Assembly: GCA_046754285.1 (NCBI GenBank)
Contig: JBHHVJ010000008.1
Coordinates: 20,659 to 84,658 of the forward strand
Direction: 5' to 3'
Length of the DNA: 64,000 nucleotides
DNA from: Myxococcota bacterium
Lineage (GTDB): Bacteria; Myxococcota_A; UBA9160; SZUA-336
Below, piece after piece: positions 1-64,000 of the stretch (its first letter is position 1; each line of letters begins with the position of its first letter). The notes under the pieces were generated by a model. That model saw nothing but the letters and a program-made list of their open reading frames with translations. It was not told the DNA's origin and ran no database searches. A program made the translations under genes and the position numbers.

Positions 1-2
1 AC

Positions 3-1510
3 CTGCGAGGACGTCTCCGGCTCGACGGTCGTGCCACGCTGCGCTTCGAGGCCGTGCTTCCCGGCCTGCTGACACTCGAGGATGCGAGGATCGATGCGGA
101 GGAGCTGCTCGGGGAGACGCCCCGGCTGCGGGGCGAGCTCGAGCTGCGCGAGGTCGACCTCGCAACGCTCCGGGAGCGGCTGGACCTCGAGCCCGAGCTC
201 GCGGGCGAGCTCGAGGGTCCGGTGCGCTTTGCCCTCCGCGGACGTGAGCTGGAGAAGGCCTCGCTCTCCCTCGCGGGCCGTGAGCTGCGGATCACTGCGG
301 CCCAGGGTCGGCTGCGTGGCGAGGCCGAGGTCGAGGCCGAGCTCGGCGGGGCGTGGCGCGCGGATCTGACCCGCAGCGAGCTCGACGTCGCGGGCTCGCT
401 CCACAAACCGAAAGGCGTGGAGCTGGCTCTGAGCGGGACACTCGGGAGCCAAGCCGACCTCTCCGCGCTGCGCGACGTGCTGATCGAGCTGGGTCCCAAC
501 CGGCTCCCGCTCGAGCTCGCGCTCAGCGAGCCCACGCCCCGTGTCACGGTCGCCCCCGCGAGACTCGAGCTCGCTCCCTTGGCCGGGCTGGTCCGCGATG
601 GGGTGGAGGGCCTCGGCGGAGAGGTCGTGCTGGAGCGCTGGAGCATCGGTCTGGCGCCCCTTGCCCTCGAGGGCCGTGCGCAGCTCGTCGGCGCCACGCT
701 TCAGCTCGAGCACGGTCCGGTGCGGGTGACCGGCCCGCTGCGCGGAGAGGGAAGCCGCCTGCTCGGCGAGGGCCTGCAGGTGACGGCCGGCGAACAGACC
801 GTCGAGATCGATCTGAGCTACGACCTGCGCGGCGGGAAGATCAGCCTCGGCAGCCGGGCGACCGAAGCCGACGTGGAGGCCCTCGCGTCGGCCCTCACCG
901 GTCACGACGAGCTCGCGGGCATCCTCGACCTGGACGTGCGGGTCGCGGGCCCGCCGGCGCCCGAGACGCTGAGCGGCTCGGGTCATCTCGCGATCCGCGA
1001 CGGTCGTCTGCGCGGCTTCTCGCTCCTCGAGCAGCTGCTCGGGAGCCTCGGCAAGCTGTCCCTCGAGGTCGCGCGCAGTCGCGGCCGCGACCTCTCGCGC
1101 TTCGAGGAGGAAGAGTTCCAGCTGTTCTCCGCGGACATCCGCATCGGGGGCGGCAAGCTGAGCAGCCAGAACTTCCTGCTCCAGTACGATCACGCGACCG
1201 CGCACCTGCACGGCTCGATCGGGCTCGTCGATGGAGCCCTCGACCTCGCCGGCCGGGTCGAGATCAGCGAGGAGCTCGACGCGGCGGTCGCAGGGCAGCC
1301 CACGGGTGCCCCCCGGGTCATTCCGATCGCGGGCATCCGCGGTACCCTGAGTCGACCGCGCGTGCACATCGACCGTGCCGTGCTGGCCGACTTGGCGGCC
1401 AGCTATCTGGGTCACGGACGCATGCACGAGAAGCTCGAGGAGAAGCTCGGCAAGGAAGGGGCGGAGGCCGTGGATGATCTGCTCCAGAAGATTCTTCGGG
1501 GTCGGAAGCG

Positions 1511-1514
<4 letters not shown>
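3..1514 (+). CDS. AsmA-like C-terminal domain protein (5'-partial; frame open to the window edge)
   Basis: Amphipathic beta-rich repeats; C-terminal '[20 protein letters not shown]...[15 protein letters not shown]' resembles AsmA_2; no in-frame stop upstream of 54. Confidence 0.7.
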
Positions 1515-2554
<1,040 letters not shown>

Positions 2555-2573
2555 AGATACACTTGAATCGTTC

Positions 2574-2601
2574 TCAGGGCCGAGGGACGTCCGACCGATA
2601 G
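2574..2601 (+). promoter_or_regulatory. Putative sigma28 (FliA/SigD)-type promoter
   Basis: TCAG-N16-ACCGATAG, 36 nt upstream of the 2638 start. Confidence 0.55.
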
Positions 2602-2637
2602 AGAGTGCGCACGCATGGCGTCGTGCGGGGGTGACGC

Positions 2638-4485
2638 TTGGCCAAGGAGATTCTGGTCGTCGAGGATGACGTCGAGCTTGCGCGCATGCTCGAGCGCGCG
2701 CTCGAGGGGCAGGGGTATCGCTCGCGCACGGCCCGCGACGGTGCGGCCGCGCTGCGCGAGGTTCGGCGCACCCCCCCCGACCTGATCCTGCTCGATCTCC
2801 TGCTGCCTCGCAAGGACGGGCGGTCGGTACTCGGCATGCTCCAGGAGTCGAAGGAGACGCGGGAGATCCCGGTGATCGTGATCAGCGGTGTCTTCCGCAA
2901 TCGCGCGCAGCGGCAGCAGCTCCTGGCGGCTGGGGCGCGGGCGTTCATCGAGAAGCCCTTCTCTCTGAAGACCCTGATGGGTCCGATCCACGAAATTCTG
3001 GGCCTCCCCTCGAAGAAGCCGGCGGCTCCGGCGGTCTCCACGGCGGCCGAGCGAACGGATCTCAGCCAGAAGCCAGCGGCCGAGGTGCTCTGGGAGGCGG
3101 CGCGGGCGGGCTTCTCCGGTGCCGTCCACCTCGAATGGGACAAGCGCTGCAAGCAGGTGATCTTTGAAGCGGGCGAGCCTCGTCTGATCCGCTCCAACGT
3201 CACCAGCGAGTGTATCGGTCGCAGGCTGCTGGACGCGGGGCGCATCGACGAGCGCGCGCTGAAGGAGTCGCTGCGCCGCTCCCAGCACCTCGAGCGCCGG
3301 CTCGGCGAGATCCTCGTCGAGATGGGAGCGCTCCCCGCGAAACAGCTCGAGCAGGCGCTGGCCGCTCAGGCCGAGGAGAAGCTGCTCGATCTGTTTGGCT
3401 GGACTGCGGGTCAGGCCTGGCGTCAGGAAGGCGTCCGCGAGGGTCTGCTCGCGACCGAGCTCACGGGCTGGACCGCACGGAGAATGATTCTGGCGGGGGT
3501 TCAGAGGATGAAGAAATCCGTCGTCACGGCGCGCTTGGCCCCCCACAGCGAAGAGCCCGTCGTACGCGAGGAGATCGAGCTCGCCGCCGACGAGCGGACT
3601 CCCCCGCTCGAGGCCCTGCTCCGCGCGATCGAGCCGAGGACGCGGGTGGGCGACCTCGTCGAGTCGCACGGCCGTCCCCTCTACGGAGCCTGGCTGGTGG
3701 GCGCGGTCCGCATCGGGGACAAGCCCGAGGCCGGCTCGACCGAGGCATCGGACCTCCTCGTCTCGCTCGAGCAGCAGCGTGCGCGCCAGGCCGAGCAGAG
3801 CCACTTCGAGGTCCTCGGGGTTCCCGAGGACGTCGGCACCGAGGAGGTCCGCCGCGCCTTCGTCGCGCTGGCCAAGCAGTACCACCCCGACCGTTTCAAG
3901 GCCCGCGGTGAAGCCGCGCAGCGCCTCGCGGCGGAGATCTTCGCTCGCATCTCCGTGGCCCACGACACGCTCTCCAATCCCGAGTCCCGGCGAAGCTACC
4001 GCGAGGCGCTGCGGCGTGGCGGCGGCAAGGTCCAGAGCAACGAGCAGGTGGCGCGTATCCTGAACGCCGAGCGGGAGTTCCGCAGCGGCCAGGAGCGGCT
4101 CCGCAAGCGCGACTACGCCGGAGCGCTGGCCTGCTTCGAGCGAGCCCTCGAGCTGGACTCCGAGGAGGGGGAGTTCCACGCCCTGGCGGGTTGGACCCAC
4201 TTTCTCGTGCATCGTGAGGAGGAGGAGGAGCGGCGTGCGGCCCTCCAGCGACTCCAGCGCAGCCTGACCCTCGCCCCCAAGTCACCGACGGGTTATTACT
4301 ACACCGGGCTCCTGCTCAAGGCTTGCGGAGACACGGCCCGGGCGGAGAAAATGTTCAAGAAGGCCGTCTCGGTCGCACCGGAGCATGTCGAGGCCACGCG
4401 GGAGCTGCGCCTGATCGAGAGACGCAAGCGCGAGGGTGCGGCCGCCGGGTCGACGGGCCTCTTTGGCCGTGGAAGGAAGAAGTGA
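2638..4485 (+). CDS. Multidomain protein: response-regulator receiver + DUF4388-like + DnaJ (J-domain) + TPR
   Basis: Receiver (ILVVEDD, LILLDLLLP, FIEKPF); J-domain HFEVLGV...YHPDRF with HPD; C-terminal TPR-like helices. Confidence 0.85.
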   Translation: MAKEILVVEDDVELARMLERALEGQGYRSRTARDGAAALREVRRTPPDLILLDLLLPRKDGRSVLGMLQESKETREIPVIVISGVFRNRAQRQQLLAAGARAFIEKPFSLKTLMGPIHEILGLPSKKPAAPAVSTAAERTDLSQKPAAEVLWEAARAGFSGAVHLEWDKRCKQVIFEAGEPRLIRSNVTSECIGRRLLDAGRIDERALKESLRRSQHLERRLGEILVEMGALPAKQLEQALAAQAEEKLLDLFGWTAGQAWRQEGVREGLLATELTGWTARRMILAGVQRMKKSVVTARLAPHSEEPVVREEIELAADERTPPLEALLRAIEPRTRVGDLVESHGRPLYGAWLVGAVRIGDKPEAGSTEASDLLVSLEQQRARQAEQSHFEVLGVPEDVGTEEVRRAFVALAKQYHPDRFKARGEAAQRLAAEIFARISVAHDTLSNPESRRSYREALRRGGGKVQSNEQVARILNAEREFRSGQERLRKRDYAGALACFERALELDSEEGEFHALAGWTHFLVHREEEEERRAALQRLQRSLTLAPKSPTGYYYTGLLLKACGDTARAEKMFKKAVSVAPEHVEATRELRLIERRKREGAAAGSTGLFGRGRKK

Positions 4486-5405
4486 TGGCGGTCGAGAAGA
4501 CCGGAAGAGTCTGGATGGATGGCGAGCTGATTCGCTGGGAGGACGCCCGCGTTCCCATCCTGACGCACACGCTCCATTACGGTCTGGGTGTCTTCGAGGG
4601 CATCCGCTGCTACGCCACGGACGACGGTCGCAGCGCGATCTTCCGGCTGCGCGACCACCTCGAACGTCTGCAGGGCTCCGCACGGATCCTGGAGCTCGAG
4701 CTGCCGTACTCCCTGCCGGAACTGGAGCAGGCCGTGCTGGCGACCTTCCGCGCCAGCGGCCTGCGCGACGGCTACATCCGACCGCTCGTCTTCCTGGGCG
4801 ATGGGGCCATGGGCCTGCTCCCTGCCGACAATCCGGTGCGCGTGGCGATCATGGTCTGGCCGTGGGGGACCTACCTGGGTGAGGAGAACCTCGAGCGGGG
4901 CATCCGCGCCAAGGTCTCCTCCTACATCCGTCAGCAGCCGAACGCCTCGATGACGAAGTCCAAGACCTGCGGCGACTACGTGAACTCCATCTTGGCCAAG
5001 CGCGAGGTCACGCGCTTCGGCTACGACGAGGCCGTGCTTCTCGACGCGCACGGGATGGTGGCCGAGGGCAGCGGGGAGAACATCTTCATCGTGCGACGCG
5101 GCATCCTCAAGACCCCCCCGCTCCAGTCCGTGCTCGAAGGCATCACGCGGGACTCCGTCATCACGATCGCGCGAGACAAGGGGATCGAGGTCGTGGAGCA
5201 GAGCTTCACGCGAGACGAGTTCTACCTGGCCGATGAAGCCTTCTTCAGCGGCACCGCAGCCGAGGTCACTCCGATCCGGGAGCTCGACGACCGCCAGATC
5301 GGTGCGGGCACGCGTGGCCCCATCACGCGAACGCTGCAGGCCACGTTCTTCGACGCCGCTCACGCCCGCTCCAGCAAGTACCAGGACTGGCTCACCTACG
5401 TCTGA
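4485..5405 (+). CDS. ilvE: Branched-chain amino acid aminotransferase
   Basis: THTLHYGLGVFEGIR, YIRPLVF, AEGSGENIF, LEGITRDS, GTAAEVTPI; ATG at 4485 overlaps the upstream TGA. Confidence 0.95.
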   Translation: MAVEKTGRVWMDGELIRWEDARVPILTHTLHYGLGVFEGIRCYATDDGRSAIFRLRDHLERLQGSARILELELPYSLPELEQAVLATFRASGLRDGYIRPLVFLGDGAMGLLPADNPVRVAIMVWPWGTYLGEENLERGIRAKVSSYIRQQPNASMTKSKTCGDYVNSILAKREVTRFGYDEAVLLDAHGMVAEGSGENIFIVRRGILKTPPLQSVLEGITRDSVITIARDKGIEVVEQSFTRDEFYLADEAFFSGTAAEVTPIRELDDRQIGAGTRGPITRTLQATFFDAAHARSSKYQDWLTYV

Positions 5406-5530
5406 GCGGTCCGCGGGGCAGGGTCCGCTCGTCGGACCACCCACGCTGCGCCCCGAATGGGAGACCGACTCGAGAGTCGGTCGACGCGCGCGCAGGCGAG
5501 CTGAGCTCGCCGATAACGCGCCAGGAAGGC

Positions 5531-5569
5531 AGGAGCCTGAGCGGAGACTCCGTCTCGGGTCAGGCTCCT
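5531..5569. terminator. Stem-loop between convergent genes (possible bidirectional terminator)
   Basis: aggagcctga ... tcaggctcct inverted repeat; no clear U-tract. Confidence 0.4.
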
Positions 5570-7088
5570 AGCCGATTCCGTAGCTGTAGAGCGTGTCCAG
5601 GACGTGCTCGCGCTGCAGGTCGTCGACGTGGGAGCCTACCGGCAGAAAGATACCGGAGACGGCCGCGCTGTCGGCCACCGGTAGGGTCGCCAGGTCGCGC
5701 TCCCGGAGCGGGAGCCGCAGGGAACGCGTCTCGATGCCGCTCTCGGCGAGCAGCTTGCAAAGGTCCTCGGGACCGGTGCGAGAGTGGCGGGTGACCCGAA
5801 GCAGGTACGACGAGTAGACCGGAAGCGCGTCGAGCGGTGTGGGGGGCACCTCGAAGGCGTCATAGCGCACGAGGTTGGCCGAGTACTCGCTCGCGTTTCT
5901 CCTGCGCTGCGCGAGCTCGTGCTCCAGGCCTGCCAGCCAGCGGCGCGTGGCCGCTGCCGGGCCGTCTCCCAGACGGTGTCGCGCGGCCGCGGCTCCCAGG
6001 CGCTCGGCGAGCGCGGGCGAGAGCGTGACCAGGGCCGGAGCCGCCGAGGCCGCGACCGCTGCCCTGAAGATGCACGTGCAGGGGTGCCCGCCGAGTCGCC
6101 CCTCCGCGAAGCGAGCGCCCAGGCTGCCCCCCGCGTCCTCGAGCACCTCGACGCCCGCCGCTTCGGCCCAAGCGTAGAGGCGATCCAGCGCGGCGGGCTG
6201 CCCGAAGGGATGGCCGATCACGACCGCACGCGTCCCGGGGGAGCGGACGGCATCCAGACGATCCGGGTCGAGCGTCAGCCGGCCCGGCTCCACGTCCACG
6301 AAGACCGGACGGGCACCGCGGCGCCGAATCGAGGCCACGGAGGCCACCGAGACCACGGCGGGGCAGATCACCTCCTGCTCGGGCGCGAGCTCGAGGGCCT
6401 CCCAGAGCAAATCGTAGGCGGTGCCGACCGAGCAGATCGCAAGCGCATGGTGGGCGCCCACGTAGGCCGCGAGCTCCGTCTCGAGCGCCGTCGTCTCCGG
6501 TCCGGGGGCCGCGCGCTCGTGGGCCGTCTCGACGCTCGAGAGCTCGACGGGCGCGCGGAACGGAACCGTGACCTCCATCGGGGAGCCGGTGGGCGCCAGC
6601 CGATTCAGGTAGCGGTCGAGTGTCTCGAGGATGGCGTCGACCATGCGCAGATAACGATCGGTGGCCTCCTCCTCGTCGCCGTCTTCGGGAACCGAGGTCT
6701 GCTCGACGACCTGACCGCGCTGTCGCAGCACGACGCCCTCGACACTCTTGGACAGGAAGCAGTCGATGATCTCGAGCAGCCCGAGGCGGCAGTTCCCTCC
6801 GATGGAGAGCGGGATCTGCGTGCTCATCCCGACCGTGATGGCGAGGTCGGGGCGAATCCGGTCGTCAAGCCAACGCACGATCTCCTCGCCGAGCTTGCGC
6901 GCGCTCCGTGCGGGCACGGACCCGCGGTTGCAGACCTCGAGAATCTCGGAGCAGAAGTCGCGCTCCGCATCCCCCTCCTGGCCGATGAATGCCACGACAC
7001 GCTCGCCCCGGTCGAGCAAATGCTCCAGCACACAGAGCGCGCGGTAGCTTCCCCCGATGACGACGATCCTCGGCCGTCTCATCGTCAT
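5568..7088 (-). CDS. Fusion of a formyltransferase-like N-terminal domain and a DegT/DnrJ/EryC1/StrS aminotransferase-like domain, both apparently degenerate
   Basis: Start MTMRRPRIVVIGG at 7088 with GGAGG RBS. C-terminal part has EVICPAV, GARPVFVDVEP, HPFGQPA, EDAGGSLGA but no SFxxxK PLP lysine. N-terminal part has a formyltransferase-like layout but no HxSLLP. Confidence 0.75.
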   Translation of the reverse strand: MTMRRPRIVVIGGSYRALCVLEHLLDRGERVVAFIGQEGDAERDFCSEILEVCNRGSVPARSARKLGEEIVRWLDDRIRPDLAITVGMSTQIPLSIGGNCRLGLLEIIDCFLSKSVEGVVLRQRGQVVEQTSVPEDGDEEEATDRYLRMVDAILETLDRYLNRLAPTGSPMEVTVPFRAPVELSSVETAHERAAPGPETTALETELAAYVGAHHALAICSVGTAYDLLWEALELAPEQEVICPAVVSVASVASIRRRGARPVFVDVEPGRLTLDPDRLDAVRSPGTRAVVIGHPFGQPAALDRLYAWAEAAGVEVLEDAGGSLGARFAEGRLGGHPCTCIFRAAVAASAAPALVTLSPALAERLGAAAARHRLGDGPAAATRRWLAGLEHELAQRRRNASEYSANLVRYDAFEVPPTPLDALPVYSSYLLRVTRHSRTGPEDLCKLLAESGIETRSLRLPLRERDLATLPVADSAAVSGIFLPVGSHVDDLQREHVLDTLYSYGIG

Positions 7089-7669
7089 GAACGCTCCTCC
7101 ATTCTTCCCTCCCGGATCGTCTGCGTTTGGTTTCGCATCGCGAACTGGATGATCCGCTCCCGGTCGTCGGACAGGATCTCTTCGAAGCCGAATGCCGTGA
7201 TCGGCCTGCCGTCGTCGTCGATCTGTACGTGCGCGACACGCGCGATGGCAAGAATCAACGGGACCCCCGAGTCCCACAGGTCGATGCGGGCCTCGAACGG
7301 ATCGCCGGGCTCGGTCTTCAAGCCGAAGGCCCCGGAGAAGCCCGAGCCCGACAGCACGATCTCGAGCCCTTCCGGTGCCGGAGCTCCACTCCGGGCCTGC
7401 TCGACGCGGGTGAGCACATCCAGCTTCTCGTCGATGCGCTCCAGAGCCAGGGCGATGTGCTGAAGGAGCTCCACGAGCGGGCGATTTTCGGGGCTGTGGC
7501 GCCGCTCGTCGAAGCTCAGCGGTGACAGCACCGAGGGGACCCGCTTGGCCCGCAAGCGCTGGCGCAGGCCCTCGAGCTCTCGATCGTCGAGGGCACGCAG
7601 CGTCACGCGTGCGAAGGTGGAGATGCGGAAGTACTCGCGACGTTCCGCGCCGGCCTCGGGTCCACTCAT
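7085..7669 (-). CDS. PilZ domain protein
   Basis: Start MSGPEAGAERREYFRI (RxxxR), coiled-coil insert, LSGSGF, C-terminal FGFEEILSDDRERIIQF; ATGA overlaps at both ends. Confidence 0.75.
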   Translation of the reverse strand: MSGPEAGAERREYFRISTFARVTLRALDDRELEGLRQRLRAKRVPSVLSPLSFDERRHSPENRPLVELLQHIALALERIDEKLDVLTRVEQARSGAPAPEGLEIVLSGSGFSGAFGLKTEPGDPFEARIDLWDSGVPLILAIARVAHVQIDDDGRPITAFGFEEILSDDRERIIQFAMRNQTQTIREGRMEERS

Positions 7670-8250
7670 GTGCGAATCTGATGCAGCAGCTCGCGAAACA
7701 CGCCCAGACTGCGGGGCAGGGTGTGGCCTGCGCGATCGGCCAGCCGGACGGGATCTCCGGCCTCCAGGTCGCCGACCAGTCCGCTGATCGATGCGCGCAG
7801 CTCCTCCTCCGCGAGCTTCCAGCCACGGTCGAGGGCGGCCCGCGTCGGGGGCTCGAGCTCGATGCAGGAGTGAATCCCACCGAGAAGGCCCACGAGGACG
7901 TCGAGCGCATCGACGACGGAGACGAGTCGACTCGCGGCCTGGTGCTCGCGTCCCACGCGGTAGTCGTCGGCGATGGAGCTCAGCACGCCGCAGATCCGCT
8001 CGATCCAGTCTCGAGTCTCGCTCAGACACTGGCGGGCCAGCTCGGCCGGGACGGCGGTGCTCACCTCGAGCGAGCGGATCGCACCGAGGTTGAACTCGTC
8101 GAGCCTTTCCTCTCCGATCTCTGTCCCGTTGATCCGCATGACGCACCGCACCTCGCCCGGCGGCGTGGCTTCCTCGATGATCCTTCGAAGCTCCTCGATC
8201 GAGCCGGGCTCCACCCCGCTCTCGGTCCCGTTCATGCTGAGCTGAATCAT
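7666..8250 (-). CDS. Hypothetical protein in the flagellin-associated operon
   Basis: 194-aa ORF with RBS GAGGTGAGGA, coupled to both neighbours. Confidence 0.7.
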   Translation of the reverse strand: MIQLSMNGTESGVEPGSIEELRRIIEEATPPGEVRCVMRINGTEIGEERLDEFNLGAIRSLEVSTAVPAELARQCLSETRDWIERICGVLSSIADDYRVGREHQAASRLVSVVDALDVLVGLLGGIHSCIELEPPTRAALDRGWKLAEEELRASISGLVGDLEAGDPVRLADRAGHTLPRSLGVFRELLHQIRT

Positions 8251-9881
8251 TCCTCACCTCCTCGGTTCTCGATCACGTCGTGCAGCACGGAGACGCGTCG
8301 CAGCAGCTTCGCGTAGTGACCCGCGCTGAGGTTCGCGAGCGTCGCAAGGTCCGCCTCGGGCAGGTCCTCGAGCTCTGCCTCGAGAGCCAGGCCGAGGGGC
8401 GAGAGCAGGGGTTCGGCCCGTGTGACGCTGTAGATCGCCTCGTCCGTCTCTTTGAGCCGCTTGCCCAGCTCCCGGAGGTGGGCGGGCTCCCGCTGTGCAT
8501 CGGCAATCCGATCGCTCAGGCTCCGCGCCGCCGCCGCGAGCTCGGCCAGCTTGCGGAGACCCGGAACGATCGTGTCGGGCAGCTCCCGCTGCCAGCCATC
8601 CGGCGCCACACCGAAGCGTTCCCACGCCTGGCGCCGCACGCGATCCGGCTGGGCCTCGAGGCCCTCAAAGCCCTCCAGGAACACCGCGCGATAGGCGAGG
8701 GCCATCAGGTCCGCGGAGGTGGGCCGCCTCGGATGCACGGGAACCAGCTCGTAGAGGCCGCGCTCGTCGAAGCTCGTGCGGAGCAGGTCCGCCCGTGGCA
8801 GGGCGGCGATCCCCTCGACGGGCTCGCCTCCCAGCATCCGATCGAGCAGCTCCGCCAGCCACTCCGGCGGTACATCGTCGTGGCACACGGCGTTTCGGCA
8901 CTCGACCTGATGGGAGCAGGGCGCGCAGCTCAGGCGCGAGTGGAGCACGAGGTGCCCGGGGGCGTAGACGGCGGTCTCGTACGGCATCCCCAGCCCCACG
9001 AACACCGCGCAGGTCGGCGTGTCCACGGCGGCCGCCAGGTGCATCGTGCCGGTGTCGCCCGTCAGGAGAAGCTCGCAGCGCTCCAGCACGGCGGCCAGCT
9101 CGTCGAGCCGCGTCTGGCCCACGAGATTCACGAAGCTCGTCTCCGGACAGGCGGCGACGAGAGCCCGTGCCGCATCGCTCTCGCCCCGGACACCGACGAG
9201 CACGACACGCAGCTCGGGAACGCGTCGGGCGAGGGCCCGGACGGTCGCCGCAAAGCGCTCCACCGGCCAGGTCTTGGCGTCCTGGCTGGCGCCGAGCTGG
9301 ACCGCGACGCAGAGGCCCGGACCGGCCAGCTTCTCGCTGGCGAGTGCGCGCGCGTGAGGCGGTACACGGACCATCAGCGAGGTGCCCTCGCGGAGCACGC
9401 CACAGGCACCCAGGTAGATCTCGACCAGGTTGAAGCGAGAGAGCCGCCTTGTGCGGACCAGCGTGGCCAGATGACCGAGCCATGCGTTGCCGACCCGACG
9501 ATGACCCTCCCGGTCGATCGTGAAGCCGATCGTGCGCTCCGCATCGAGGAGGGACACCAGAACCGCACTCGAGCGGGAGTGCGTGAAGTTCACCAGCTGG
9601 TCGAAGTGGAGCTGACAGAGTGGCTCGAGGGTGCGCCGGATCTCCTGGAACCGGGTCAGGAAGGAGCGTCCCGGCATCGCAACGACGCGGGCGAGAGCAT
9701 CCCCGTCGATCTCGTGGATGTGGTCCACCGCCGGCAGCATCTCGGCCGCTTCGCGGAATCGCGACTTCACGATCAGATGGATCATCGCCTCGGGGTGACG
9801 TTTGCGCAGCGCGGCCAGGACCGGAGAGGTCTGCACCAGGTCCCCGAAGCGCGTGAGGTTCAGGATTCCAATGCTCCTCAT
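8247..9881 (-). CDS. Glycosyltransferase family 9 (heptosyltransferase-like) with C-terminal helical extension
   Basis: Start MRSIGILNLTRFGDLVQT at 9881; QLGASQDAKTWP, LLTGDTGTMHLAAAV, CAPCSHQVEC. Confidence 0.88.
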   Translation of the reverse strand: MRSIGILNLTRFGDLVQTSPVLAALRKRHPEAMIHLIVKSRFREAAEMLPAVDHIHEIDGDALARVVAMPGRSFLTRFQEIRRTLEPLCQLHFDQLVNFTHSRSSAVLVSLLDAERTIGFTIDREGHRRVGNAWLGHLATLVRTRRLSRFNLVEIYLGACGVLREGTSLMVRVPPHARALASEKLAGPGLCVAVQLGASQDAKTWPVERFAATVRALARRVPELRVVLVGVRGESDAARALVAACPETSFVNLVGQTRLDELAAVLERCELLLTGDTGTMHLAAAVDTPTCAVFVGLGMPYETAVYAPGHLVLHSRLSCAPCSHQVECRNAVCHDDVPPEWLAELLDRMLGGEPVEGIAALPRADLLRTSFDERGLYELVPVHPRRPTSADLMALAYRAVFLEGFEGLEAQPDRVRRQAWERFGVAPDGWQRELPDTIVPGLRKLAELAAAARSLSDRIADAQREPAHLRELGKRLKETDEAIYSVTRAEPLLSPLGLALEAELEDLPEADLATLANLSAGHYAKLLRRVSVLHDVIENRGGEE

Positions 9882-11707
9882 GGCACCCGGGCCCCGCTTT
9901 CCAGAAAGCGAACGTCCCCGAGCAGCTCGCGGATGTAGAGCAGCAGCTTCTCGTCGCGGGTCAGCTCGCCACTCCCGCGGCCGACCGCGAGGGTGATCGC
10001 CTCGCGGTCCAGCGTTCGTTCCGGCTCCAGGCGCCTCATGATCTCGCAGAGGCCCGGCTCGTCCCGTGCGGAGTCCATGACCGCCTCGACCGTCGTGCGC
10101 TCCCGTGGACGTCCCGACACGGGTACCGGACCCGCGCGTAGGGCCTCCACGGCTCGCTCCATGCGGTGCCGATAGGTGTGCTCGGCGACGGCGCGCCGGT
10201 AGGCGTTCTCCGCGATCGCTGTGCGCTCGTCGGGATGGGCCAGGTAGTGCGCGATCTTCTTGCGGCACTCATGGACGTCGCCGTAGGTCTCGACCTCGAA
10301 CCCCGGTGCGAAGGCGCGTGCCAGATCGCGTCGCTCATCCAGGAGCTGGAAGCATCGGGCCCCGGCCAGCTCGAAGCTGCGTGGGTTCAGATAGTCGCCG
10401 ACCGGATTCACGCCGTCGCACCACGGGGAGGAGTGGAGGTTGAGATTGATCTTGGAGGCGTTGAAGATCAGGTTCGACGCTTCGGGGGACTGCCGGATGT
10501 TCGGCTCAGGCTGAACCGCTCGCCAGGGGGGGGTTGTGGGCCAGTCCACACCGTAGATCCGCAGGCCCAGGTCGAAGAGTGCGGGAAGCAGCTCGCGCCG
10601 GTTGTGGTAGCCGGCGCCGACGAAGGAGAGCTCGCAGCCATAGCGTCTCTGCTGCTCGGGCGTGAGTGTGAGGGGCCGCGTGATCGTGGGGTCGAAGGCC
10701 ATCGGGAGTGGGAAGCCGTACCCTCCCGCCTCACGCAGCGGGACCGAGAACTCGTCGGGCTGCACGTGGAAGACGACATCGTAGTGCCGGGCCAGGTCCT
10801 TCCAGTAGCTCATCACGCGGAAGTCCTCGCAGAACCAAAAGGCCCGCCCGATGCCGAGCTGCCCGATGCGCTCGAGGATGTCCGGCTCCAGGGGGGCCTG
10901 GGCGAGGGCGAAGATCACGTCGGGGGGGTTGAGTCGGAAGCTCGCGAGAAGCACCTCACCGATGAGCTGCAGCAGGTTGCGTTGCAGCGCGACGCGCGCC
11001 TCGCGCTGGAGGGGATTGGAGGTCGTGGTGAGCACGCTCTGGTAGGCGGGCCAGAAGGCCCCGAGATCGACGTCGTGGACGTGGTGGCCGAGCTCCCGCA
11101 GCGCACGAGCGCAGGCCTGGGCCACGGGCAGCGAGCCCCCATGGAGGGGCGGGATCACGGCGATCTGGAGGGGCTCGGGGGTGCCCCCGGGGCGGAAATG
11201 CCGGGTCAGTGCCTCGAAGAGGATCGGCGCCCGACGGCGAGCCGTGGGGTGGGCGAGCAGGAGTCCGCGCTCGTGCGAGCGGAAGATCGCGTGGCGGCAG
11301 ACCTCGCTCGCGTCGCTGCTGACGAGCAGCTCCGCGCGCTCCAGCATCGGCGCGAGATCGACTCGCTCGAGTACCACGCGGCAGAGCTCGAGCGAGGGCT
11401 CCACGATGAGCAGGTCCCCGTCCATCGCGTCCAGGTAGCGAAGCGTGTGCACGCCCAGGCCGAAGAGAACCAGGCGTGCGGAGCCGGTCTCTTCCGCGCG
11501 CTGCAGGAAGCTCTGTGCCAAGCGGCGGCCCTCCTCCTCGGGGTCCTCCAGGCTGGCCTCCAGCCGGTCGGAGAGCCGCACCGAGGCCGCTCCGCTGCGC
11601 GCACGCAGGGCCTCACATTCCGATCCGGGCCGGCAGCGTGCGATCCTGTCCGCGAGCACCGCGTTCCGTCGGCGAAGCGCGGCGAGATTTCGATCCAGCA
11701 TCTCCAT
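9878..11707 (-). CDS. CgeB-family (GT-B) glycosyltransferase with Maf-like N-terminus
   Basis: N-terminus LDRNLAALRRRN...LVLFGLG; C-terminus LSFVGAGY, FNASKINLNLHSS, NPRSFELAG, EHTYRHRM. Confidence 0.85.
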   Translation of the reverse strand: MEMLDRNLAALRRRNAVLADRIARCRPGSECEALRARSGAASVRLSDRLEASLEDPEEEGRRLAQSFLQRAEETGSARLVLFGLGVHTLRYLDAMDGDLLIVEPSLELCRVVLERVDLAPMLERAELLVSSDASEVCRHAIFRSHERGLLLAHPTARRRAPILFEALTRHFRPGGTPEPLQIAVIPPLHGGSLPVAQACARALRELGHHVHDVDLGAFWPAYQSVLTTTSNPLQREARVALQRNLLQLIGEVLLASFRLNPPDVIFALAQAPLEPDILERIGQLGIGRAFWFCEDFRVMSYWKDLARHYDVVFHVQPDEFSVPLREAGGYGFPLPMAFDPTITRPLTLTPEQQRRYGCELSFVGAGYHNRRELLPALFDLGLRIYGVDWPTTPPWRAVQPEPNIRQSPEASNLIFNASKINLNLHSSPWCDGVNPVGDYLNPRSFELAGARCFQLLDERRDLARAFAPGFEVETYGDVHECRKKIAHYLAHPDERTAIAENAYRRAVAEHTYRHRMERAVEALRAGPVPVSGRPRERTTVEAVMDSARDEPGLCEIMRRLEPERTLDREAITLAVGRGSGELTRDEKLLLYIRELLGDVRFLESGARVP

Positions 11708-11739
11708 CTCGACCCGAGCGGAGGGGAGCCTCCGATCAG

Positions 11740-11755
11740 AGCAAGCGCCATGCCC
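11740..11755 (-). promoter_or_regulatory. Putative sigma54 promoter of the glycosylation operon
   Basis: Minus strand GGGCAT-GGCGC-TTGCT (GG-N10-GC), 32 nt upstream of the 11707 start. Confidence 0.6.
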
Positions 11756-11835
11756 GCGACAGCAGCGACCGTCGGCGGAAGGCGGCGACGTTCGCGCTCA
11801 GGGCGTGGGCAGATCCTGCAGGGGGGGCGGCAATT

Positions 11836-12168
11836 TCAGATCGTGCGGGAGACGAAGGCCGGGATCTCGTCGTCCGCGGGTCGATAGCCGTCCTGGGCTT
11901 TCTGGACCTTTCGGAGCGCGCCGAATCGACTCCGCAGCTCCGTGCGAAGCTGCTCGGTGAGCGTCTCGAGCTTTCGCTCGGCTGCGATCAGGCGGGCGAT
12001 CAGCGCGCGGCCCGCGGGCTCTCTGGGCGGATCCTCCTGAAGCGACCGCAGCAGCTCCAGGCGTCGGCGCGCGAGGCGGTCGAGCTCCGCGAGCCGCTGC
12101 GCCTCGGGGGTCGCGAGTGCCCGCTCGGCCGCGTCGGCCCACTCGATCAGCCGCACATCCTCACTCAT
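11836..12168 (-). CDS. Small helical protein, positional FliT-like flagellar chaperone
   Basis: 110-aa helical ORF coupled to fliS by an ATGA overlap; position is typical of fliT. Confidence 0.55.
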   Translation of the reverse strand: MSEDVRLIEWADAAERALATPEAQRLAELDRLARRRLELLRSLQEDPPREPAGRALIARLIAAERKLETLTEQLRTELRSRFGALRKVQKAQDGYRPADDEIPAFVSRTI

Positions 12169-12560
12169 GCGGGATCGGACCCCCGTCCGCCGTGCTGCTC
12201 GATGGTCCGCCAGGCGTCGAGCAGCGTATCGAGCAGGCCCAGGACCGACTCCAGAGCCCGGCGGTCCCCCCGAACGTTCGCGGCCGTGAGAGCGTCGAGA
12301 ATGTAGGCATAGAGGGCGTCGAGATTCCCGGCGATCGCCTCACCTCGATCGTGATCCAAAGAAGCCAGCAGCTCCGCCACGATGGCGTGGGCCCTACCCA
12401 GCGCCTGACCTCTCGATGCCGGGTCCGCGAAGTGTTCGAGCGCCTGACGCCCGAAGCGCAGAGCTCCCTCGTAAAGCAGCACGATGATCCGAAGCGGCTC
12501 CGCTGAGCTGACCTGACCATTTTGGTAGGCCGCGTGCGCCGCATGCACGCTGATCTGCAT
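12165..12560 (-). CDS. fliS: Flagellar export chaperone FliS
   Basis: AYQNGQVSSAEPLRIIVLLYEGAL...ELLASLDHDRGEAIAGNLDALYAY...LLDAWR. Confidence 0.93.
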   Translation of the reverse strand: MQISVHAAHAAYQNGQVSSAEPLRIIVLLYEGALRFGRQALEHFADPASRGQALGRAHAIVAELLASLDHDRGEAIAGNLDALYAYILDALTAANVRGDRRALESVLGLLDTLLDAWRTIEQHGGRGSDPA

Positions 12561-12579
12561 TTCTATCCCCTCCCCGTGG

Positions 12580-13980
12580 CTATCGTCGCTGCAATGTCAG
12601 CAGGAACTGGCTCAGAAACTGACCCTGTGTCTGGATCTCGCTGATGATCCGCTCGAGCTGGGCGAACTGGCGAATCAGGTCGGACTCGATGTCCTCCAGG
12701 CGGTCCTCCGCGTCCGCAATGTTCTTCTCGAGGTCCGAGATCGACCGATTCGTTCCGTCGATGCGGGTGACCAGCGCCCCGCTGACGGGATCCACGAACG
12801 CATCAGCCACGATGCGCAGCTGGTCAGCAAAGCCGCCACTGCCGGCAAAGAACGCCTTCACGTCGTTGAAGCTGCTCTGCAGCTTGGAGCGCAGCTTCGT
12901 CTCATCGAGTGTGACGGTCCCCGAGGCCGTGAGCTCGATTCCGATCTCCGCTGAAGACTTGATCGTTCCTGAGCCGATCTGGCTGGCGAGCACGGAGGTG
13001 AGCCTGCGCTTCAGCCCGTTCAACGTGGAGTCTCCGATCAGTGGGCCGCCCCGATTCGTCTCCGGGTCCACGACGGCCTGCTCGTTGATCACGCTGACGA
13101 TGTCGTTGAAGGCGCTGACGAGATTCGAGATCTCGGACACCATGGCGTCGGTATCCTCGCTGACGTCGATCGTCACCGTGCTCGCGGAAACTTTCTTGGC
13201 CTCGATCGTGAGGCCCTCGATCACACTGGAGAACGTGTTGGTCGTGCTCGAGACCTGGATCTGGTTGGCTCCGGGATCAAGCAGCAGGGTCGCAGAGGCG
13301 GCGGACTGGGTCTCCGTGAAGCTCGGCGTCGCCGTGCCGCCACTCAGTGTGGTCCCGGTGCTCAGATCGAGGGTCTGGGTGGCGCCGCTCGACTTCCCCT
13401 CGATGACGATCCGATAGGGGCTCGAGGAGCCGTCGTTCAGCAGAAAGGCTCGCACATCGGCGCTCGAGTCGTTGATGGCCGAGATGAACCCCTCCAGAGT
13501 GTTGTTGGAGGACGTGATCGTGAGGTTCGTGACGGTCGTGCCCACGGTGATCCGGAAGTTCCCCGTCCCGACCGTGTCCGTCTTGTTCGTGTAGCCCTGG
13601 GAGATCTCCCGCTCGCTCGTGGCGAGCTGCGTGACCTGCAGGAGGACCTTGCCCGGGAGCGCCTTGCTGTCCGCGGTGGCCGTGGCGACGGTCGAGTCGC
13701 TCGAGGTGGCCGTGAGCTTGGCGAACTCCTCCGTCGCGGAGGGGCTCGTGGTGAGGAAGATGTTGGTGAGGTTGTCGAGCTCTCGCAGAGCTTCCTGAAA
13801 ACTGCGCGTCTTGGTGTTCAGGTCCTGAAAGATCGCGAGCTTCTCTTCGAAGCTGCTCTTCTGGCCCTCGAGGATGTCGATCGGCCGCCGTTCGAGCTCC
13901 AGGACCTGATCGACGATCTCATTGGTCGGAAATCCGGAGGCGAGCCCCCCGAACGTGATGGAGCCGGTGCGGAGTCCCAT
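12580..13980 (-). CDS. fliD: Flagellar filament cap protein FliD
   Basis: ITFGGLASGFPTNEIVDQVLELER; SSTTNTFSSVIEGLTI; C-terminal LIRQFAQLE. Confidence 0.93.
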   Translation of the reverse strand: MGLRTGSITFGGLASGFPTNEIVDQVLELERRPIDILEGQKSSFEEKLAIFQDLNTKTRSFQEALRELDNLTNIFLTTSPSATEEFAKLTATSSDSTVATATADSKALPGKVLLQVTQLATSEREISQGYTNKTDTVGTGNFRITVGTTVTNLTITSSNNTLEGFISAINDSSADVRAFLLNDGSSSPYRIVIEGKSSGATQTLDLSTGTTLSGGTATPSFTETQSAASATLLLDPGANQIQVSSTTNTFSSVIEGLTIEAKKVSASTVTIDVSEDTDAMVSEISNLVSAFNDIVSVINEQAVVDPETNRGGPLIGDSTLNGLKRRLTSVLASQIGSGTIKSSAEIGIELTASGTVTLDETKLRSKLQSSFNDVKAFFAGSGGFADQLRIVADAFVDPVSGALVTRIDGTNRSISDLEKNIADAEDRLEDIESDLIRQFAQLERIISEIQTQGQFLSQFLLTLQRR

Positions 13981-13987
13981 GCCATTC

Positions 13988-14015
13988 CTTTCGAGCGAAA
14001 CCCACTCCGGGTTTA
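13988..14015 (-). promoter_or_regulatory. Putative sigma28-type promoter of fliD
   Basis: Minus strand TAAA-N16-CTCGAAAG. Confidence 0.4.
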
Positions 14016-14050
14016 GCCCGCAAGCCCTCGGACCCCTCCGGCGGAGACTG

Positions 14051-14085
14051 GGGGCGGGATGGGGCCGAGGCCCGCATCCCGCCCC
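14051..14085 (-). terminator. Strong hairpin 3' of fliC (terminator or mRNA stabiliser)
   Basis: ggggcgggatg (14051-14061) / catcccgcccc (14075-14085), perfect 11-bp stem. Confidence 0.6.
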
Positions 14086-14115
14086 GCGTTCCGGTTACGA
14101 GACGAGCGGTCTGGA

Positions 14116-14964
14116 CTACTGGAGGAGCTGGAGCGCGACCTGCGAGGAGACGTTGGCTTGGGCCAGCACGGCGATGCCGGCCTGCTGGAGCACCTGGGCC
14201 CGCGTCAGGCTCGCCGTCTCCGCCGCGATGTCGGCATCCCGAATCCGCGAGTTCGCTGCGGACAGGTTCTCCACCGAGGTCTGGAGGTTGTTGATCGTCG
14301 ACTGGAGCCGGTTCTGTGCCGCACCCAGATCGCCGCGGAGCGTCGAGACGCTGGAGATCGCGGAGTCGACGGTCGCCAATGCCGACTGGGCCGAGGCGGT
14401 CGTCGAGATCGCCGCGTCCGTGGTCTGGATGCTGAGGCCGCTGGCCGTGGCGTCGCCGATGTTGAGGCTGATGCGGTCCACTGTCGCGTTGTTGTTGATC
14501 CCCACCTGGAAGGTCAGAGCATTGCCGGTTCCGGAGAGGGTCCCGTCGAGCAGCACCCGGCCACCGAAGCGCGTCGCATTCGCGATTCGGGTGATCTCGC
14601 TCTGCAGCGAGCTGAACTCGTTCTGGAGGAAGCTCCGCTCCGTGTTGCTGATCGATCCCTCCGAAGCCGCCTGCACCGAGAGCTCTCGCATCCGGATCAG
14701 GATGTTCGAGATCTCGTTCAGCGCGCCTTCCGCGGTCTGGATCACCGAAATGCCGTCGTTGGCATTCCGCTGAGCCTGTCGGAGGCCCCGGATCTGGGCG
14801 CGGAGGGACTCTGAGATGGCGAGTCCGGCCGCGTCGTCCCCGGCGCGGGTGATGCGCAGACCCGAAGACAGCCGGTCCAGCGAGCGGTCGAGCTGTAGCT
14901 GGCTGCGCGACAGGTTCTTCTGCGCGTTGATGGACGCGAGATTCGTGTTGATTCGGAGACCCAT
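14116..14964 (-). CDS. fliC: Flagellin (minimal, 282 aa)
   Basis: MGLRINTN, RLSSGLRI, DDAAGLAIS, RNANDGIS, LGAAQNRL, SRIRDADIA, VLAQAN. Confidence 0.98.
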   Translation of the reverse strand: MGLRINTNLASINAQKNLSRSQLQLDRSLDRLSSGLRITRAGDDAAGLAISESLRAQIRGLRQAQRNANDGISVIQTAEGALNEISNILIRMRELSVQAASEGSISNTERSFLQNEFSSLQSEITRIANATRFGGRVLLDGTLSGTGNALTFQVGINNNATVDRISLNIGDATASGLSIQTTDAAISTTASAQSALATVDSAISSVSTLRGDLGAAQNRLQSTINNLQTSVENLSAANSRIRDADIAAETASLTRAQVLQQAGIAVLAQANVSSQVALQLLQ

Positions 14965-15069
14965 GCGGTTTCCTCCCTGAAAGGCGGCCCCGCGAAGCGT
15001 CCGTGCTCCGCTTGCCCCTCACCATTGGCCGTTCGTCATCGCTCCGGATTTCATCCGCAAGCAAGGGAC

Positions 15070-15097
15070 TATTCGGACCTGCTGACAGCGATCTTTA
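15070..15097 (-). promoter_or_regulatory. Putative sigma28-type promoter of fliC
   Basis: Minus strand TAAA-N16-TCCGAATA, about 105 nt upstream of the ATG. Confidence 0.65.
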
Positions 15098-15168
15098 GCA
15101 CCCGGGAGGCGCCGAAAGCCCCCGTCTGATCCCTCAAGCGCACGCAATTCACGGCCGAAGCTCCACAT

Positions 15169-16092
15169 ATGGTGCGGCTTCTCTTCGACGAGGCGGTCGG
15201 GGGAAGACCCCGGAGCGGCCCGGATCGTGCGCGGCTCACGCGGTTTCTGGACCGTGAGTTCGATGGCGAGCCCGGCCTGGCGAGGGAGTTCCCCCTGCTG
15301 CTCGCCCCCCACAATCTGGATCGCTCCTGGGTCTACGAGCGAGACGGGCAGATCGTCGCACACGCCGTCTGGCGGCCCCTCACGCTGCTCAGCGGAGAGA
15401 GGCGGATCGGCGCCGCGGGGATCGGGCTCGTCACGACGGCACGCGATTGGCGCGGCCGAGGTCTCGCGTCGCAGCTCGTCGGCCACTGTCTGGCGGGTGC
15501 GCGGCGCGCCGGAACCGAGCTGGTCGTACTCTTTGCGCCCGCGCGCTCGCTGTACACGCGGCTCGGCTTCGTACCCGCCGGCCGAGAGCTCCTGAGCTGG
15601 ACGCGCGCGGCTGCCCCCGTTCCTTCGGGCGCGCGCGTTCGCCGCGGCGGTCCCCTCGAGGCCCCGAAGCTGCTGTCCCTTCTCGAGCGTCATCGGCTGC
15701 GCGTGGAGAGAAGCGTCGAGGAGTTTGCGTCGCTGCTGGGGATCCCCGGCGTCTGCTGTCACCTCGTCGAACGTGGAAGCGACGTCGTGGCCTACTGTGT
15801 GGAGGGCAAGGGAAGGGACCTGCGCGGGGTGATCCACGAGTGGGCCGGAGACCCGCAAGCCCTCGCCGGGCTCTTCGCTGCGATCACCGCGCGCCGCCCT
15901 GCACCCCTTCCGGTGCTCTCGCCGGAGACCTCGCCGCCGCCGGGCTGCGAGCCGGGAGGCGTCCAGGCGCTCGCGCAGCTCCGGATTCTTGATCCCGGGC
16001 GGCTCGGGGAGAACGACGCCGTACGCCTCTTTGGCGATCCCGGGTCCCCCGCTCGGCTGCCGATCTATGTATGGGGGCTGGATTCCATCTGA
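15169..16092 (+). CDS. GNAT-family N-acetyltransferase
   Basis: [20 protein letters not shown] acetyl-CoA motif A; LYTRLGF; start uncertain. Confidence 0.8.
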
Positions 16093-16114
16093 GCGGACGG
16101 ATAGCCTTGGCGCC

Positions 16115-17251
16115 GTGTCGAATCTTCTGGCCCCCCGTTCGACGCGTACCGTCCGCGTCGGCTCGCTGCGAATCGGCGCGGGAGCGCCCATCTCCGTTCA
16201 GAGCATGTGTGCCACGCCCACCCGGGACGTGGAGGCGACGACCGAGCAGATCGACTCGCTGAGCGAGGCGGGCGCGGCGCTGGTGCGCATCGCCGTCGAC
16301 AGCCGTCGCGACGTCGAGGCGCTGGCAGAGATCCGTCGCCGCACGAGGGCACGGCTCGTGGTCGATCTGCAGGAGCACTACCGGCTCGCGCGTCTCGTGG
16401 CGCCCCATGTGGACAAGCTCCGCTACAACCCGGGACACCTCCACCATCACGAGCGTGGGCGCGCCATCGCGGACAAGGTGGCCGAGCTGGCGGAGATCGC
16501 CGGAGAGCATGGGCTGGCCCTCCGGATCGGAGTGAACTGCGGCTCCGTGGCGCCGGAGTACGAGGCGCGCTTTCCGGATGATCCGGTGGGGGCCATGGTG
16601 GCCTGCGCCTGGGACCACTGCGCGTACCTCGAGAAGCGCGGCTTCGAGAACTTCGTCGTGTCGCTCAAGGACTCGGACCCGGAACGGGTCGTCGAGGCGA
16701 ACCGTCGCTTCGTGGAGCGCCGACCGGACGTCCCGCTCCACCTCGGCGTGACCGAGGCCGGCCTGCTCCCCGAAGGCGAGATCAAGACCCGCCTCGCCTT
16801 CGAGAGGCTTCTTGCGGTCGGAATCGGGGACACCGTGCGCGTGTCCCTCACCCTGCCGCATTCCCGCAAACACGAAGAGGTCCGGATCGGCCGTGCGATC
16901 CTCGACGACATTCGTGCGGGACGCTTCCGCTCCGTTCCCCAGCTCAGCGGTCTGAACATCATCGCGTGTCCCTCCTGCTCACGCGTCGAGAACGAGCTCT
17001 TCGTCGAGCTGGCCGAGCGCGTGCGCGAGCTCACGCGCTACGCCGAGGGGCACGATGTCACGATCGCGGTGATGGGCTGCCGGGTGAACGGCCCCGGGGA
17101 GACGGACGATGCCGACCTGGGCCTCTGGTGCGGCCCCAGGCACGTCAACCTGAAGCGCGGCGCCGAGAAGCTCGGAAGCTTCGCCTACGACGAAGTGCTC
17201 GACCACCTCCGCGCCGAGCTCGACCAGCTGATCGGTGGGGACGTTGGTTGA
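16115..17251 (+). CDS. ispG: (E)-4-hydroxy-3-methylbut-2-enyl-diphosphate synthase
   Basis: [54 protein letters not shown]; GTG start at 16115 inferred. Confidence 0.94.
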
Positions 17252-17320
17252 GTTCCTGCCGGGCTCCCCGGGTCCCCCCCCGGTGATCGCGGTCCAGCGG
17301 AAGGGCCTTCGGCCGCTGTT

Positions 17321-18232
17321 CTAGGCGATCTCCCAGCGACCGCTTCGGAGGCTTCGATAGCCCGCCTCGATCCAGCCAAGGGTCATCTCGCCGTGGTCCT
17401 CTTCGGGATCGCGGCAGGCACGCCGCCGCAGGAGATCCTCGAGGAGTGCGCGGCTGATCTCGTGCCTCGAGAGCGATCCTGCGAAAACGCGGCGCTCCGC
17501 GGCGCGAACGAGCACCGACTGGGCGTGTCCGATCCGCAGCTCACCGTGCGGACCACGACATCGAACGAGCGCTTCAGGAGCCTCGTCGTTCCAGCTTAGC
17601 TCGACCGTGCTTCGCACACCCCCGGCGTGCTCCAGCTCCACGCGGACCTCGTCCTCCACGGCCGTCCTCTGGCGGCTCCGGGCGACCGCGATCCAGACGC
17701 GCTCGATCGGCCCCGCGAGCTGCTCCGCGAGGTCGAGCGCATCGGGCCCCCGATCGATCCAGATCCCACCGCCGCTTCGGAGCGGATTCGCCTGCCAGCA
17801 CCCCGCAAGGGTCCGTTTGCGTGCAAGCCGGATCTGCACGCCATCGAGCGCTCCGATCGCTCCCGCACCGATCAGGTCTCGTGCGCGGCGCGCGGCTGTG
17901 AAGCGGCGCATCGGCGCAGCCGTGACGAGCGTCCGCCCCAGGCGTTCGGCGAGCTCACTGACGGCCACCGCGGCCGCACGAGAATGCGCGAGAGGGGCCA
18001 TGACGAGCGTGTCCACACCGGTCCGAAGCAGATCGCTGAGCACCCGGGCCCGTTCGGCCACCGGCAGGCAGACCACGGCCAGCTCGGGAGGCGGTGAGCT
18101 CAGACCCGCCTCGCCAGGGTCGCCCGATCCGTCCAGCTCGAGCTCGGGGAGCTCGGGAATCACCTTCGGAATCACGCAGCTCCTAGGCGAGGTGCAACGG
18201 AGAGTGATCCTCTTGCACAGCGCTGCCGACAT
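17321..18232 (-). CDS. Gfo/Idh/MocA oxidoreductase-like protein, degenerate
   Basis: GAIGALDGV, SGGGIWIDRGPDALDL and VEDEV retained; no GxGxxG; the EKP position reads MAP. Confidence 0.65.
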   Translation of the reverse strand: MSAALCKRITLRCTSPRSCVIPKVIPELPELELDGSGDPGEAGLSSPPPELAVVCLPVAERARVLSDLLRTGVDTLVMAPLAHSRAAAVAVSELAERLGRTLVTAAPMRRFTAARRARDLIGAGAIGALDGVQIRLARKRTLAGCWQANPLRSGGGIWIDRGPDALDLAEQLAGPIERVWIAVARSRQRTAVEDEVRVELEHAGGVRSTVELSWNDEAPEALVRCRGPHGELRIGHAQSVLVRAAERRVFAGSLSRHEISRALLEDLLRRRACRDPEEDHGEMTLGWIEAGYRSLRSGRWEIA

Positions 18233-18476
18233 CGGACCTCCCTTGCGCGCGTGGTTCCGACGGCTCGGGATTCAAGAGTGGTGCCCAAGCGCGGGGGTCC
18301 TCGAGCCCGCGCGGATCGCCCTCGTCGCTCGAGAGCGGCACGCCGCGAGGTTGGGAGCACAGCTGCGGACCCGCGCTTGGGCAACGGGGATGCAGCGCAT
18401 CCCGGGTGTGGTCGAGCCTCCGTCGGTGGGCCCCTACGGAGGAGGAAACCTCCTGCTCAATTCTGTCCCCTGACGG

Positions 18477-18504
18477 TACAGGCTCTCCTCATGCGGCTCG
18501 ATAA
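18477..18504 (+). promoter_or_regulatory. Putative sigma28-type promoter of the sensor diguanylate cyclase
   Basis: TACA-N16-CTCGATAA. Confidence 0.4.
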
Positions 18505-18544
18505 GAAGGGACGCGATCCCCCGAGGATCGCCTGGGGGACGGGT

Positions 18545-20395
18545 ATGGGCAAGGGCAGGCGAGGAAGCGAGGGAGACCGTCGCGCTCCTCCCGCATGGGC
18601 ACGCGCGGCGTGGCAGTACGCCGCTTCGCTCGTCCGCGGCCGGTCCTCGACGGGCCGCGGGCTTCGGCGCCTGGATGGATCGTGGGCGGCCCTCGTGGAT
18701 CTGTGGCGCCGACGGCCCCGGGCTCGCATGAGCCTGCCCCAGAAGATCAGCTCCTTCGTCGTGCTGGCCACGCTGCTCTCCTCGTTGATCGTGACCGCGA
18801 CGTCTGTTCACTACCTGCAGGGCTTCCTGCGCGCCAAGCTCGCGGAGAAGTTCCCGGTCATCCTCACGGAGACAGGCGACCGCTTGGAGCGCTGGCTGGA
18901 GCAGCTTCCCGTCGACGTGGAAACTTTCGCAGCCAGTGAGACCGTCGTGGAGAACTTCGCCTCGCTGCGGCGGGGTGGGGGTTCGCGAAAGAGCACAATG
19001 GCTCGGCAGGAGATCCGCGACTATCTCACCCAGGTGCTCCGGGGAATCCCGCAGTACAGTGCGCTCGTGATCCTGGACCTCACGGGCCGCGAGCTTCTCT
19101 GGGCCGGCAACACTCTGACACTTCGCGAAAAGCTTCGCCTGGAGCTCGCGAAGGTCGAGGAGCCCCGTGTCGGGGATCTCCGTCGCATCGCCGGTCATCG
19201 CGTCCAGATCGTCTCAGCCCCGGTTCGAGACGCCACGGGCACGCGAGTCGGCTCGCTCCATGCCGTCCTGCGACCGGAGACGATTCAGCACCTGCTGAAA
19301 AGCGACCTGCTCGGCGCGTCCGGTCGGATCTATCTGCTTCGCTCCGACGGAACTTATCTTACGCCGATGGGGGATCACGATATCGATGAGCACTATGTGG
19401 GCAAGCTTCCCCAGACGGGAAGCATGCGACGCCCGATCAGCTACCGCGATCCCGGGGGACGCCGCCTGGTCGGTGCTGCGAAGCGAGTCGGGCCGCTGGA
19501 TTGGACGCTCGTCGTAGAGGAAAGCTACGATCAGATCTTTGCGCCGATCCTTCGCGCGGCGGGGCCGATCCTGCTGATCAACATCGGCGCCGTGCTGATC
19601 TCGAGCGTCTTCTCGTTCTGGCTCTCCCACGCACTCGCCAGTCCAATCCAGGCGCTCTCCGATGGTGCGCGACGCATTGCCGAGGGCGAGACGGATGTCG
19701 TGATCCTCGAGCGGAGAAGCCACGACGAGATCGGCCTTCTCACACGGACCTTCAATCGGATGTCGGCCCATCTGCGCCGGAATCAGCTCGAGCTTGAGGA
19801 GAGCCAGGAGAAGCTCGAGAAGGCCAACCTTCTGCTTCAGGAACGCAACAACGAGCTTCAGAAGGCCAATCTCGCCCTCGAGGAGCTCTCGATCACGGAC
19901 GGACTCACCCGGCTCAAGAACCACCGCTACTTCCAGGAGCATCTGCAGCGAGAGATCGCCTGCGCGGAGCTGTCGGAAGAGCCCCTCTCGCTGATCCTGA
20001 TCGACATCGATTGCTTCAAGCAGCTCAACGATCGCTACGGTCACGCCACAGGGGATCGCGTTCTCCAGGGTGTAGCCGAGTGCATGCGGGGTCTCGTGCG
20101 CCAGAGCGATGTGCTCGCACGCTACGGTGGCGAGGAGTTTGCGCTCGTCCCGCGCGGTGCACCGCCCGAGGTCGCCATCCGGCTCGCCGAGAAGATCCGC
20201 CTCACGGTGGCGGCTCACGAGTTTCGTAGCGACAGCGCGATGGCTCCCACGGAGCGCATCGCCGTGACCGTCTCCGTGGGCGTGGCAACCTTCCGGGGCG
20301 ATGCTGGGGACCTCTTCGGTGCCGCGGACCGTGCGCTCTACTCGGCCAAGGAGCGCGGGCGGGATTGCGTCGTGGTGGATGGCGAGGAGAGCTGA
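18545..20395 (+). CDS. Membrane sensor diguanylate cyclase (TM-Cache-like-TM-HAMP-GGDEF)
   Basis: Two hydrophobic segments, HAMP (SHDEIGLLTRTFNRM), TDGLTRL, RQSD I-site, RYGGEEF; start may be 18545 or 18728. Confidence 0.9.
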   Translation: MGKGRRGSEGDRRAPPAWARAAWQYAASLVRGRSSTGRGLRRLDGSWAALVDLWRRRPRARMSLPQKISSFVVLATLLSSLIVTATSVHYLQGFLRAKLAEKFPVILTETGDRLERWLEQLPVDVETFAASETVVENFASLRRGGGSRKSTMARQEIRDYLTQVLRGIPQYSALVILDLTGRELLWAGNTLTLREKLRLELAKVEEPRVGDLRRIAGHRVQIVSAPVRDATGTRVGSLHAVLRPETIQHLLKSDLLGASGRIYLLRSDGTYLTPMGDHDIDEHYVGKLPQTGSMRRPISYRDPGGRRLVGAAKRVGPLDWTLVVEESYDQIFAPILRAAGPILLINIGAVLISSVFSFWLSHALASPIQALSDGARRIAEGETDVVILERRSHDEIGLLTRTFNRMSAHLRRNQLELEESQEKLEKANLLLQERNNELQKANLALEELSITDGLTRLKNHRYFQEHLQREIACAELSEEPLSLILIDIDCFKQLNDRYGHATGDRVLQGVAECMRGLVRQSDVLARYGGEEFALVPRGAPPEVAIRLAEKIRLTVAAHEFRSDSAMAPTERIAVTVSVGVATFRGDAGDLFGAADRALYSAKERGRDCVVVDGEES

Positions 20396-20452
20396 AGGCG
20401 GCTCGAGATGCCCCCGCGCCGCCTGAAGCGGCGGGGCGCCCGTTGCTTCAGG

Positions 20453-21151
20453 CTAGCGCGGTGTGATCAGCGACGTGTGAACCCATCCCACGCGACCGAT
20501 GGAGGTACGCACGAGTGTCCAGTCCCCCATCTTTCGCTCGGGGTAGACCGGCGTTCGCCGCGCGAGGATCTGGAGCACCGGCTCCTGCTTCGAGGGACCT
20601 TGCCTGAGCAGGACGCGCTCCCTGCGGATGAACCGCACGCCCGGGCTCTTGCGGGCTGCGTCGGCCTCGCGAATCAGCTCCTCGGCGATGCGCTCCGCCC
20701 GCGCGCCGAAGAAGATCGCGGAGCCGAGGTGCCCCGCCTCGATCTGGCGCTCGGCCTCCTCGAGCTTCCGCTGGGCTTCGAGGACCGTGTCCGCGCGCCA
20801 GGGTGCTTCCCTCGCGGCTCGCTCGACACGAATCCGTGCTTCGGCCAGAGACGAGACCGCATCGGCGAGGGAGTGGTGCCCGCGCAGTCCAGACTCGGCG
20901 GTCACCAACGCGTCCTCGGCCTGCGCGAGGTCCGCCTGGAGGCGCTTGATCTCGTACGCCATTCGCTCGATCCGTTCGATCTGGGCGCGCTGGTAGACGG
21001 CCTGATCCGGAGCTGTAGGAGGCCTCGATGGCTGCCAGAGGCCACTGAGCAGGCCCGTGCCCGAGCCCGTGCAGGCTGCGAGCAGCACGCAGAGTATCGG
21101 GAGGGCGCGCGGGAGCGCGCGGCGATGCGGGATGCTGGAAAGCGATCTCAT
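20453..21151 (-). CDS. Lipoprotein with coiled-coil and C-terminal bacterial SH3 domain
   Basis: LLAAC lipobox; LRQGPS...GDWTLVRT...GWVH. Confidence 0.75.
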   Translation of the reverse strand: MRSLSSIPHRRALPRALPILCVLLAACTGSGTGLLSGLWQPSRPPTAPDQAVYQRAQIERIERMAYEIKRLQADLAQAEDALVTAESGLRGHHSLADAVSSLAEARIRVERAAREAPWRADTVLEAQRKLEEAERQIEAGHLGSAIFFGARAERIAEELIREADAARKSPGVRFIRRERVLLRQGPSKQEPVLQILARRTPVYPERKMGDWTLVRTSIGRVGWVHTSLITPR

Positions 21152-21224
21152 CCTGGCTGGCTCGGGGGGCGACGTGGGCCGCCCGGAGAGACCTATCGGC
21201 GCCCCACCTGGGGCCTTGACCGGA

Positions 21225-22652
21225 TCAGCGGCCGCGGCGTTGGAGGGGGTTCACGCTCGTAAAGCGCCGTCGCTCCTCCGAACTCGGCGGATCGCTGCGC
21301 ACCTCGAAGGACTCGCGCAGCCAGCCCCCCTCACCGGCCACAAAGAAGCTCTCCGCCACCGGCAGAATCGTGCCGAAGCCCTTGCCGCTCCCGGCCCAGC
21401 GGACGGCGAGCGGGTCGTCGCCACTGAAGCGACCGACGAAGATCCCCACCTCCTTGATCGCCTCGTTCGCCTTGCGTGTGATCAGGTAGAGGGGCGCAAG
21501 CGTCAGTGCATCGATGTAGAGAGTGAGGGAGGCGATCGGCCCCTCCGGTCTCTTGCGCGCGCCCCTCAGAACCACGGCGCGGCGGATCTCCCAGCGGCCG
21601 TTCGCGACCGAGAGGCCGCTCGGCCCGTACGATCGATCCGCATTCGCAGGGTATCCAAAGTAGTCGGCGTTGATCGGCGCCAGCACATCCCGACTGCGCA
21701 GCAGTTGGAAGCGCCAGGCGTTGGGGCGGAGGATGAGGCCGACGAAGCCGCGCCGGCTGTGCTCGGCCGCGCTGATCTGGACGTCGGGTGTGCCACCGCT
21801 CTGGTCCGGCAGGTTCAAGCTCCCCCCCCCGGCCTGCTGACCACGCGTGTACGTGGGCACGAACAGGCCATCGAGAGTGGTCAGCGCTGCACGTTTGACT
21901 CGGCGAGCGTCGGGAAGATAGACGAACACGTCGTCGGATCGATTGGCCTTCCAATCGCTCTCGCTGCGGCGGATCTGGCGCCACGCGAGACCGCGCGCCA
22001 TCGCTGGACGCAGGAATCGTCCCCCGGCCCAGAAGCGAACCCCGTTCGACCCTCCGTCGGCACCGGGGTAGCCGTGCATCGGCAGCAGGAAGAAGGAACC
22101 CTCGAAGCGTTCGGTCTTTCGTCCACGCCGGAGAATGTGGATGATTCTGAAATCACCGCGCAGGCCGGCTCCGAGGTAGCGGTAGCGATGGCTCCACGCC
22201 CAGCGCATTCCTGCGTCGGGGGCGTGATCGGGGATCGCCCCCGGATCGAACGGCAGCCCCTCGCCGTCGAAGCCGTGCAATCCGCCGTCGGCATCGAGCG
22301 TAACCCGGCCGGCGTTCGCGAGCGTGGCCGCACGGAAGGCCTCCGGCGCGGGGTAGCGCCGATGGCAGGGCCCCACACGGATCTCCATGCCCTCGTAGAA
22401 GAACTCGGCGCGGTGCTGCCAGACCTCGGGCGGGAGATGGTCCCGGAGACGCCCGAGCTGCCCGTGCTCCACGGTCGAGCCCGGCTCGAAGGACGGTGGG
22501 GACACGTCCTCGTCCCCCGGTCTCCCCGAGTCCGGCAGGCTGTAAGGGGGACAGCTCCCCGCCGGCGGAACCTCCACGGCCGCGCTCGGGAAGGCTCCGA
22601 GCCAGACGAGCAGCCCGAGCCAGGAGGCCGTTCGTCGCAGACGCTCAGGCAT
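21225..22652 (-). CDS. DUF1329-like exported protein (outer-membrane lipoprotein-sorting-like)
   Basis: Signal peptide; GEGLPFDP, DDVFVYLPDARRVKR, WEIRRAVVL, TLYIDA; start MPERL at 22652 inferred. Confidence 0.7.
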   Translation of the reverse strand: MPERLRRTASWLGLLVWLGAFPSAAVEVPPAGSCPPYSLPDSGRPGDEDVSPPSFEPGSTVEHGQLGRLRDHLPPEVWQHRAEFFYEGMEIRVGPCHRRYPAPEAFRAATLANAGRVTLDADGGLHGFDGEGLPFDPGAIPDHAPDAGMRWAWSHRYRYLGAGLRGDFRIIHILRRGRKTERFEGSFFLLPMHGYPGADGGSNGVRFWAGGRFLRPAMARGLAWRQIRRSESDWKANRSDDVFVYLPDARRVKRAALTTLDGLFVPTYTRGQQAGGGSLNLPDQSGGTPDVQISAAEHSRRGFVGLILRPNAWRFQLLRSRDVLAPINADYFGYPANADRSYGPSGLSVANGRWEIRRAVVLRGARKRPEGPIASLTLYIDALTLAPLYLITRKANEAIKEVGIFVGRFSGDDPLAVRWAGSGKGFGTILPVAESFFVAGEGGWLRESFEVRSDPPSSEERRRFTSVNPLQRRGR

Positions 22653-22884
22653 CGCGAGGCTCCCGGAGCAGCTGGACACGCTCGATTCCCTCGTGCGGAA
22701 ACGCGTAGCCGGTCGCGTCACAGTCGCCATAGCGCTCCGGACGCGAGGAGGTGAGCACCGCGCAGACCACCTCGCGGCGGTCGTAGGTGAGCACACGTGC
22801 CACAAGGACTTCGCCGTCTCGGGTGTGGATCCGGATCGGGCGTCCCGTCCTGGAAGCCTCGATCACCTCGCTGGGAACCGACAT
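22645..22884 (-). CDS. Small hypothetical protein (79 aa)
   Basis: MSVPSEVIEASRTGRPIRIHTRDGEVLVARVLTYD... with AAGGAG RBS; overlaps the DUF1329-like gene start. Confidence 0.65.
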   Translation of the reverse strand: MSVPSEVIEASRTGRPIRIHTRDGEVLVARVLTYDRREVVCAVLTSSRPERYGDCDATGYAFPHEGIERVQLLREPRDA

Positions 22885-22960
22885 CTCACGCTCCTTCCGT
22901 GACCCGCTCCGCTTGGACGCCCGTGAACCCGTCCGGCTTCGGGGCGACGTCGGGCGGCGG

Positions 22961-23752
22961 CTACATCTCGGCTGGCCCCCCGGCGCTCGCCGCCAGGACT
23001 CGCAGCGCCTCGTCGTGCAAGCGGCCATTCGTGCTGACCAGGCTCCCCGCGTACACCGATCGCTCTCCGCTGACGGACGTGGCCCTTCCGCCCGCCTCCT
23101 CGACCAGCAGGACCAGGGGTGCCACATCCCAGGGAGAGACGACGGGGTCGACCGCGATCTCACCTGCACCTTCCGCCACCAGCACGTGCTGGTAGAAGTC
23201 CCCGAAGCCCCGCTGCCGCTCGGTCCGTCGCGCCAGCTCGAGCACGCCGGGGACGCCCTCCGAGCCCTCCACGCCCCCGAGGCTGCCATGAAAGAGCTGT
23301 GCGCGCGCCAGGACGCTCCCGGCCGAGACGCGCAGGGGCCGGGAGCCCCGCCGGGCTCCGGAGCCTCGCGCGGCGCTCCAACGAGTGTTCAGCGCCGGAG
23401 CACTGACGACACCCGCGACCAGCTCTCCCCGCTCCTCGATCGCGAGGAGTGTGGCGAAGATCGGAATGCCCCGAACGAAGTTTCGCGTGCCATCGATCGG
23501 GTCGAGGATCAGACGCCGCTCTGCACCGGCCGCACTCTCCCCCTGCTCCTCACCGAGGACCCCCAGCTCGGGATGCTGACGTGCCACCCTTTCCCGAACG
23601 ATCTCCTCGATTCTGAGGTCTGCTTCGCTGACAGGTGTCCGGTCGGACTTCTCCGAGACGCGAAGCTCCGCGGAGCGGAAGTACCGCAGCGCGATCGGGT
23701 CCGCGGTATCGGCGATCTCCTCCAGGAAGCGGAGCCAGGCGAGCGCATCCAC
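22961..23752 (-). CDS. hisN: Histidinol-phosphatase, inositol monophosphatase family
   Basis: KSDRTPVSEAD, LGEEQG, LDPIDGTRNFVRGIP, RGFGDF, WDVAPL. Confidence 0.85.
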   Translation of the reverse strand: MDALAWLRFLEEIADTADPIALRYFRSAELRVSEKSDRTPVSEADLRIEEIVRERVARQHPELGVLGEEQGESAAGAERRLILDPIDGTRNFVRGIPIFATLLAIEERGELVAGVVSAPALNTRWSAARGSGARRGSRPLRVSAGSVLARAQLFHGSLGGVEGSEGVPGVLELARRTERQRGFGDFYQHVLVAEGAGEIAVDPVVSPWDVAPLVLLVEEAGGRATSVSGERSVYAGSLVSTNGRLHDEALRVLAASAGGPAEM

Positions 23753-23761
23753 AGCCTGAGC

Positions 23762-25258
23762 TTAACCGGCGACCGCGATCCTGTCCGGCGAGCCCTCGGC
23801 CCTGTCGAGGGCGGACTGCGCGAGTGCGAGCAGCGACGCGGCATCGAGCGCATCCTCGTGGGGGCGGGTGACGGCGATGCCGATGCAGATCTTGCAGAGC
23901 AGCGGGCCGGCTCGGGTCTCCAAGGCGCGCTCCTCCACCCCGAAGAGGATCCGCTCGGCTGCGCGCAGCAGGTTGTTCGCCGAGCAGCCGGGCGCCAGAA
24001 GAGCGATCTGGTCCTCGGTGACACGGGCTCGCTGGTCCCCCTGACGCGTGAGCTTCGCGACCCGCTCCGCGACCTGCTGAATGCCCTCCAGGGCCGTTTC
24101 TTCCCCCTCGTGCTCCACGATCATCTTGTAGCTCAGCACGCGGATCAGCAGCACACCGATCGGACGGTGAATCTGACGTGCGCGCTCGTGATAGCGCTCG
24201 AGCAGCCGTGTGAAGGCGTTGGCGTCCGGGAGCCCGGTCTCCTCGTCGAGGGGGAGCGCCTCTTCGCCTTCCTGGAGATCCCCGAAGGCGCTCCGTGCAC
24301 TCGAGAGCGCCTCCGCGAGCTCGCGCGCCGACTGGTCGGCCTCGAGCGCGATCCGGCTGAGATGCTGGTTGGCGCGGACGAGCAGATCCTCGTAGCTGAG
24401 CATCTGACCCGCCGGGATCTCGAAGCAGGCCGCCGCGTCGCGGAGCTCATCGGGCAGCTCGCTGACCACGCTGCGCGCGACAGCCGGCGCGATTCCGGTC
24501 AGCTCCGCCACACGCTGCTCGAGCTCTCCGATGGCGCCTGCGAAGCCTTCGACGGTGAGCGCCCGCGCGATCTGCCAGGCCGCATGGAGGATCCGAACGT
24601 TCTGACCGAGCTCGTCATCGCGCCGGGCCGCCTCGGCGTCGTGATGTTGGGCGATCTGCTCACGAAGCCGCTCGGGAAAGCTCCAGCGCTCCAGCAGAAG
24701 ACCCCCCACACGCGCGTGATCCGTGGCGAAGGCGTCCCGCTCGAGCGCGCCCAGGTCGCCTTCGCCCGCGTGGAAGCGCTGCAGGACCGCGGCGTAGTCG
24801 GGAAGCTGGTCGAAGAGCAGCAGCACTCCGCAGTCGGCGAGGAGGCCGGACAGGAAGGCCTCCTCGGGATCCCAGCCCCCGACCTCAGCGGCGAGCCGCC
24901 GGGACGCCAGCGCGTTCATCAGCGAGGTGCGCCAGAAGTTGTCGAGCAGCTCTTCCCCGCTGCCATCACCTCGCAGTGCGGAGAGCAGGGAGAAGGAGAG
25001 GGCCACGCTTCGGACGGCCTTGAGTCCCAGATAGAGCAGCGCGTCGTCGATCGAGGTGATCTCTCTGGACAGGCCGTACATGGCGGAGTTGATCAGCCGG
25101 ATCACCTTGGCCGCCAGGGCGGGATCCACGCGGATCGCCTCGGCCAGGTCGCCGAACTCGACCTCGTCATCACCGAGCAGCTCCAGCAGGCGCTGCGCGA
25201 CGCGGGGGATCGTAGGAAGCGATGGCGAGTCCAGCAGCCTCTGCTCGAGCTCGTTCAT
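23762..25258 (-). CDS. HDOD domain protein with degenerate GGDEF domain
   Basis: [29 protein letters not shown]...W; GGDEF site reads RVTEDQI, with an RQGD I-site; start MNELEQ at 25258. Confidence 0.85.
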
Positions 25259-25281
25259 CGTGCGGCGACCCTCCGGAGTTG

Positions 25282-25309
25282 CGATCGGCGCACGGTCCGC
25301 CGGAGTTGA
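25282..25309 (-). promoter_or_regulatory. Putative sigma28-type promoter of the HDOD-GGDEF gene
   Basis: Minus strand TCAA-N16-GCCGATCG. Confidence 0.6.
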
Positions 25310-25455
25310 GTGCGCCCTCCCGAAAACCGAATATAATCGGGTCCCGGCGCTGGAGCCGAGCTCTTGCGGGCCTCGGAGGTCGACGCGGGGGTGCGAGCGG
25401 GGGGATCCGGCGGGGGTCGGGATCTTTCCCCACGAAGCGAAGCCAGAGGAAAGCC

Positions 25456-27456
25456 GTGTCGTCTCCATCTTCGGAAGCCATCGCGCAGGCCGCCCGGGCG
25501 ATCCGCATCCTGACGATCGATGCCGTTCGCAGGGCGGGCTCCGGTCACGTCGGTCTGCCGCTGGGCTGTGCAGAGCTGGCCGTCGTGCTCTTCAGTGAGT
25601 TCCTGCGCTTCGACCCGGACCATCCCGACTGGCCTGATCGCGACCGCTTCGTGCTCTCGGGCGGACACGGCTCGATGCTGCTCTATTCCCTGCTGCATCT
25701 GACGGGGTACGCCATCGGGCTCGAGGACCTCCGACGCTTTCGCCAGCTCCACTCGATCACGCCGGGGCATCCCGAGCACGGTCTCACCCCGGGCGTCGAG
25801 GCGACGACCGGGCCCTTGGGCCAGGGCCTCGCCAACGCGGTCGGCATGGCGCTTGCGGAGCGGATCCTGGCCGCGCGCTTTGGAAGCGAGCTCGTCGATC
25901 ATCGAACTTACGTGCTCGCGAGCGACGGGGACATGATGGAGGGTGTGGCGGCCGAGGCGGCCTCGCTCGCTGGGCACCTCGCACTCGGGCGGCTCGTGGT
26001 TCTCTACGACGACAACCGAATCACGATCGATGGCCCGACGAGGCTGTGCTTCTCGGAGTCGGTGGCGCAGCGCTTCGACGCCTACGGCTGGAACGTGCAG
26101 CAGATCGATGGTCAGGCCCCCGCCGAGGTCCGTGCGGCGCTCGCGGAGTTGAAGAGTGACGAGGCCCGCCCGCACCTGATCGTGTGTCGGACGCACATCG
26201 GCTTCGGCTCTCCGGCCGTCGACAGCGCCGGGGCCCACGGCACGCTCGGCGACGAGCGCACCGAGCAGACGCGCGAAAACCTGGGCTGGGAGCTGCCCCC
26301 GCTCGAGCTGCCCGATGGGGTCGGCGAGGTTTTCCGCGCCAACGCCGAGCGGGGTCGCCGCCTTCGGGAGAGCTGGGAGGCGCGTCGCGACCAGGCTCTC
26401 GAAGACCCCGGGCTCCGCGACCTCTGGCGGGCCATGCTCGAGGGGAGACTTCCGGAGGATCTTGGCGCCGTCTGGCCCGACTTCCGGGGAGGCGGACCGC
26501 TGGCGACGCGCAAGGCATCCGGCAAGATCCTGAACGCTCTGGCGCCGCATGTCCCCTCCCTGATGGGTGGGTCGGCGGACCTCGCTGGATCGAACGCGAC
26601 GCTACTCACCGATGAGAGCGCCGTCGAGCCCGGAAAGTTCCAGGGTCGCAATCTCTTCTTCGGTATCCGGGAGCACGGCATGGCGGCGATCGCCAACGGT
26701 CTGTCGCTGCACGGGGGGATTCGACCCTACATCGGTACCTTCCTGATCTTCAGCGACTACATGCGTCCGGCCCTGCGCATGGCGGCACTCATGGGAGAGC
26801 CCGTCGTGTACGTCTTCACGCATGACTCGATCTTCGTCGGGGAGGATGGGCCGACGCACCAGCCGGTGGAGCAGCTCGCGACGCTCCGGGCGCTGCCGAA
26901 TCTCTGGCTCTGGCGACCCGCCGACGCCCGAGAGACGGTGGCGGCGTGGCGGGCCGCGCTGCACCGCGAGGAGGGCCCGGTCGCCCTGGCCCTCACGCGC
27001 CAAGACGTGCCTGTGCTTGCGGGAGACGACATCGAAGCCTCGGCCGCCCGGGGCGCTTACGTCCTCCACCGTGAGCCCCGCGAGCCCCTGGAGCTCGTGA
27101 TCGTGGCTTCGGGCTCCGAGGTGCACGTGGCGCTCGAGGTGGCCGGCGCGCTCTCCGGTGAGGGGCACGCGGTGCGCGTGGTCTCCCTGCCGTGCCTCGA
27201 GGTATTTCGCGCACAGGAAGCGTCGTACCAGAGCGACGTGCTTCCGCAGGCTCCCCCCCGGCTGCTCGTCGAGGCCGGTGTGCCGCAGGGGCTCGCCGAG
27301 CTGACACGTCCCGGGGACCGCTTCCATGGAATGACGGGCTTCGGTGCCTCGGCGCCCTACGGCCCGCTGGCTCGTGAGTTCGGGTTCACGCCCGAGGCCC
27401 TGCTCCCGATCGCCCGCTCCCTGCTCTCCTCACGGGTCAGCGAAGGAGATCGCTGA
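25456..27456 (+). CDS. tkt: Transketolase
   Basis: [60 protein letters not shown]; GTG start inferred. Confidence 0.96.
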
Positions 27457-27513
27457 GCTCGCCCTCGGGGCGTCCGGCCCGCGCGGCGCGGCCGCATCCT
27501 CCTCGGGGAGCGC

Positions 27514-28002
27514 TCAGGCGTCGCCGAGTTCGCGCTCGAGCTGGATCTTCCGGATCGTGGTGAGCGCGAAGACGAGCAGACGGCCCTCGGCGTCCCGGAA
27601 GCGCGTCTCGACCAAGCAGGTGCGCTTGCGCTGGTGGATGAGCTCGCTCTCGATCTCGAAGCGCGGGCCGAGCACGGGCTCGAAGTAGTCGACGCGCATG
27701 TTCGTCGTGGCCAGCCAGTGGACCCGGGCCGGCCCGGCCGGCCGACCCCCGTGGATCGTGAACAGCGCCACGAAGTCCACGTAGGTCGGCGTGAAGCCCC
27801 CAAAGAGCTGTCCGCGGGGGTTCTTCACATGCTCAGGGAGGTGCGCGTCGATCCGCACGTAGCCCTCGCGCCGCTCGAGCAGCTTCCACTGGTAGGCCTC
27901 GAGAAAGTCTCCGGCCGGATGCCCCCGGGCCACGAGGCGTCCCGGCTCCGCATCCAGCCAGGCGCGCCGCCGCTGCTCCAGCGCGTCAGGCGCTTCGCTC
28001 AA
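27514..28002 (-). CDS. PaaI-family (hotdog) thioesterase
   Basis: NPRGQLFGG...YVD, ATTNMRVDYFEP; TTG start inferred. Confidence 0.8.
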   Translation of the reverse strand: MSEAPDALEQRRRAWLDAEPGRLVARGHPAGDFLEAYQWKLLERREGYVRIDAHLPEHVKNPRGQLFGGFTPTYVDFVALFTIHGGRPAGPARVHWLATTNMRVDYFEPVLGPRFEIESELIHQRKRTCLVETRFRDAEGRLLVFALTTIRKIQLERELGDA

Positions 28003-28231
28003 GTACACGTCCCTCGTCGTAGATCTTGACCACGCGCACGGCCCCCGGTGGCCCCACCTCCAGACAGAGCTCACAGAGCGTGCACTCGTCCACGTTCCGC
28101 GCGACGATCTCGAGCGTGCCGTCCGGTCGCGGCGCGAAGATCCCCACAGGACAGACCTCGCTGAGCTTCTGGACGGAGTCGCGATCCTGTTTCAGCGCCG
28201 TGCTCACCTCGATGTCGACGAAGAGCCCCAT
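27986..28231 (-). CDS. Ferredoxin (probably a single 4Fe-4S cluster)
   Basis: MGLFVDIEV...VCPVGIF...ECTLCELCL; GGAGG RBS. Confidence 0.85.
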   Translation of the reverse strand: MGLFVDIEVSTALKQDRDSVQKLSEVCPVGIFAPRPDGTLEIVARNVDECTLCELCLEVGPPGAVRVVKIYDEGRVLERSA

Positions 28232-28241
28232 GGCCGCCCTC

Positions 28242-29138
28242 CTACTGGATCCGCTCGCGGACGAGCGCGGGAATGTCTTCGATCCGCTCGGCCACCGCGA
28301 TCCCGGCTTCCTGGAGACGGGCGATCTTCTCGGCCGTCGTATCCGCCTTGCCCTCGACGATGGTTCCCGCGTGCCCGAAGCGCATGCCCGGCATCTCATC
28401 CATGAAGCGACCCGCCATGAAGGCTACGACCGGGAGCCGAGACTCGTTCTCGCGGACCCAGCGTGCGAGATCGGCCTCCATGCGCCCGCCGGGCTCGGAG
28501 TAGATGACGATGGCCTGCGTCGCCGGATCCGCCTCGAAGAGCGGCATGAGCTCGGCATAGGTCTGCCCGATGATCGCGTCACCCCCGATCGAGACGGCGG
28601 TCGACTGGCCCAGACCCGCGGCCGTGAGCGTGCTGCAGATCTCGGTCGTCATGCCGCCCGAGCGCGACATCACACCGACCGGACCGCGGCTGAACGCCTT
28701 GCGGGCGTCCTCGGCCCGACCGCCGAGATTGCCGACCTTGGCCTCCCCCGGCGAGAGCACCCCGAGGCAGTTCGGGCCGATGATGCGCGCGCCGCGCAGG
28801 CCCGCGAGCTCCACCATCTGCGCCACCTCGAAGCGCGGGATGTTCTCGGTGACAATCACCAGCAGCTTGATTCCCGCCTCGATGGCCTCGAAGACCGCGT
28901 CGCGGGTGAAGGCCGCTGGAACGGAGATCACCGTCGCGTCGACCCGCGTCTTGCGCGTGATGGCCTCCACGGTGTCGTGTACGGGCACGCCGTGCACCTG
29001 ACGCCCACCACGTCCCGGCGTGACGCCCCCGACGATCTTCGTGCCGTAGTCCAGCCCCTCTCGCGTCATCGTCACCGCTTCGCGGCCCGTGATGCCCTGG
29101 ATGATGACCGTCGTCTCGTGACTGATGAGGATCGCCAT
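28242..29138 (-). CDS. ADP-forming acyl-CoA synthetase alpha subunit (SucD-like, with ACL/citryl-CoA synthetase-type motifs)
   Basis: QGITG, GGVTPG, IIGPNCLG, SRSGGM, FGHAG phospho-His. Confidence 0.85.
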   Translation of the reverse strand: MAILISHETTVIIQGITGREAVTMTREGLDYGTKIVGGVTPGRGGRQVHGVPVHDTVEAITRKTRVDATVISVPAAFTRDAVFEAIEAGIKLLVIVTENIPRFEVAQMVELAGLRGARIIGPNCLGVLSPGEAKVGNLGGRAEDARKAFSRGPVGVMSRSGGMTTEICSTLTAAGLGQSTAVSIGGDAIIGQTYAELMPLFEADPATQAIVIYSEPGGRMEADLARWVRENESRLPVVAFMAGRFMDEMPGMRFGHAGTIVEGKADTTAEKIARLQEAGIAVAERIEDIPALVRERIQ

Positions 29139-29139
29139 C

Positions 29140-30345
29140 TCAGGCTCCGATCCGTGCGACGGCCCGTCCCGCCGCGTCGTACATCGAGACGCTGCGGTCG
29201 CAGTACGGCACGCCGTAGCGCTCCAGGATCTTGAATCCGTCCCGCTCCCAGGATCCGGGAATGCGGAAGATCGCGATCTTCTTGCTCGGATCGCCTCCGC
29301 TCTCGATCACGCCCTTGATCACCCCACGGGCCACGAGATCGACGCGCGTGTTCGAGACCACGTTCATCATCACCGCGACCTTCTGGACGCCGGGCTTGGA
29401 CAGGATCAGCTTCGTCAGCTCGCAGACCTTGCTCACGCTCGGATTGCCGCCGATCTCGCAGTAGTTTGCGGGTCGGCCGCCGTGCTTGCGCACGGCATCG
29501 AAGAGCGTGAGCGAGCCGCCGCCGGCACCGATGATCAACCCGAGGTTGCCATCGAACTCGGTGACGTTTCCGGCCACGCCTCGATGGTCGGCTGCGTTGA
29601 TTGCGGCTCCGCGCAGCTCGAACTCCGTCGGCGGTCGAGGCTGCCGCGTCTCGTCTTCTCCGATGCTGAGCTCGCGGAGGATGTCCTTCTGCTGGCCGCG
29701 CGCCTCGGCCTCCATGTCGACGTGGCCGTCCACGACTACGAAGGAGCCGTCGGCCAGCTTGCCGATCGGATTGATCTCGGCCAGGGTGAGGCCGTAGCGC
29801 TGGAAGATCCTCGCCAAGGTCGCGGCGATCCGGGTCAGGCGCGTCAGGTCCGTAGCGCCGATGCCGAGTGCCGCCACGAGCTCCTTCGCGCGGTGCTCCG
29901 AGAACGGGAGCAACGTCGAGAAATGCCGCTTGCTGATGTGCTCCGGGTGCTGCTCGGCGACCTCCTCGATGTCGATTCCGCCCATGTCCGAAAGGATCAT
30001 CACGGGCTTCTTGGCGATCCCGTCCCAGGTCACGCCCAGGTAGTACTCCTGCGTGATCGGCTGCCGGGCTTCCACCAGGACGCCGCGTGGCTTCTGGCCC
30101 CCGATCTCGAGCGCGAGGATCTTCCGGGCCGCGGCTTCGGCCTCCTCGGGAGTCTCGGCGAAGAGCACCCCCCCGGCCTTCATTCGGCCTCCGCTGAGCA
30201 CCTGCGACTTCAGCACGACGGGTTCGCCGATCTCCCGTGCGATCTCCCGCGCTGCGGGCGCGCTCTCCGCCACGCGAGATCCCGTGGGCAACGGAAGTCC
30301 GTGGCGCGCGAAGAGCTGCTTGGCCTCGCACTCGTAGAAGCGCAT
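29140..30345 (-). CDS. ADP-forming acyl-CoA synthetase beta subunit (SucC-like ATP-grasp, with ACL/citryl-CoA synthetase-type motifs)
   Basis: KSQVLSGGRMKAGG, GGIDIEE, EINP; GAGGGS and ANYCEIGGNP. Confidence 0.85.
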   Translation of the reverse strand: MRFYECEAKQLFARHGLPLPTGSRVAESAPAAREIAREIGEPVVLKSQVLSGGRMKAGGVLFAETPEEAEAAARKILALEIGGQKPRGVLVEARQPITQEYYLGVTWDGIAKKPVMILSDMGGIDIEEVAEQHPEHISKRHFSTLLPFSEHRAKELVAALGIGATDLTRLTRIAATLARIFQRYGLTLAEINPIGKLADGSFVVVDGHVDMEAEARGQQKDILRELSIGEDETRQPRPPTEFELRGAAINAADHRGVAGNVTEFDGNLGLIIGAGGGSLTLFDAVRKHGGRPANYCEIGGNPSVSKVCELTKLILSKPGVQKVAVMMNVVSNTRVDLVARGVIKGVIESGGDPSKKIAIFRIPGSWERDGFKILERYGVPYCDRSVSMYDAAGRAVARIGA

Positions 30346-30347
30346 TC

Positions 30348-31376
30348 TCAGGCGACCCGCTTCATCAGCTCGAGAATGTTGTAGCCGGTGACCTCTTCGC
30401 TCTTGCGGGCCATCTCATTGAGGAACGCGTTGTCGACCTTGCCGGCCTGCACGCCCTTGGCCAGCTCCATCAGCACCCCCTTGATCGTGGCCTCGTCGTG
30501 GAACTTGCCGTACTTGGGGTCGTAGACGGCGCCGCCACCCTGCTCGTGGTAGTAGACGATCGCGTGCTTCGCTTCCTCGATGTCCTCTGCGGTGGGGGAG
30601 AAGACCTCGTTGGCGATCTCTGCCTGCTGCGGGTGGATCACCCACGTTCCGTCCATGCCCAGATCCCGGGAGCTCTCGTTCTTCTCGCGCATCTCTCGCT
30701 GGATCTCGGCGATCCGGTCCTCGGGCATGTCGCCACGCCAGAGCTTGAGCCAGGCGTTGTCGATCGCGTGCAGGCCACAGGCCTTGGCGGCCACGACCGT
30801 CGCCTGCTTGGCGTAGTGGAAGTTATGATTCTGGTTTCGGACGTTCTCCTTGACGCCCATGGCCGAGGCGAAATCGGCGATCCCGAAGATCAGGCCGGCC
30901 ATGCGCTCCGATGCACGCGCGATCGCGTAGGCGTTCACGATGGCGATGGGGGTCTCGATCAAGGCCTCGATCCGCACGGTCGTCGTCCACCCCGCCTGCT
31001 TCTCGTATCCGTCGAGCAAGCGCGAGAGGTGCACGATGTCCTCGGGCTCGTTCGTCTTGGGCAGGATGATTCCGTGGAAGCGATCCACGGCTCCCGTCAT
31101 GATCGCGTCGAGATCACCGAGAAAGTACTTGGACTTGATGTTGTTCGGACGGATCACCACGACCCGGTCGCCGAAGTCGATCGTATTGAGCGCCTCGACC
31201 ATCACCTTGCGTGAGGGCTCGCCCTTGAACTCGTAGGGGCAGGCATCCTCGAAGTCGGCCATCACGTGGTCGACGGGTGCGCGGGCGGCCTTCTTGTGCA
31301 TCTCGATCTTGTGGCAGGGGTAGGTCAGCTCGGTACGTGGAATCACCAGACGGCCGAGCTTCTCCAGGTAGAACAT
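30348..31376 (-). CDS. CoA-ester lyase, HpcH/HpaI aldolase-citrate lyase beta (CitE/Mcl) family
   Basis: ADFEDA, IRPN, ILPK, LIETP, FGIADF, GMDGTWVIHPQQ, FSP, DEA. Confidence 0.9.
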   Translation of the reverse strand: MFYLEKLGRLVIPRTELTYPCHKIEMHKKAARAPVDHVMADFEDACPYEFKGEPSRKVMVEALNTIDFGDRVVVIRPNNIKSKYFLGDLDAIMTGAVDRFHGIILPKTNEPEDIVHLSRLLDGYEKQAGWTTTVRIEALIETPIAIVNAYAIARASERMAGLIFGIADFASAMGVKENVRNQNHNFHYAKQATVVAAKACGLHAIDNAWLKLWRGDMPEDRIAEIQREMREKNESSRDLGMDGTWVIHPQQAEIANEVFSPTAEDIEEAKHAIVYYHEQGGGAVYDPKYGKFHDEATIKGVLMELAKGVQAGKVDNAFLNEMARKSEEVTGYNILELMKRVA

Positions 31377-31559
31377 GGCGCTCTCCTCGTGAGGGGGGAC
31401 ACGGGGGATGACCTCGGATCATCCCAGCACGATCGCCCCCCTTTTTACTGCAAAGCGCGACTCGCAGCAACGCGCGCGGCTCCGCTTCGCTCGTGGCCGT
31501 GGCTGCCCCGGGGAGCGTCTGGTAGGGTTGCTGCGGGCGGGGGAGCAGCCGGAGCATCG

Positions 31560-32858
31560 ATGGGAAAGAGCGAGGTCTTCGCGGACGCCGTGGCCAGGCT
31601 GGAGCGGCTGGGCAAGCAGGCCCGTGTGGCCGAGGAGGTGATCGCCGCCCTTCGCATGCCGGGAGCCGTGATGACGGCTGCGCTGCCCGTTCGTATGGAC
31701 GACGGCTCCACGCAGTATTTCGAGGCCTATCGCTGTCGCTACAACGACGCACTCGGGCCCACGAAGGGAGGAATCCGCTTCCACCCCGAGGTGTCGCTCG
31801 AGGAGGTCCAGGCCCTGGCGCTCTGGATGACGATCAAGTGCGCAGTCGTCGGCCTGCCCTACGGTGGAGCCAAGGGGGGGGTCACCGTGGATCCCAAGCG
31901 TCTGTCCAGGCTCGAGCTCGAGCGTCTGTCGCGGGCGTACGCACGGGCGATGGCACGCTTCCTCGGCCCCGATGTCGACATCCCCGCGCCGGACGTCTAC
32001 ACGAACGCGCGGATCATGGGCTGGATGCTCGATGAGTACGAGGTCATCCATGGGCACAAGGCGCCCGGCGTGATCACGGGCAAGCCGCTGCACCTCGGGG
32101 GCAGCCAGGGACGCGACGAGGCCACCGGTCGCGGGGCGTTCCTGACGATCCAGGAGCTGGCGCGGGTCCGAGGGATCGAGGCGGCCAAGACGCGCGTCGC
32201 GGTGCAGGGCTTCGGGAACGCCGGGTACCGCGTGGCCTCTCTGCTGAGCGAGGCGGGCTACCGGGTTGTGGCGGTGAGCGACTCGAAGGGCGCGATTCTC
32301 TCCGACGAGGGGTTCGACATCGAGAGCCTGCAACAGAACAAGCAGGCGACCCGGCAACTCAAGGGTGTGTACTGTGAGGGCTCCGTCTGCCACGTGATTG
32401 AGCACGAGAAGATCACCAACGAGGAGCTGCTCGAGCTCGACGTCGACATCCTGATCCCGGCCGCCCTGGGGGGCGTGATCGGGCCCTGGAACGTCGACCG
32501 GATCCGCGCCCCCATCATCGTCGAGGTGGCCAACGGCCCCGTGCTCGGCGAGGTCGACGAGGTCCTGCGCGGGCGGGGCAGGCTCGTGGTGCCCGACGTC
32601 CTGGCCAACGCGGGAGGTGTCACGGTGAGCTACTTCGAGTGGGTCCAGAACCGAGGCGGCTACCCCTGGACGCTCGAGAAGGTCCGCGGGCGGCTGGCCG
32701 AGATCCTCGAGCGCGCCTTCGGCGAGGTTTGGAGCCTGGCCCAGTCGGAGGACGTCTCCCTGCGCAGCGCGGCCTACACACTCGCGCTGCGGCGCATCGA
32801 GGCGGCCTTTCGCGCCCACGGCACGCGCGAGTTTTTCCAGGAACACGATCCGGGATAG
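31560..32858 (+). CDS. gdhA: Glu/Leu/Phe/Val dehydrogenase (small glutamate dehydrogenase)
   Basis: GPTKGGIRFHP, MTIKCA, GGAKGG, DIPAPDVYT, VQGFGNAG, EVANGP, NAGGVTVSYFEWVQN. Confidence 0.93.
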   Translation: MGKSEVFADAVARLERLGKQARVAEEVIAALRMPGAVMTAALPVRMDDGSTQYFEAYRCRYNDALGPTKGGIRFHPEVSLEEVQALALWMTIKCAVVGLPYGGAKGGVTVDPKRLSRLELERLSRAYARAMARFLGPDVDIPAPDVYTNARIMGWMLDEYEVIHGHKAPGVITGKPLHLGGSQGRDEATGRGAFLTIQELARVRGIEAAKTRVAVQGFGNAGYRVASLLSEAGYRVVAVSDSKGAILSDEGFDIESLQQNKQATRQLKGVYCEGSVCHVIEHEKITNEELLELDVDILIPAALGGVIGPWNVDRIRAPIIVEVANGPVLGEVDEVLRGRGRLVVPDVLANAGGVTVSYFEWVQNRGGYPWTLEKVRGRLAEILERAFGEVWSLAQSEDVSLRSAAYTLALRRIEAAFRAHGTREFFQEHDPG

Positions 32859-32905
32859 GCGGCGCCGAGGGGCCCCCGCATACGACGTCCCGCTGAGAGG
32901 CCGGG

Positions 32906-33661
32906 CTAGAGATTCCCCTTGTGCTGGCCGCCGTCGACCGCGAGCGTGACCCCGGTGATCCAGCTCGCGCGTCGGGAGGCCAGGTAGACCACGGCATCGG
33001 CCACCTCGTCGTCGCGCCCCAGCCGACCAAAGGGGATGGTGCCTCGCATGGCCTCGTAGTGGGCTGGATTCTCCGTGCGGACACGCTCCCAGATCCCGCC
33101 GGGAAACTCGATCGACCCCGGCGCGACGCAGTTCACGCGGATGCCGCGTGGCGCGAGCTGAATCGCCAGCGTCTTCGCGTGGCTGATCAAGGCCGCCTTG
33201 ACCGCGGCGTAAGCGGGCGGTGAGCCGGCCTCCAGGCCCGATGTGGAGGAGATGTGGATGATCACGCCACCTCCCTGGGCCTCCATCCAGGGGACGACCT
33301 GCCACGACGCTCGCACGCTCGCCATCAGGTCGATCTCGAACCCACGGGCCCAGCCCGCCTCGTCGTCCGAGACTCCGAAGCCCGAGGCGTTGTTCACGAG
33401 CACGTCGAGGCGACCGAGCGCGCGGTGAGCCCCGTCCAGGAACGCGCGGAGCTCCTGGTGTCGTGCGACGTCGCAGCGCTCCGCGTGCACGCGGGCGCCC
33501 CGCTCCCGCAGCTCCGCGGCCGTCTTCCGGAGGGCCGGCTCCCCCCGTGCGCAGATCGCCACCTGTGCGCCTTCGGCCGCGAAGGCCAGCGCGATGGCGC
33601 GCCCGATCCCGCGGCTCCCGCCGGTGATTGCGACTCCGTGGCCGTCGAGCTCCAGCCTCAA
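32906..33661 (-). CDS. Short-chain dehydrogenase/reductase
   Basis: TGGSRGIG, LVNNAS, YAAVK, VNCVAPG, VDGG. Confidence 0.92.
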   Translation of the reverse strand: MRLELDGHGVAITGGSRGIGRAIALAFAAEGAQVAICARGEPALRKTAAELRERGARVHAERCDVARHQELRAFLDGAHRALGRLDVLVNNASGFGVSDDEAGWARGFEIDLMASVRASWQVVPWMEAQGGGVIIHISSTSGLEAGSPPAYAAVKAALISHAKTLAIQLAPRGIRVNCVAPGSIEFPGGIWERVRTENPAHYEAMRGTIPFGRLGRDDEVADAVVYLASRRASWITGVTLAVDGGQHKGNL

Positions 33662-34014
33662 TCGAGAAGGTCCTCACGCAGGGCCTCGAGCGCCGTCAGC
33701 AGCTCCCGTGCGCGCTCGCGAACCACCTGCCAGCCGGGGTCCGCGCGGGTGAAGCCGACCGGGTCCACGCCCTCGGGAATCGGGGGCAGGCGCTCTGCGA
33801 GGGTCCTCAGGAAGCGCTCGATCAGGTCGAGCTCCTCGCGGTTCAGCCACGCCTCGCGGCGAAAGCGCTCGAGCTCACTGGTATCGATCCAGCGCAGACG
33901 ATCAAGGGCCTCGCGGGCGCGCGTGGGGTCGTCCGCCAGACGCTCCTGCTCCTCCGGACGGGCCAGCCGGTTCAGGTCCTCGATCAGCGTGGTCCGGAGC
34001 ATGGCGGGCTTCAC
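33658..34014 (-). CDS. Hypothetical protein
   Basis: Helical ORF coupled to the SDR gene; start uncertain. Confidence 0.6.
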   Translation of the reverse strand: MKPAMLRTTLIEDLNRLARPEEQERLADDPTRAREALDRLRWIDTSELERFRREAWLNREELDLIERFLRTLAERLPPIPEGVDPVGFTRADPGWQVVRERARELLTALEALREDLLD

Positions 34015-34102
34015 GGCGCAGAGTATACGGCGCGCGCCCGAGACCGAGCGACGTCCGGGGGACCGCGGACGGCTCCCGGACGCCGGGCCGTCTCAGGCCC
34101 GC

Positions 34103-34372
34103 CTACTCGGGCGAGTCCCCCGCCTCCTCGCCGGTCTTCTTGTCGGCCTTCGGATCGCCTTCCGGCGTCGCCTCGTCGGTGGCCTCCTCGCTCTCCTCCT
34201 CGGGCGCCGGAGCGGCGACGTCCGGATTGTCGGACTCGGCCGCGCCCGCCTGCTCACCGCTCGACTCGTCTTCCGCGGCGCTCGCGACGGCCGCCGACAG
34301 ACTCGCCTGGAGGACCAGGCCCCCCATCGCGAGCAGACCCAGCATCACGAAGGTGATCAGTTGCCTGGACAT
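34103..34372 (-). CDS. Small exported acidic low-complexity protein
   Basis: MSRQLITFVMLGLLAMGG signal peptide followed by an E/D/A/P-rich tail; GGAG RBS. Confidence 0.65.
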   Translation of the reverse strand: MSRQLITFVMLGLLAMGGLVLQASLSAAVASAAEDESSGEQAGAAESDNPDVAAPAPEEESEEATDEATPEGDPKADKKTGEEAGDSPE

Positions 34373-34454
34373 AGCTCCCTCCATCTGATTGCTCTTCGGG
34401 GGCACACCCCGTGCCCCCTCGTGAGGGACGCTAGGGATGCGGGGAAACGCGATG

Positions 34455-34470
34455 TGTGACGCCCCTCACG
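34455..34470. promoter_or_regulatory. CRP/FNR-family-like binding site
   Basis: TGTGA-CGCCCC-TCACG, one mismatch to TGTGA-N6-TCACA, in an intergenic region. Confidence 0.45.
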
Positions 34471-34516
34471 TTATCGTCGGGGCCCGAACGGGGGCCTCCC
34501 GCCCCACCCGCCGGGC

Positions 34517-35011
34517 TCAGGAGGAGGACGGGGGGCCGCTCTCGAGCAGCTTCTCGAGGGCCGGCCACTGGATCGCACTCTGGGCGGCAAAGGCCTCCAG
34601 GAGCAGGCGGCGCCGCGCCGGTTCGTCTCCGTCCAAGAACTCCCCGACCGCCTTGCGCAGCTTCCGCGTGGCCGGGCAGTCGGGGTGGTCCTCGAGCAGC
34701 CGCCCCTCCTCGTGCTCCACGCCGAGCTTGTCCAGGAGCTCGTGCAGCAGCTTGGGGTGTTGATCGAGGAAGTAGGAGGCGAGCACTTCCTCGGCGGTGG
34801 CCGCACTGGTCGGCCGCGACAGGACCTTGCGCATCCAGTCTGCCTGCCGGGTGCGGGGCTGAGCGCGAAGGAAGCGGGGCCTGAGCTTGAAGGCCTCGGC
34901 GATGGCGGTCTGGACGAGCGTGGCCGTGGCCGGGCTCCCCGAGCTCAGCTCGCCAAGCAGCCTCTCCGCCTGCTCGGGGCTCATTCGTGCAAAGACTTCG
35001 TGGGAGCGCAT
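34517..35011 (-). CDS. Hypothetical protein
   Basis: 164-aa ORF with protein-like composition (LLDKLGVEHEEG). Confidence 0.65.
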   Translation of the reverse strand: MRSHEVFARMSPEQAERLLGELSSGSPATATLVQTAIAEAFKLRPRFLRAQPRTRQADWMRKVLSRPTSAATAEEVLASYFLDQHPKLLHELLDKLGVEHEEGRLLEDHPDCPATRKLRKAVGEFLDGDEPARRRLLLEAFAAQSAIQWPALEKLLESGPPSSS

Positions 35012-35083
35012 GGGGGGACAATAGCGTGCTCGTGGGGATTCGTGCCGACGGCCTCGCCACCCGGTGGCGGCCCTGCACCGCGG

Positions 35084-35111
35084 TCAATTCGCGACGCTGC
35101 GTTGCCGATGA
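35084..35111 (+). promoter_or_regulatory. Putative sigma28-type promoter of the Hpt-DGC operon
   Basis: TCAA-N16-GCCGATGA. Confidence 0.65.
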
Positions 35112-35148
35112 AAGAGCTGCGGGGCCGTACCCGGGGGAGAGATGTGCG

Positions 35149-35460
35149 ATGGAGCCGATTCGCAGCGAGTACGAAGACGATCCGGACATGCTCGATATCG
35201 TTCAGGAGTTCGCCGCTGAGCTCCCCGAGCGGGCCGCTGCGCTCGAGGCGTGCCTCGGTGGCGGGGATCTCGCAACCCTTCAGACCCTGGCGCACCAGCT
35301 CAAGGGCGCCGGCGGGGGGTACGGCTTCCCGCAGATCACCGGAGCGGCCGCCCAGCTCGAGTCGGCTCTGAAAGCCGGGGCCCAAGCGACGGAGCTGAAG
35401 AAAGATCTCGACGCGCTCTGCGAGGTGCTGCGTGCCGTCAGGGTCACGGAGGCGCGTTGA
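35149..35460 (+). CDS. Hpt (histidine phosphotransfer) domain protein
   Basis: MEPIRSEY...LAHQLKGAGGGYGF. Confidence 0.88.
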   Translation: MEPIRSEYEDDPDMLDIVQEFAAELPERAAALEACLGGGDLATLQTLAHQLKGAGGGYGFPQITGAAAQLESALKAGAQATELKKDLDALCEVLRAVRVTEAR

Positions 35461-36425
35461 ACCCCGAGCTTCCAAATCCGAACCGCGTGCTCGTGATCGA
35501 CGACGAGGAGTCGATTCACCGGCTCGTGGTCGCTCGCCTGCGCAGCGAGGGCATCGAGGTCACCGGCGAGCTGGATGGGGAGCGCGGCATCGAGCGCGCG
35601 CTCCAGGACACCCCCGATCTCATCCTGCTCGACGTCGGCCTGCCCGAGATGGACGGCTTCGAGGTCTGCCGGAAGCTCAAGGCGCACCCCACGACGCGCA
35701 ACATCCCGGTTGTCTTCCTCACGGGCGAAGCGGCCACCGATGCCAAGGTGCGGGGTCTGGATCTCGGTGCCGTGGACTACGTGACCAAGCCTTTCGATCA
35801 AATCGAGCTTCGCGCGCGCGTGCGGGCGGCCCTGCGCACGAAACGACTCCAGGACATTCTCGAGCAGCAGTCGTTCCTCGACGGTCTGACCGGGCTGTGG
35901 AATCGGCCCTACCTGGATCGCCGCCTCGAGTCCGAGCTGAACGTGGCTCTCCGCTACGGCCGACCGCTGAGCCTCGTGATGGTCGATCTGGACCAGTTCA
36001 AGGAGATCAACGACACGCACGGTCACCTCTTCGGAGACGTGGTGCTCCAGGGTGTGGCCGAAGCGTTGCGAACCTACGCACGCAGCTCGGACATCGTCGC
36101 GCGCTACGGCGGGGAAGAGTTCGCCGTGCTGCTGACCGACACCGGCCTCAAGGCCGGTGCCTTCGTCGCCGAGCGGCTGCGGGCCTCGGTGGAGACCAAG
36201 CGCTTCGAGACTCACGGGCAGCCGGTGACGGTCACCGCGAGCTTCGGCCTGGCGTGCAGCGACGAGGTGAACGGGCCGCTCACACCGGAGACGCTCGTGG
36301 GGGCGGCCGATCGCGCGCTCTACGCGTCGAAGGACGCCGGGCGCAACTACGTTCACCTGCTCAAGCGAAGCGAGACGATTGCGATCCCGCGCGGCGATCC
36401 CGCGCTACCCCCCACGCGGAAGTAG
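35457..36425 (+). CDS. Response regulator diguanylate cyclase (receiver + GGDEF)
   Basis: VLVIDDE, LILLDVGLP, YVTKPF; DGLTGLWN, RSSD I-site, RYGGEEF; TTG start overlaps the Hpt stop. Confidence 0.92.
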   Translation: MNPELPNPNRVLVIDDEESIHRLVVARLRSEGIEVTGELDGERGIERALQDTPDLILLDVGLPEMDGFEVCRKLKAHPTTRNIPVVFLTGEAATDAKVRGLDLGAVDYVTKPFDQIELRARVRAALRTKRLQDILEQQSFLDGLTGLWNRPYLDRRLESELNVALRYGRPLSLVMVDLDQFKEINDTHGHLFGDVVLQGVAEALRTYARSSDIVARYGGEEFAVLLTDTGLKAGAFVAERLRASVETKRFETHGQPVTVTASFGLACSDEVNGPLTPETLVGAADRALYASKDAGRNYVHLLKRSETIAIPRGDPALPPTRK

Positions 36426-36628
36426 CGCGCGATCATCCACGTTCCCGGCCAGCGGCCTCGAGCGTGGGGCGGAGGTGGGGTGGTAGGGTAGAGGCGAGCT
36501 CCGGCTTCCCTTCCGTCCCGAGCCGTGCCCCTCGCCCGGCGGCCACGGGGCGGGCTCGGCGCTCCCGGCCTTGTCCTCGCGGCCGGTCGCGCTGGAAGGC
36601 CTGAGGCCCCCGAGGACGAGGAGCCAGC

Positions 36629-37015
36629 ATGGGAATCTCGGTCCACGCCCACCACATGTCGTTTCCGGTCAGGGATCTCGAGCAATCGCGCGAGTTCTAT
36701 GAGGGGGTTCTGGGGCTCCGGACCATTCCACGCCCCGATCTCGGCGCCCTCGGCGGTGTGTGGTACGCCGCCGGGCCCTGCGAGGTGCACCTGATCGAGC
36801 TCCCTCCGGGTGTGCAGGTTGGTGCGCCTCCACCGGCGCTTACCCCGCTCGCGCGCCATGCAGCGTTCGCCATCCCCGACTACGACGAGGCCCTCGCGGT
36901 GCTGCGTGCTCGGGGCCTGGAGATCCTCGAGAGCCGCGCGGGTGGGCAGATGTGGGTGCAGGACCCCGATGGCCACGTCATCGAGCTGATCGTGCCACGT
37001 GCGCGCGCGGGCTGA
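36629..37015 (+). CDS. VOC/glyoxalase family protein
   Basis: HHMSFPVRDLEQSREFY, HAAFAI, DPDGHVIEL. Confidence 0.88.
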   Translation: MGISVHAHHMSFPVRDLEQSREFYEGVLGLRTIPRPDLGALGGVWYAAGPCEVHLIELPPGVQVGAPPPALTPLARHAAFAIPDYDEALAVLRARGLEILESRAGGQMWVQDPDGHVIELIVPRARAG

Positions 37016-37035
37016 GGCCCCCGCGAAGGGACGGG

Positions 37036-37395
37036 CTACGTGCTCGACTTGAGCGCCCGGTGGATGCTGGCCTTGAGGACCTTGCGTGTGCGGGCGTCCA
37101 TCGCGAGAAAGGTCACGCCGAACCCCCGCTCGGTCTCGCGCACCACGCTGCCTCGGATTCGGAGTGGCAAGGTGTCCGGCTGGAGCGAAAAGCTCAGACT
37201 CACCTCGCTGCCCACCGGCAGCCGGGGATCGGCATCGTCGATCAGGGCCCCGCTGGCCGAGATGTTTCGCACCACGCCCTGCCCCTTGAGCAATCGCTCC
37301 TCGTACTGCGTCTCGAAGTGCACCTCGACCCGAGGAGCCTTGCGTTGATCGGCTCCCTCCTCGGGGATGACGTCGGCGGCCTTGGTGTCGCTCAC
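37036..37395 (-). CDS. Stand-alone PilZ domain protein
   Basis: QRKAPR (RxxxR), NISASG, GSVVR...GFGVTF. Confidence 0.88.
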   Translation of the reverse strand: MSDTKAADVIPEEGADQRKAPRVEVHFETQYEERLLKGQGVVRNISASGALIDDADPRLPVGSEVSLSFSLQPDTLPLRIRGSVVRETERGFGVTFLAMDARTRKVLKASIHRALKSST

Positions 37396-37416
37396 ATGGA
37401 GTTCCAGGCTGCCTCC

Positions 37417-37444
37417 TGATCGGAGGTGTGGGGTGCCTCCTTGA
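37417..37444 (-). promoter_or_regulatory. Putative sigma28-type promoter of the PilZ gene
   Basis: Minus strand TCAA-N16-TCCGATCA. Confidence 0.6.
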
Positions 37445-37458
37445 GCCGGACGCGGGGC

Positions 37459-38337
37459 TCAGGCGCGCCCTGCGTTCTCCCGCAGGTGCTGGAGCACCCG
37501 CCGCGTGGCGGGCGACCGATTGAGCGTGTAGAAGTGGATGCCCGGCGCGCCACCCGCGAGCAGCTCGCGACACTGGCGCCGCGCGTACTCGACCCCGATG
37601 TCCTCGACCGCTCGTGGCTCGTCCTGCACGCGCTCGAGGGGCTCGAGCAGCTCGGGTGGGATCCGTGAGCCGTTCATCGCGGCCATCCGCTGGATGCCGC
37701 GGAAGCTCGTGACCGGCATGATCCCCGGCACGATCGGTACCTCGATGCCGATCGCGCGGGCGCGTTCGACCAGCGCAAAGTAGTCCTTGTTGCAGAAGAA
37801 GAGCTGGGTGATCAGGAACTCGCAGCCCGCTTCCACCTTGCGTTTGAGGTGGAGCAGGTCGGTCTCGAGATCCGGAGCCTCGGGGTGCTTCTCGGGATGG
37901 GCGGCCCCGCCCACCGCGAACGCGAAGCGCTTGCGTACGAAGGCCACGAGATCGGCCGCATGCGGGAGCCACTCCTCACGGGGCACGCTGCTCTGCGACG
38001 CCTCCGGCGGGTCGCCCCGCAGGGCCAGGATGTTCTCGAGGCCTTGAGACGCGAGGGTCTCGAGCACCGTGGTCAGCTCCTCGCGCGTGGCATCGACACA
38101 GGTCAGGTGGGCCATGGCCTCGAGCCCCAGCTCACGCCGGATGCGACAGACGATCTCCACCGTGAGGTGGCGGCGGGAGCGATCCAGCGGGTAGGTCACG
38201 GAGACGAAGTCGGGACCGAGCCGGCGAAGCTCGTCGAGCGTTTGCAACAAGGCGCGGATGCCGTTCTCACCCTTGGGAGGAAAGAACTCGAAGGAGAACA
38301 CGGGCGCGCCTGCCTCGTAGAGCTCCGGAATCCGCAT
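37459..38337 (-). CDS. metF: 5,10-methylenetetrahydrofolate reductase
   Basis: FSFEFFPPK, FVSVTY, AHLTC, LALRGDPP, HPEKHPE, ITQLFF, HFYTLN. Confidence 0.95.
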   Translation of the reverse strand: MRIPELYEAGAPVFSFEFFPPKGENGIRALLQTLDELRRLGPDFVSVTYPLDRSRRHLTVEIVCRIRRELGLEAMAHLTCVDATREELTTVLETLASQGLENILALRGDPPEASQSSVPREEWLPHAADLVAFVRKRFAFAVGGAAHPEKHPEAPDLETDLLHLKRKVEAGCEFLITQLFFCNKDYFALVERARAIGIEVPIVPGIMPVTSFRGIQRMAAMNGSRIPPELLEPLERVQDEPRAVEDIGVEYARRQCRELLAGGAPGIHFYTLNRSPATRRVLQHLRENAGRA

Positions 38338-38367
38338 CGGTCCTCCCTGGGCCTTCCGATCGCACGC

Positions 38368-38395
38368 TAAAGCCCGCCCGCGCCCATTCCGATTC
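38368..38395 (+). promoter_or_regulatory. Putative sigma28-type promoter of the PilZ gene
   Basis: TAAA-N16-TCCGATTC. Confidence 0.6.
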
Positions 38396-38403
38396 TATCG
38401 TTC

Positions 38404-38760
38404 GTGAGCACCACCGCACGGGCACGCCAGCGCATCAACATCGATCCCCTCCGGGTGCGATTCCTGGCCGAGGGGCACGAGGGCGTCGGCCTGCTGACTG
38501 ACATCTCCCGCACCGGGCTCTTCATCCGAAGCCAGGAGCTGGCCCGGGCCGGTGCCGTCGTGGCCCTCCAGTTTCGCGCGCCGACCGGCGAGCTCATCGA
38601 TCTGCGGGGCGAGGTGCGCTGGAGCACCGAGGGCGAGACCGACGCGAATGGCTCGGAGGCGGGCTTCGGTGTCCTGGTCTACGAGGCTCCGCTGCCCTAC
38701 CGGGAGTTCTTTCTCTGGGCCCAGCGCAAGGCGGATAAGGACGACGCCGAGGAGTTGTGA
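38404..38760 (+). CDS. Stand-alone PilZ domain protein
   Basis: RARQR, DISRTGLFI, GEVRW, GFGV. Confidence 0.85.
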   Translation: MSTTARARQRINIDPLRVRFLAEGHEGVGLLTDISRTGLFIRSQELARAGAVVALQFRAPTGELIDLRGEVRWSTEGETDANGSEAGFGVLVYEAPLPYREFFLWAQRKADKDDAEEL

Positions 38761-38775
38761 TACCTCTCGGCTCTG

Positions 38776-39453
38776 ATGTCCAACGCCGGCCGTGATCGTC
38801 TCATCTTCGCGCTCGATCTTCCCACCCTCGCCGAGGCCGAGGCCTGGTGCGCCCGGATGGCGCCCGAGGTGGGTCTCTTCAAGGTCGGGCTCGAGCTCTT
38901 TGCGGCCGCGGGTCCGGCGGCTGTTCGCGCCGCCTCGCAGCAGGATCGCGCCGGGGTCTTCCTGGACCTGAAGCTGCACGACATCCCGACGACCGTCGAG
39001 CGGGCCACGCGTGCCGTGCGTGCGCTCGGCGCGCGAATGCTCAGCGTCCACGCGCAAGGGGGGACCGAGATGATGCGGGCCGCGAGCCGGGCGGCTGGGG
39101 ATGAGCTCTGCGTGCTCGCCGTGACCCGCCTGACGAGCCAGACGGCTGAGCCCGACGAGGTGGTGGGCCTGTCCCGCCTGGCGGTGGCGGCCGGCTGCGG
39201 GGGGATCGTCTGCGCGGGCCGTGAGGTCGCGGCCGTGCGCAAGGCCGTCGGTGAGGAGGCGACGCTGGTCTGTCCCGGTGTCCGTCCGCGGGGCGCCGAC
39301 CCCCAGGATCAGAAGCGCGTGGTCACCCCGGCCGACGCGATCCTTGCCGGTGCGAACTACGTCGTGATCGGACGCCCGCTGCGCGATGCGCCCGACCCGG
39401 TCGAGGCGGCACGAGCCGTCTCCCGTGAGCTGGCCCGCGCGCTCGGGGACTGA
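38776..39453 (+). CDS. pyrF: Orotidine-5'-phosphate decarboxylase
   Basis: [44 protein letters not shown]. Confidence 0.96.
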
Positions 39454-39747
39454 TCACTCGGGCGGCTTCACCTCGATGCGGGTCGCGACGAGCGTCTCAC
39501 CCTGCCGCTCGTAGAAGACGATCGCCCAGTCCCCGACCTCGACGTCCACGAAGCCCTCGACGCCCGGAGGGACGTCGAAGCTGCGATCGTCCAGGGTCAG
39601 GCTGCGCAGACCGGGGTCGTGCGCCGTGACCATCCCGGCGAGCTGCCCCTCCGGCGCATCGCCCCCCAGATCGAGCCCGGTGGCCGGGTCCGGCATCATA
39701 CCCAGAGCCAGCGCCAGCAGCAGACTCGGAATCCAGCGTCTTCCCAT
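39454..39747 (-). CDS. Small exported beta-rich protein (OB-fold-like) at the end of the pilY1 operon
   Basis: Signal peptide; GMVTAHD...LTLDDRSFDV...VEVGDWAIVFYE; GGAGG RBS. Confidence 0.65.
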   Translation of the reverse strand: MGRRWIPSLLLALALGMMPDPATGLDLGGDAPEGQLAGMVTAHDPGLRSLTLDDRSFDVPPGVEGFVDVEVGDWAIVFYERQGETLVATRIEVKPPE

Positions 39748-39770
39748 GGCTAGCCTCCCGTGGCGGTGGC

Positions 39771-42700
39771 TCAGAAGAGCTGTCGCCAGTACACGAGATC
39801 GATGGGCGGCGGAGGGGTCGCCGGCACCTCGAACTCGAAGATGTTGCCCAGTGACGTCTGGCCCACGATCACGACCTTGTTGAGTGCGACCGTGATGCGC
39901 GGATTCGTGGGGGCGCCCGGCCCCAGCGTCAACCGCCGGTTGTTCAGATCCGCACCTGCGGAAGCATCCAGCAGCCCGCCCGCGTCCTCCAGGTTCAAGA
40001 GCCAGATGTTCGTGGTGCCCACGGCATTGCAGACGTCCCCGCTGCCGTCGTCGGGCACGTAGGTGAGCGTGATCAGGACACCCGCGAAGATCACATGATC
40101 GGTAATGAACTTCTCACCGACGGTGGCTCGCAGGTAGTAGCCATCGTCGCTGGGATCCGGATCGGTCGTGAGCCCCGTGACGTCGTTCAGCCCCCGCGTC
40201 ACGCCATTCACGACGCTGTGACCCTCGCCGATCACGGTCCAATTCGGGTCGTTGGGATCCGTACCCAGCGCCGTCCGGTCCCAGACGACCCAGAGACGGT
40301 TGTTGTCGTCGTCATCTCCGTACAGGGGATCGCTCACGGCCACGCCGCGGTACTCCAGATCCGTCCGCTCGCCACTGGCGAAGGCCAGCACGAGCTCGCC
40401 GTTCAAGTAGGTCGCCGCGGGCGCGTTGAATATGCTGTGGTAGTGCTGTCCGCCGCTCGCCAGCGTCGCGGGCGCGGACTGGAAGAGCAGCCCCACCGGC
40501 CAGTTGTCGACGCGGCCGTCGGAGGGTGTGCTCTGATCCTCCCCGACCTGGCTGAGATCCCAGCGCCAGACCTGTCCACCCAGATCCACCGCGTAGATCA
40601 CGTCGGCGAACCCATCGAAGTCCAGATCCAGCACCGCGGGGGTCGCCGGCATGGAATAGCGCATGGCGTTGCGAATGGACCCGGGGGTGGGATCGAAGCG
40701 GGCCTCGGCCAGCAGCTCCCCGGTGTCCATCTTGACCATGAAGATGCCCTTGCTGAGGTCCGTCCAGGCGGCGGAGTTCGGATCGGAGACGTAGGCCACG
40801 TCGTTCGGGTTCCCATCAGGACGGTAGCCACCCGCGAAGATCGCGACCCACTGCTCGCGGCAACCGCCATCGTCGGTGGTGTCGGTGCCGCAGTAGTCGG
40901 TCCCGTTTGCGCTGCCGTGGCGAACCTTCACACGCGTGATGACGGGCTCCGACCAGGTCTCACCCACGGGCGCCTGGGTCTCGTCGAACTCCCAGAGCAG
41001 CTTTGGATAGGGTCCGTGTGGCCCGCTGTTCGCCCCCGGATCCGTGACATCGAGTGCGAGGTAGCCGCTGCCGCCCTCACGCATTCCCGTCACGAGAACC
41101 GTGGCCCACTCGCTCGTGTCCTTGCTCGTGTCGTTCGAGTTGCTGGGCAGCCAGACGTCGGCAGCCTCGGGACTGCCGTCCACGTAGTAGTGGTTTCGAG
41201 GCAGGTTGATGGGGATGTACTTGAGCTGGTCGAGCAGCAATCCCGGGACGTACCCGAAGCGCTCCTGGCCGTCGCCCTGGTCGTAGTAACCGTTCTCGAC
41301 CTCGCTCGTCGAGGGATCATCCCCAGTCTGAAAGCTTCCGGCGTCGAAGCCGTGGAGCATCCCGTCGTTGGCCCCGACGTACAGAACCCGATCCCGAGTG
41401 GCGTACTGGCCGAGGAACGAGGACGCATCGTGCGGGGGGCCGAACCCCTGCTCCTGAGCGAGGAACGCTGAGGGTGGCCCGATCGCGATTGGGCTGGAGT
41501 GGAAGATGTCCCCGAGCCGATTTGCTCGCAGCTCGCTGGTGTTCCCGTCCGAGTCCTGATCGAAGCGATCCTGGCCGTCGAGGTAGTCGACCAGACCGTC
41601 CGCCAGCTCCTCGGGGCTCGCGAAGCTCACCGCCGGATAGCCGGGGTAGAGGGAGAGATCCGAGCTCGTCACGGCCAGATCGGACGCGGTGATTGTTGGC
41701 TTGTCGAAGCTCACCTGCTGCCCCGCCCGGGTCGTGTAGAGCATGCGCGGAGGATGCGTTCCGCCCGAGAGGGCTGTCTGAGCGTCCCAGTACGGGTTGC
41801 GTGGCTCGATGAACTGGCCACTGGCGCTGTCGATCGCCGGATTGCCGAAGCGATCGAGAATCTGCAGGTCGGACGAGAGTCGGTAGGCCTCGAGGTGGCC
41901 CGGCCAGAAGGCATCGCTTGAGTCCGGAACGAAGTACGCGTTGTAGAAGCCGTCACCGAACGCGCTGCGGCTGGTGGGCACGGTGGCTGCGGCGAAGGCC
42001 GTCGACCGCGCGATGATGTCCTGGAGCGCTGCGCTGAGCTGGGCGACGAGCACGCTCGTGTCGGAGGTCGTGAAGTACGTCCCGGAGCCGTTCGCAGCGG
42101 TCTCGGAGAGCAGCGGGTGATCGATCGTGAAGCCGATCGTGTACGTGATCAGGTTCTGCGTTCCGTCGAGGATCGGGTCCAAGTCCACGGAGTTCAGGTA
42201 GTAGGCCACATCGTCCAGCCAGTCGGTCCCGTCCCAGGGATAGGTCAGCCCATCGTCGCGTCCCGTCTCGGGGGCGTCGACACAGCTACAGCTCGCCCCC
42301 ACGACCGTACACTCGTTGCAGTCTCCGTCCGCATTGCCGATCGTGGCGTTGAAGTCTCCCGAGTGGTGACTCTGATCATCCTTGGTCGGCTCGCCGTCGG
42401 TCACGATGATGACGAAGTTGTTTCGGCAGGAGACGTCCAGGGGAGAGCCTGGAACCGTTCCACCGGAGCCTCCGTTCTTCGTATTCTTGTTGTAGGTCGA
42501 GAAGCTTCCCAGCCCGTTCGCCCCGGCGAAATATCGGCCGATGTCGACGAGCGTCTCCGAGAGGGGCGTCCAGGTGTTCCCCACCATGTTCGAGATGGCG
42601 CTCATCACCGTCGTCTTGTTTCCATCGGTGATCGGGACCTTGACGAAGCCACCTTTGGGCTTGCTGCCCGACATGAACTGAGCCAGCCCGAATCGAACCT

Positions 42701-43193
42701 TCTCGTGGTAACCGAAGGGCTCCCCCGGATCATCGGGGTTCACGGTGTCGATCACCGCGTTGATGGTCTGCTTGGCGGCCTGCAGACGCGTCTGCTGCGG
42801 CTCGTCGGCCAGCATGGCAGAGGTGGTGCTCGCCTGAAAGAGCCAGTTCAAGTAGTTGTAATCGTAGCGTGTCCAGGAGGACGTCGTCGTATCCGTGTAG
42901 ATGGTACGCACCTGCCCCTTGCACGATGCCTGGAAGGACGAGCCGTTGGAGGGGCTGAAGAAGTAGGTGCGGGTTCCGGTGGCGCTGGGTGTGAGGCAGG
43001 AGCTGTAGAGAATGTTTGGATCGAAATCGTCGTCCCAGAGGTGGTGGTTCATCGACCCGGAGTTGTCGAAGAGGATCATCACGTTGGGGGGGACCGACGT
43101 GGTCAGCAGATCCAAGTCGCCTTGGGCCCGCCCATCTCGCGCCAGAACGAGCGCGAGCAGCGTCCAGAGCAGCATCGGGAAGCGGGTTCTCAC
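39771..43193 (-). CDS. pilY1: Type IV pilus tip adhesin PilY1/PilC (vWA + beta-propeller)
   Basis: FDNSGSM MIDAS, TPLSETL, VTDGEP; LGDIFHSSP, YVGANDGMLHGF, YYVDGSP, YAVDLGGQVWR, YWRQLF. Confidence 0.92.
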   Translation of the reverse strand: MRTRFPMLLWTLLALVLARDGRAQGDLDLLTTSVPPNVMILFDNSGSMNHHLWDDDFDPNILYSSCLTPSATGTRTYFFSPSNGSSFQASCKGQVRTIYTDTTTSSWTRYDYNYLNWLFQASTTSAMLADEPQQTRLQAAKQTINAVIDTVNPDDPGEPFGYHEKVRFGLAQFMSGSKPKGGFVKVPITDGNKTTVMSAISNMVGNTWTPLSETLVDIGRYFAGANGLGSFSTYNKNTKNGGSGGTVPGSPLDVSCRNNFVIIVTDGEPTKDDQSHHSGDFNATIGNADGDCNECTVVGASCSCVDAPETGRDDGLTYPWDGTDWLDDVAYYLNSVDLDPILDGTQNLITYTIGFTIDHPLLSETAANGSGTYFTTSDTSVLVAQLSAALQDIIARSTAFAAATVPTSRSAFGDGFYNAYFVPDSSDAFWPGHLEAYRLSSDLQILDRFGNPAIDSASGQFIEPRNPYWDAQTALSGGTHPPRMLYTTRAGQQVSFDKPTITASDLAVTSSDLSLYPGYPAVSFASPEELADGLVDYLDGQDRFDQDSDGNTSELRANRLGDIFHSSPIAIGPPSAFLAQEQGFGPPHDASSFLGQYATRDRVLYVGANDGMLHGFDAGSFQTGDDPSTSEVENGYYDQGDGQERFGYVPGLLLDQLKYIPINLPRNHYYVDGSPEAADVWLPSNSNDTSKDTSEWATVLVTGMREGGSGYLALDVTDPGANSGPHGPYPKLLWEFDETQAPVGETWSEPVITRVKVRHGSANGTDYCGTDTTDDGGCREQWVAIFAGGYRPDGNPNDVAYVSDPNSAAWTDLSKGIFMVKMDTGELLAEARFDPTPGSIRNAMRYSMPATPAVLDLDFDGFADVIYAVDLGGQVWRWDLSQVGEDQSTPSDGRVDNWPVGLLFQSAPATLASGGQHYHSIFNAPAATYLNGELVLAFASGERTDLEYRGVAVSDPLYGDDDDNNRLWVVWDRTALGTDPNDPNWTVIGEGHSVVNGVTRGLNDVTGLTTDPDPSDDGYYLRATVGEKFITDHVIFAGVLITLTYVPDDGSGDVCNAVGTTNIWLLNLEDAGGLLDASAGADLNNRRLTLGPGAPTNPRITVALNKVVIVGQTSLGNIFEFEVPATPPPPIDLVYWRQLF

Positions 43194-43699
43194 CGGTAGG
43201 ATCCTCCACCGCTGGGGTCCAGCACGGCGTACTGTGCCTCCAGCCCGACACGCCCTCCCGAAGTGTTGTTGAAATCTGTGGCCGTCACGTTCACCGAGTA
43301 GCTGAAGTAACGGATCGCCCCGTTGATCTGGTCGCCATCACGCGCCCGTCCCGTACCGTGCTTGACGATATCCTGTTGCACTCCGGCTTCCGGCAGACCG
43401 GTCAGCACGGTGGTGAACGTTCCGCTGTGCGGATCCTGGATGAAATTGTTGTAGGTGAGGCCAACCTGCTTGTTCACGGGGCTGGCGTTCGTGAGCTGCT
43501 GCACGACGACCTCGAGCAGACCCTCGGCGGCATACAGATTTCGCGTCTGGTGACGCGCCCGGCCTCCGCCCGTCGACTCCTGAGCGGAGTGCTGGAGTGC
43601 AGTGACCGCCAGGGCGCTGATCAGCAGCAGCAGAATCACGGCGATGAGCACGGCGATGCCTTCTTCGCGACCGGTGTGGAGGTGCGGGGGACGGGTCAT
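43190..43699 (-). CDS. pilX: Minor pilin PilX-like
   Basis: REEG/IAVLIAVILLLLIS prepilin lacking E5; NLYAAEG. Confidence 0.78.
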   Translation of the reverse strand: MTRPPHLHTGREEGIAVLIAVILLLLISALAVTALQHSAQESTGGGRARHQTRNLYAAEGLLEVVVQQLTNASPVNKQVGLTYNNFIQDPHSGTFTTVLTGLPEAGVQQDIVKHGTGRARDGDQINGAIRYFSYSVNVTATDFNNTSGGRVGLEAQYAVLDPSGGGSYR

Positions 43700-43708
43700 G
43701 GCAGGCTC

Positions 43709-44683
43709 CTAGGGTTGGGTCGAGATGTTGCGGGGCATCACGTTGGCAGCGAAGACCCGCCGCTGGAACGCGTCCGCGGCTCCGGCGGCACGGTTGGCGA
43801 TCACCGGTCGCTGGCCACCGTTGAACTTTTTCGTGCTGCCGATGTCGGCCTGGGTCGAGCGCGACACCACCGTGATCCGCACGCGTGAGATCGTCGCCGG
43901 GTTGAGTCCGTTGACGGGATCGTTCAGGTTGTGGACGGGTGCGTTCGTGGGCGTGGCAGGTGCCCAGTACTCGACCTGCAAATCGTCGATCGTCGAGGAC
44001 ATGAGCTGGCCGTTCCGGGTCAGGTTCGTCGCTGCCCCCCCGCCCGGAGGTGCCGTGAGCTCGTAGATGATCGCCGGGACCACGCGTGTGTTGGCCAGCG
44101 TGAAAGGCGTGGCCGGAAGCGCGTGGGCAGCGTTCAGCGTGATCGTGTTCGTGACCGGATCGAGCGCCGCGATCGCGGCGCAGTGTGAGGTGGTCCCATC
44201 CGAGATGATGACGCCCGAGCCGACCGCAAAATCATTTGCGGTCAGGACCCCGTCGATGTCGAGGCTACGGATCTGCACCTGGGTGGGTGGGTTGATCTGC
44301 GTCACCTGATTCGAGTCTGAGACCAGGAAGTGCTGCACCTGGAAGCTCAAGGTCGTCTCGGGCGTGGCCGCGTCCGGAAGGTCGAAGTACGTCGAGTCAC
44401 TGACGCAGAATCGGTCGGCATTCAGGGCTCCCCCATCGACGCTCGCGATCCCCGAGACACCCGGAACCATGAACCCGGCCATGCGGGTGTCCTGCTTGAG
44501 CAGGTCGAGCACGAGCCGGGCGTCCTCCTGGGTCTCGACCACGCGCTCGTTGGTGTTGTAGAAGCGTTTCTGACCTTCGAAGCTGCTGGCCAGCGCCATG
44601 CCCAGGAGGCCGACGAGGACGACCGCGATCATCAGCTCCGGAATCGTGAAGCCTTGGTTCGATCTTGCGCTTCGCATGCTCAT
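43709..44683 (-). CDS. pilW: Minor pilin PilW-like
   Basis: G/FTIPELMIA; QEDARLVLDLLKQDTRMAG; IDDLQVEY. Confidence 0.82.
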   Translation of the reverse strand: MSMRSARSNQGFTIPELMIAVVLVGLLGMALASSFEGQKRFYNTNERVVETQEDARLVLDLLKQDTRMAGFMVPGVSGIASVDGGALNADRFCVSDSTYFDLPDAATPETTLSFQVQHFLVSDSNQVTQINPPTQVQIRSLDIDGVLTANDFAVGSGVIISDGTTSHCAAIAALDPVTNTITLNAAHALPATPFTLANTRVVPAIIYELTAPPGGGAATNLTRNGQLMSSTIDDLQVEYWAPATPTNAPVHNLNDPVNGLNPATISRVRITVVSRSTQADIGSTKKFNGGQRPVIANRAAGAADAFQRRVFAANVMPRNISTQP

Positions 44684-45150
44684 GGCCCCTTGATGCTCTG
44701 GAGCACGGCCGTACGCTCCACTCCATTCGCGTTCGTCCAGCTCACCGTCACGGTGATCTCCGTCAGACCGTGCGGGGGCTGGTTGGGCGCGATCGTCCAG
44801 CTGCGCCGGTAGCTCGTCGTATCCGGATTGGCCGGCCCCAGCGGCGCGTGGGGATTGCCCGGGATGGCCGCATTGTTGGCGTCGGTCTGATCCACCACGG
44901 CGGTCGTGAAGAAGGTGGGTCCCCAGGGAGGCGGTGCACTCCAGGGGAGCGCCCGGAAGGTCTCCATGAGCTCCTCGGCCAGATACATCGCCTGCTGCGC
45001 GTTTCGCGACGTAGACGTGAGTCGCAGCGCGGAGAGCTGGCCCACACCGATCGACAGCAGCCCGATGCTCAGGATGGTGAAGGCGATCATCACCTCGAGC
45101 AGCGTGAAGCCCGCCTGGCTACGTATTCTGGGCGCTTCGGGTCTGGGCAT
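44680..45150 (-). CDS. pilV: Minor pilin PilV-like
   Basis: G/FTLLEVMIAFTILSIGLL; AMYLAEELME; ITVTVSW. Confidence 0.82.
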   Translation of the reverse strand: MPRPEAPRIRSQAGFTLLEVMIAFTILSIGLLSIGVGQLSALRLTSTSRNAQQAMYLAEELMETFRALPWSAPPPWGPTFFTTAVVDQTDANNAAIPGNPHAPLGPANPDTTSYRRSWTIAPNQPPHGLTEITVTVSWTNANGVERTAVLQSIKGP

Positions 45151-45159
45151 GCGATCCTC

Positions 45160-45870
45160 CTATCGCCACACCGTCTGTGCGGGATTGGCATTGGGCTGGA
45201 GCGCGCGGACGCGCACACCCCCGAGGGGCAGCAGAATCACCGCGTACACGCTCTTGTCGTTGTCCGTGATGTAGACGGCGCCCGCACCCGAGCCCGGGTT
45301 CGTCGGGGTTGCGAGGCTGACCGGAATACCCCGCGGGTTGAAGCCCACCGTGGGGTTGAAGTTGAAGGGTGCGTTCGGGAACGTGCTCCCCCGTCCCGTC
45401 GCGGCGAGCGCCGCGAGGTTCGGCCCCACGGCCGCCGCTGCGGCGTCCTCGGGAGGAAAAGTCGCGTTCCCATGCGGAGCCGCAGCTCCGGCGCCGTAGG
45501 CCGTCACATTGGGGTGTGTGTTCTCGAACGCGAAGATCGGTCGCTGGAGGTCGGGAGCGCTCAGCAGAAAGTCGCCATCCACGTCCTCCACCATCGTCGC
45601 GATCTGAGGCGCACCGCCGCCGCCGGGATTCTGGAAGATGAGCGGATTCGAGAAGATGACGAACTGGTTGCGGCCCCGATCGATGGCGAGCTGACGCGCC
45701 TCGCTGAGGATGCGCGCGATCTTCTGTGTGTTGGCGCGGGTATCCTCGCGGAGGAAGTAACGGGCGAACGACGGCGCGGCCATCGCGCTGAGGATCCCTA
45801 GGATCGCCACCACGATCATCAGCTCGGTTACCGTGAATCCGAGCTCCCTGCGTCTGCGCAACTCGTACAT
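45160..45870 (-). CDS. fimT: Minor pilin FimT/FimU-like
   Basis: G/FTVTELMIVVAILGILSAMAAPSF; ARQLAI; FNPRG. Confidence 0.82.
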   Translation of the reverse strand: MYELRRRRELGFTVTELMIVVAILGILSAMAAPSFARYFLREDTRANTQKIARILSEARQLAIDRGRNQFVIFSNPLIFQNPGGGGAPQIATMVEDVDGDFLLSAPDLQRPIFAFENTHPNVTAYGAGAAAPHGNATFPPEDAAAAAVGPNLAALAATGRGSTFPNAPFNFNPTVGFNPRGIPVSLATPTNPGSGAGAVYITDNDKSVYAVILLPLGGVRVRALQPNANPAQTVWR

Positions 45871-45894
45871 CGCCTCACCTCCGAAGCGCTTTGG

Positions 45895-45910
45895 AGCAAG
45901 CGACGTGCCC
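45895..45910 (-). promoter_or_regulatory. Putative sigma54 promoter of the minor pilin operon
   Basis: Minus strand GGGCAC-GTCGC-TTGCT (GG-N10-GC), 24 nt upstream of the ATG. Confidence 0.7.
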
Positions 45911-46040
45911 GCGGCTCAACGGCGCGCTCCGTGCGCCACGGCGCGGAGCTGCACGGCGACTGCCGTCCGGGGAGCGGCAAGAGATGCGGGGTGCGAAAAC
46001 TTTGCGGGGTGGGTAGGCTCGCGGGGGAAAGGAGGCTGCC

Positions 46041-47645
46041 TTGCAGAGCCCGATCCCTCTCAAGACGACGCAGGCGACCCTGGACACGCTCGACACGATC
46101 ATGGCGCGTACGATCGATGCGGCCCGAGACCGTCCCATCGACGATCAGCAGGTGGTCGTGTCGCGCATCGCGGACCTGGCGACCCGGCTGCGGGCCGCCC
46201 GCGACCTTCTCGAGTACGCCGCCGAGGCGGGCTCGGCCTTCGAGGAGAAGGCGGGCATCTTCGCCGCGGCGGCCGCGCAGCAGATCGTGGAGATGGTGCG
46301 GGTCCACGGCCCGGAGCACGGGATCGAGGACGTGAACTGGATCGGCCCGGAGCTGGAGTCGTTTGCGCGCGAGGGCCTGGCCGAGGCACGGCTGCGAGCC
46401 CTGGGCCGTCAGGTCGCCGAGCGGCGGGGACGAAACGACTGCCCACTCGACGAGATTCACGAGCTCACCCGAGATGCGGTTCGCGAGTTCGCCGAAGCCG
46501 AGATCGCCCCGCACGCCGAGCGGATCCACCGGACCGATGCCCTGGTTCCCGAGAGCTTCATCGAGAAGATGGCGGAGCTCGGATACTTCGGCCTCTCGAT
46601 CCCGGAGCGCTTCGGCGGCAGCGAGATGGGCAACCTGGCCATGGTCGTCACGACCGAGGAGCTCTCGCGCGTCTCCTTGGCCGCGGCCGGCTCGCTGATC
46701 ACGCGACCGGAGATCCTCAGCAAAGCACTGCTGGCCGGCGGCACCGAGGAGCAGCAGCGGCGCTGGCTCCCCCCCATCGCCCGCGGTGAGCTCATGGTGG
46801 GCATCAGCGTGACCGAGCCCGACGTGGGCAGCGACGTGGCGAGCGTGAAGTGCCGCGCCCAGCCCGCCGAACTCGAGGGCGTAACGGGCTACCGAATCAC
46901 GGGGCCGAAGGCCTGGTGCACCTTCGCAGGCCGGGCCGACGTCCTGGCCGTGCTCTGCCGGACCGATCCCGATCCCTCGCTCGGCGCCCGCGGCCTTTCG
47001 CTCTTCATCGTTCCGAAGCCGCGCTCCGATGGGCACGAGTTCGAGGTCAGGCAACCTGGCGGAGGCATGCTCAGCGGCAAGGCGGACGCGACCCCGGGCT
47101 ATCGCGGGATGCACTCCTTCACGCTCAGCTTCGAGGACTACTTCGTTCCGGCCGATCATCTCGTCGGGCAGGAGCGCGGTCTGGGCAAGGGCTTCTATCT
47201 CCAGATGGGAGGCTTTGCAGCCGGGCGCCTCCAGACCGGGGGTCGGGCCTGCGGCGTGGCGCAGGCGGCGCTCGAGAAGACGGCCGAGTACGTCGTCGAC
47301 CGGCTGCAGTTCGGAAGGCCCGTGAGCGAGTTCCAGCTCACGCAGCACAAGCTCGGCTGGATGGACGTTCAGATCGCGGCCGCACGCGCGATCACGTACG
47401 CCGCGGCCCGTGCGATGGACGAGGACGAGCGTGCGGCCGCCCCCTACGCGGCGCAGTGCAAGCTGCTGGCCTGCGATGTGGCGGTGGAGGTGACCCAGGT
47501 CGGCCAGCTCCTGCACGGGGGCTGGGGCTACGCCGAGGAGTATCCGATCAGCCGCTACGTGATCGACGCGCAGGTGCTGCCGATCTTCGAGGGCGTGAAG
47601 CCCATCCTGCAGCTCAAGGTCGTGGGTCGGAGCCTTCTCGCCTGA
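46041..47645 (+). CDS. Acyl-CoA dehydrogenase, likely (2S)-methylsuccinyl-CoA dehydrogenase-like
   Basis: About 140-aa N-terminal helical extension; GSLITRPEI, TEPDVGSD, GYRGM, RLQTGGRA, HGGWGYAEEY, IFEG. Confidence 0.75.
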   Translation: MQSPIPLKTTQATLDTLDTIMARTIDAARDRPIDDQQVVVSRIADLATRLRAARDLLEYAAEAGSAFEEKAGIFAAAAAQQIVEMVRVHGPEHGIEDVNWIGPELESFAREGLAEARLRALGRQVAERRGRNDCPLDEIHELTRDAVREFAEAEIAPHAERIHRTDALVPESFIEKMAELGYFGLSIPERFGGSEMGNLAMVVTTEELSRVSLAAAGSLITRPEILSKALLAGGTEEQQRRWLPPIARGELMVGISVTEPDVGSDVASVKCRAQPAELEGVTGYRITGPKAWCTFAGRADVLAVLCRTDPDPSLGARGLSLFIVPKPRSDGHEFEVRQPGGGMLSGKADATPGYRGMHSFTLSFEDYFVPADHLVGQERGLGKGFYLQMGGFAAGRLQTGGRACGVAQAALEKTAEYVVDRLQFGRPVSEFQLTQHKLGWMDVQIAAARAITYAAARAMDEDERAAAPYAAQCKLLACDVAVEVTQVGQLLHGGWGYAEEYPISRYVIDAQVLPIFEGVKPILQLKVVGRSLLA

Positions 47646-48483
47646 CCGCGAGCCAACTCAGCGTGCCCTCTGTGGCCGAGCCCGCCAGCCAGGTCCCGAA
47701 CGGGGTCTCGACCGCATCCCCGCCCTCGGCTTCGCCGGATGCAACGACGAGCGGCTCGCCCGGCCGCAGCACGACGCGTGCCGGCGCTCCGGTCAGGCGG
47801 ACGCCGCCCACCCTGTTCGGTGCCTCGACCACCGCCGCGATCTCGAGTTCGATGCGCCCGCCCGCCAGGCTGCGGGGTCGAACCCGCAGACCGGTCCGGA
47901 GAGGAGGGGAGGGGATGGTGTCCAAGCTCTGGAGCTTCGCGTCGAGCCCCAGGGTCGTAAGCAGCTCGACCGGGAGCACCGTACCGGTCCAGAAGGTCGC
48001 GCGGCTGCCCTCGAGCAGGGTACGGGTCTCGTCGACCTGCCTCGCTTGGGAGCTGGCCAGGCGCCCGAAGATCACCCCCAAGCCCGGCTCCGCCGCGTGC
48101 GGGGCGATCCGGCCGATGCGCAGCGGGCCGGTGTCGAGCCAGCCCCCGATCTCGACGCCTCGCCCCCAGAGCTCCTGATGGCTCGTTCGGCGCAGCTCGA
48201 TCCGGAAGGGCTCCGGTGGCCGATCGAGGCGGCGCAGCGCGGCTCGGGTGCGGTCCAGGGCGTCCCGCGACCCCCGCAGTACCAAGGCGCCGCTGCGCGG
48301 ATCGGCGAGCGCAGCGCCCTCTGGGGCCAGCAGACCCTCCGCGAGCTCCTCCAACTCCTCCGGCGGGCGGTGCCGCGGATGGTAGAGCTCGATCTCGACG
48401 GCCGGGACTGTCCCGGGCGTGAGAACGAGGAGGGCCAGCACGAGCCCTGCGGCCCGCCCGGCGCCGCGGCCCAGGGGGATCAT
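47614..48483 (-). CDS. Short secretin-like protein (Secretin_N/NolW-like domain + reduced beta domain)
   Basis: Signal peptide; YHPRHRPPEEL...ADPRSGALVLRG...LRRLDRPP; start at 48483 inferred. Confidence 0.6.
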   Translation of the reverse strand: MIPLGRGAGRAAGLVLALLVLTPGTVPAVEIELYHPRHRPPEELEELAEGLLAPEGAALADPRSGALVLRGSRDALDRTRAALRRLDRPPEPFRIELRRTSHQELWGRGVEIGGWLDTGPLRIGRIAPHAAEPGLGVIFGRLASSQARQVDETRTLLEGSRATFWTGTVLPVELLTTLGLDAKLQSLDTIPSPPLRTGLRVRPRSLAGGRIELEIAAVVEAPNRVGGVRLTGAPARVVLRPGEPLVVASGEAEGGDAVETPFGTWLAGSATEGTLSWLAVRREGSDPRP

Positions 48484-48515
48484 CGCCCCCCCCATCGGCC
48501 GTGCGGGAGGCGGGC

Positions 48516-48543
48516 TTGACACAGGCACTCCGGACCTTAGGCT
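48516..48543 (+). promoter_or_regulatory. Putative sigma70-type promoter of groESL, overlapping a CIRCE-like half site
   Basis: TTGACA-N16-TAGGCT; GCACTC in the spacer. Confidence 0.5.
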
Positions 48544-48576
48544 GCGACAACCCGTGCTGCACAGGAGGGAGACCCG

Positions 48577-48870
48577 ATGGCGATCAAGGTGCGCCCGCTT
48601 CACAACCGCTTGATCGTGAGGCGGCTCGAAGAGGACGAGAAGACCGCGGGCGGGATCATCATCCCCGACACGGCCAAGGAGAAGCCCTCTCAGGGCCGGG
48701 TCGAGGCCGTCGGGCCCGGTCGGCGGGATGAGAAGGGCCAGATGATCTCGATGGACGTCCACAAGGGGGATCGCGTGCTCTTCTCCAAGTATGCCGGATC
48801 AGACGTGCGTCTGGACGGCGACGACTACCTGATCATTTCCGAGGACGACGTCCTCGCCATCCTGGAGTAA
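48577..48870 (+). CDS. groES: Co-chaperonin GroES
   Basis: [33 protein letters not shown]. Confidence 0.98.
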
Positions 48871-48873
48871 GAG

Positions 48874-50514
<1,641 letters not shown>

Positions 50515-50659
50515 CCGCCAACGCGCTCGGCGAGCGCTCGGGACGACGAGGCCACGCACACGGCGGCGTGCTCACTCGCGGAACGCGTTGTAGGCTGGAG
50601 AACTTCCTTGCCAAGCTGCGCACGTGTCGCGTAGGCTCTCCGTCTCGGGGCGTTCCACG

Positions 50660-51492
50660 ATGCGTGTCCTCGCCTCCCTCGCATTCTTCCTCCTCCTCGC
50701 ACCGCCTGCTGGGGCGGGTCCGATCTGCGGCCCGGGCGGCCTCGAGCTCACGGTCGACGATGCCGCTCCCCTGCAGGACGTTCTGCCCGGTGGTGGCGTC
50801 TGCCTGACGGCGTCCGGAAGCTGCACGCTCTACGCGGCGCTCGTCGAGGCCAACGCATACGCGGGCTGCGATCGGATCCACCTGCCCGCAGGTCTCTACC
50901 TGGTTCTCCCGGGTCAGCTCGAGATTCGCGACGATCTCGAGCTGATCGGGGCTGGCGCGGACCAGGTGGTGATCGACGCCCAGTACGGCCAGATCGATCC
51001 GAACTGCATCCCGGTCACGGCCCTGCCACCGCCGGGCACCGATCCTCCGATCTGTCCCCCTCAGGATTCCCTGCTCGGCTTCGGGCCCTCCCCGACCATC
51101 GACGTCGACGCGTCCGTTCGCGCGCTGATCCAAGGCGTAACGATCCAGCGCGGCGTCAGCGGCTGGGGCGGCGGGATCCGCAACGCCGGCCCCCTCATCG
51201 TGGCCGAGAACGTGATTCAGAGGTGAGGCCTCGCATCACGATCGTGCGCTCGAGCTTCGAGGAGAACAGAGCCCACAACACCGGGGGCGCGCTCCACGTG
51301 AACGGGCATGTCGAGATCTCGGACAGCACCTTCAGCGGCAACGTCGCTGCGGGGGCGGACCCGGTGGCGCTCTTGCTCACGATCGGTTCGCGTGTCTTCT
51401 GCGCGGAGTACGGAGGCGAGGTGAGCTTCCGGGCAGGTTCGACCTTCCGAGCCCGCCGCGTGCCCCCTCCCGCGGGGGTGCCGAACTTCTGA
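50660..51492 (+). pseudogene. Probable truncated/split CSLREA-type beta-helix exported protein (ORFs 50660-51226 and 51223-51492)
   Basis: Signal peptide, CTLYAALVEAN (CSLREA-like), GGGIRNAG; the second frame continues with NRAHNTGGAL, ISDSTFSGNVA and then loses similarity. Confidence 0.55.
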
Positions 51493-51576
51493 GCGCATCG
51501 GAACCCGATCGCTGAGGCGCTCCGAGCGCTGCCGATCGCTCCGCGCCGCCCGACTTCGGCCCCGCGCTCCGGGATG

Positions 51577-51834
51577 CTACGAGGCGGCGAAGAAGAGGAA
51601 CGCGCTGACGCCCACGATCAGAGCGGCAAGGGCCACGCCCAGGACCCGGCTGCGCGCAGCGGTCAGTCCGGCCTCGTCCAGCAGACCGGCCTTTGCGAGC
51701 TCCATCGCCACGAGGACATCGGGTAGGCCGAGCGTCGGGTTCTGCGCTCTCTGCGTCCGGATCAGGGCGTCGAGCTCGCGCGAGAGGGCCTCTGCCTGAG
51801 CGGAGGGATTCGCGAAGGTCGTGGGCGTGTACAC
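51577..51834 (-). CDS. Small hypothetical protein with a C-terminal transmembrane helix
   Basis: VYTPTTFANPS...VLGVALAALIVGVSAFLFFAAS; GTG start inferred. Confidence 0.5.
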   Translation of the reverse strand: MYTPTTFANPSAQAEALSRELDALIRTQRAQNPTLGLPDVLVAMELAKAGLLDEAGLTAARSRVLGVALAALIVGVSAFLFFAAS

Positions 51835-51958
51835 ACACTGCTGTTCGGATGACCGGCTCTCCCGCTTGAGACCCCGCCGCTGCCTACGCTCCTTTCGTGC
51901 GGCTCGAATCGCCGGGGCGCGCGGAGACGCTTCGCTCGGCTGCGGGGTCGGGCCCCTC

Positions 51959-53260
51959 TCAGGGGGCCCGGTGGCGTCGAGCCGCCGCGCGGGAGGGCGC
52001 GCGGGCCAGTGAGTCGGCGGCGTCGGCGACCTTGCGAACCGCACGGGCGATCTCGTCGACGAGCTCGGGGACGTCCTCGTGCAGGCTCGACTTGATCTGC
52101 CACTCGCGGGTGCAGAGCTCCTCGGCCACCGGGCAATCGCCCGGACCGTACTCCGGTGGGTCGTCCAGCAGAGACCATGGGTAGCCACGGCCCAGCCAGT
52201 CGTGCTCCCGAACCCGCGGCCGAAGATGGAGGGGGACGCGCACGTAGGGCTCCGCGCTCACGCCCTCCGCCTCGAGCGCCTCGCAGAAGAGGTCGCGATC
52301 GATCGGCAGCACGCCCGGGACGTAGAGGAACGGCACGTGGTAGAAGGCGTGGCGCGAGCCGCTGCCCGGGGCGGGAAGCTCCGGACTTTCCAGGAAGGGA
52401 AGGTCCCGCAACGCCTCGTAGAGACGCTGCGCGTTGCGGCCGCGTGCCTCCGTCCAGGCATCGAGCCGGTCGAGCCCGGCGTTTGCGATCGCCGCGGCCG
52501 CGGTGTGCATGCGAAAGTTGAAGGCGAGCGAGTCGATTCGACGACGGAACTCGTCGAGCTGGAGTTCCGCCACGAGTCGCGCCGGGTGCGTGCCCAGGCT
52601 CATGGCGCGCTCGTAGCTGTTACGATCGTCACAGAGCAGGATTCCCCCCTCCCCCCCCGTCAGATTCTTGCTTGCCTGAAGGCTGAACGCGCCGAACTCC
52701 CCGAGCGAGCCGAGGCGTCTCCCTCGATGGACTCCGCCGGCCGCCTGGGCACAGTCCTCGATCAGCGCCAGGCCGCTCGAGCGCGTGACCTCGAGCAGCG
52801 CGTCCATGCGGGCGGGCTGCCCGAAGAGGTGCACGACCACGACGGCCCGTGTGCGCCGGCCGATCCGCTCTCGGACCGAGGCGGGGTCAAGGGTGAAGCT
52901 CCGGGGCTCCACGTCGGCGAAGATCGGGATCGCGCCACACTGGAGCACGCACGCCACCGAGGCCCCCCAGGTGAAGGGCGAGACGATGACCTCGTCGCCG
53001 GGCTGCACGCCGGCCCCGTGCACCGAGAGCATGAGTGCAGCTGTGCCTCCGTTGGTCGCCAGTGCGAAGCGACGCTCGTGGAGCTGTGCGAAGCGGCGCT
53101 CGAAGTGCCCCTGGATGCCCGTCGCGCCGACCGGACAGAGTGGCTCCTCGCGCAGCACGCGCACGACCTCGTCGATCACCTCGGCATCGATCGGCGGCCA
53201 CGTCGGGAAGGGACGGGTGATCGCCTTGGGGCCGCCCAGGAGCGCAGGCCGTTCGTGCAT
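51959..53260 (-). CDS. DegT/DnrJ/EryC1/StrS PLP-dependent aminotransferase (intact)
   Basis: NGGTAAL, PGDEVIV, VHLFGQPA, IEDCAQA, FSLQASKNLTGGEGG. Confidence 0.92.
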   Translation of the reverse strand: MHERPALLGGPKAITRPFPTWPPIDAEVIDEVVRVLREEPLCPVGATGIQGHFERRFAQLHERRFALATNGGTAALMLSVHGAGVQPGDEVIVSPFTWGASVACVLQCGAIPIFADVEPRSFTLDPASVRERIGRRTRAVVVVHLFGQPARMDALLEVTRSSGLALIEDCAQAAGGVHRGRRLGSLGEFGAFSLQASKNLTGGEGGILLCDDRNSYERAMSLGTHPARLVAELQLDEFRRRIDSLAFNFRMHTAAAAIANAGLDRLDAWTEARGRNAQRLYEALRDLPFLESPELPAPGSGSRHAFYHVPFLYVPGVLPIDRDLFCEALEAEGVSAEPYVRVPLHLRPRVREHDWLGRGYPWSLLDDPPEYGPGDCPVAEELCTREWQIKSSLHEDVPELVDEIARAVRKVADAADSLARAPSRAAARRHRAP

Positions 53261-53264
53261 CGGC

Positions 53265-54125
53265 TCAGAAGATGATCGTGCGGCGCCCGTTGACGACTAC
53301 GCGATCCTCGAGGTGCGCGCGCACCGCCGCCGCGAGCGCCATGCGCTCCGCGTCCCGACCCTTCCGCACCAGGTCCCGCACGCTGTCCCGGTGTGAGCAG
53401 CCCACGACCTCCTGGGCGAGGATCGGCCCCTCGTCGAGCTCCTCGGTGGCGTAGTGCGCGGTCGCCCCGATCAGCTTGACGCCGCGCTCGAAAGCCTGCT
53501 GATAGGGCCGCGCCCCGCTGAAAGCGGGCAGGAAGCTGTGGTGGATGTTGATGATTTGCTCGGGATAGTGCGCGATGAAGTTCTCGCTCAGGACTTGCAT
53601 GTAGCGCGCGAGAACGATCACGTCGACGGAGTGCTCCGCGAGCAGTGCGAGCTCGCGCCGCTCCTGCTCCGCCTTGTTCTCCTTCGTGATCGGGAACACG
53701 TGAAAGGGAACACCGAACTGCTGCCCGGCGGACTCGTGATCGGGGTGGTTCGACAGCACGGCCACGATTTCGCACGCGAACTCACCGAGGCGGTGGCGGA
53801 GCAGGAGATCGTAGAGGCAGTGCTCGAACTTCGAGACGAAGATCGCCATGCGCTTGGGGCGATCGCTGTAGCTGATCGACCAGCGCATCTCGAAGCGACC
53901 GCACTCGATGCGCAGCAGCTCTTCGAGCGCCGCCCGTGAGATATCGAGCTCGCTCAGATCGAAGTGGATGCGCTGGAAGAAGAGCTGATCGATCGGATCG
54001 CTGTGCTGCTGGGCCTGGAGGATGTTGGCCCCGTGGTCGTAGAGAAGCTGCGAGAGCGCAGCCACGAGCCCCTTGCGATCCGGACACGAGACCAGCAGTG
54101 TGGCCCGGCCGACCTCTTCGCTCAC
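53265..54125 (-). CDS. purU: Formyltetrahydrofolate deformylase
   Basis: ACT domain CPDRKGLVA; VSKFEHCLYDLL, LARYMQVLS, NIHHSFLPAF, LDEGPI. Confidence 0.96.
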   Translation of the reverse strand: MSEEVGRATLLVSCPDRKGLVAALSQLLYDHGANILQAQQHSDPIDQLFFQRIHFDLSELDISRAALEELLRIECGRFEMRWSISYSDRPKRMAIFVSKFEHCLYDLLLRHRLGEFACEIVAVLSNHPDHESAGQQFGVPFHVFPITKENKAEQERRELALLAEHSVDVIVLARYMQVLSENFIAHYPEQIINIHHSFLPAFSGARPYQQAFERGVKLIGATAHYATEELDEGPILAQEVVGCSHRDSVRDLVRKGRDAERMALAAAVRAHLEDRVVVNGRRTIIF

Positions 54126-55003
54126 CGGCCCACTCCGTCGAGCTGCTGAAGCACCCAGATGCAGGCCTGCCGCGCCGTGCGTCCGCTCCGACTGCTTCGC
54201 TCGAGCGCGAAACGCAACGCTCGCTGCTCGAGCTCGCGCTGCGGCAGGCGCTCCCAGAGTCCGAGCTGGCGCGCGTGGTGCTCCACGATCTTCAGATAGG
54301 TCTCCTGATCGAAGCCGAGGAACGGGACGAGCAGGCCGAAGCGATCGGAGAGCGAGAGCTTCTCCTCGGTCTTCTCTCCCGGGTGCAGCTCACCCCCCGG
54401 CCCGTGCGTGGCCTCCAGATTCTCCCACATCCGCTCGGGGACCAGGTAGCGCCGGTTCGACGTGGCCAGGAGCAGCACGTTCGGGGGTCGGGCTTCGACG
54501 CCGCCCTCCAGCGCCGCCTTGAGCTCGCGGTAGGCCGCATCGACACGCTCGAAGGCAAGATCGTCACAGAAGATCGCGTAGCGCTCCGGGCGCTTGCGCA
54601 GCACGCCCCAGATCCGCGGAAGATCCCGAAGCTCGTCCGGCCGGACCTCGACGAGGCGCAGGCCCGAGCGTCCAAACTCCGCGAGCAGCCCGCGCACGGC
54701 GGAGGATTTGCCCGTGCCCCGTTCGCCGTAGAGCAGTGCGTCGAGGGCGGGCTGACCCGCCGTGAAGGCGGCGAGGTTGCGGCGCAGGAGTGCGATCGAG
54801 CGATCGATCCCGATCAGCGACTCGAGCGGGTACAGGTCCGGGTACTCGATGGGTTGCAGAGATTCCGCACGCCAGCGAAACGCCCAGGTCTCGGGCGCCC
54901 GCGCCTCCGCATCGTCATGATCGATCGGTGTGAGCCGATCCTCGACGAGCCGAAGCACGCGGTCGATCCGTTTCCAGAGCCCCTGCCAGTCTCTCTCGTC
55001 CAC
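54122..55003 (-). CDS. DUF815-family AAA+ ATPase
   Basis: LLYGERGTGKSS, IFCDDLAFE, ATSNRR, EEKLSLSDRFG, RSGRTARQ; GTG start inferred. Confidence 0.88.
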   Translation of the reverse strand: MDERDWQGLWKRIDRVLRLVEDRLTPIDHDDAEARAPETWAFRWRAESLQPIEYPDLYPLESLIGIDRSIALLRRNLAAFTAGQPALDALLYGERGTGKSSAVRGLLAEFGRSGLRLVEVRPDELRDLPRIWGVLRKRPERYAIFCDDLAFERVDAAYRELKAALEGGVEARPPNVLLLATSNRRYLVPERMWENLEATHGPGGELHPGEKTEEKLSLSDRFGLLVPFLGFDQETYLKIVEHHARQLGLWERLPQRELEQRALRFALERSSRSGRTARQACIWVLQQLDGVGR

Positions 55004-55053
55004 TGCTACCGATCGCTTCCGCGGGAAGGGGGCGGGCTTGCGAGGCCCTCGGC

Positions 55054-55602
55054 TCAGAGCTTGATCTTGCGGCTGCGGCTTCCGCTGCCGCTGGGCCAGA
55101 GCCCCCCGACCAGCAGGAAGAACGCCGCGATCCCGGCGCCCGTCAGCCACTTGCGCCAGGTGTCGGCCCACACCAGGCTGCGGTTTTCCTTTTCGAGCAG
55201 CGCGTTGCGCTGCTTTAGCGTACCCAGCTCCTCGAGCGCCTCGGTCTGCGTCGCGAGCCGGGCACGCAGCTCCTCGAGCTCCGCCTGCGCGTTGTCGAGC
55301 TTTGCCCGGACCGTGGGCAGCGCGACGCTCGGCGGAGGCGCCTCGGTCGCGTAGCGTGCGGGCACCCAGCCCTCCTCGCCCTCGGGCGTGCGGACCAGAA
55401 TCCAGTCGTCACGAGCCTCGAGGCTGCGGAGCTGATCGCCGGAGCGGACGACCCGAAGGATCCGGTACTCCTGTCCCGGCCCACTCCGCATGTTCACACG
55501 GACCTCGTCGCGGATGTAGATCACCGCACCCTGCGCCACCGGCGCGGCACCGAGCATTCCGAGACCGAGCAGGCAAAGGAGCGCTGTGACACCGACCTGC
55601 AT
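55054..55602 (-). CDS. SH3 domain protein with coiled-coil and C-terminal TM (YgiM/TIGR04211-like)
   Basis: YIRDEVRVNMRSGPGQEYRI, GEEGWV, WLTGAGI. Confidence 0.85.
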   Translation of the reverse strand: MQVGVTALLCLLGLGMLGAAPVAQGAVIYIRDEVRVNMRSGPGQEYRILRVVRSGDQLRSLEARDDWILVRTPEGEEGWVPARYATEAPPPSVALPTVRAKLDNAQAELEELRARLATQTEALEELGTLKQRNALLEKENRSLVWADTWRKWLTGAGIAAFFLLVGGLWPSGSGSRSRKIKL

Positions 55603-55668
55603 ACACCGATTCTCTAGCGCTTCACAGACCGGTGTTCCAGAGCCCGCCGAGCGGGGCGAGCCTGGGGG

Positions 55669-56970
55669 TCAGAAGAAGACGCGACACCAGAGGAGGGCAA
55701 ACGCCACGCCCGCCGCGTCGGCTGCCAGGCACGCCGCCAGCGCGTGCCGGGCCGCGCGAATCTGGACGCTGCCCAGGTAGAGGGCCAGCACGTAGAACGT
55801 CGTCTCCGTGCTGCCGTTGAGCACCGAGACGAGAAATCCCACGAAGGAATCGGGGCCGTAGCGGGTCATGGTCTCGGTCATCACGCCCAAGGCGCCGCTC
55901 CCGGAGAGCGGACGAACCATCGCCATCGGCAACGCTTCGGCTGGAAAGCCCACCAGACTCGTGAGCGGCTGGAGCAGCGCGATTCCCCAGTCGAGCGCCC
56001 CGGAGGCGCGCAACATTCCGACCGCCACCAGGATCGCCACCAGAAACGGGATGATCATGACGAAGATCTGGAAGCCCTCACGTGCCCCCTCGATCAGCGC
56101 CTCGTAGACCTTCACGCGGCGCCGGAATCCGAAGAGCACAATCAGGCCCATCAGGACCGGGAGCAGCCAGTGGGAGAGGAGCTGCTTTCCGAACTCGGCC
56201 CCCTCCGGTGCGCGCGTGCACGCCCCCACGGCCGCCACCCCGATCAGCGCGAGGAAGAGGAGCAGCGGCAGCGCGCGCCACGGCGGCGAAGGGGCGGGTG
56301 CTGCCTGATCGGCGTCGAGCTCCGTCGCCGCAGGGACACCACCCGCGATTCCAGTGGGGGTCCCCGGCGCGTCCTTCTTTGCTGCGATTGGACGCGCGGG
56401 AAAGCGTCCCGCGAGCAGCTTCGCGACCAGGATTGCCACGAGCGTCGAGCCCATGGTCGCGAGCAGCGACGGGAGGATGATGCCGCTGGCGTTCTCCGCC
56501 CCCAGGCTGGCGCGGAGCGCGATCACGCCGGTCGGAAAGACCGCCACGCCCGAGGTGTTGATGGCGAGAAAGAGAACCATCGAGTCGGTCGCCACCCCCT
56601 TGTTCGGGTTGAGCCGGTCGAGCTCCTGCATGGCCTTCAGCCCGAACGGCGTGGCGGCGTTGCCCAGGCCCAGCATGTTCGCCGCGATGTTCATGATCAT
56701 TGCGCCCATCGCCGGATGATCCGCGGGGATCTCCGGGAAGAGCTTCTGCATGATCGGCGCGAGGAGGCGCGAAAGCGCGCTCAGCACGCCGGCCTCGCGC
56801 AACACGCGCATGAACCCGAGCCAGAGCGTCATCATGCCGAGCAGGCCGATCGCGATCTGTACCGCGGACTTCGCGGACTCGATCCCGGACTTGTTCACGG
56901 CCTCCATGTTTCCGGAGAACGCACCGGTCAGCACGGCGACCACGATGAGTGCGATGAAGATCGTGTTCAT
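55669..56970 (-). CDS. SpmA/SpmB fused membrane protein (nucleoside recognition/Gate domain)
   Basis: ANMLGLGNAATPFGLKAM, FLAINTS, RPLSGSG, GSTETTFYVLALY. Confidence 0.9.
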   Translation of the reverse strand: MNTIFIALIVVAVLTGAFSGNMEAVNKSGIESAKSAVQIAIGLLGMMTLWLGFMRVLREAGVLSALSRLLAPIMQKLFPEIPADHPAMGAMIMNIAANMLGLGNAATPFGLKAMQELDRLNPNKGVATDSMVLFLAINTSGVAVFPTGVIALRASLGAENASGIILPSLLATMGSTLVAILVAKLLAGRFPARPIAAKKDAPGTPTGIAGGVPAATELDADQAAPAPSPPWRALPLLLFLALIGVAAVGACTRAPEGAEFGKQLLSHWLLPVLMGLIVLFGFRRRVKVYEALIEGAREGFQIFVMIIPFLVAILVAVGMLRASGALDWGIALLQPLTSLVGFPAEALPMAMVRPLSGSGALGVMTETMTRYGPDSFVGFLVSVLNGSTETTFYVLALYLGSVQIRAARHALAACLAADAAGVAFALLWCRVFF

Positions 56971-57047
56971 GGCTGCGCGGGAACTCTAGTCGTCCCGTGC
57001 GGGTGCCGCACATCGACCCGTCTGCCCTCACGGGCGCTGCCCGTCGT

Positions 57048-57764
57048 CTAGTGGCGTGCGATGAGCCACAGGCCGATCCCGGCGAGCGCGATCCAGCTCG
57101 TCCGGCGGAAGCGCGCGGCGCTGAGTCGGCGTCCCAGCCGGCGTCCGCCCCAGACGCCCACGAGCACGAAGACCGCCCAGGCCAGCGCCTGCCGCCAGGC
57201 GGCCCCCGAGAGCATGCCGAGGCTCGAGGCCACCAGCAGACGGATGAGCGCGCTGCACACGAAGATGGCCTGCACGGTCGCGATCAGGGTCTCGGGCGGG
57301 TCGGGGCGCCGATAGACGTGCGCGACGATCGGCGGGCCGCCGGTGTTGAACATTCCCGTCAGCACGCCCGACGCGAAGCCGACGGGCAGGTCCCAGCGGG
57401 GAGAGGGCATCCCCCGCGGCCGGCGCGTGCCGAGGTGCCAGAGAGCGAAGCCGACGATCACCACGCCGAGCAGGCGGAGCAGATGGGGGCCGGGGAGCTG
57501 CCCAAGCAGGGCAAGCCCCACGCCGATCCCGACCCCCGCGCCCGGAAGAATCCGCCGAAGAGGATCCCAGGCGATCTTGCGGCGCAGCCACAGCGCGAGC
57601 CCACCGGTCTGCAGCAGACCCGTTAGGTTCACGATGCCCGCAGCCTGCCAGGGATCGAGTAGCAGGCTCAGGCCGCTCATCGCGATGATCCCAAAGCCGA
57701 AGCCCAAGAATCCCTGGGCGAGTGCGGCCACGAACAAGACGAGCGGGGCAAGCAGATCTTCCAC
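57048..57764 (-). CDS. TauE/SafE (TSUP) family membrane protein
   Basis: QGFLGFGFG, GMFNTGGPP, several TM segments. Confidence 0.85.
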   Translation of the reverse strand: MEDLLAPLVLFVAALAQGFLGFGFGIIAMSGLSLLLDPWQAAGIVNLTGLLQTGGLALWLRRKIAWDPLRRILPGAGVGIGVGLALLGQLPGPHLLRLLGVVIVGFALWHLGTRRPRGMPSPRWDLPVGFASGVLTGMFNTGGPPIVAHVYRRPDPPETLIATVQAIFVCSALIRLLVASSLGMLSGAAWRQALAWAVFVLVGVWGGRRLGRRLSAARFRRTSWIALAGIGLWLIARH

Positions 57765-57825
57765 GGGGCGAGGGTAGCGCTCCCTCGCTTGCCCCCTCGC
57801 TGCGCCCCGGGTAGGCTCGCCCGCG

Positions 57826-58437
57826 ATGGGGTTCTACGAGAAGCACGTCTTTCCGCACCTGATGGACCTCGGGATGCGACAGTTCAAGAACCTGCGCGCC
57901 CAGGCCGTCGCAGATGCACACGGCGACGTGCTCGAGATCGGCTTCGGCACGGGCCTCAACCTGCCTCACTACCCGTCGGCCGTGAAGCGGATCTTCGCGG
58001 TCGATCCGATCGACTCACTTCGGGCCCGCATCGAGCGCCGTATCGAGAGAGCCGGCTTCCCCGTTGAGCGCCTCCCACTGGCCGCCGACGGGGGCCTGCC
58101 CTTCGAGGACGATCGCTTCGACTGCGTGACGATGACTTGGACGCTCTGCTCGATCGGTGACCCCGCTGCGGCCCTCGCGGAAATGCGCCGGGTGCTGCGG
58201 CCTGGCGGACCGCTGCTCTTCATCGAGCACGGTCGCAGCGACGACGAAAGGATCGCGCGTTGGCAGCGACGCCTGAACCCGATTCAGAGGCGTATCGGGT
58301 GCGGCTGCCATCTCGATCGACCCATCGACGAGCTGATTCGCCGTGCCGGCTTCGGGATCGTCGAGCTCGACCGCTTCGTGGCCTCGAAGCGCAGCCGCAT
58401 CTTCACCGAGATGTACCGGGGCGTCGCCCGCGCCTGA
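57826..58437 (+). CDS. Class I SAM-dependent methyltransferase
   Basis: VLEIGFGTGLN, LPFEDDRFD, TLCSI, LRPGG, EHG. Confidence 0.9.
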   Translation: MGFYEKHVFPHLMDLGMRQFKNLRAQAVADAHGDVLEIGFGTGLNLPHYPSAVKRIFAVDPIDSLRARIERRIERAGFPVERLPLAADGGLPFEDDRFDCVTMTWTLCSIGDPAAALAEMRRVLRPGGPLLFIEHGRSDDERIARWQRRLNPIQRRIGCGCHLDRPIDELIRRAGFGIVELDRFVASKRSRIFTEMYRGVARA

Positions 58438-58456
58438 ACGTTGGCAGCGCTCCCCC

Positions 58457-59146
58457 TCAGCTCGGACGCTTCGGCCCGCCGGGCTCCTGCGAGATTCCGT
58501 CGAGCAGCAGGTCCGTGAGCGAGCTTGCCCAGGCCTCGACCCACGCCCGCGAAACCGTCTCCGTGCGCGGCCCCGGTCGGAGGATCGGTGCAGCGAGGAA
58601 TGCGCCCAGACCGCTTCCGGCGATCACCGCGATGAGGAAGCCCGGGTCGATCTCCCGGAGCTCGCGCGAGGCGAGGCCTCCCTCGATCAGCTCGCGAATG
58701 GCCTCCACGAGTGGAGCTCCGATCTCGGACAGCAGCTCATCGTCCGCGGGGCGCTCCGCGATCAAGAGGTGGTGCACGAGCATCTGCGCGAGGAAGGGCT
58801 CGCTCGCCAGGGTGGCGACGTACGTGTGCACTAGAGCGCGAAGCCGCTCCCGGAAGGCGCCCTCGCGGCCGCCGGCGCCTGCGATCTCGGTCCGGATTCG
58901 TTTGCCGACTTCCGTCACGAGCGCAGTGTGCAGCCCCGACTTGCTGCCGAAGTAGTAGTGCAGCAGCGCGGGATTGACTCCGGCACGATCGGCGATCTCT
59001 CGAATCGTCGCGCGCGTGACGCCGCGTTGCGCGAGCACCTCGCGGGCCACGCGGAGCAGGTAGTCTCGCGTCCGGCCGCTATCGGTTCCGACGGGTCGCC
59101 CCGGGCCCCGGCCCGCCGGCCGGTCTCCCTTGCGCGTGGGGGTCAC
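58457..59146 (-). CDS. TetR/AcrR family transcriptional regulator
   Basis: ATIREIADRAGVNPALLHYYFGSK. Confidence 0.92.
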   Translation of the reverse strand: MTPTRKGDRPAGRGPGRPVGTDSGRTRDYLLRVAREVLAQRGVTRATIREIADRAGVNPALLHYYFGSKSGLHTALVTEVGKRIRTEIAGAGGREGAFRERLRALVHTYVATLASEPFLAQMLVHHLLIAERPADDELLSEIGAPLVEAIRELIEGGLASRELREIDPGFLIAVIAGSGLGAFLAAPILRPGPRTETVSRAWVEAWASSLTDLLLDGISQEPGGPKRPS

Positions 59147-59370
59147 GCTCGAAGTATAGCCCTCCCGGCGGATGGGTCGGGGCTTTTCGTTGCGACCCGG
59201 TGTAGGGGCTGCATGTCAGGTCGGGCGCTTCGCGGCTCGAGAGCGCTGCATTGACGTGTAGACCAATGGAGCCCCGAAGAGGTCTACACCGTGTCCGGTC
59301 GAGCGGCGCAGCCTGCGGTCCAGGGACCCGGGACGGCAGGCGGGCGCTCCCGGGACGACGTGAAACACCC

Positions 59371-60153
59371 TCAGCCTTGGCTCGGACGTTCCAGCCCGAC
59401 GAGCCCGCGGGATCGCCGGGAGACGGTCGGGCCCGGCGCCCGCAGGACGCGCAGGGCGTGCCGGACCGTGGCCGGGTGCCAGCGGAATCGGGAGTGGTGC
59501 GCGATCTGGCTGGTGCCAAAGCTGTACTCCCGGCCGTGGATACAGGCGCTGCGCGCGTCGCAGGCCAGGCGGCACTCCCGGCGACGGATCTTGGTTCGGA
59601 AGCAGGCCGCGGGGTCCAGACCGTCCGAGGTGATGACGTGCCCGGGACACGCTTCCACGCAGGGCGCGGGACACCCACCACAGGGGTCGAAGCTTCGGGG
59701 CCGTTCGGGCCCCACGGCATCGGGCAGGTAGAGCAGGCCGCGAAAGGAGATCCACGGTCCGAAGACGGGGTGGATCAAGATTCCGATGCGACCGGGCGCC
59801 CCCAGCCCTGCAAACTCGGCGAGGCGCACCATTGGAAGGTAGACGCCGTCACGCTTTTCAGTGTAGATGGCCACGCCGGCCGGGGGAATCAAGGTGGACG
59901 CCGCCTCTTGGAGCACGCGCTCGGTGTACCGATCGAGGGAGTTGCGCCGCAGTCTTGCCTCCGGGGACGCCTGAAACCGTGGCCAGAGCGATCGGCCCGC
60001 GTTCCCCACGATCAGGACCCCTCGTGTTCCCGGTCGGACGCTTGCGATGCGCCAGACGTCGGGTACGAGCGCATCGTAGGTCTTGGGGGGCAGGGTTGCG
60101 CTCAGGGTGAGGCCGGCCCGTGCGAGCCGTGCCCGCAGGCTCGCCAGTCTCAT
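59371..60153 (-). CDS. Fe-S protein of the QueG/reductive dehalogenase/CblC-like cobalamin-binding fold
   Basis: LAEFAGLG...ILIHPVFGPWISFRG; CGGCPAPCVEACP and a second Cys cluster. Confidence 0.65.
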   Translation of the reverse strand: MRLASLRARLARAGLTLSATLPPKTYDALVPDVWRIASVRPGTRGVLIVGNAGRSLWPRFQASPEARLRRNSLDRYTERVLQEAASTLIPPAGVAIYTEKRDGVYLPMVRLAEFAGLGAPGRIGILIHPVFGPWISFRGLLYLPDAVGPERPRSFDPCGGCPAPCVEACPGHVITSDGLDPAACFRTKIRRRECRLACDARSACIHGREYSFGTSQIAHHSRFRWHPATVRHALRVLRAPGPTVSRRSRGLVGLERPSQG

Positions 60154-61088
60154 CCGCTCGTCAGCCGCTCACCCACCGCGAGACCGGATCGCTTCGCGAA
60201 ATCCACCGCGGTCTCCTTGCCCCGGTCTGCACGGACCCTCGTGATCCGCAGCCGCGCGCCCTCGAGCGCGAGCACGATCCCTTCGTCGTCGATCCCCACG
60301 ACCCTTCCGGGCGCCCCGCCTCCTCCCGGCAGCAACCGAGTGCCGAAGAGCCGGATTTTCGCTCCACGTTGTCGCAGGTACGCGCCGGGCTGGGGATCAC
60401 AGCCGCGCAGAAGGCGGTCGATCTGCTCCGGCGGAGCCTCCAAGTCGACCGCCGCGTCCGAATCACTCACCAATCCCTGGTGCGTCGCTCGGCTCTCGTC
60501 CTGGAGGCGCAGCTTCGCTCGACCCCGGTCGATCGCCCGAACGGCCTCGACGATCGCCTCGATGCCGAGCGGGGCCAGCTTGTGAAAGAAGAGCGTGCCC
60601 GCTGTGTCACCCGGCTCGATCTTGACGCCGCCCTTCTGGAGCACGATGGGGCCGGTATCCACTCCCGCGTCGGGCACGAAGATCGACACACCGGTCTCCG
60701 CCTCCCCGAGGATGATCTGCCATTGGAGTGCGTTGCCGCCCCGAAAGCGGGGCAGCAGCGACGGATGGAAGCAGAGGCTTCGGTGGCGTGCCGCATCGGT
60801 GATCTCGGACGGCAGGAACGAGGTGAACGAGGCGAGCACATTCAGCTCGGCGTCGAGCGTACGGTAGCTCTCGAGCGCCGCCCGGATCGCCTGGCCCGCA
60901 CGCGTTTGAAAGTAGCGTCGCTGTGCGAGCGGCAGGCCGAGCTCTTGGGCACGGGCCGCCAGGGCGTCCGGGCGGCGCGTCTCGGGGGGCGCGAAGACAC
61001 CGACGATCTCGTGGCCCTCGGTGAGCAGCCGATCGAGTGTCTCGCGACCCAAGTCCGCCTGTCCGAAGAGAGCGATGCGAAGCGGCAT
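60150..61088 (-). CDS. Formyltransferase-family protein (Fmt/10-formyl-THF hydrolase-like)
   Basis: FHPSLLPRFRG, DAGVDTGPI, RGCDPQPGA. Confidence 0.85.
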   Translation of the reverse strand: MPLRIALFGQADLGRETLDRLLTEGHEIVGVFAPPETRRPDALAARAQELGLPLAQRRYFQTRAGQAIRAALESYRTLDAELNVLASFTSFLPSEITDAARHRSLCFHPSLLPRFRGGNALQWQIILGEAETGVSIFVPDAGVDTGPIVLQKGGVKIEPGDTAGTLFFHKLAPLGIEAIVEAVRAIDRGRAKLRLQDESRATHQGLVSDSDAAVDLEAPPEQIDRLLRGCDPQPGAYLRQRGAKIRLFGTRLLPGGGGAPGRVVGIDDEGIVLALEGARLRITRVRADRGKETAVDFAKRSGLAVGERLTSG

Positions 61089-61109
61089 GCGCAGAGGGTA
61101 TCATGGATC

Positions 61110-61748
61110 TCAGTCGCAACCCTCGCGGCTGGCGAGCCTGCGCAGAGGACGCGCCGGAGCCCCCACCGCGAGCACACCCGCGGGAATGTCATTCGTCACG
61201 ACCGAGCCCGCTCCCACGACGACGTCGTCACCGATACTCACGCCGCGCAGCACGAGGACGTTGGCTCCGAGCCAGACCCGCGCCCCGATGTGTACGGGCG
61301 CAATCCGTTCCGGAGTGAGCGAGTCGAGCGAGTGGAGATCCGCATCGAAGATCCGAACGCCGAAGCCGAGCCTGGCATCGGCACCGATCCGGATCTCGCG
61401 CTTGGCGTGGATCATCGCTCCGTTGACCAGGGAACGGGGTCCGATCTCGATGCAGCCGCCGGGAAAGACCGTGAGGAGATTGCGGCCGAACTCCGTGCGC
61501 AGCCACACCTCCGCGTCGAGGCGGATCGAGCCCTCGCTTCCGATCCAGAAGCGGTTCCCCGCCTGGCGCTCGGTCGCAAAGCCGGGTCCGATCACCAGCT
61601 GTCCTCCGGGCTCGATGCGCAAGCGTGCGAAGCGGAGGTTCGGTGAGACCGGCGAGTCGATCTGGAGCCGGTCACCCCAGCGGGCGCGAACCCACGCGAA
61701 GTGCAGCCGGTCGAGAACGAAAACGAGTCGGAGCCAATGTCTACTCAT
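61110..61748 (-). CDS. Hexapeptide-repeat (LbH) acyltransferase
   Basis: IFDADLH, PVHIGARVWLG, GVSIGDDVVVGAGSVV, VGAPAR; start may be up to 61772. Confidence 0.88.
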   Translation of the reverse strand: MSRHWLRLVFVLDRLHFAWVRARWGDRLQIDSPVSPNLRFARLRIEPGGQLVIGPGFATERQAGNRFWIGSEGSIRLDAEVWLRTEFGRNLLTVFPGGCIEIGPRSLVNGAMIHAKREIRIGADARLGFGVRIFDADLHSLDSLTPERIAPVHIGARVWLGANVLVLRGVSIGDDVVVGAGSVVTNDIPAGVLAVGAPARPLRRLASREGCD

Positions 61749-61857
61749 GGCCGGCAATTCTATCATCGGCATCGAACGTCGCGTCCATCAGCTTCTCCTG
61801 CCATCCGCCGATCAGAAACACGCTGCAAGCCCGATCGATCTTCGGGAGGAACGACCG

Positions 61858-64000
61858 ATGTCTGCTCGTCTCACCAACCCCTCGCCGATCGATTCCGTTC
61901 CGGCTGACCGGGATCTGATCCGCTACCTGCGAGGCACCTTTGCCTCCGTACTCGATCCGCGCGTGATGCGTCAACGGGGTGATGTCTTCCTCGAGCTGCT
62001 GGCCCGTGAGGCCAGCGAGACCCTGGGCCGGCTCGCTCCCGGTGAGATCCAGGTCGAGGTTCGGGGCCCCGGCGGTGCCGAGGAAGGGCACGGCCGCATC
62101 ACGCTTCTGATGGCTGACCAGCCCTTCATCGTCGACACCTTTCGGCTGACGCTCCGGCGGCTGGGGCTGCGCGAGATCTTTCTGCTGCATGCCGTTCTCG
62201 CCGTCGAGCGGTCCGACGACGGCTGCTTCGTTCCCGTCGGAGAGGGCCCGCGCACCGGCCCCCGGCAGGCCTATGTCTATGCCGAGATCGGCGGCCTCGA
62301 GGACGCCGATGAGCGCGGTCGCGTGCTCGATTCCTTCCGCGAGACCTTCGAGCGCACGCGAAACGTGGTCTCCGACCACGGCGTCATGGTGGAGGCCCTG
62401 CGGGCTCACATCGACGAGTTCACCGTCCAGGATCGAAACGAGGAGACGGATGCGCCGAGCGGCATCGATGCAGCCAGCTTCCTGGAATGGCTGTCCGATG
62501 ACAACTTCGTCTTCTTCGGCTACCGCTACTACCGAGTCTCACGCGACGAGGTCGGCTGGGAGGTTCGGCTGAAGCCCGGAAGCGGCCTCGGCTATTGGCG
62601 CGGTCCGGGCCGGTCCCGCTTCGACCGTCCTCTCCGGGGTGAGGCCATCCCCGCCGTGATTCGCAGTCGCCTGGGAGATCGCCGTCGGATCTTCTTCGAC
62701 AAGTCGCGGACTCCCTCGACGATTCACCGTGAGGGCCGCCTGGACAGCGTCACGATCAAGAGCTTCGGACCGAACGGTGAGCTCCGAGGCTTCGGCCGCT
62801 TCGTCGGTCTTCTGACGTACAAGGCGATCCGCTCGCGCGGCTCAGAGGTTCCCATTCTGCGCCTGCGACGGGATCGCATCCTGACCGCGCTTCGCGTGGA
62901 ATCTGGCTCCCACACCCACAAGGCCGCGATCGAAGCCTACGACTCCCTGCCGATCGAGTTCCTCTTTCCTTTCGATCTCGAGGACGTCTCCCGGACCGTC
63001 CAGCGGATCGTTCTGGCGCTCGAGAACCCCGAGGTCGCCGTCTGCCTGGTCCCGGACCCGCTGAACGACTCCTTCTTTGTCTCCGTCGTCCTGCCCCGCC
63101 CGCTCTACGATGAAGACCTTCGGCACGACCTGCGCAAGCTGCTCGTCGAGAGCTACGGCGTGACGTACCTCGACAACCGCACCTCCTTCCTGGACGACGA
63201 GGTGGCGCTGATCCACTTCTTCTGCAACTGCGCCGAGGAGCTCGATCTCGAGCGTCTCCAGTCCCTGGAGACCGAGATCCGGGAACGCGCCACGCGCTGG
63301 GAGGATCGCTTTGAGGCCGCTTTGCTCGAACGGTTTCCCGCGCCTCGAGCCTACCGTCTCGCCGAGGACTACGGAGAGGCGTTTCCCAAGGAGTACCGGC
63401 TCGTCACGCTCGCAGAGGATGCCGCGGAGGATGTCGCGCTCCTGGAGCGCCTGCGCAGCGGCGAGTCGACCCTGGAGCTTCGGCTCTCGATGGATGCCGA
63501 AGAGGCTGGTGTCTGCTTCTCCCGCTTGCGAGTCTATCGAAGCGAGCGGCCCTACCTCACCGACCTGCTCCCTGTGCTCGGGCACTTTGGCCTGCGCGTG
63601 ATCGATGCCAAGCTGACGGAGATCGCGCTGCCCGGCCTCGGATCGCTCTGGAGCGTGAGCTTCCGTATGGAGAGCCTCGCTCCCGACAGCGCGATCCACG
63701 ACGAACTCGATGTCAGCGTGGTGGATGGCCTGCATGCGGCCCTGAGCGGACGGGTCGAAGACGATCCGCTGAATCGTCTGGTGCTGAAAGCCGGATTGAG
63801 CTGGCAGGAGGTGGACGTGATTCGGGCGTACCTGGACTACGCGCGCCAGCTCGGGGCTGCACCGGGGCGCCGGCTCGTGGCCGGAGTCCTGGCCCGCTGG
63901 CCCGCGGCCACCCGCGAGCTGATCGCGCTCTTCCGCGCACGCTTCGATCCCGACCTGGATGCGGATCGGCCGGCGCTCCAGGAGCGCGCCCGGGTGGGTC
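61858..64000 (+). CDS. gdhB: Large NAD-specific glutamate dehydrogenase (3'-partial; absent from the ORF track)
   Basis: GGAGG RBS then ATG at 61858; manual translation gives DQPFIVDT, FLEWLSDDNFVFFGYRYY, STIHR, RFVGLLT, DDPLNRLVL; frame runs off the window. Confidence 0.88.
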   Translation, partial: MSARLTNPSPIDSVPADRDLIRYLRGTFASVLDPRVMRQRGDVFLELLAREASETLGRLAPGEIQVEVRGPGGAEEGHGRITLLMADQPFIVDTFRLTLRRLGLREIFLLHAVLAVERSDDGCFVPVGEGPRTGPRQAYVYAEIGGLEDADERGRVLDSFRETFERTRNVVSDHGVMVEALRAHIDEFTVQDRNEETDAPSGIDAASFLEWLSDDNFVFFGYRYYRVSRDEVGWEVRLKPGSGLGYWRGPGRSRFDRPLRGEAIPAVIRSRLGDRRRIFFDKSRTPSTIHREGRLDSVTIKSFGPNGELRGFGRFVGLLTYKAIRSRGSEVPILRLRRDRILTALRVESGSHTHKAAIEAYDSLPIEFLFPFDLEDVSRTVQRIVLALENPEVAVCLVPDPLNDSFFVSVVLPRPLYDEDLRHDLRKLLVESYGVTYLDNRTSFLDDEVALIHFFCNCAEELDLERLQSLETEIRERATRWEDRFEAALLERFPAPRAYRLAEDYGEAFPKEYRLVTLAEDAAEDVALLERLRSGESTLELRLSMDAEEAGVCFSRLRVYRSERPYLTDLLPVLGHFGLRVIDAKLTEIALPGLGSLWSVSFRMESLAPDSAIHDELDVSVVDGLHAALSGRVEDDPLNRLVLKAGLSWQEVDVIRAYLDYARQLGAAPGRRLVAGVLARWPAATRELIALFRARFDPDLDADRPALQERARVG

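Follow-up and report, generated by a model that had tools for sequence, protein, structure and literature searches.

The window, by which we mean the whole stretch of DNA analysed here, comprises 64,000 nt from a Myxococcota bacterium (UBA9160; SZUA-336; assembly GCA_046754285.1, contig JBHHVJ010000008.1, positions 20,659-84,658 of the forward strand). Within it lie five co-oriented genes, all on the (-) strand. The first encodes a CitE/HpcH-superfamily acyl-CoA lyase of 342 aa, referred to here as type 1 (30348..31376; Pfam HpcH_HpaI, 6.4e-27). It is followed by the 401-aa beta (ATP-grasp) subunit (29140..30345; ATP-grasp_2, 2e-47) and the 298-aa alpha (CoA-binding, phosphohistidine) subunit (28242..29138; CoA_binding, 1.5e-23, and Ligase_CoA) of a putative ADP-forming CoA ligase of the succinyl-CoA synthetase (SCS)/citryl-CoA synthetase (CCS) superfamily, by a small, probably single-cluster Fe-S protein of 81 aa (27986..28231), and by a PaaI/4HBT-type hotdog thioesterase (27514..28002). 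The gaps are 2 nt between lyase and beta, 1 nt between beta and alpha, and 10 nt between alpha and the Fe-S gene, which shortly overlaps the thioesterase gene. The preliminary description of this locus had reported five tightly packed genes and quoted motifs from their translations, and both were confirmed. The same order, with the same flanking genes (transketolase, glutamate dehydrogenase, and SDR), is seen again in another genus of this family (locus L093, G063:C43).

The thioesterase ORF extends to 28074, and its likely start is the TTG at 28002, giving a 162-aa form to which an identical sequence exists in the Atlas. The protein matches 4HBT above the cut-off (27.8 bits vs 20.6; 3.1e-6) and TIGR00369/PRK11688 below theirs, and its Atlas neighbours belong to 4HBT/PaaI clusters at 0.93-0.97. 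Because this gene was found in only two of 80 related loci, those of the nearest relatives (L003 and L008), and additionally in L093, it is a lineage-specific addition.

A distinct clade of CoA ligases

What kind of ligase does this operon encode? The translation of beta contains GAGGGS, PANYCEIGGNP, and SNTRVD, and that of alpha SRSGGM and FGHAG, whereas the canonical SucC and SucD of the same genome contain NGAGLAM, ANFLDVGG, SRSGTL, and MGHAG. The canonical pair, the presence of which had been left to be checked, is encoded in an icd-mdh-sucC-sucD cluster on another contig and shows 31% identity to the operon ligase in beta and 44% in alpha. Both operon subunits score below the NCBIfam cut-offs (beta, 235.7 bits vs 370 for sucC and 158 bits vs 604 for mtkA; alpha, 289.6 bits vs 336 for sucD). 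In a 92-row tree, beta is placed within an 8-row clade (SH-aLRT 100), itself within a 20-row clade (99), and outside the 45-row clade that unites SucC with the malate thiokinase subunit MtkA (99). These scores and this position bear out the earlier claim of a ligase distinct from the usual SucCD and MtkAB. It shares with SucCD the overall fold, the ATP-grasp beta subunit, and a CoA-binding alpha subunit with the GHAG phosphohistidine (His256, invariant in 30 orthologues), but differs in its substrate-side motifs and in its fixed Fe-S and lyase partners. MtkA, by contrast, nests within the SucC clade, the named serine-cycle MtkA proteins have SucC-type motifs, and the window beta is only 30-31% identical to them.

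The affinity of beta to CCS and ATP-citrate lyase (ACL), also proposed at the outset, stands in part. The C-terminal half of beta contains the insertion and motifs of the Hydrogenobacter CCS subunit CcsA (6hxq), namely RPPTExE, DHRGxAG, GGGS, PANYxEIGGNP, ILSKPG, and NTRxD; the D-HRG insertion, GGGS, PANYxExGGNP, and NTRVD are common to beta and CcsA-like proteins, the substrate of which is a 3-hydroxy-3-carboxy acid. In the best tree, however, beta lies outside the 7-row clade of CcsA/AclB kin (SH-aLRT 99), although a sister grouping with this clade was not rejected (p-AU 0.287). The CCS-like motifs are also present in several other uncharacterised clades, so that they are not necessarily a sign of a hydroxy-acid pocket, and part of them falls in the predicted interface with the Fe-S protein. 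The best solved relatives of both subunits are succinyl-CoA synthetases (alpha, 2yv2, 6.7e-77; beta, 3ufx, 2.7e-53); beta scores 163.8 bits to CcsA vs 184.6 to the Thermus SCS, alpha is nearer SucD than CcsB (2.2e-50), and a whole-chain fold search ranked SCS above CCS, with SCS as the top matches. On sequence grounds, beta and alpha represent a distinct clade of SCS/CCS-superfamily ligases, uncharacterised but widespread, with relatives encoded by 572 or more species genomes across several phyla.

A small Fe-S protein as a probable third subunit

The 81-aa gene starts with ATG preceded by GGAGGG. Its product gives only sub-threshold Fer4 matches in Pfam, yet its four cysteines (CP...CxxCxxC) are invariant in all 71 orthologues. 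The AF2 model (pLDDT 94.2) retrieved ferredoxin-fold matches with Z of 6.9 at most. As to the conservation of the neighbourhood, another point to be checked, the beta-alpha-FeS triad is fixed: among loci with room, alpha comes after beta in 70 of 73, and the Fe-S gene is present in 67 of 70. In a complex model, the Fe-S protein and the ligase reached a median score of 0.80 vs 0.00 for the best of three controls. Of 80 solved complexes, 58 attain this mark, as against two of 110 mismatched pairs, but the calibration of the tool did not share the custom alignments and the riding ligand on which our score is based. The partners were modelled with pLDDT of at least 88, and contacts agreed by at least 96% between runs. 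The predicted interface (beta 303-305, 334-347, and 369-376; alpha 17-26) places the protein on the family-specific motifs of beta. We consider that this protein is probably a third, dedicated subunit of the ligase, to which the model predicts that it binds; the role of its cluster is one that we infer. The preliminary description had taken the ferredoxin as a hint of coupling to a 2-oxoacid oxidoreductase. This idea did not survive, since the protein is instead a fixed partner and predicted binder of the ligase, and the two POR_N genes of the genome sit on other contigs.

Lyases and other neighbours of the ligase

The best solved relatives of the window lyase are malyl-CoA lyases (MCL; 5ugr, 2.9e-28; 4l9y, 1.8e-26). 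It retains residues corresponding to the MCL catalytic positions Arg92, Glu157, and Asp184, together with the D-E-A-T lid motif; the citE model matches it at 7.6e-38 but with only 130 bits vs a cut-off of 443. The enzyme is therefore a probable malyl-CoA-type lyase, judging from its sequence. A lyase is present in 56 of the 80 related loci (36 of the 43 that extend 5 kb or more in both directions), and 52 of these lyases are of type 2, close kin of the trifunctional MCL of Chloroflexus/Roseiflexus (4l7z, 3.4e-151; the structures 4l7z and 4l80 are described in PMC3832036). Among 41 relatives, all 29 beta-positive genomes have a lyase of type 1 or type 2. Genomes with type 1 lack type 2: this applies to the three such genomes among these relatives and also to four Chloroflexota genomes. 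The two closest loci in the public genome collection, L003 and L008, have no adjacent lyase, and a type-2-like match lies elsewhere in both genomes. The triad travels with malyl-/beta-methylmalyl-/citramalyl-CoA lyases, and the link between the ligase and CitE-superfamily lyases, first noted from this locus, recurs in most of the related loci.

Other enzymes of CoA-ester metabolism also adjoin the triad: mesaconyl-CoA hydratase (Mch) in 27 of the 80 loci, a single MaoC hydratase in 14, methylsuccinyl-CoA dehydrogenase (Mcd) in 11, and an Ecm-like mutase. Of the 29 beta-positive relatives, 19 have Mch, whereas none was found in the other 10, including the genome studied here. This suggests that the hydratase is optional and that the simplest universal pair is a ligase and a lyase acting on a hydroxyacyl-CoA. 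In the window itself, 15 kb from the operon, an Mcd-like acyl-CoA dehydrogenase (46041..47645, (+) strand; 534 aa as ORF) has as its best solved relative the (2S)-methylsuccinyl-CoA dehydrogenase 8ciw (3.1e-124). It is 53% identical to the acyl-CoA dehydrogenase between hydratase and lyase in locus L046 and 59-66% identical to that adjoining beta in Binatia loci, and may belong to the same pathway as the operon.

Proposed function and alternatives

How might these proteins act together? The tie between the ligase and CitE-superfamily lyases makes the activation and cleavage of a hydroxy acid the best reading, and we tentatively favour, at somewhat less than even chances, a malate (or citramalate/C5-dicarboxylate)-CoA ligase that works in tandem with an MCL-type lyase, the two steps being activation and cleavage or, in the other direction, condensation and release; both the substrate, suggested by the neighbours, and the direction are inferred. 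Beta and alpha would form an ADP-forming ligase of the SCS superfamily, using the ATP-grasp domain and the phosphohistidine, and the Fe-S subunit would dock on the C-terminal domain of beta next to the CoA-binding loop of alpha. The ligase would most likely interconvert (S)-malate, perhaps (S)-citramalate, with its CoA thioester, and the adjacent lyase would interconvert this thioester with acetyl-CoA and glyoxylate (or pyruvate). By hydrolysing the thioester, the thioesterase could make the reaction irreversible where such a pull is required; running both it and the ligase on the same thioester simultaneously would be futile.

Two observations suggest malate. First, 25 of the 50 triad genomes examined have a Ccr above the cut-off, and Mcd, Mch, and Ecm-like genes are neighbours, indicating co-occurrence with the ethylmalonyl-CoA pathway, in which, to our knowledge, malyl-CoA <-> malate is the only ligase/thioesterase-type step; this argument is not applicable to the genome studied here, which is without Ccr. 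Second, alternatives for the malate/glyoxylate step are missing: canonical MtkA was over the cut-off in none of 15 triad genomes, and malate synthase was absent from four of five genomes tested, the present one among the four. No true isocitrate lyase was found in these five.

It is also possible, though less likely, that in a catabolic route the ligase takes the place of the customary CoA transferase and activates a branched C5 dicarboxylate, be it mesaconate, methylsuccinate, or itaconate. Its CoA ester would be converted via Mcd and/or Mch to beta-methylmalyl-CoA or citramalyl-CoA and cleaved to propionyl-CoA and glyoxylate, or to acetyl-CoA and pyruvate. The frequent Mch (27/80) and Mcd (11/80) would be better explained by a C5 acid, citramalate included, and the single MaoC hydratases also fit. 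In Myxococcota-type loci, Mch, ligase, and MCL would complete a three-step mesaconate pathway; Mcd is divergently adjacent to beta in Binatia loci; and the present genome has the Mcd-like gene and a MaoC and CitE-like pair without a CoA transferase. However, Mch was missing from 10 of the 29 beta-positive relatives, all of which have a lyase, and Mcd, Mch, and MCL equally belong to the ordinary ethylmalonyl-CoA pathway. Methylaspartate ammonia-lyase was detected in none of 51 genomes, in a search in which no positive control gave a match, leaving that source of mesaconate unsupported.

A redundant or specialised succinyl-CoA synthetase, the product of which would pass via fumaryl-CoA (by the Mcd-like enzyme) and malyl-CoA to the lyase, is improbable. 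The nearest named models, solved structures, and top fold matches are all SCS, and the window dehydrogenase is closest to 8ciw; as reported in PMC10266731, the Mcd of 8CIW oxidises succinyl-CoA at 5.2 U/mg and an Mch hydrates fumaryl-CoA. Against this stand the canonical sucCD already present in the TCA cluster, the sub-cut-off scores, the placement outside the SucC clade, the motifs unlike SucC, and the Fe-S partner and lyase linkage, which are not SCS features.

Least of all do we expect a split ATP-citrate lyase composed of a true citryl-CoA synthetase and a CitE-type citryl-CoA lyase, the leading idea of the preliminary description: although CcsAB with Ccl, like ACL, activates and then cleaves in two steps, beta has CCS-type features and a tolerated sister grouping, and the CitE family includes citryl-thioester lyases, beta falls outside the clade of CcsA/AclB kin in the best tree, alpha is nearer SucD than CcsB, the partner lyase is a TIM barrel nearest to MCL and not citrate-synthase-like, an Fe-S partner is present, and most carriers belong to lineages in which this analysis gave no indication of a reductive TCA context. 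Of that idea, the hybrid activate-then-cleave module remains the best reading and citrate is disfavoured, since Chloroflexus-type MCL, Mch, and Mcd as partners elsewhere point to malate or C5 acids.

The malate reading has parallels in three known systems. In the glyoxylate assimilation of the Chloroflexus aurantiacus 3-hydroxypropionate bi-cycle, Mcl and Mch act with the CoA transferases SmtAB and Mct. Most related loci resemble it in joining the triad to Mch and to a lyase closely homologous to the Chloroflexus MCL, with an ATP-dependent ligase in place of a CoA transferase, none of which was seen in the annotated loci; the window differs in its lyase subtype and in that no Mch was found. 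In the ethylmalonyl-CoA pathway, Mcl1 and the thioesterase Mcl2 constitute an "apparent malate synthase", in which a lyase and thioester removal likewise turn glyoxylate and acetyl-CoA into malate; the thioesterase of the window operon is of the PaaI hotdog type and not CitE-like, and a reversible ligase is present too. Finally, MtkAB, encoded in sga-mtkA-mtkB-hpr-ppc clusters of serine-cycle organisms (e.g., Paracoccus aminovorans and Ruegeria conchae plasmids), is a two-subunit SCS-superfamily ligase genomically tied to malyl-CoA lyase, with the same proposed net reaction but no third Fe-S component and with lyases of other subtypes. That reaction, malate + ATP + CoA <-> acetyl-CoA + glyoxylate + ADP + Pi, would correspond in the forward direction to the malate thiokinase/malyl-CoA lyase step of the serine cycle and, in reverse, may provide an ATP-conserving stand-in for malate synthase where the genome has none.

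Organization and conservation of the operon

The five tightly packed, co-oriented genes recognized in the preliminary description were borne out at positions 27514–31376 of the window, all on the minus strand. They encode, in order, a 342-aa lyase (30348–31376; Pfam HpcH_HpaI), the 401-aa beta subunit of a ligase (29140–30345; ATP-grasp_2), its 298-aa alpha subunit (28242–29138; CoA_binding and Ligase_CoA), an 81-aa Cys-rich protein with sub-threshold Pfam Fer4 matches only (27986–28231) and a hotdog protein (27514–28002, in an open reading frame extending to 28074; 4HBT). Successive genes are separated by 2, 1 and 10 nt, the last two overlap slightly, and the ribosome-binding site of the small Cys-rich gene is GGAGGG. 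A convergent transketolase gene and a divergent glutamate dehydrogenase gene flank the operon. The whole operon recurs with the same flanks in a second genus of the family (locus L093). In related loci, beta, alpha and the small Cys-rich protein form a conserved triad, and the hotdog gene is found only in the nearest relatives. The 4HBT domain of the hotdog protein scores 27.8 bits (Pfam cut-off, 20.6) and its Atlas neighbours are 4HBT/PaaI clusters; it is a putative PaaI-type thioesterase, which we consider accessory because it is confined to those nearest relatives.

The longest open reading frames of both flanking genes carry an extra 80–100 aa or so at the N-terminus, the transketolase frame (25222–27456) measuring 744 aa versus 659 aa in the relative's copy and the glutamate dehydrogenase frame (31266–32858) 530 aa versus 431 aa; the real starts probably lie further in. 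A promoter scan of the operon gave no promoter-like site, and a terminator scan gave two terminator-like matches, on the opposite strand and at chance level. Four DNA data sets contained a match, all from one hydrothermal-vent metagenome study, and no RNA data set was listed. Elsewhere in the window, c-di-GMP signalling genes are numerous (18251–25468 and 35250–45870; GGDEF, HDOD-GGDEF, response regulator-GGDEF and two PilZ), and a type IV pilus cluster includes a PilY1-like gene (39771–43193) and N-methyl pilin-like genes (44680–45870).

How widely is this arrangement distributed? A word-indexed search with beta returned at least 8000 matches, the best 120 of which, mostly 74–81% identical, go under the names 'ATP-grasp domain-containing protein' or 'succinyl-CoA synthetase beta/citryl-CoA synthetase large subunit'. 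In a species-representative genome collection, a relative is encoded in 572 of 599 matched stretches, and hence in at least 572 species genomes, the carriers being Myxococcota, Binatia, Chloroflexota, Actinomycetota (Solirubrobacterales, Thermoleophilia) and some Spirochaetales. Among the 80 loci kept for neighbourhood counts, alpha follows beta in 70 of the 73 with sufficient room and is itself followed by the small protein in 67 of 70; in the three loci without the small protein, alpha is missing too. Three loci (L015, L025 and L035) have beta with no downstream alpha or Fe-S gene despite the room, and in L025 and L035 a gene resembling that of mesaconyl-CoA hydratase (Mch) lies upstream of the lone beta.

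Relationship of the ligase to known acid-CoA ligases

The superfamily features of succinyl-CoA synthetase (SCS) are retained in the ligase, namely the Pfam ATP-grasp_2, CoA_binding and Ligase_CoA domains and the phosphohistidine GHAG loop, in which alpha His256 (FGHAG) does not vary across the 30 sequences compared. The preliminary description had argued from motifs, all of which are present in the translation, that the enzyme is something other than SucCD. Consistent with that view, both subunits fall below the NCBIfam equivalog cut-offs, beta scoring 235.7 bits against 370 for sucC (NF001913) and alpha 289.6 against 336 for sucD (NF004230), and beta is far below the cut-off for mtkA of malate thiokinase (158.2 against 604 bits; NF010647). 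A separate canonical sucCD exists in the same genome, in an icd-mdh-sucC-sucD cluster with classical motifs on contig C49; identity to its products is 31% for beta and 44% for alpha, and identity to the named serine-cycle MtkA and MtkB of Paracoccus and Ruegeria plasmids is 30–31% and 39%, respectively. For the beta tree (92 sequences; IQ-TREE quick, LG+G4), six references were combined with 86 full-length representatives (355–450 aa) drawn from the 150 best in a search over 1.84 billion proteins, the other 64 being excluded as fragments or for odd lengths. The window beta lies within an 8-row clade (SH-aLRT 100) nested in a 20-row clade (99), and outside a separate 45-row SucC and MtkA clade (99) that holds the SucC of the same genome, Klebsiella SucC and both MtkA sequences; the latter adjoin proteobacterial SucC, distant from the window beta. 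The sub-cut-off scores and this placement set the ligase apart from SucCD and MtkAB. A further unnamed SucCD-like pair, annotated as 'ATP-grasp domain-containing protein' and 'CoA-binding protein', was noted on a plasmid of Azospirillum sp. TSH58 (L086, 4001–6030), amid genes for a tripartite tricarboxylate transporter, an aldehyde dehydrogenase and a molybdopterin oxidoreductase; its beta-type protein branches basal to the SucC clade.

Some features are shared with citryl-CoA synthetase (CCS). In a phmmer search of solved structures with beta, Thermus SCS beta ranked first (2.7e-53) and Hydrogenobacter CcsA second (5.6e-47), with ATP-citrate lyase far lower (1.3e-17). Residue-by-residue alignment to 6hxq_B and to the CcsA-like representative P0156 showed that the C-terminal half of beta has an insertion and a series of motifs in common with CcsA (RPPTExE, DHRGxAG, GGGS, PANYxEIGGNP, ILSKPG and NTRxD); both the insertion and the motifs are absent from SucC and MtkA. 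By domain, beta is 34% (N-terminal) and 38% (C-terminal) identical to P0156, versus 29–38% and 27–32%, with more numerous gaps, for SucC and MtkA. NCBIfam has no CCS model, so the representatives carry no CCS labels, and the CcsA/AclB side of the tree is represented by the 7-row clade around P0156, which matches 6hxq_B at 4.3e-86, and by no named CcsA or AclB row. This clade stands apart from the window clade in the best tree, and forcing the two together costs 20.8 lnL and is not rejected (AU test, p-AU 0.287). Two other representatives, P0232 and P0221, were tried as CcsA markers and proved not to be CcsA. A whole-chain fold search with beta did not separate SCS from CCS (3ufx, 2.8e-35; 6hxq, rank 15, 4.6e-30), the rmsd of about 8 Å being due to domain orientation. 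We conclude that the ligase is a third lineage with CCS-like features, possibly sister to CCS and ATP-citrate lyase.

A small Fe-S protein as a predicted third subunit

All 71 orthologues of the small protein, with a median length of 79 aa, keep four of its cysteines (C27, C50, C53 and C56, in the pattern CP...CxxCxxC), and this single predicted ligand set is enough for one cluster, not two. Its Pfam scores are below the cut-offs for Fer4_21 (19 against 35 bits), Fer4_7 (18.2 against 27) and Fer4 (16.7 against 21.1). The AF2 model (pLDDT 94.2) matches ferredoxin-fold Fe-S domains and ferredoxins with modest scores only; the Fe-S domain of archaeal RNA polymerase subunit D comes out on top (Foldseek E 7.6e-3; VIA Z 6.9, rmsd 3.3 Å over 63 aligned residues), with a VIA score within the tool's 'common arrangement' range. 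Named Atlas neighbours are FixX/ETF-QO-like at 0.90–0.91, which we treat as a lead only.

A complex of beta, alpha and the small protein was modelled from our own 30-row alignments with a riding 4Fe-4S ligand. The median score came to 0.80, with 0.00 for the best control; of the solved complexes 58 of 80 reach 0.80, and of the mismatched pairs 2 of 110, a calibration that is only approximate for a complex with such alignments and a riding ligand. Partner pLDDT was at least 88, and at least 96% of the contacts agreed between runs. The predicted interface comprises beta residues 303–305, 334–347 and 369–376, just past GGNP and on NTRVD, and alpha residues 17–26 in the N-terminal CoA-binding domain, a region that we take, from general SCS architecture, to be the acyl/CoA site. 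The model supports the Fe-S protein as a candidate third subunit of the ligase; at the active-site face, the cluster might conceivably have a structural or a redox-sensing role. To our knowledge, no SCS-type enzyme has an Fe-S subunit, and our literature search found none described. No longer protein fusing the small protein to a ligase subunit was found (109 candidates, none at E ≤ 1e-8), which is weak evidence. The preliminary description had taken the ferredoxin as a hint of coupling to a 2-oxoacid:ferredoxin oxidoreductase; this found no support, both POR_N genes of the genome lying on other contigs (C19 and C75), unlinked to the operon.

Two mutually exclusive lyases

The adjacent lyase has an HpcH_HpaI TIM-barrel domain (94.7 bits; Pfam cut-off, 25) and misses the named equivalogs citE (130.2 against 443 bits), RipC/Ccl (101.2 against 375) and haloarchaeal malyl-CoA lyase (MCL; 69.6 against 500). 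Of the 80 loci, 56 contain a CitE-superfamily lyase, and the share is 36 of 43 where each side extends for 5 kb or more. In 52 loci it belongs to a subtype, here type 2, that is closely related to the trifunctional malyl-/beta-methylmalyl-/citramalyl-CoA lyase of Chloroflexus and Roseiflexus (4l7z, 3.4e-151; 6kin, 8.1e-151). The window lyase is only 27–30% identical to these Chloroflexus-type homologues and represents type 1, found in four further loci, all from Chloroflexota and 68–72% identical to it. The two types are mutually exclusive: type 2 is absent from the four genomes with type 1 and from the genome of the window, and in that genome plus 40 relatives, type 1 occurs in three (G000, the genome itself, G063 and G055), all of which lack type 2, as few others do. 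Every one of the 29 beta-positive genomes in this 41-genome set has one type or the other.

According to PMC3832036, Glu157, Asp184 and Arg92 of MCL bind Mg and substrate. Their equivalents are kept in all four type 1 lyases aligned to type 2 homologues, and type 1 also has a D-E-A-T lid motif. Because these residues are kept and the best solved relatives of type 1 are malyl-CoA lyases, type 1 appears to stand in for MCL as an isofunctional replacement. Its gene was inserted immediately upstream of beta in the lineage of the window; of the loci in the public genome collection, the two closest (L003 and L008) lack a lyase next to the triad, and both genomes have an MCL-like match elsewhere. The second-position G+C of the lyase gene (0.36) is below that of its neighbours, the 30–32 kb stretch is lower in G+C (0.656), the closest kin outside the family are the Chloroflexota proteins, and the gene is present in only 3 of 41 genomes of its own lineage, which together suggest acquisition by transfer. 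Elsewhere in the same genome (L087, contig C3, 72000–87000; locus positions 3159–8212), a B12-dependent methionine synthase gene stands directly ahead of genes for a MaoC hydratase (151 aa) and a CitE-like lyase (293 aa), apparently an Ich/Ccl-like pair with no CoA transferase.

Possible substrates and pathway context

What does the ligase activate? The step most consistent with all contexts, including the linkage to MCL-type lyases, would be an interconversion of malate (or citramalate) and its CoA ester that feeds or drains the lyase. We favour this reading because an MCL-type lyase is the one universal partner, Mch not being found in 10 of the 29 beta-positive relatives, the genome of the window included, and because canonical MtkA over the cut-off was found in none of 15 triad genomes, malate synthase was not found in four of five genomes tested and true isocitrate lyase in none of the five. 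The main rival, which we consider possible yet rather improbable, is that the ligase activates a C5 dicarboxylate upstream of a hydratase or dehydrogenase. It accounts better for the neighbours of this kind: Mch (PF19315) in 27 of 80 loci, a single MaoC protein in 14 more and an acyl-CoA dehydrogenase with an N-terminal extension in 11. The methylaspartate cycle was rejected as a source of mesaconate, PF07476 being found in none of 51 genomes, a weak result in that no control genome was positive. Citrate cleavage, with which the CcsA motifs agree, is less likely; those motifs are weaker as a substrate signature because similar ones occur in other unnamed clades, and CCS and ATP-citrate lyase have a citrate-synthase-like citryl-CoA lyase (domain) as partner, whereas the lyase here is of the HpcH/CitE type. 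Plain succinate activation is likewise a less likely role for a ligase that keeps the SCS domains in a genome with its own canonical sucCD. The earlier proposal of a hybrid module that activates and then cleaves its substrate was right in outline, given the coupling to an MCL-type lyase, and does not stand as regards citrate as the leading substrate.

The wider context varies among lineages. An orthologue of the locus dehydrogenase is present in the window (46041–47645, plus strand; N-terminal extension of about 135 aa), with (2S)-methylsuccinyl-CoA dehydrogenase as its best solved relative (8ciw, 3.1e-124); its genome has no crotonyl-CoA carboxylase/reductase (Ccr) over the cut-off, so that the dehydrogenase would act outside an ethylmalonyl-CoA pathway. 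Ccr exceeds the cut-off in 25 of 50 triad genomes, comprising all Chloroflexota and most Actinomycetota examined, and in neither the genome of the window nor most Myxococcota examined. It lies directly upstream of beta in one myxococcotal locus (L026, about 4573–5760) and 14–25 kb away in Actinomycetota. A binatial locus (L011, 7832–9793) encodes near the triad a 653-aa Ecm-like fusion of MM_CoA_mutase and B12-binding domains. A Binatota survey (preprint and mBio version) predicts the serine cycle and the ethylmalonyl-CoA pathway and reports 'mtkA/B' in 98 genomes, calls that may or may not refer to the triad. In the main texts of papers, searches on CCS with CitE, malate thiokinase, C5-dicarboxylate clusters and Binatota gave no description of the triad; phrases for an itaconate-, mesaconate-, citramalate- or methylsuccinate-CoA ligase or a citramalyl- or itaconyl-CoA synthetase were likewise not found there, and the accessible parts of PMC1403158 and PMC3832036 contain nothing on such a ligase.

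Overall, the triad is a widespread and uncharacterised variant of the SCS/CCS ligase family, with three components and a coupling to malyl-CoA-type lyases. Tentatively, and with more doubt than confidence, we further propose that it represents an unrecognised class of heterotrimeric ADP-forming acid-CoA ligases with a single-cluster ferredoxin-fold subunit at the acyl/CoA site, and that with an MCL-type lyase it would make up a split 'ATP-malate (citramalate) lyase', equivalent for C4/C5 acids to CCS and citryl-CoA lyase. It would then serve either as a so far mis-assigned malate thiokinase or as a malate-synthase step that conserves ATP, in serine-cycle/ethylmalonyl-CoA-type metabolism of Myxococcota, Binatia, Chloroflexota and Actinomycetota, and redox state or oxygen could control it through the cluster. 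At least 572 species genomes would be affected, as would thousands of metagenomic proteins (mostly 74–81% identical among the best 120) that now go under 'ATP-grasp domain-containing protein', 'succinyl-CoA synthetase' or perhaps, in KEGG-style surveys, mtkAB. Malate thiokinase and malyl-CoA lyase serve synthetic carbon-conserving pathways, in which a natural variant, if this proposal is true, could help. An Fe-S subunit on an SCS-type enzyme would be unusual for the superfamily, with redox control as a possibility. Malate (or a C5 acid) and its CoA ester would be interconverted by a separate enzyme clade in these lineages, which would matter wherever methylotrophy, acetate assimilation or glyoxylate metabolism is predicted for uncultured Binatia, Chloroflexota, Solirubrobacterales and Myxococcota.
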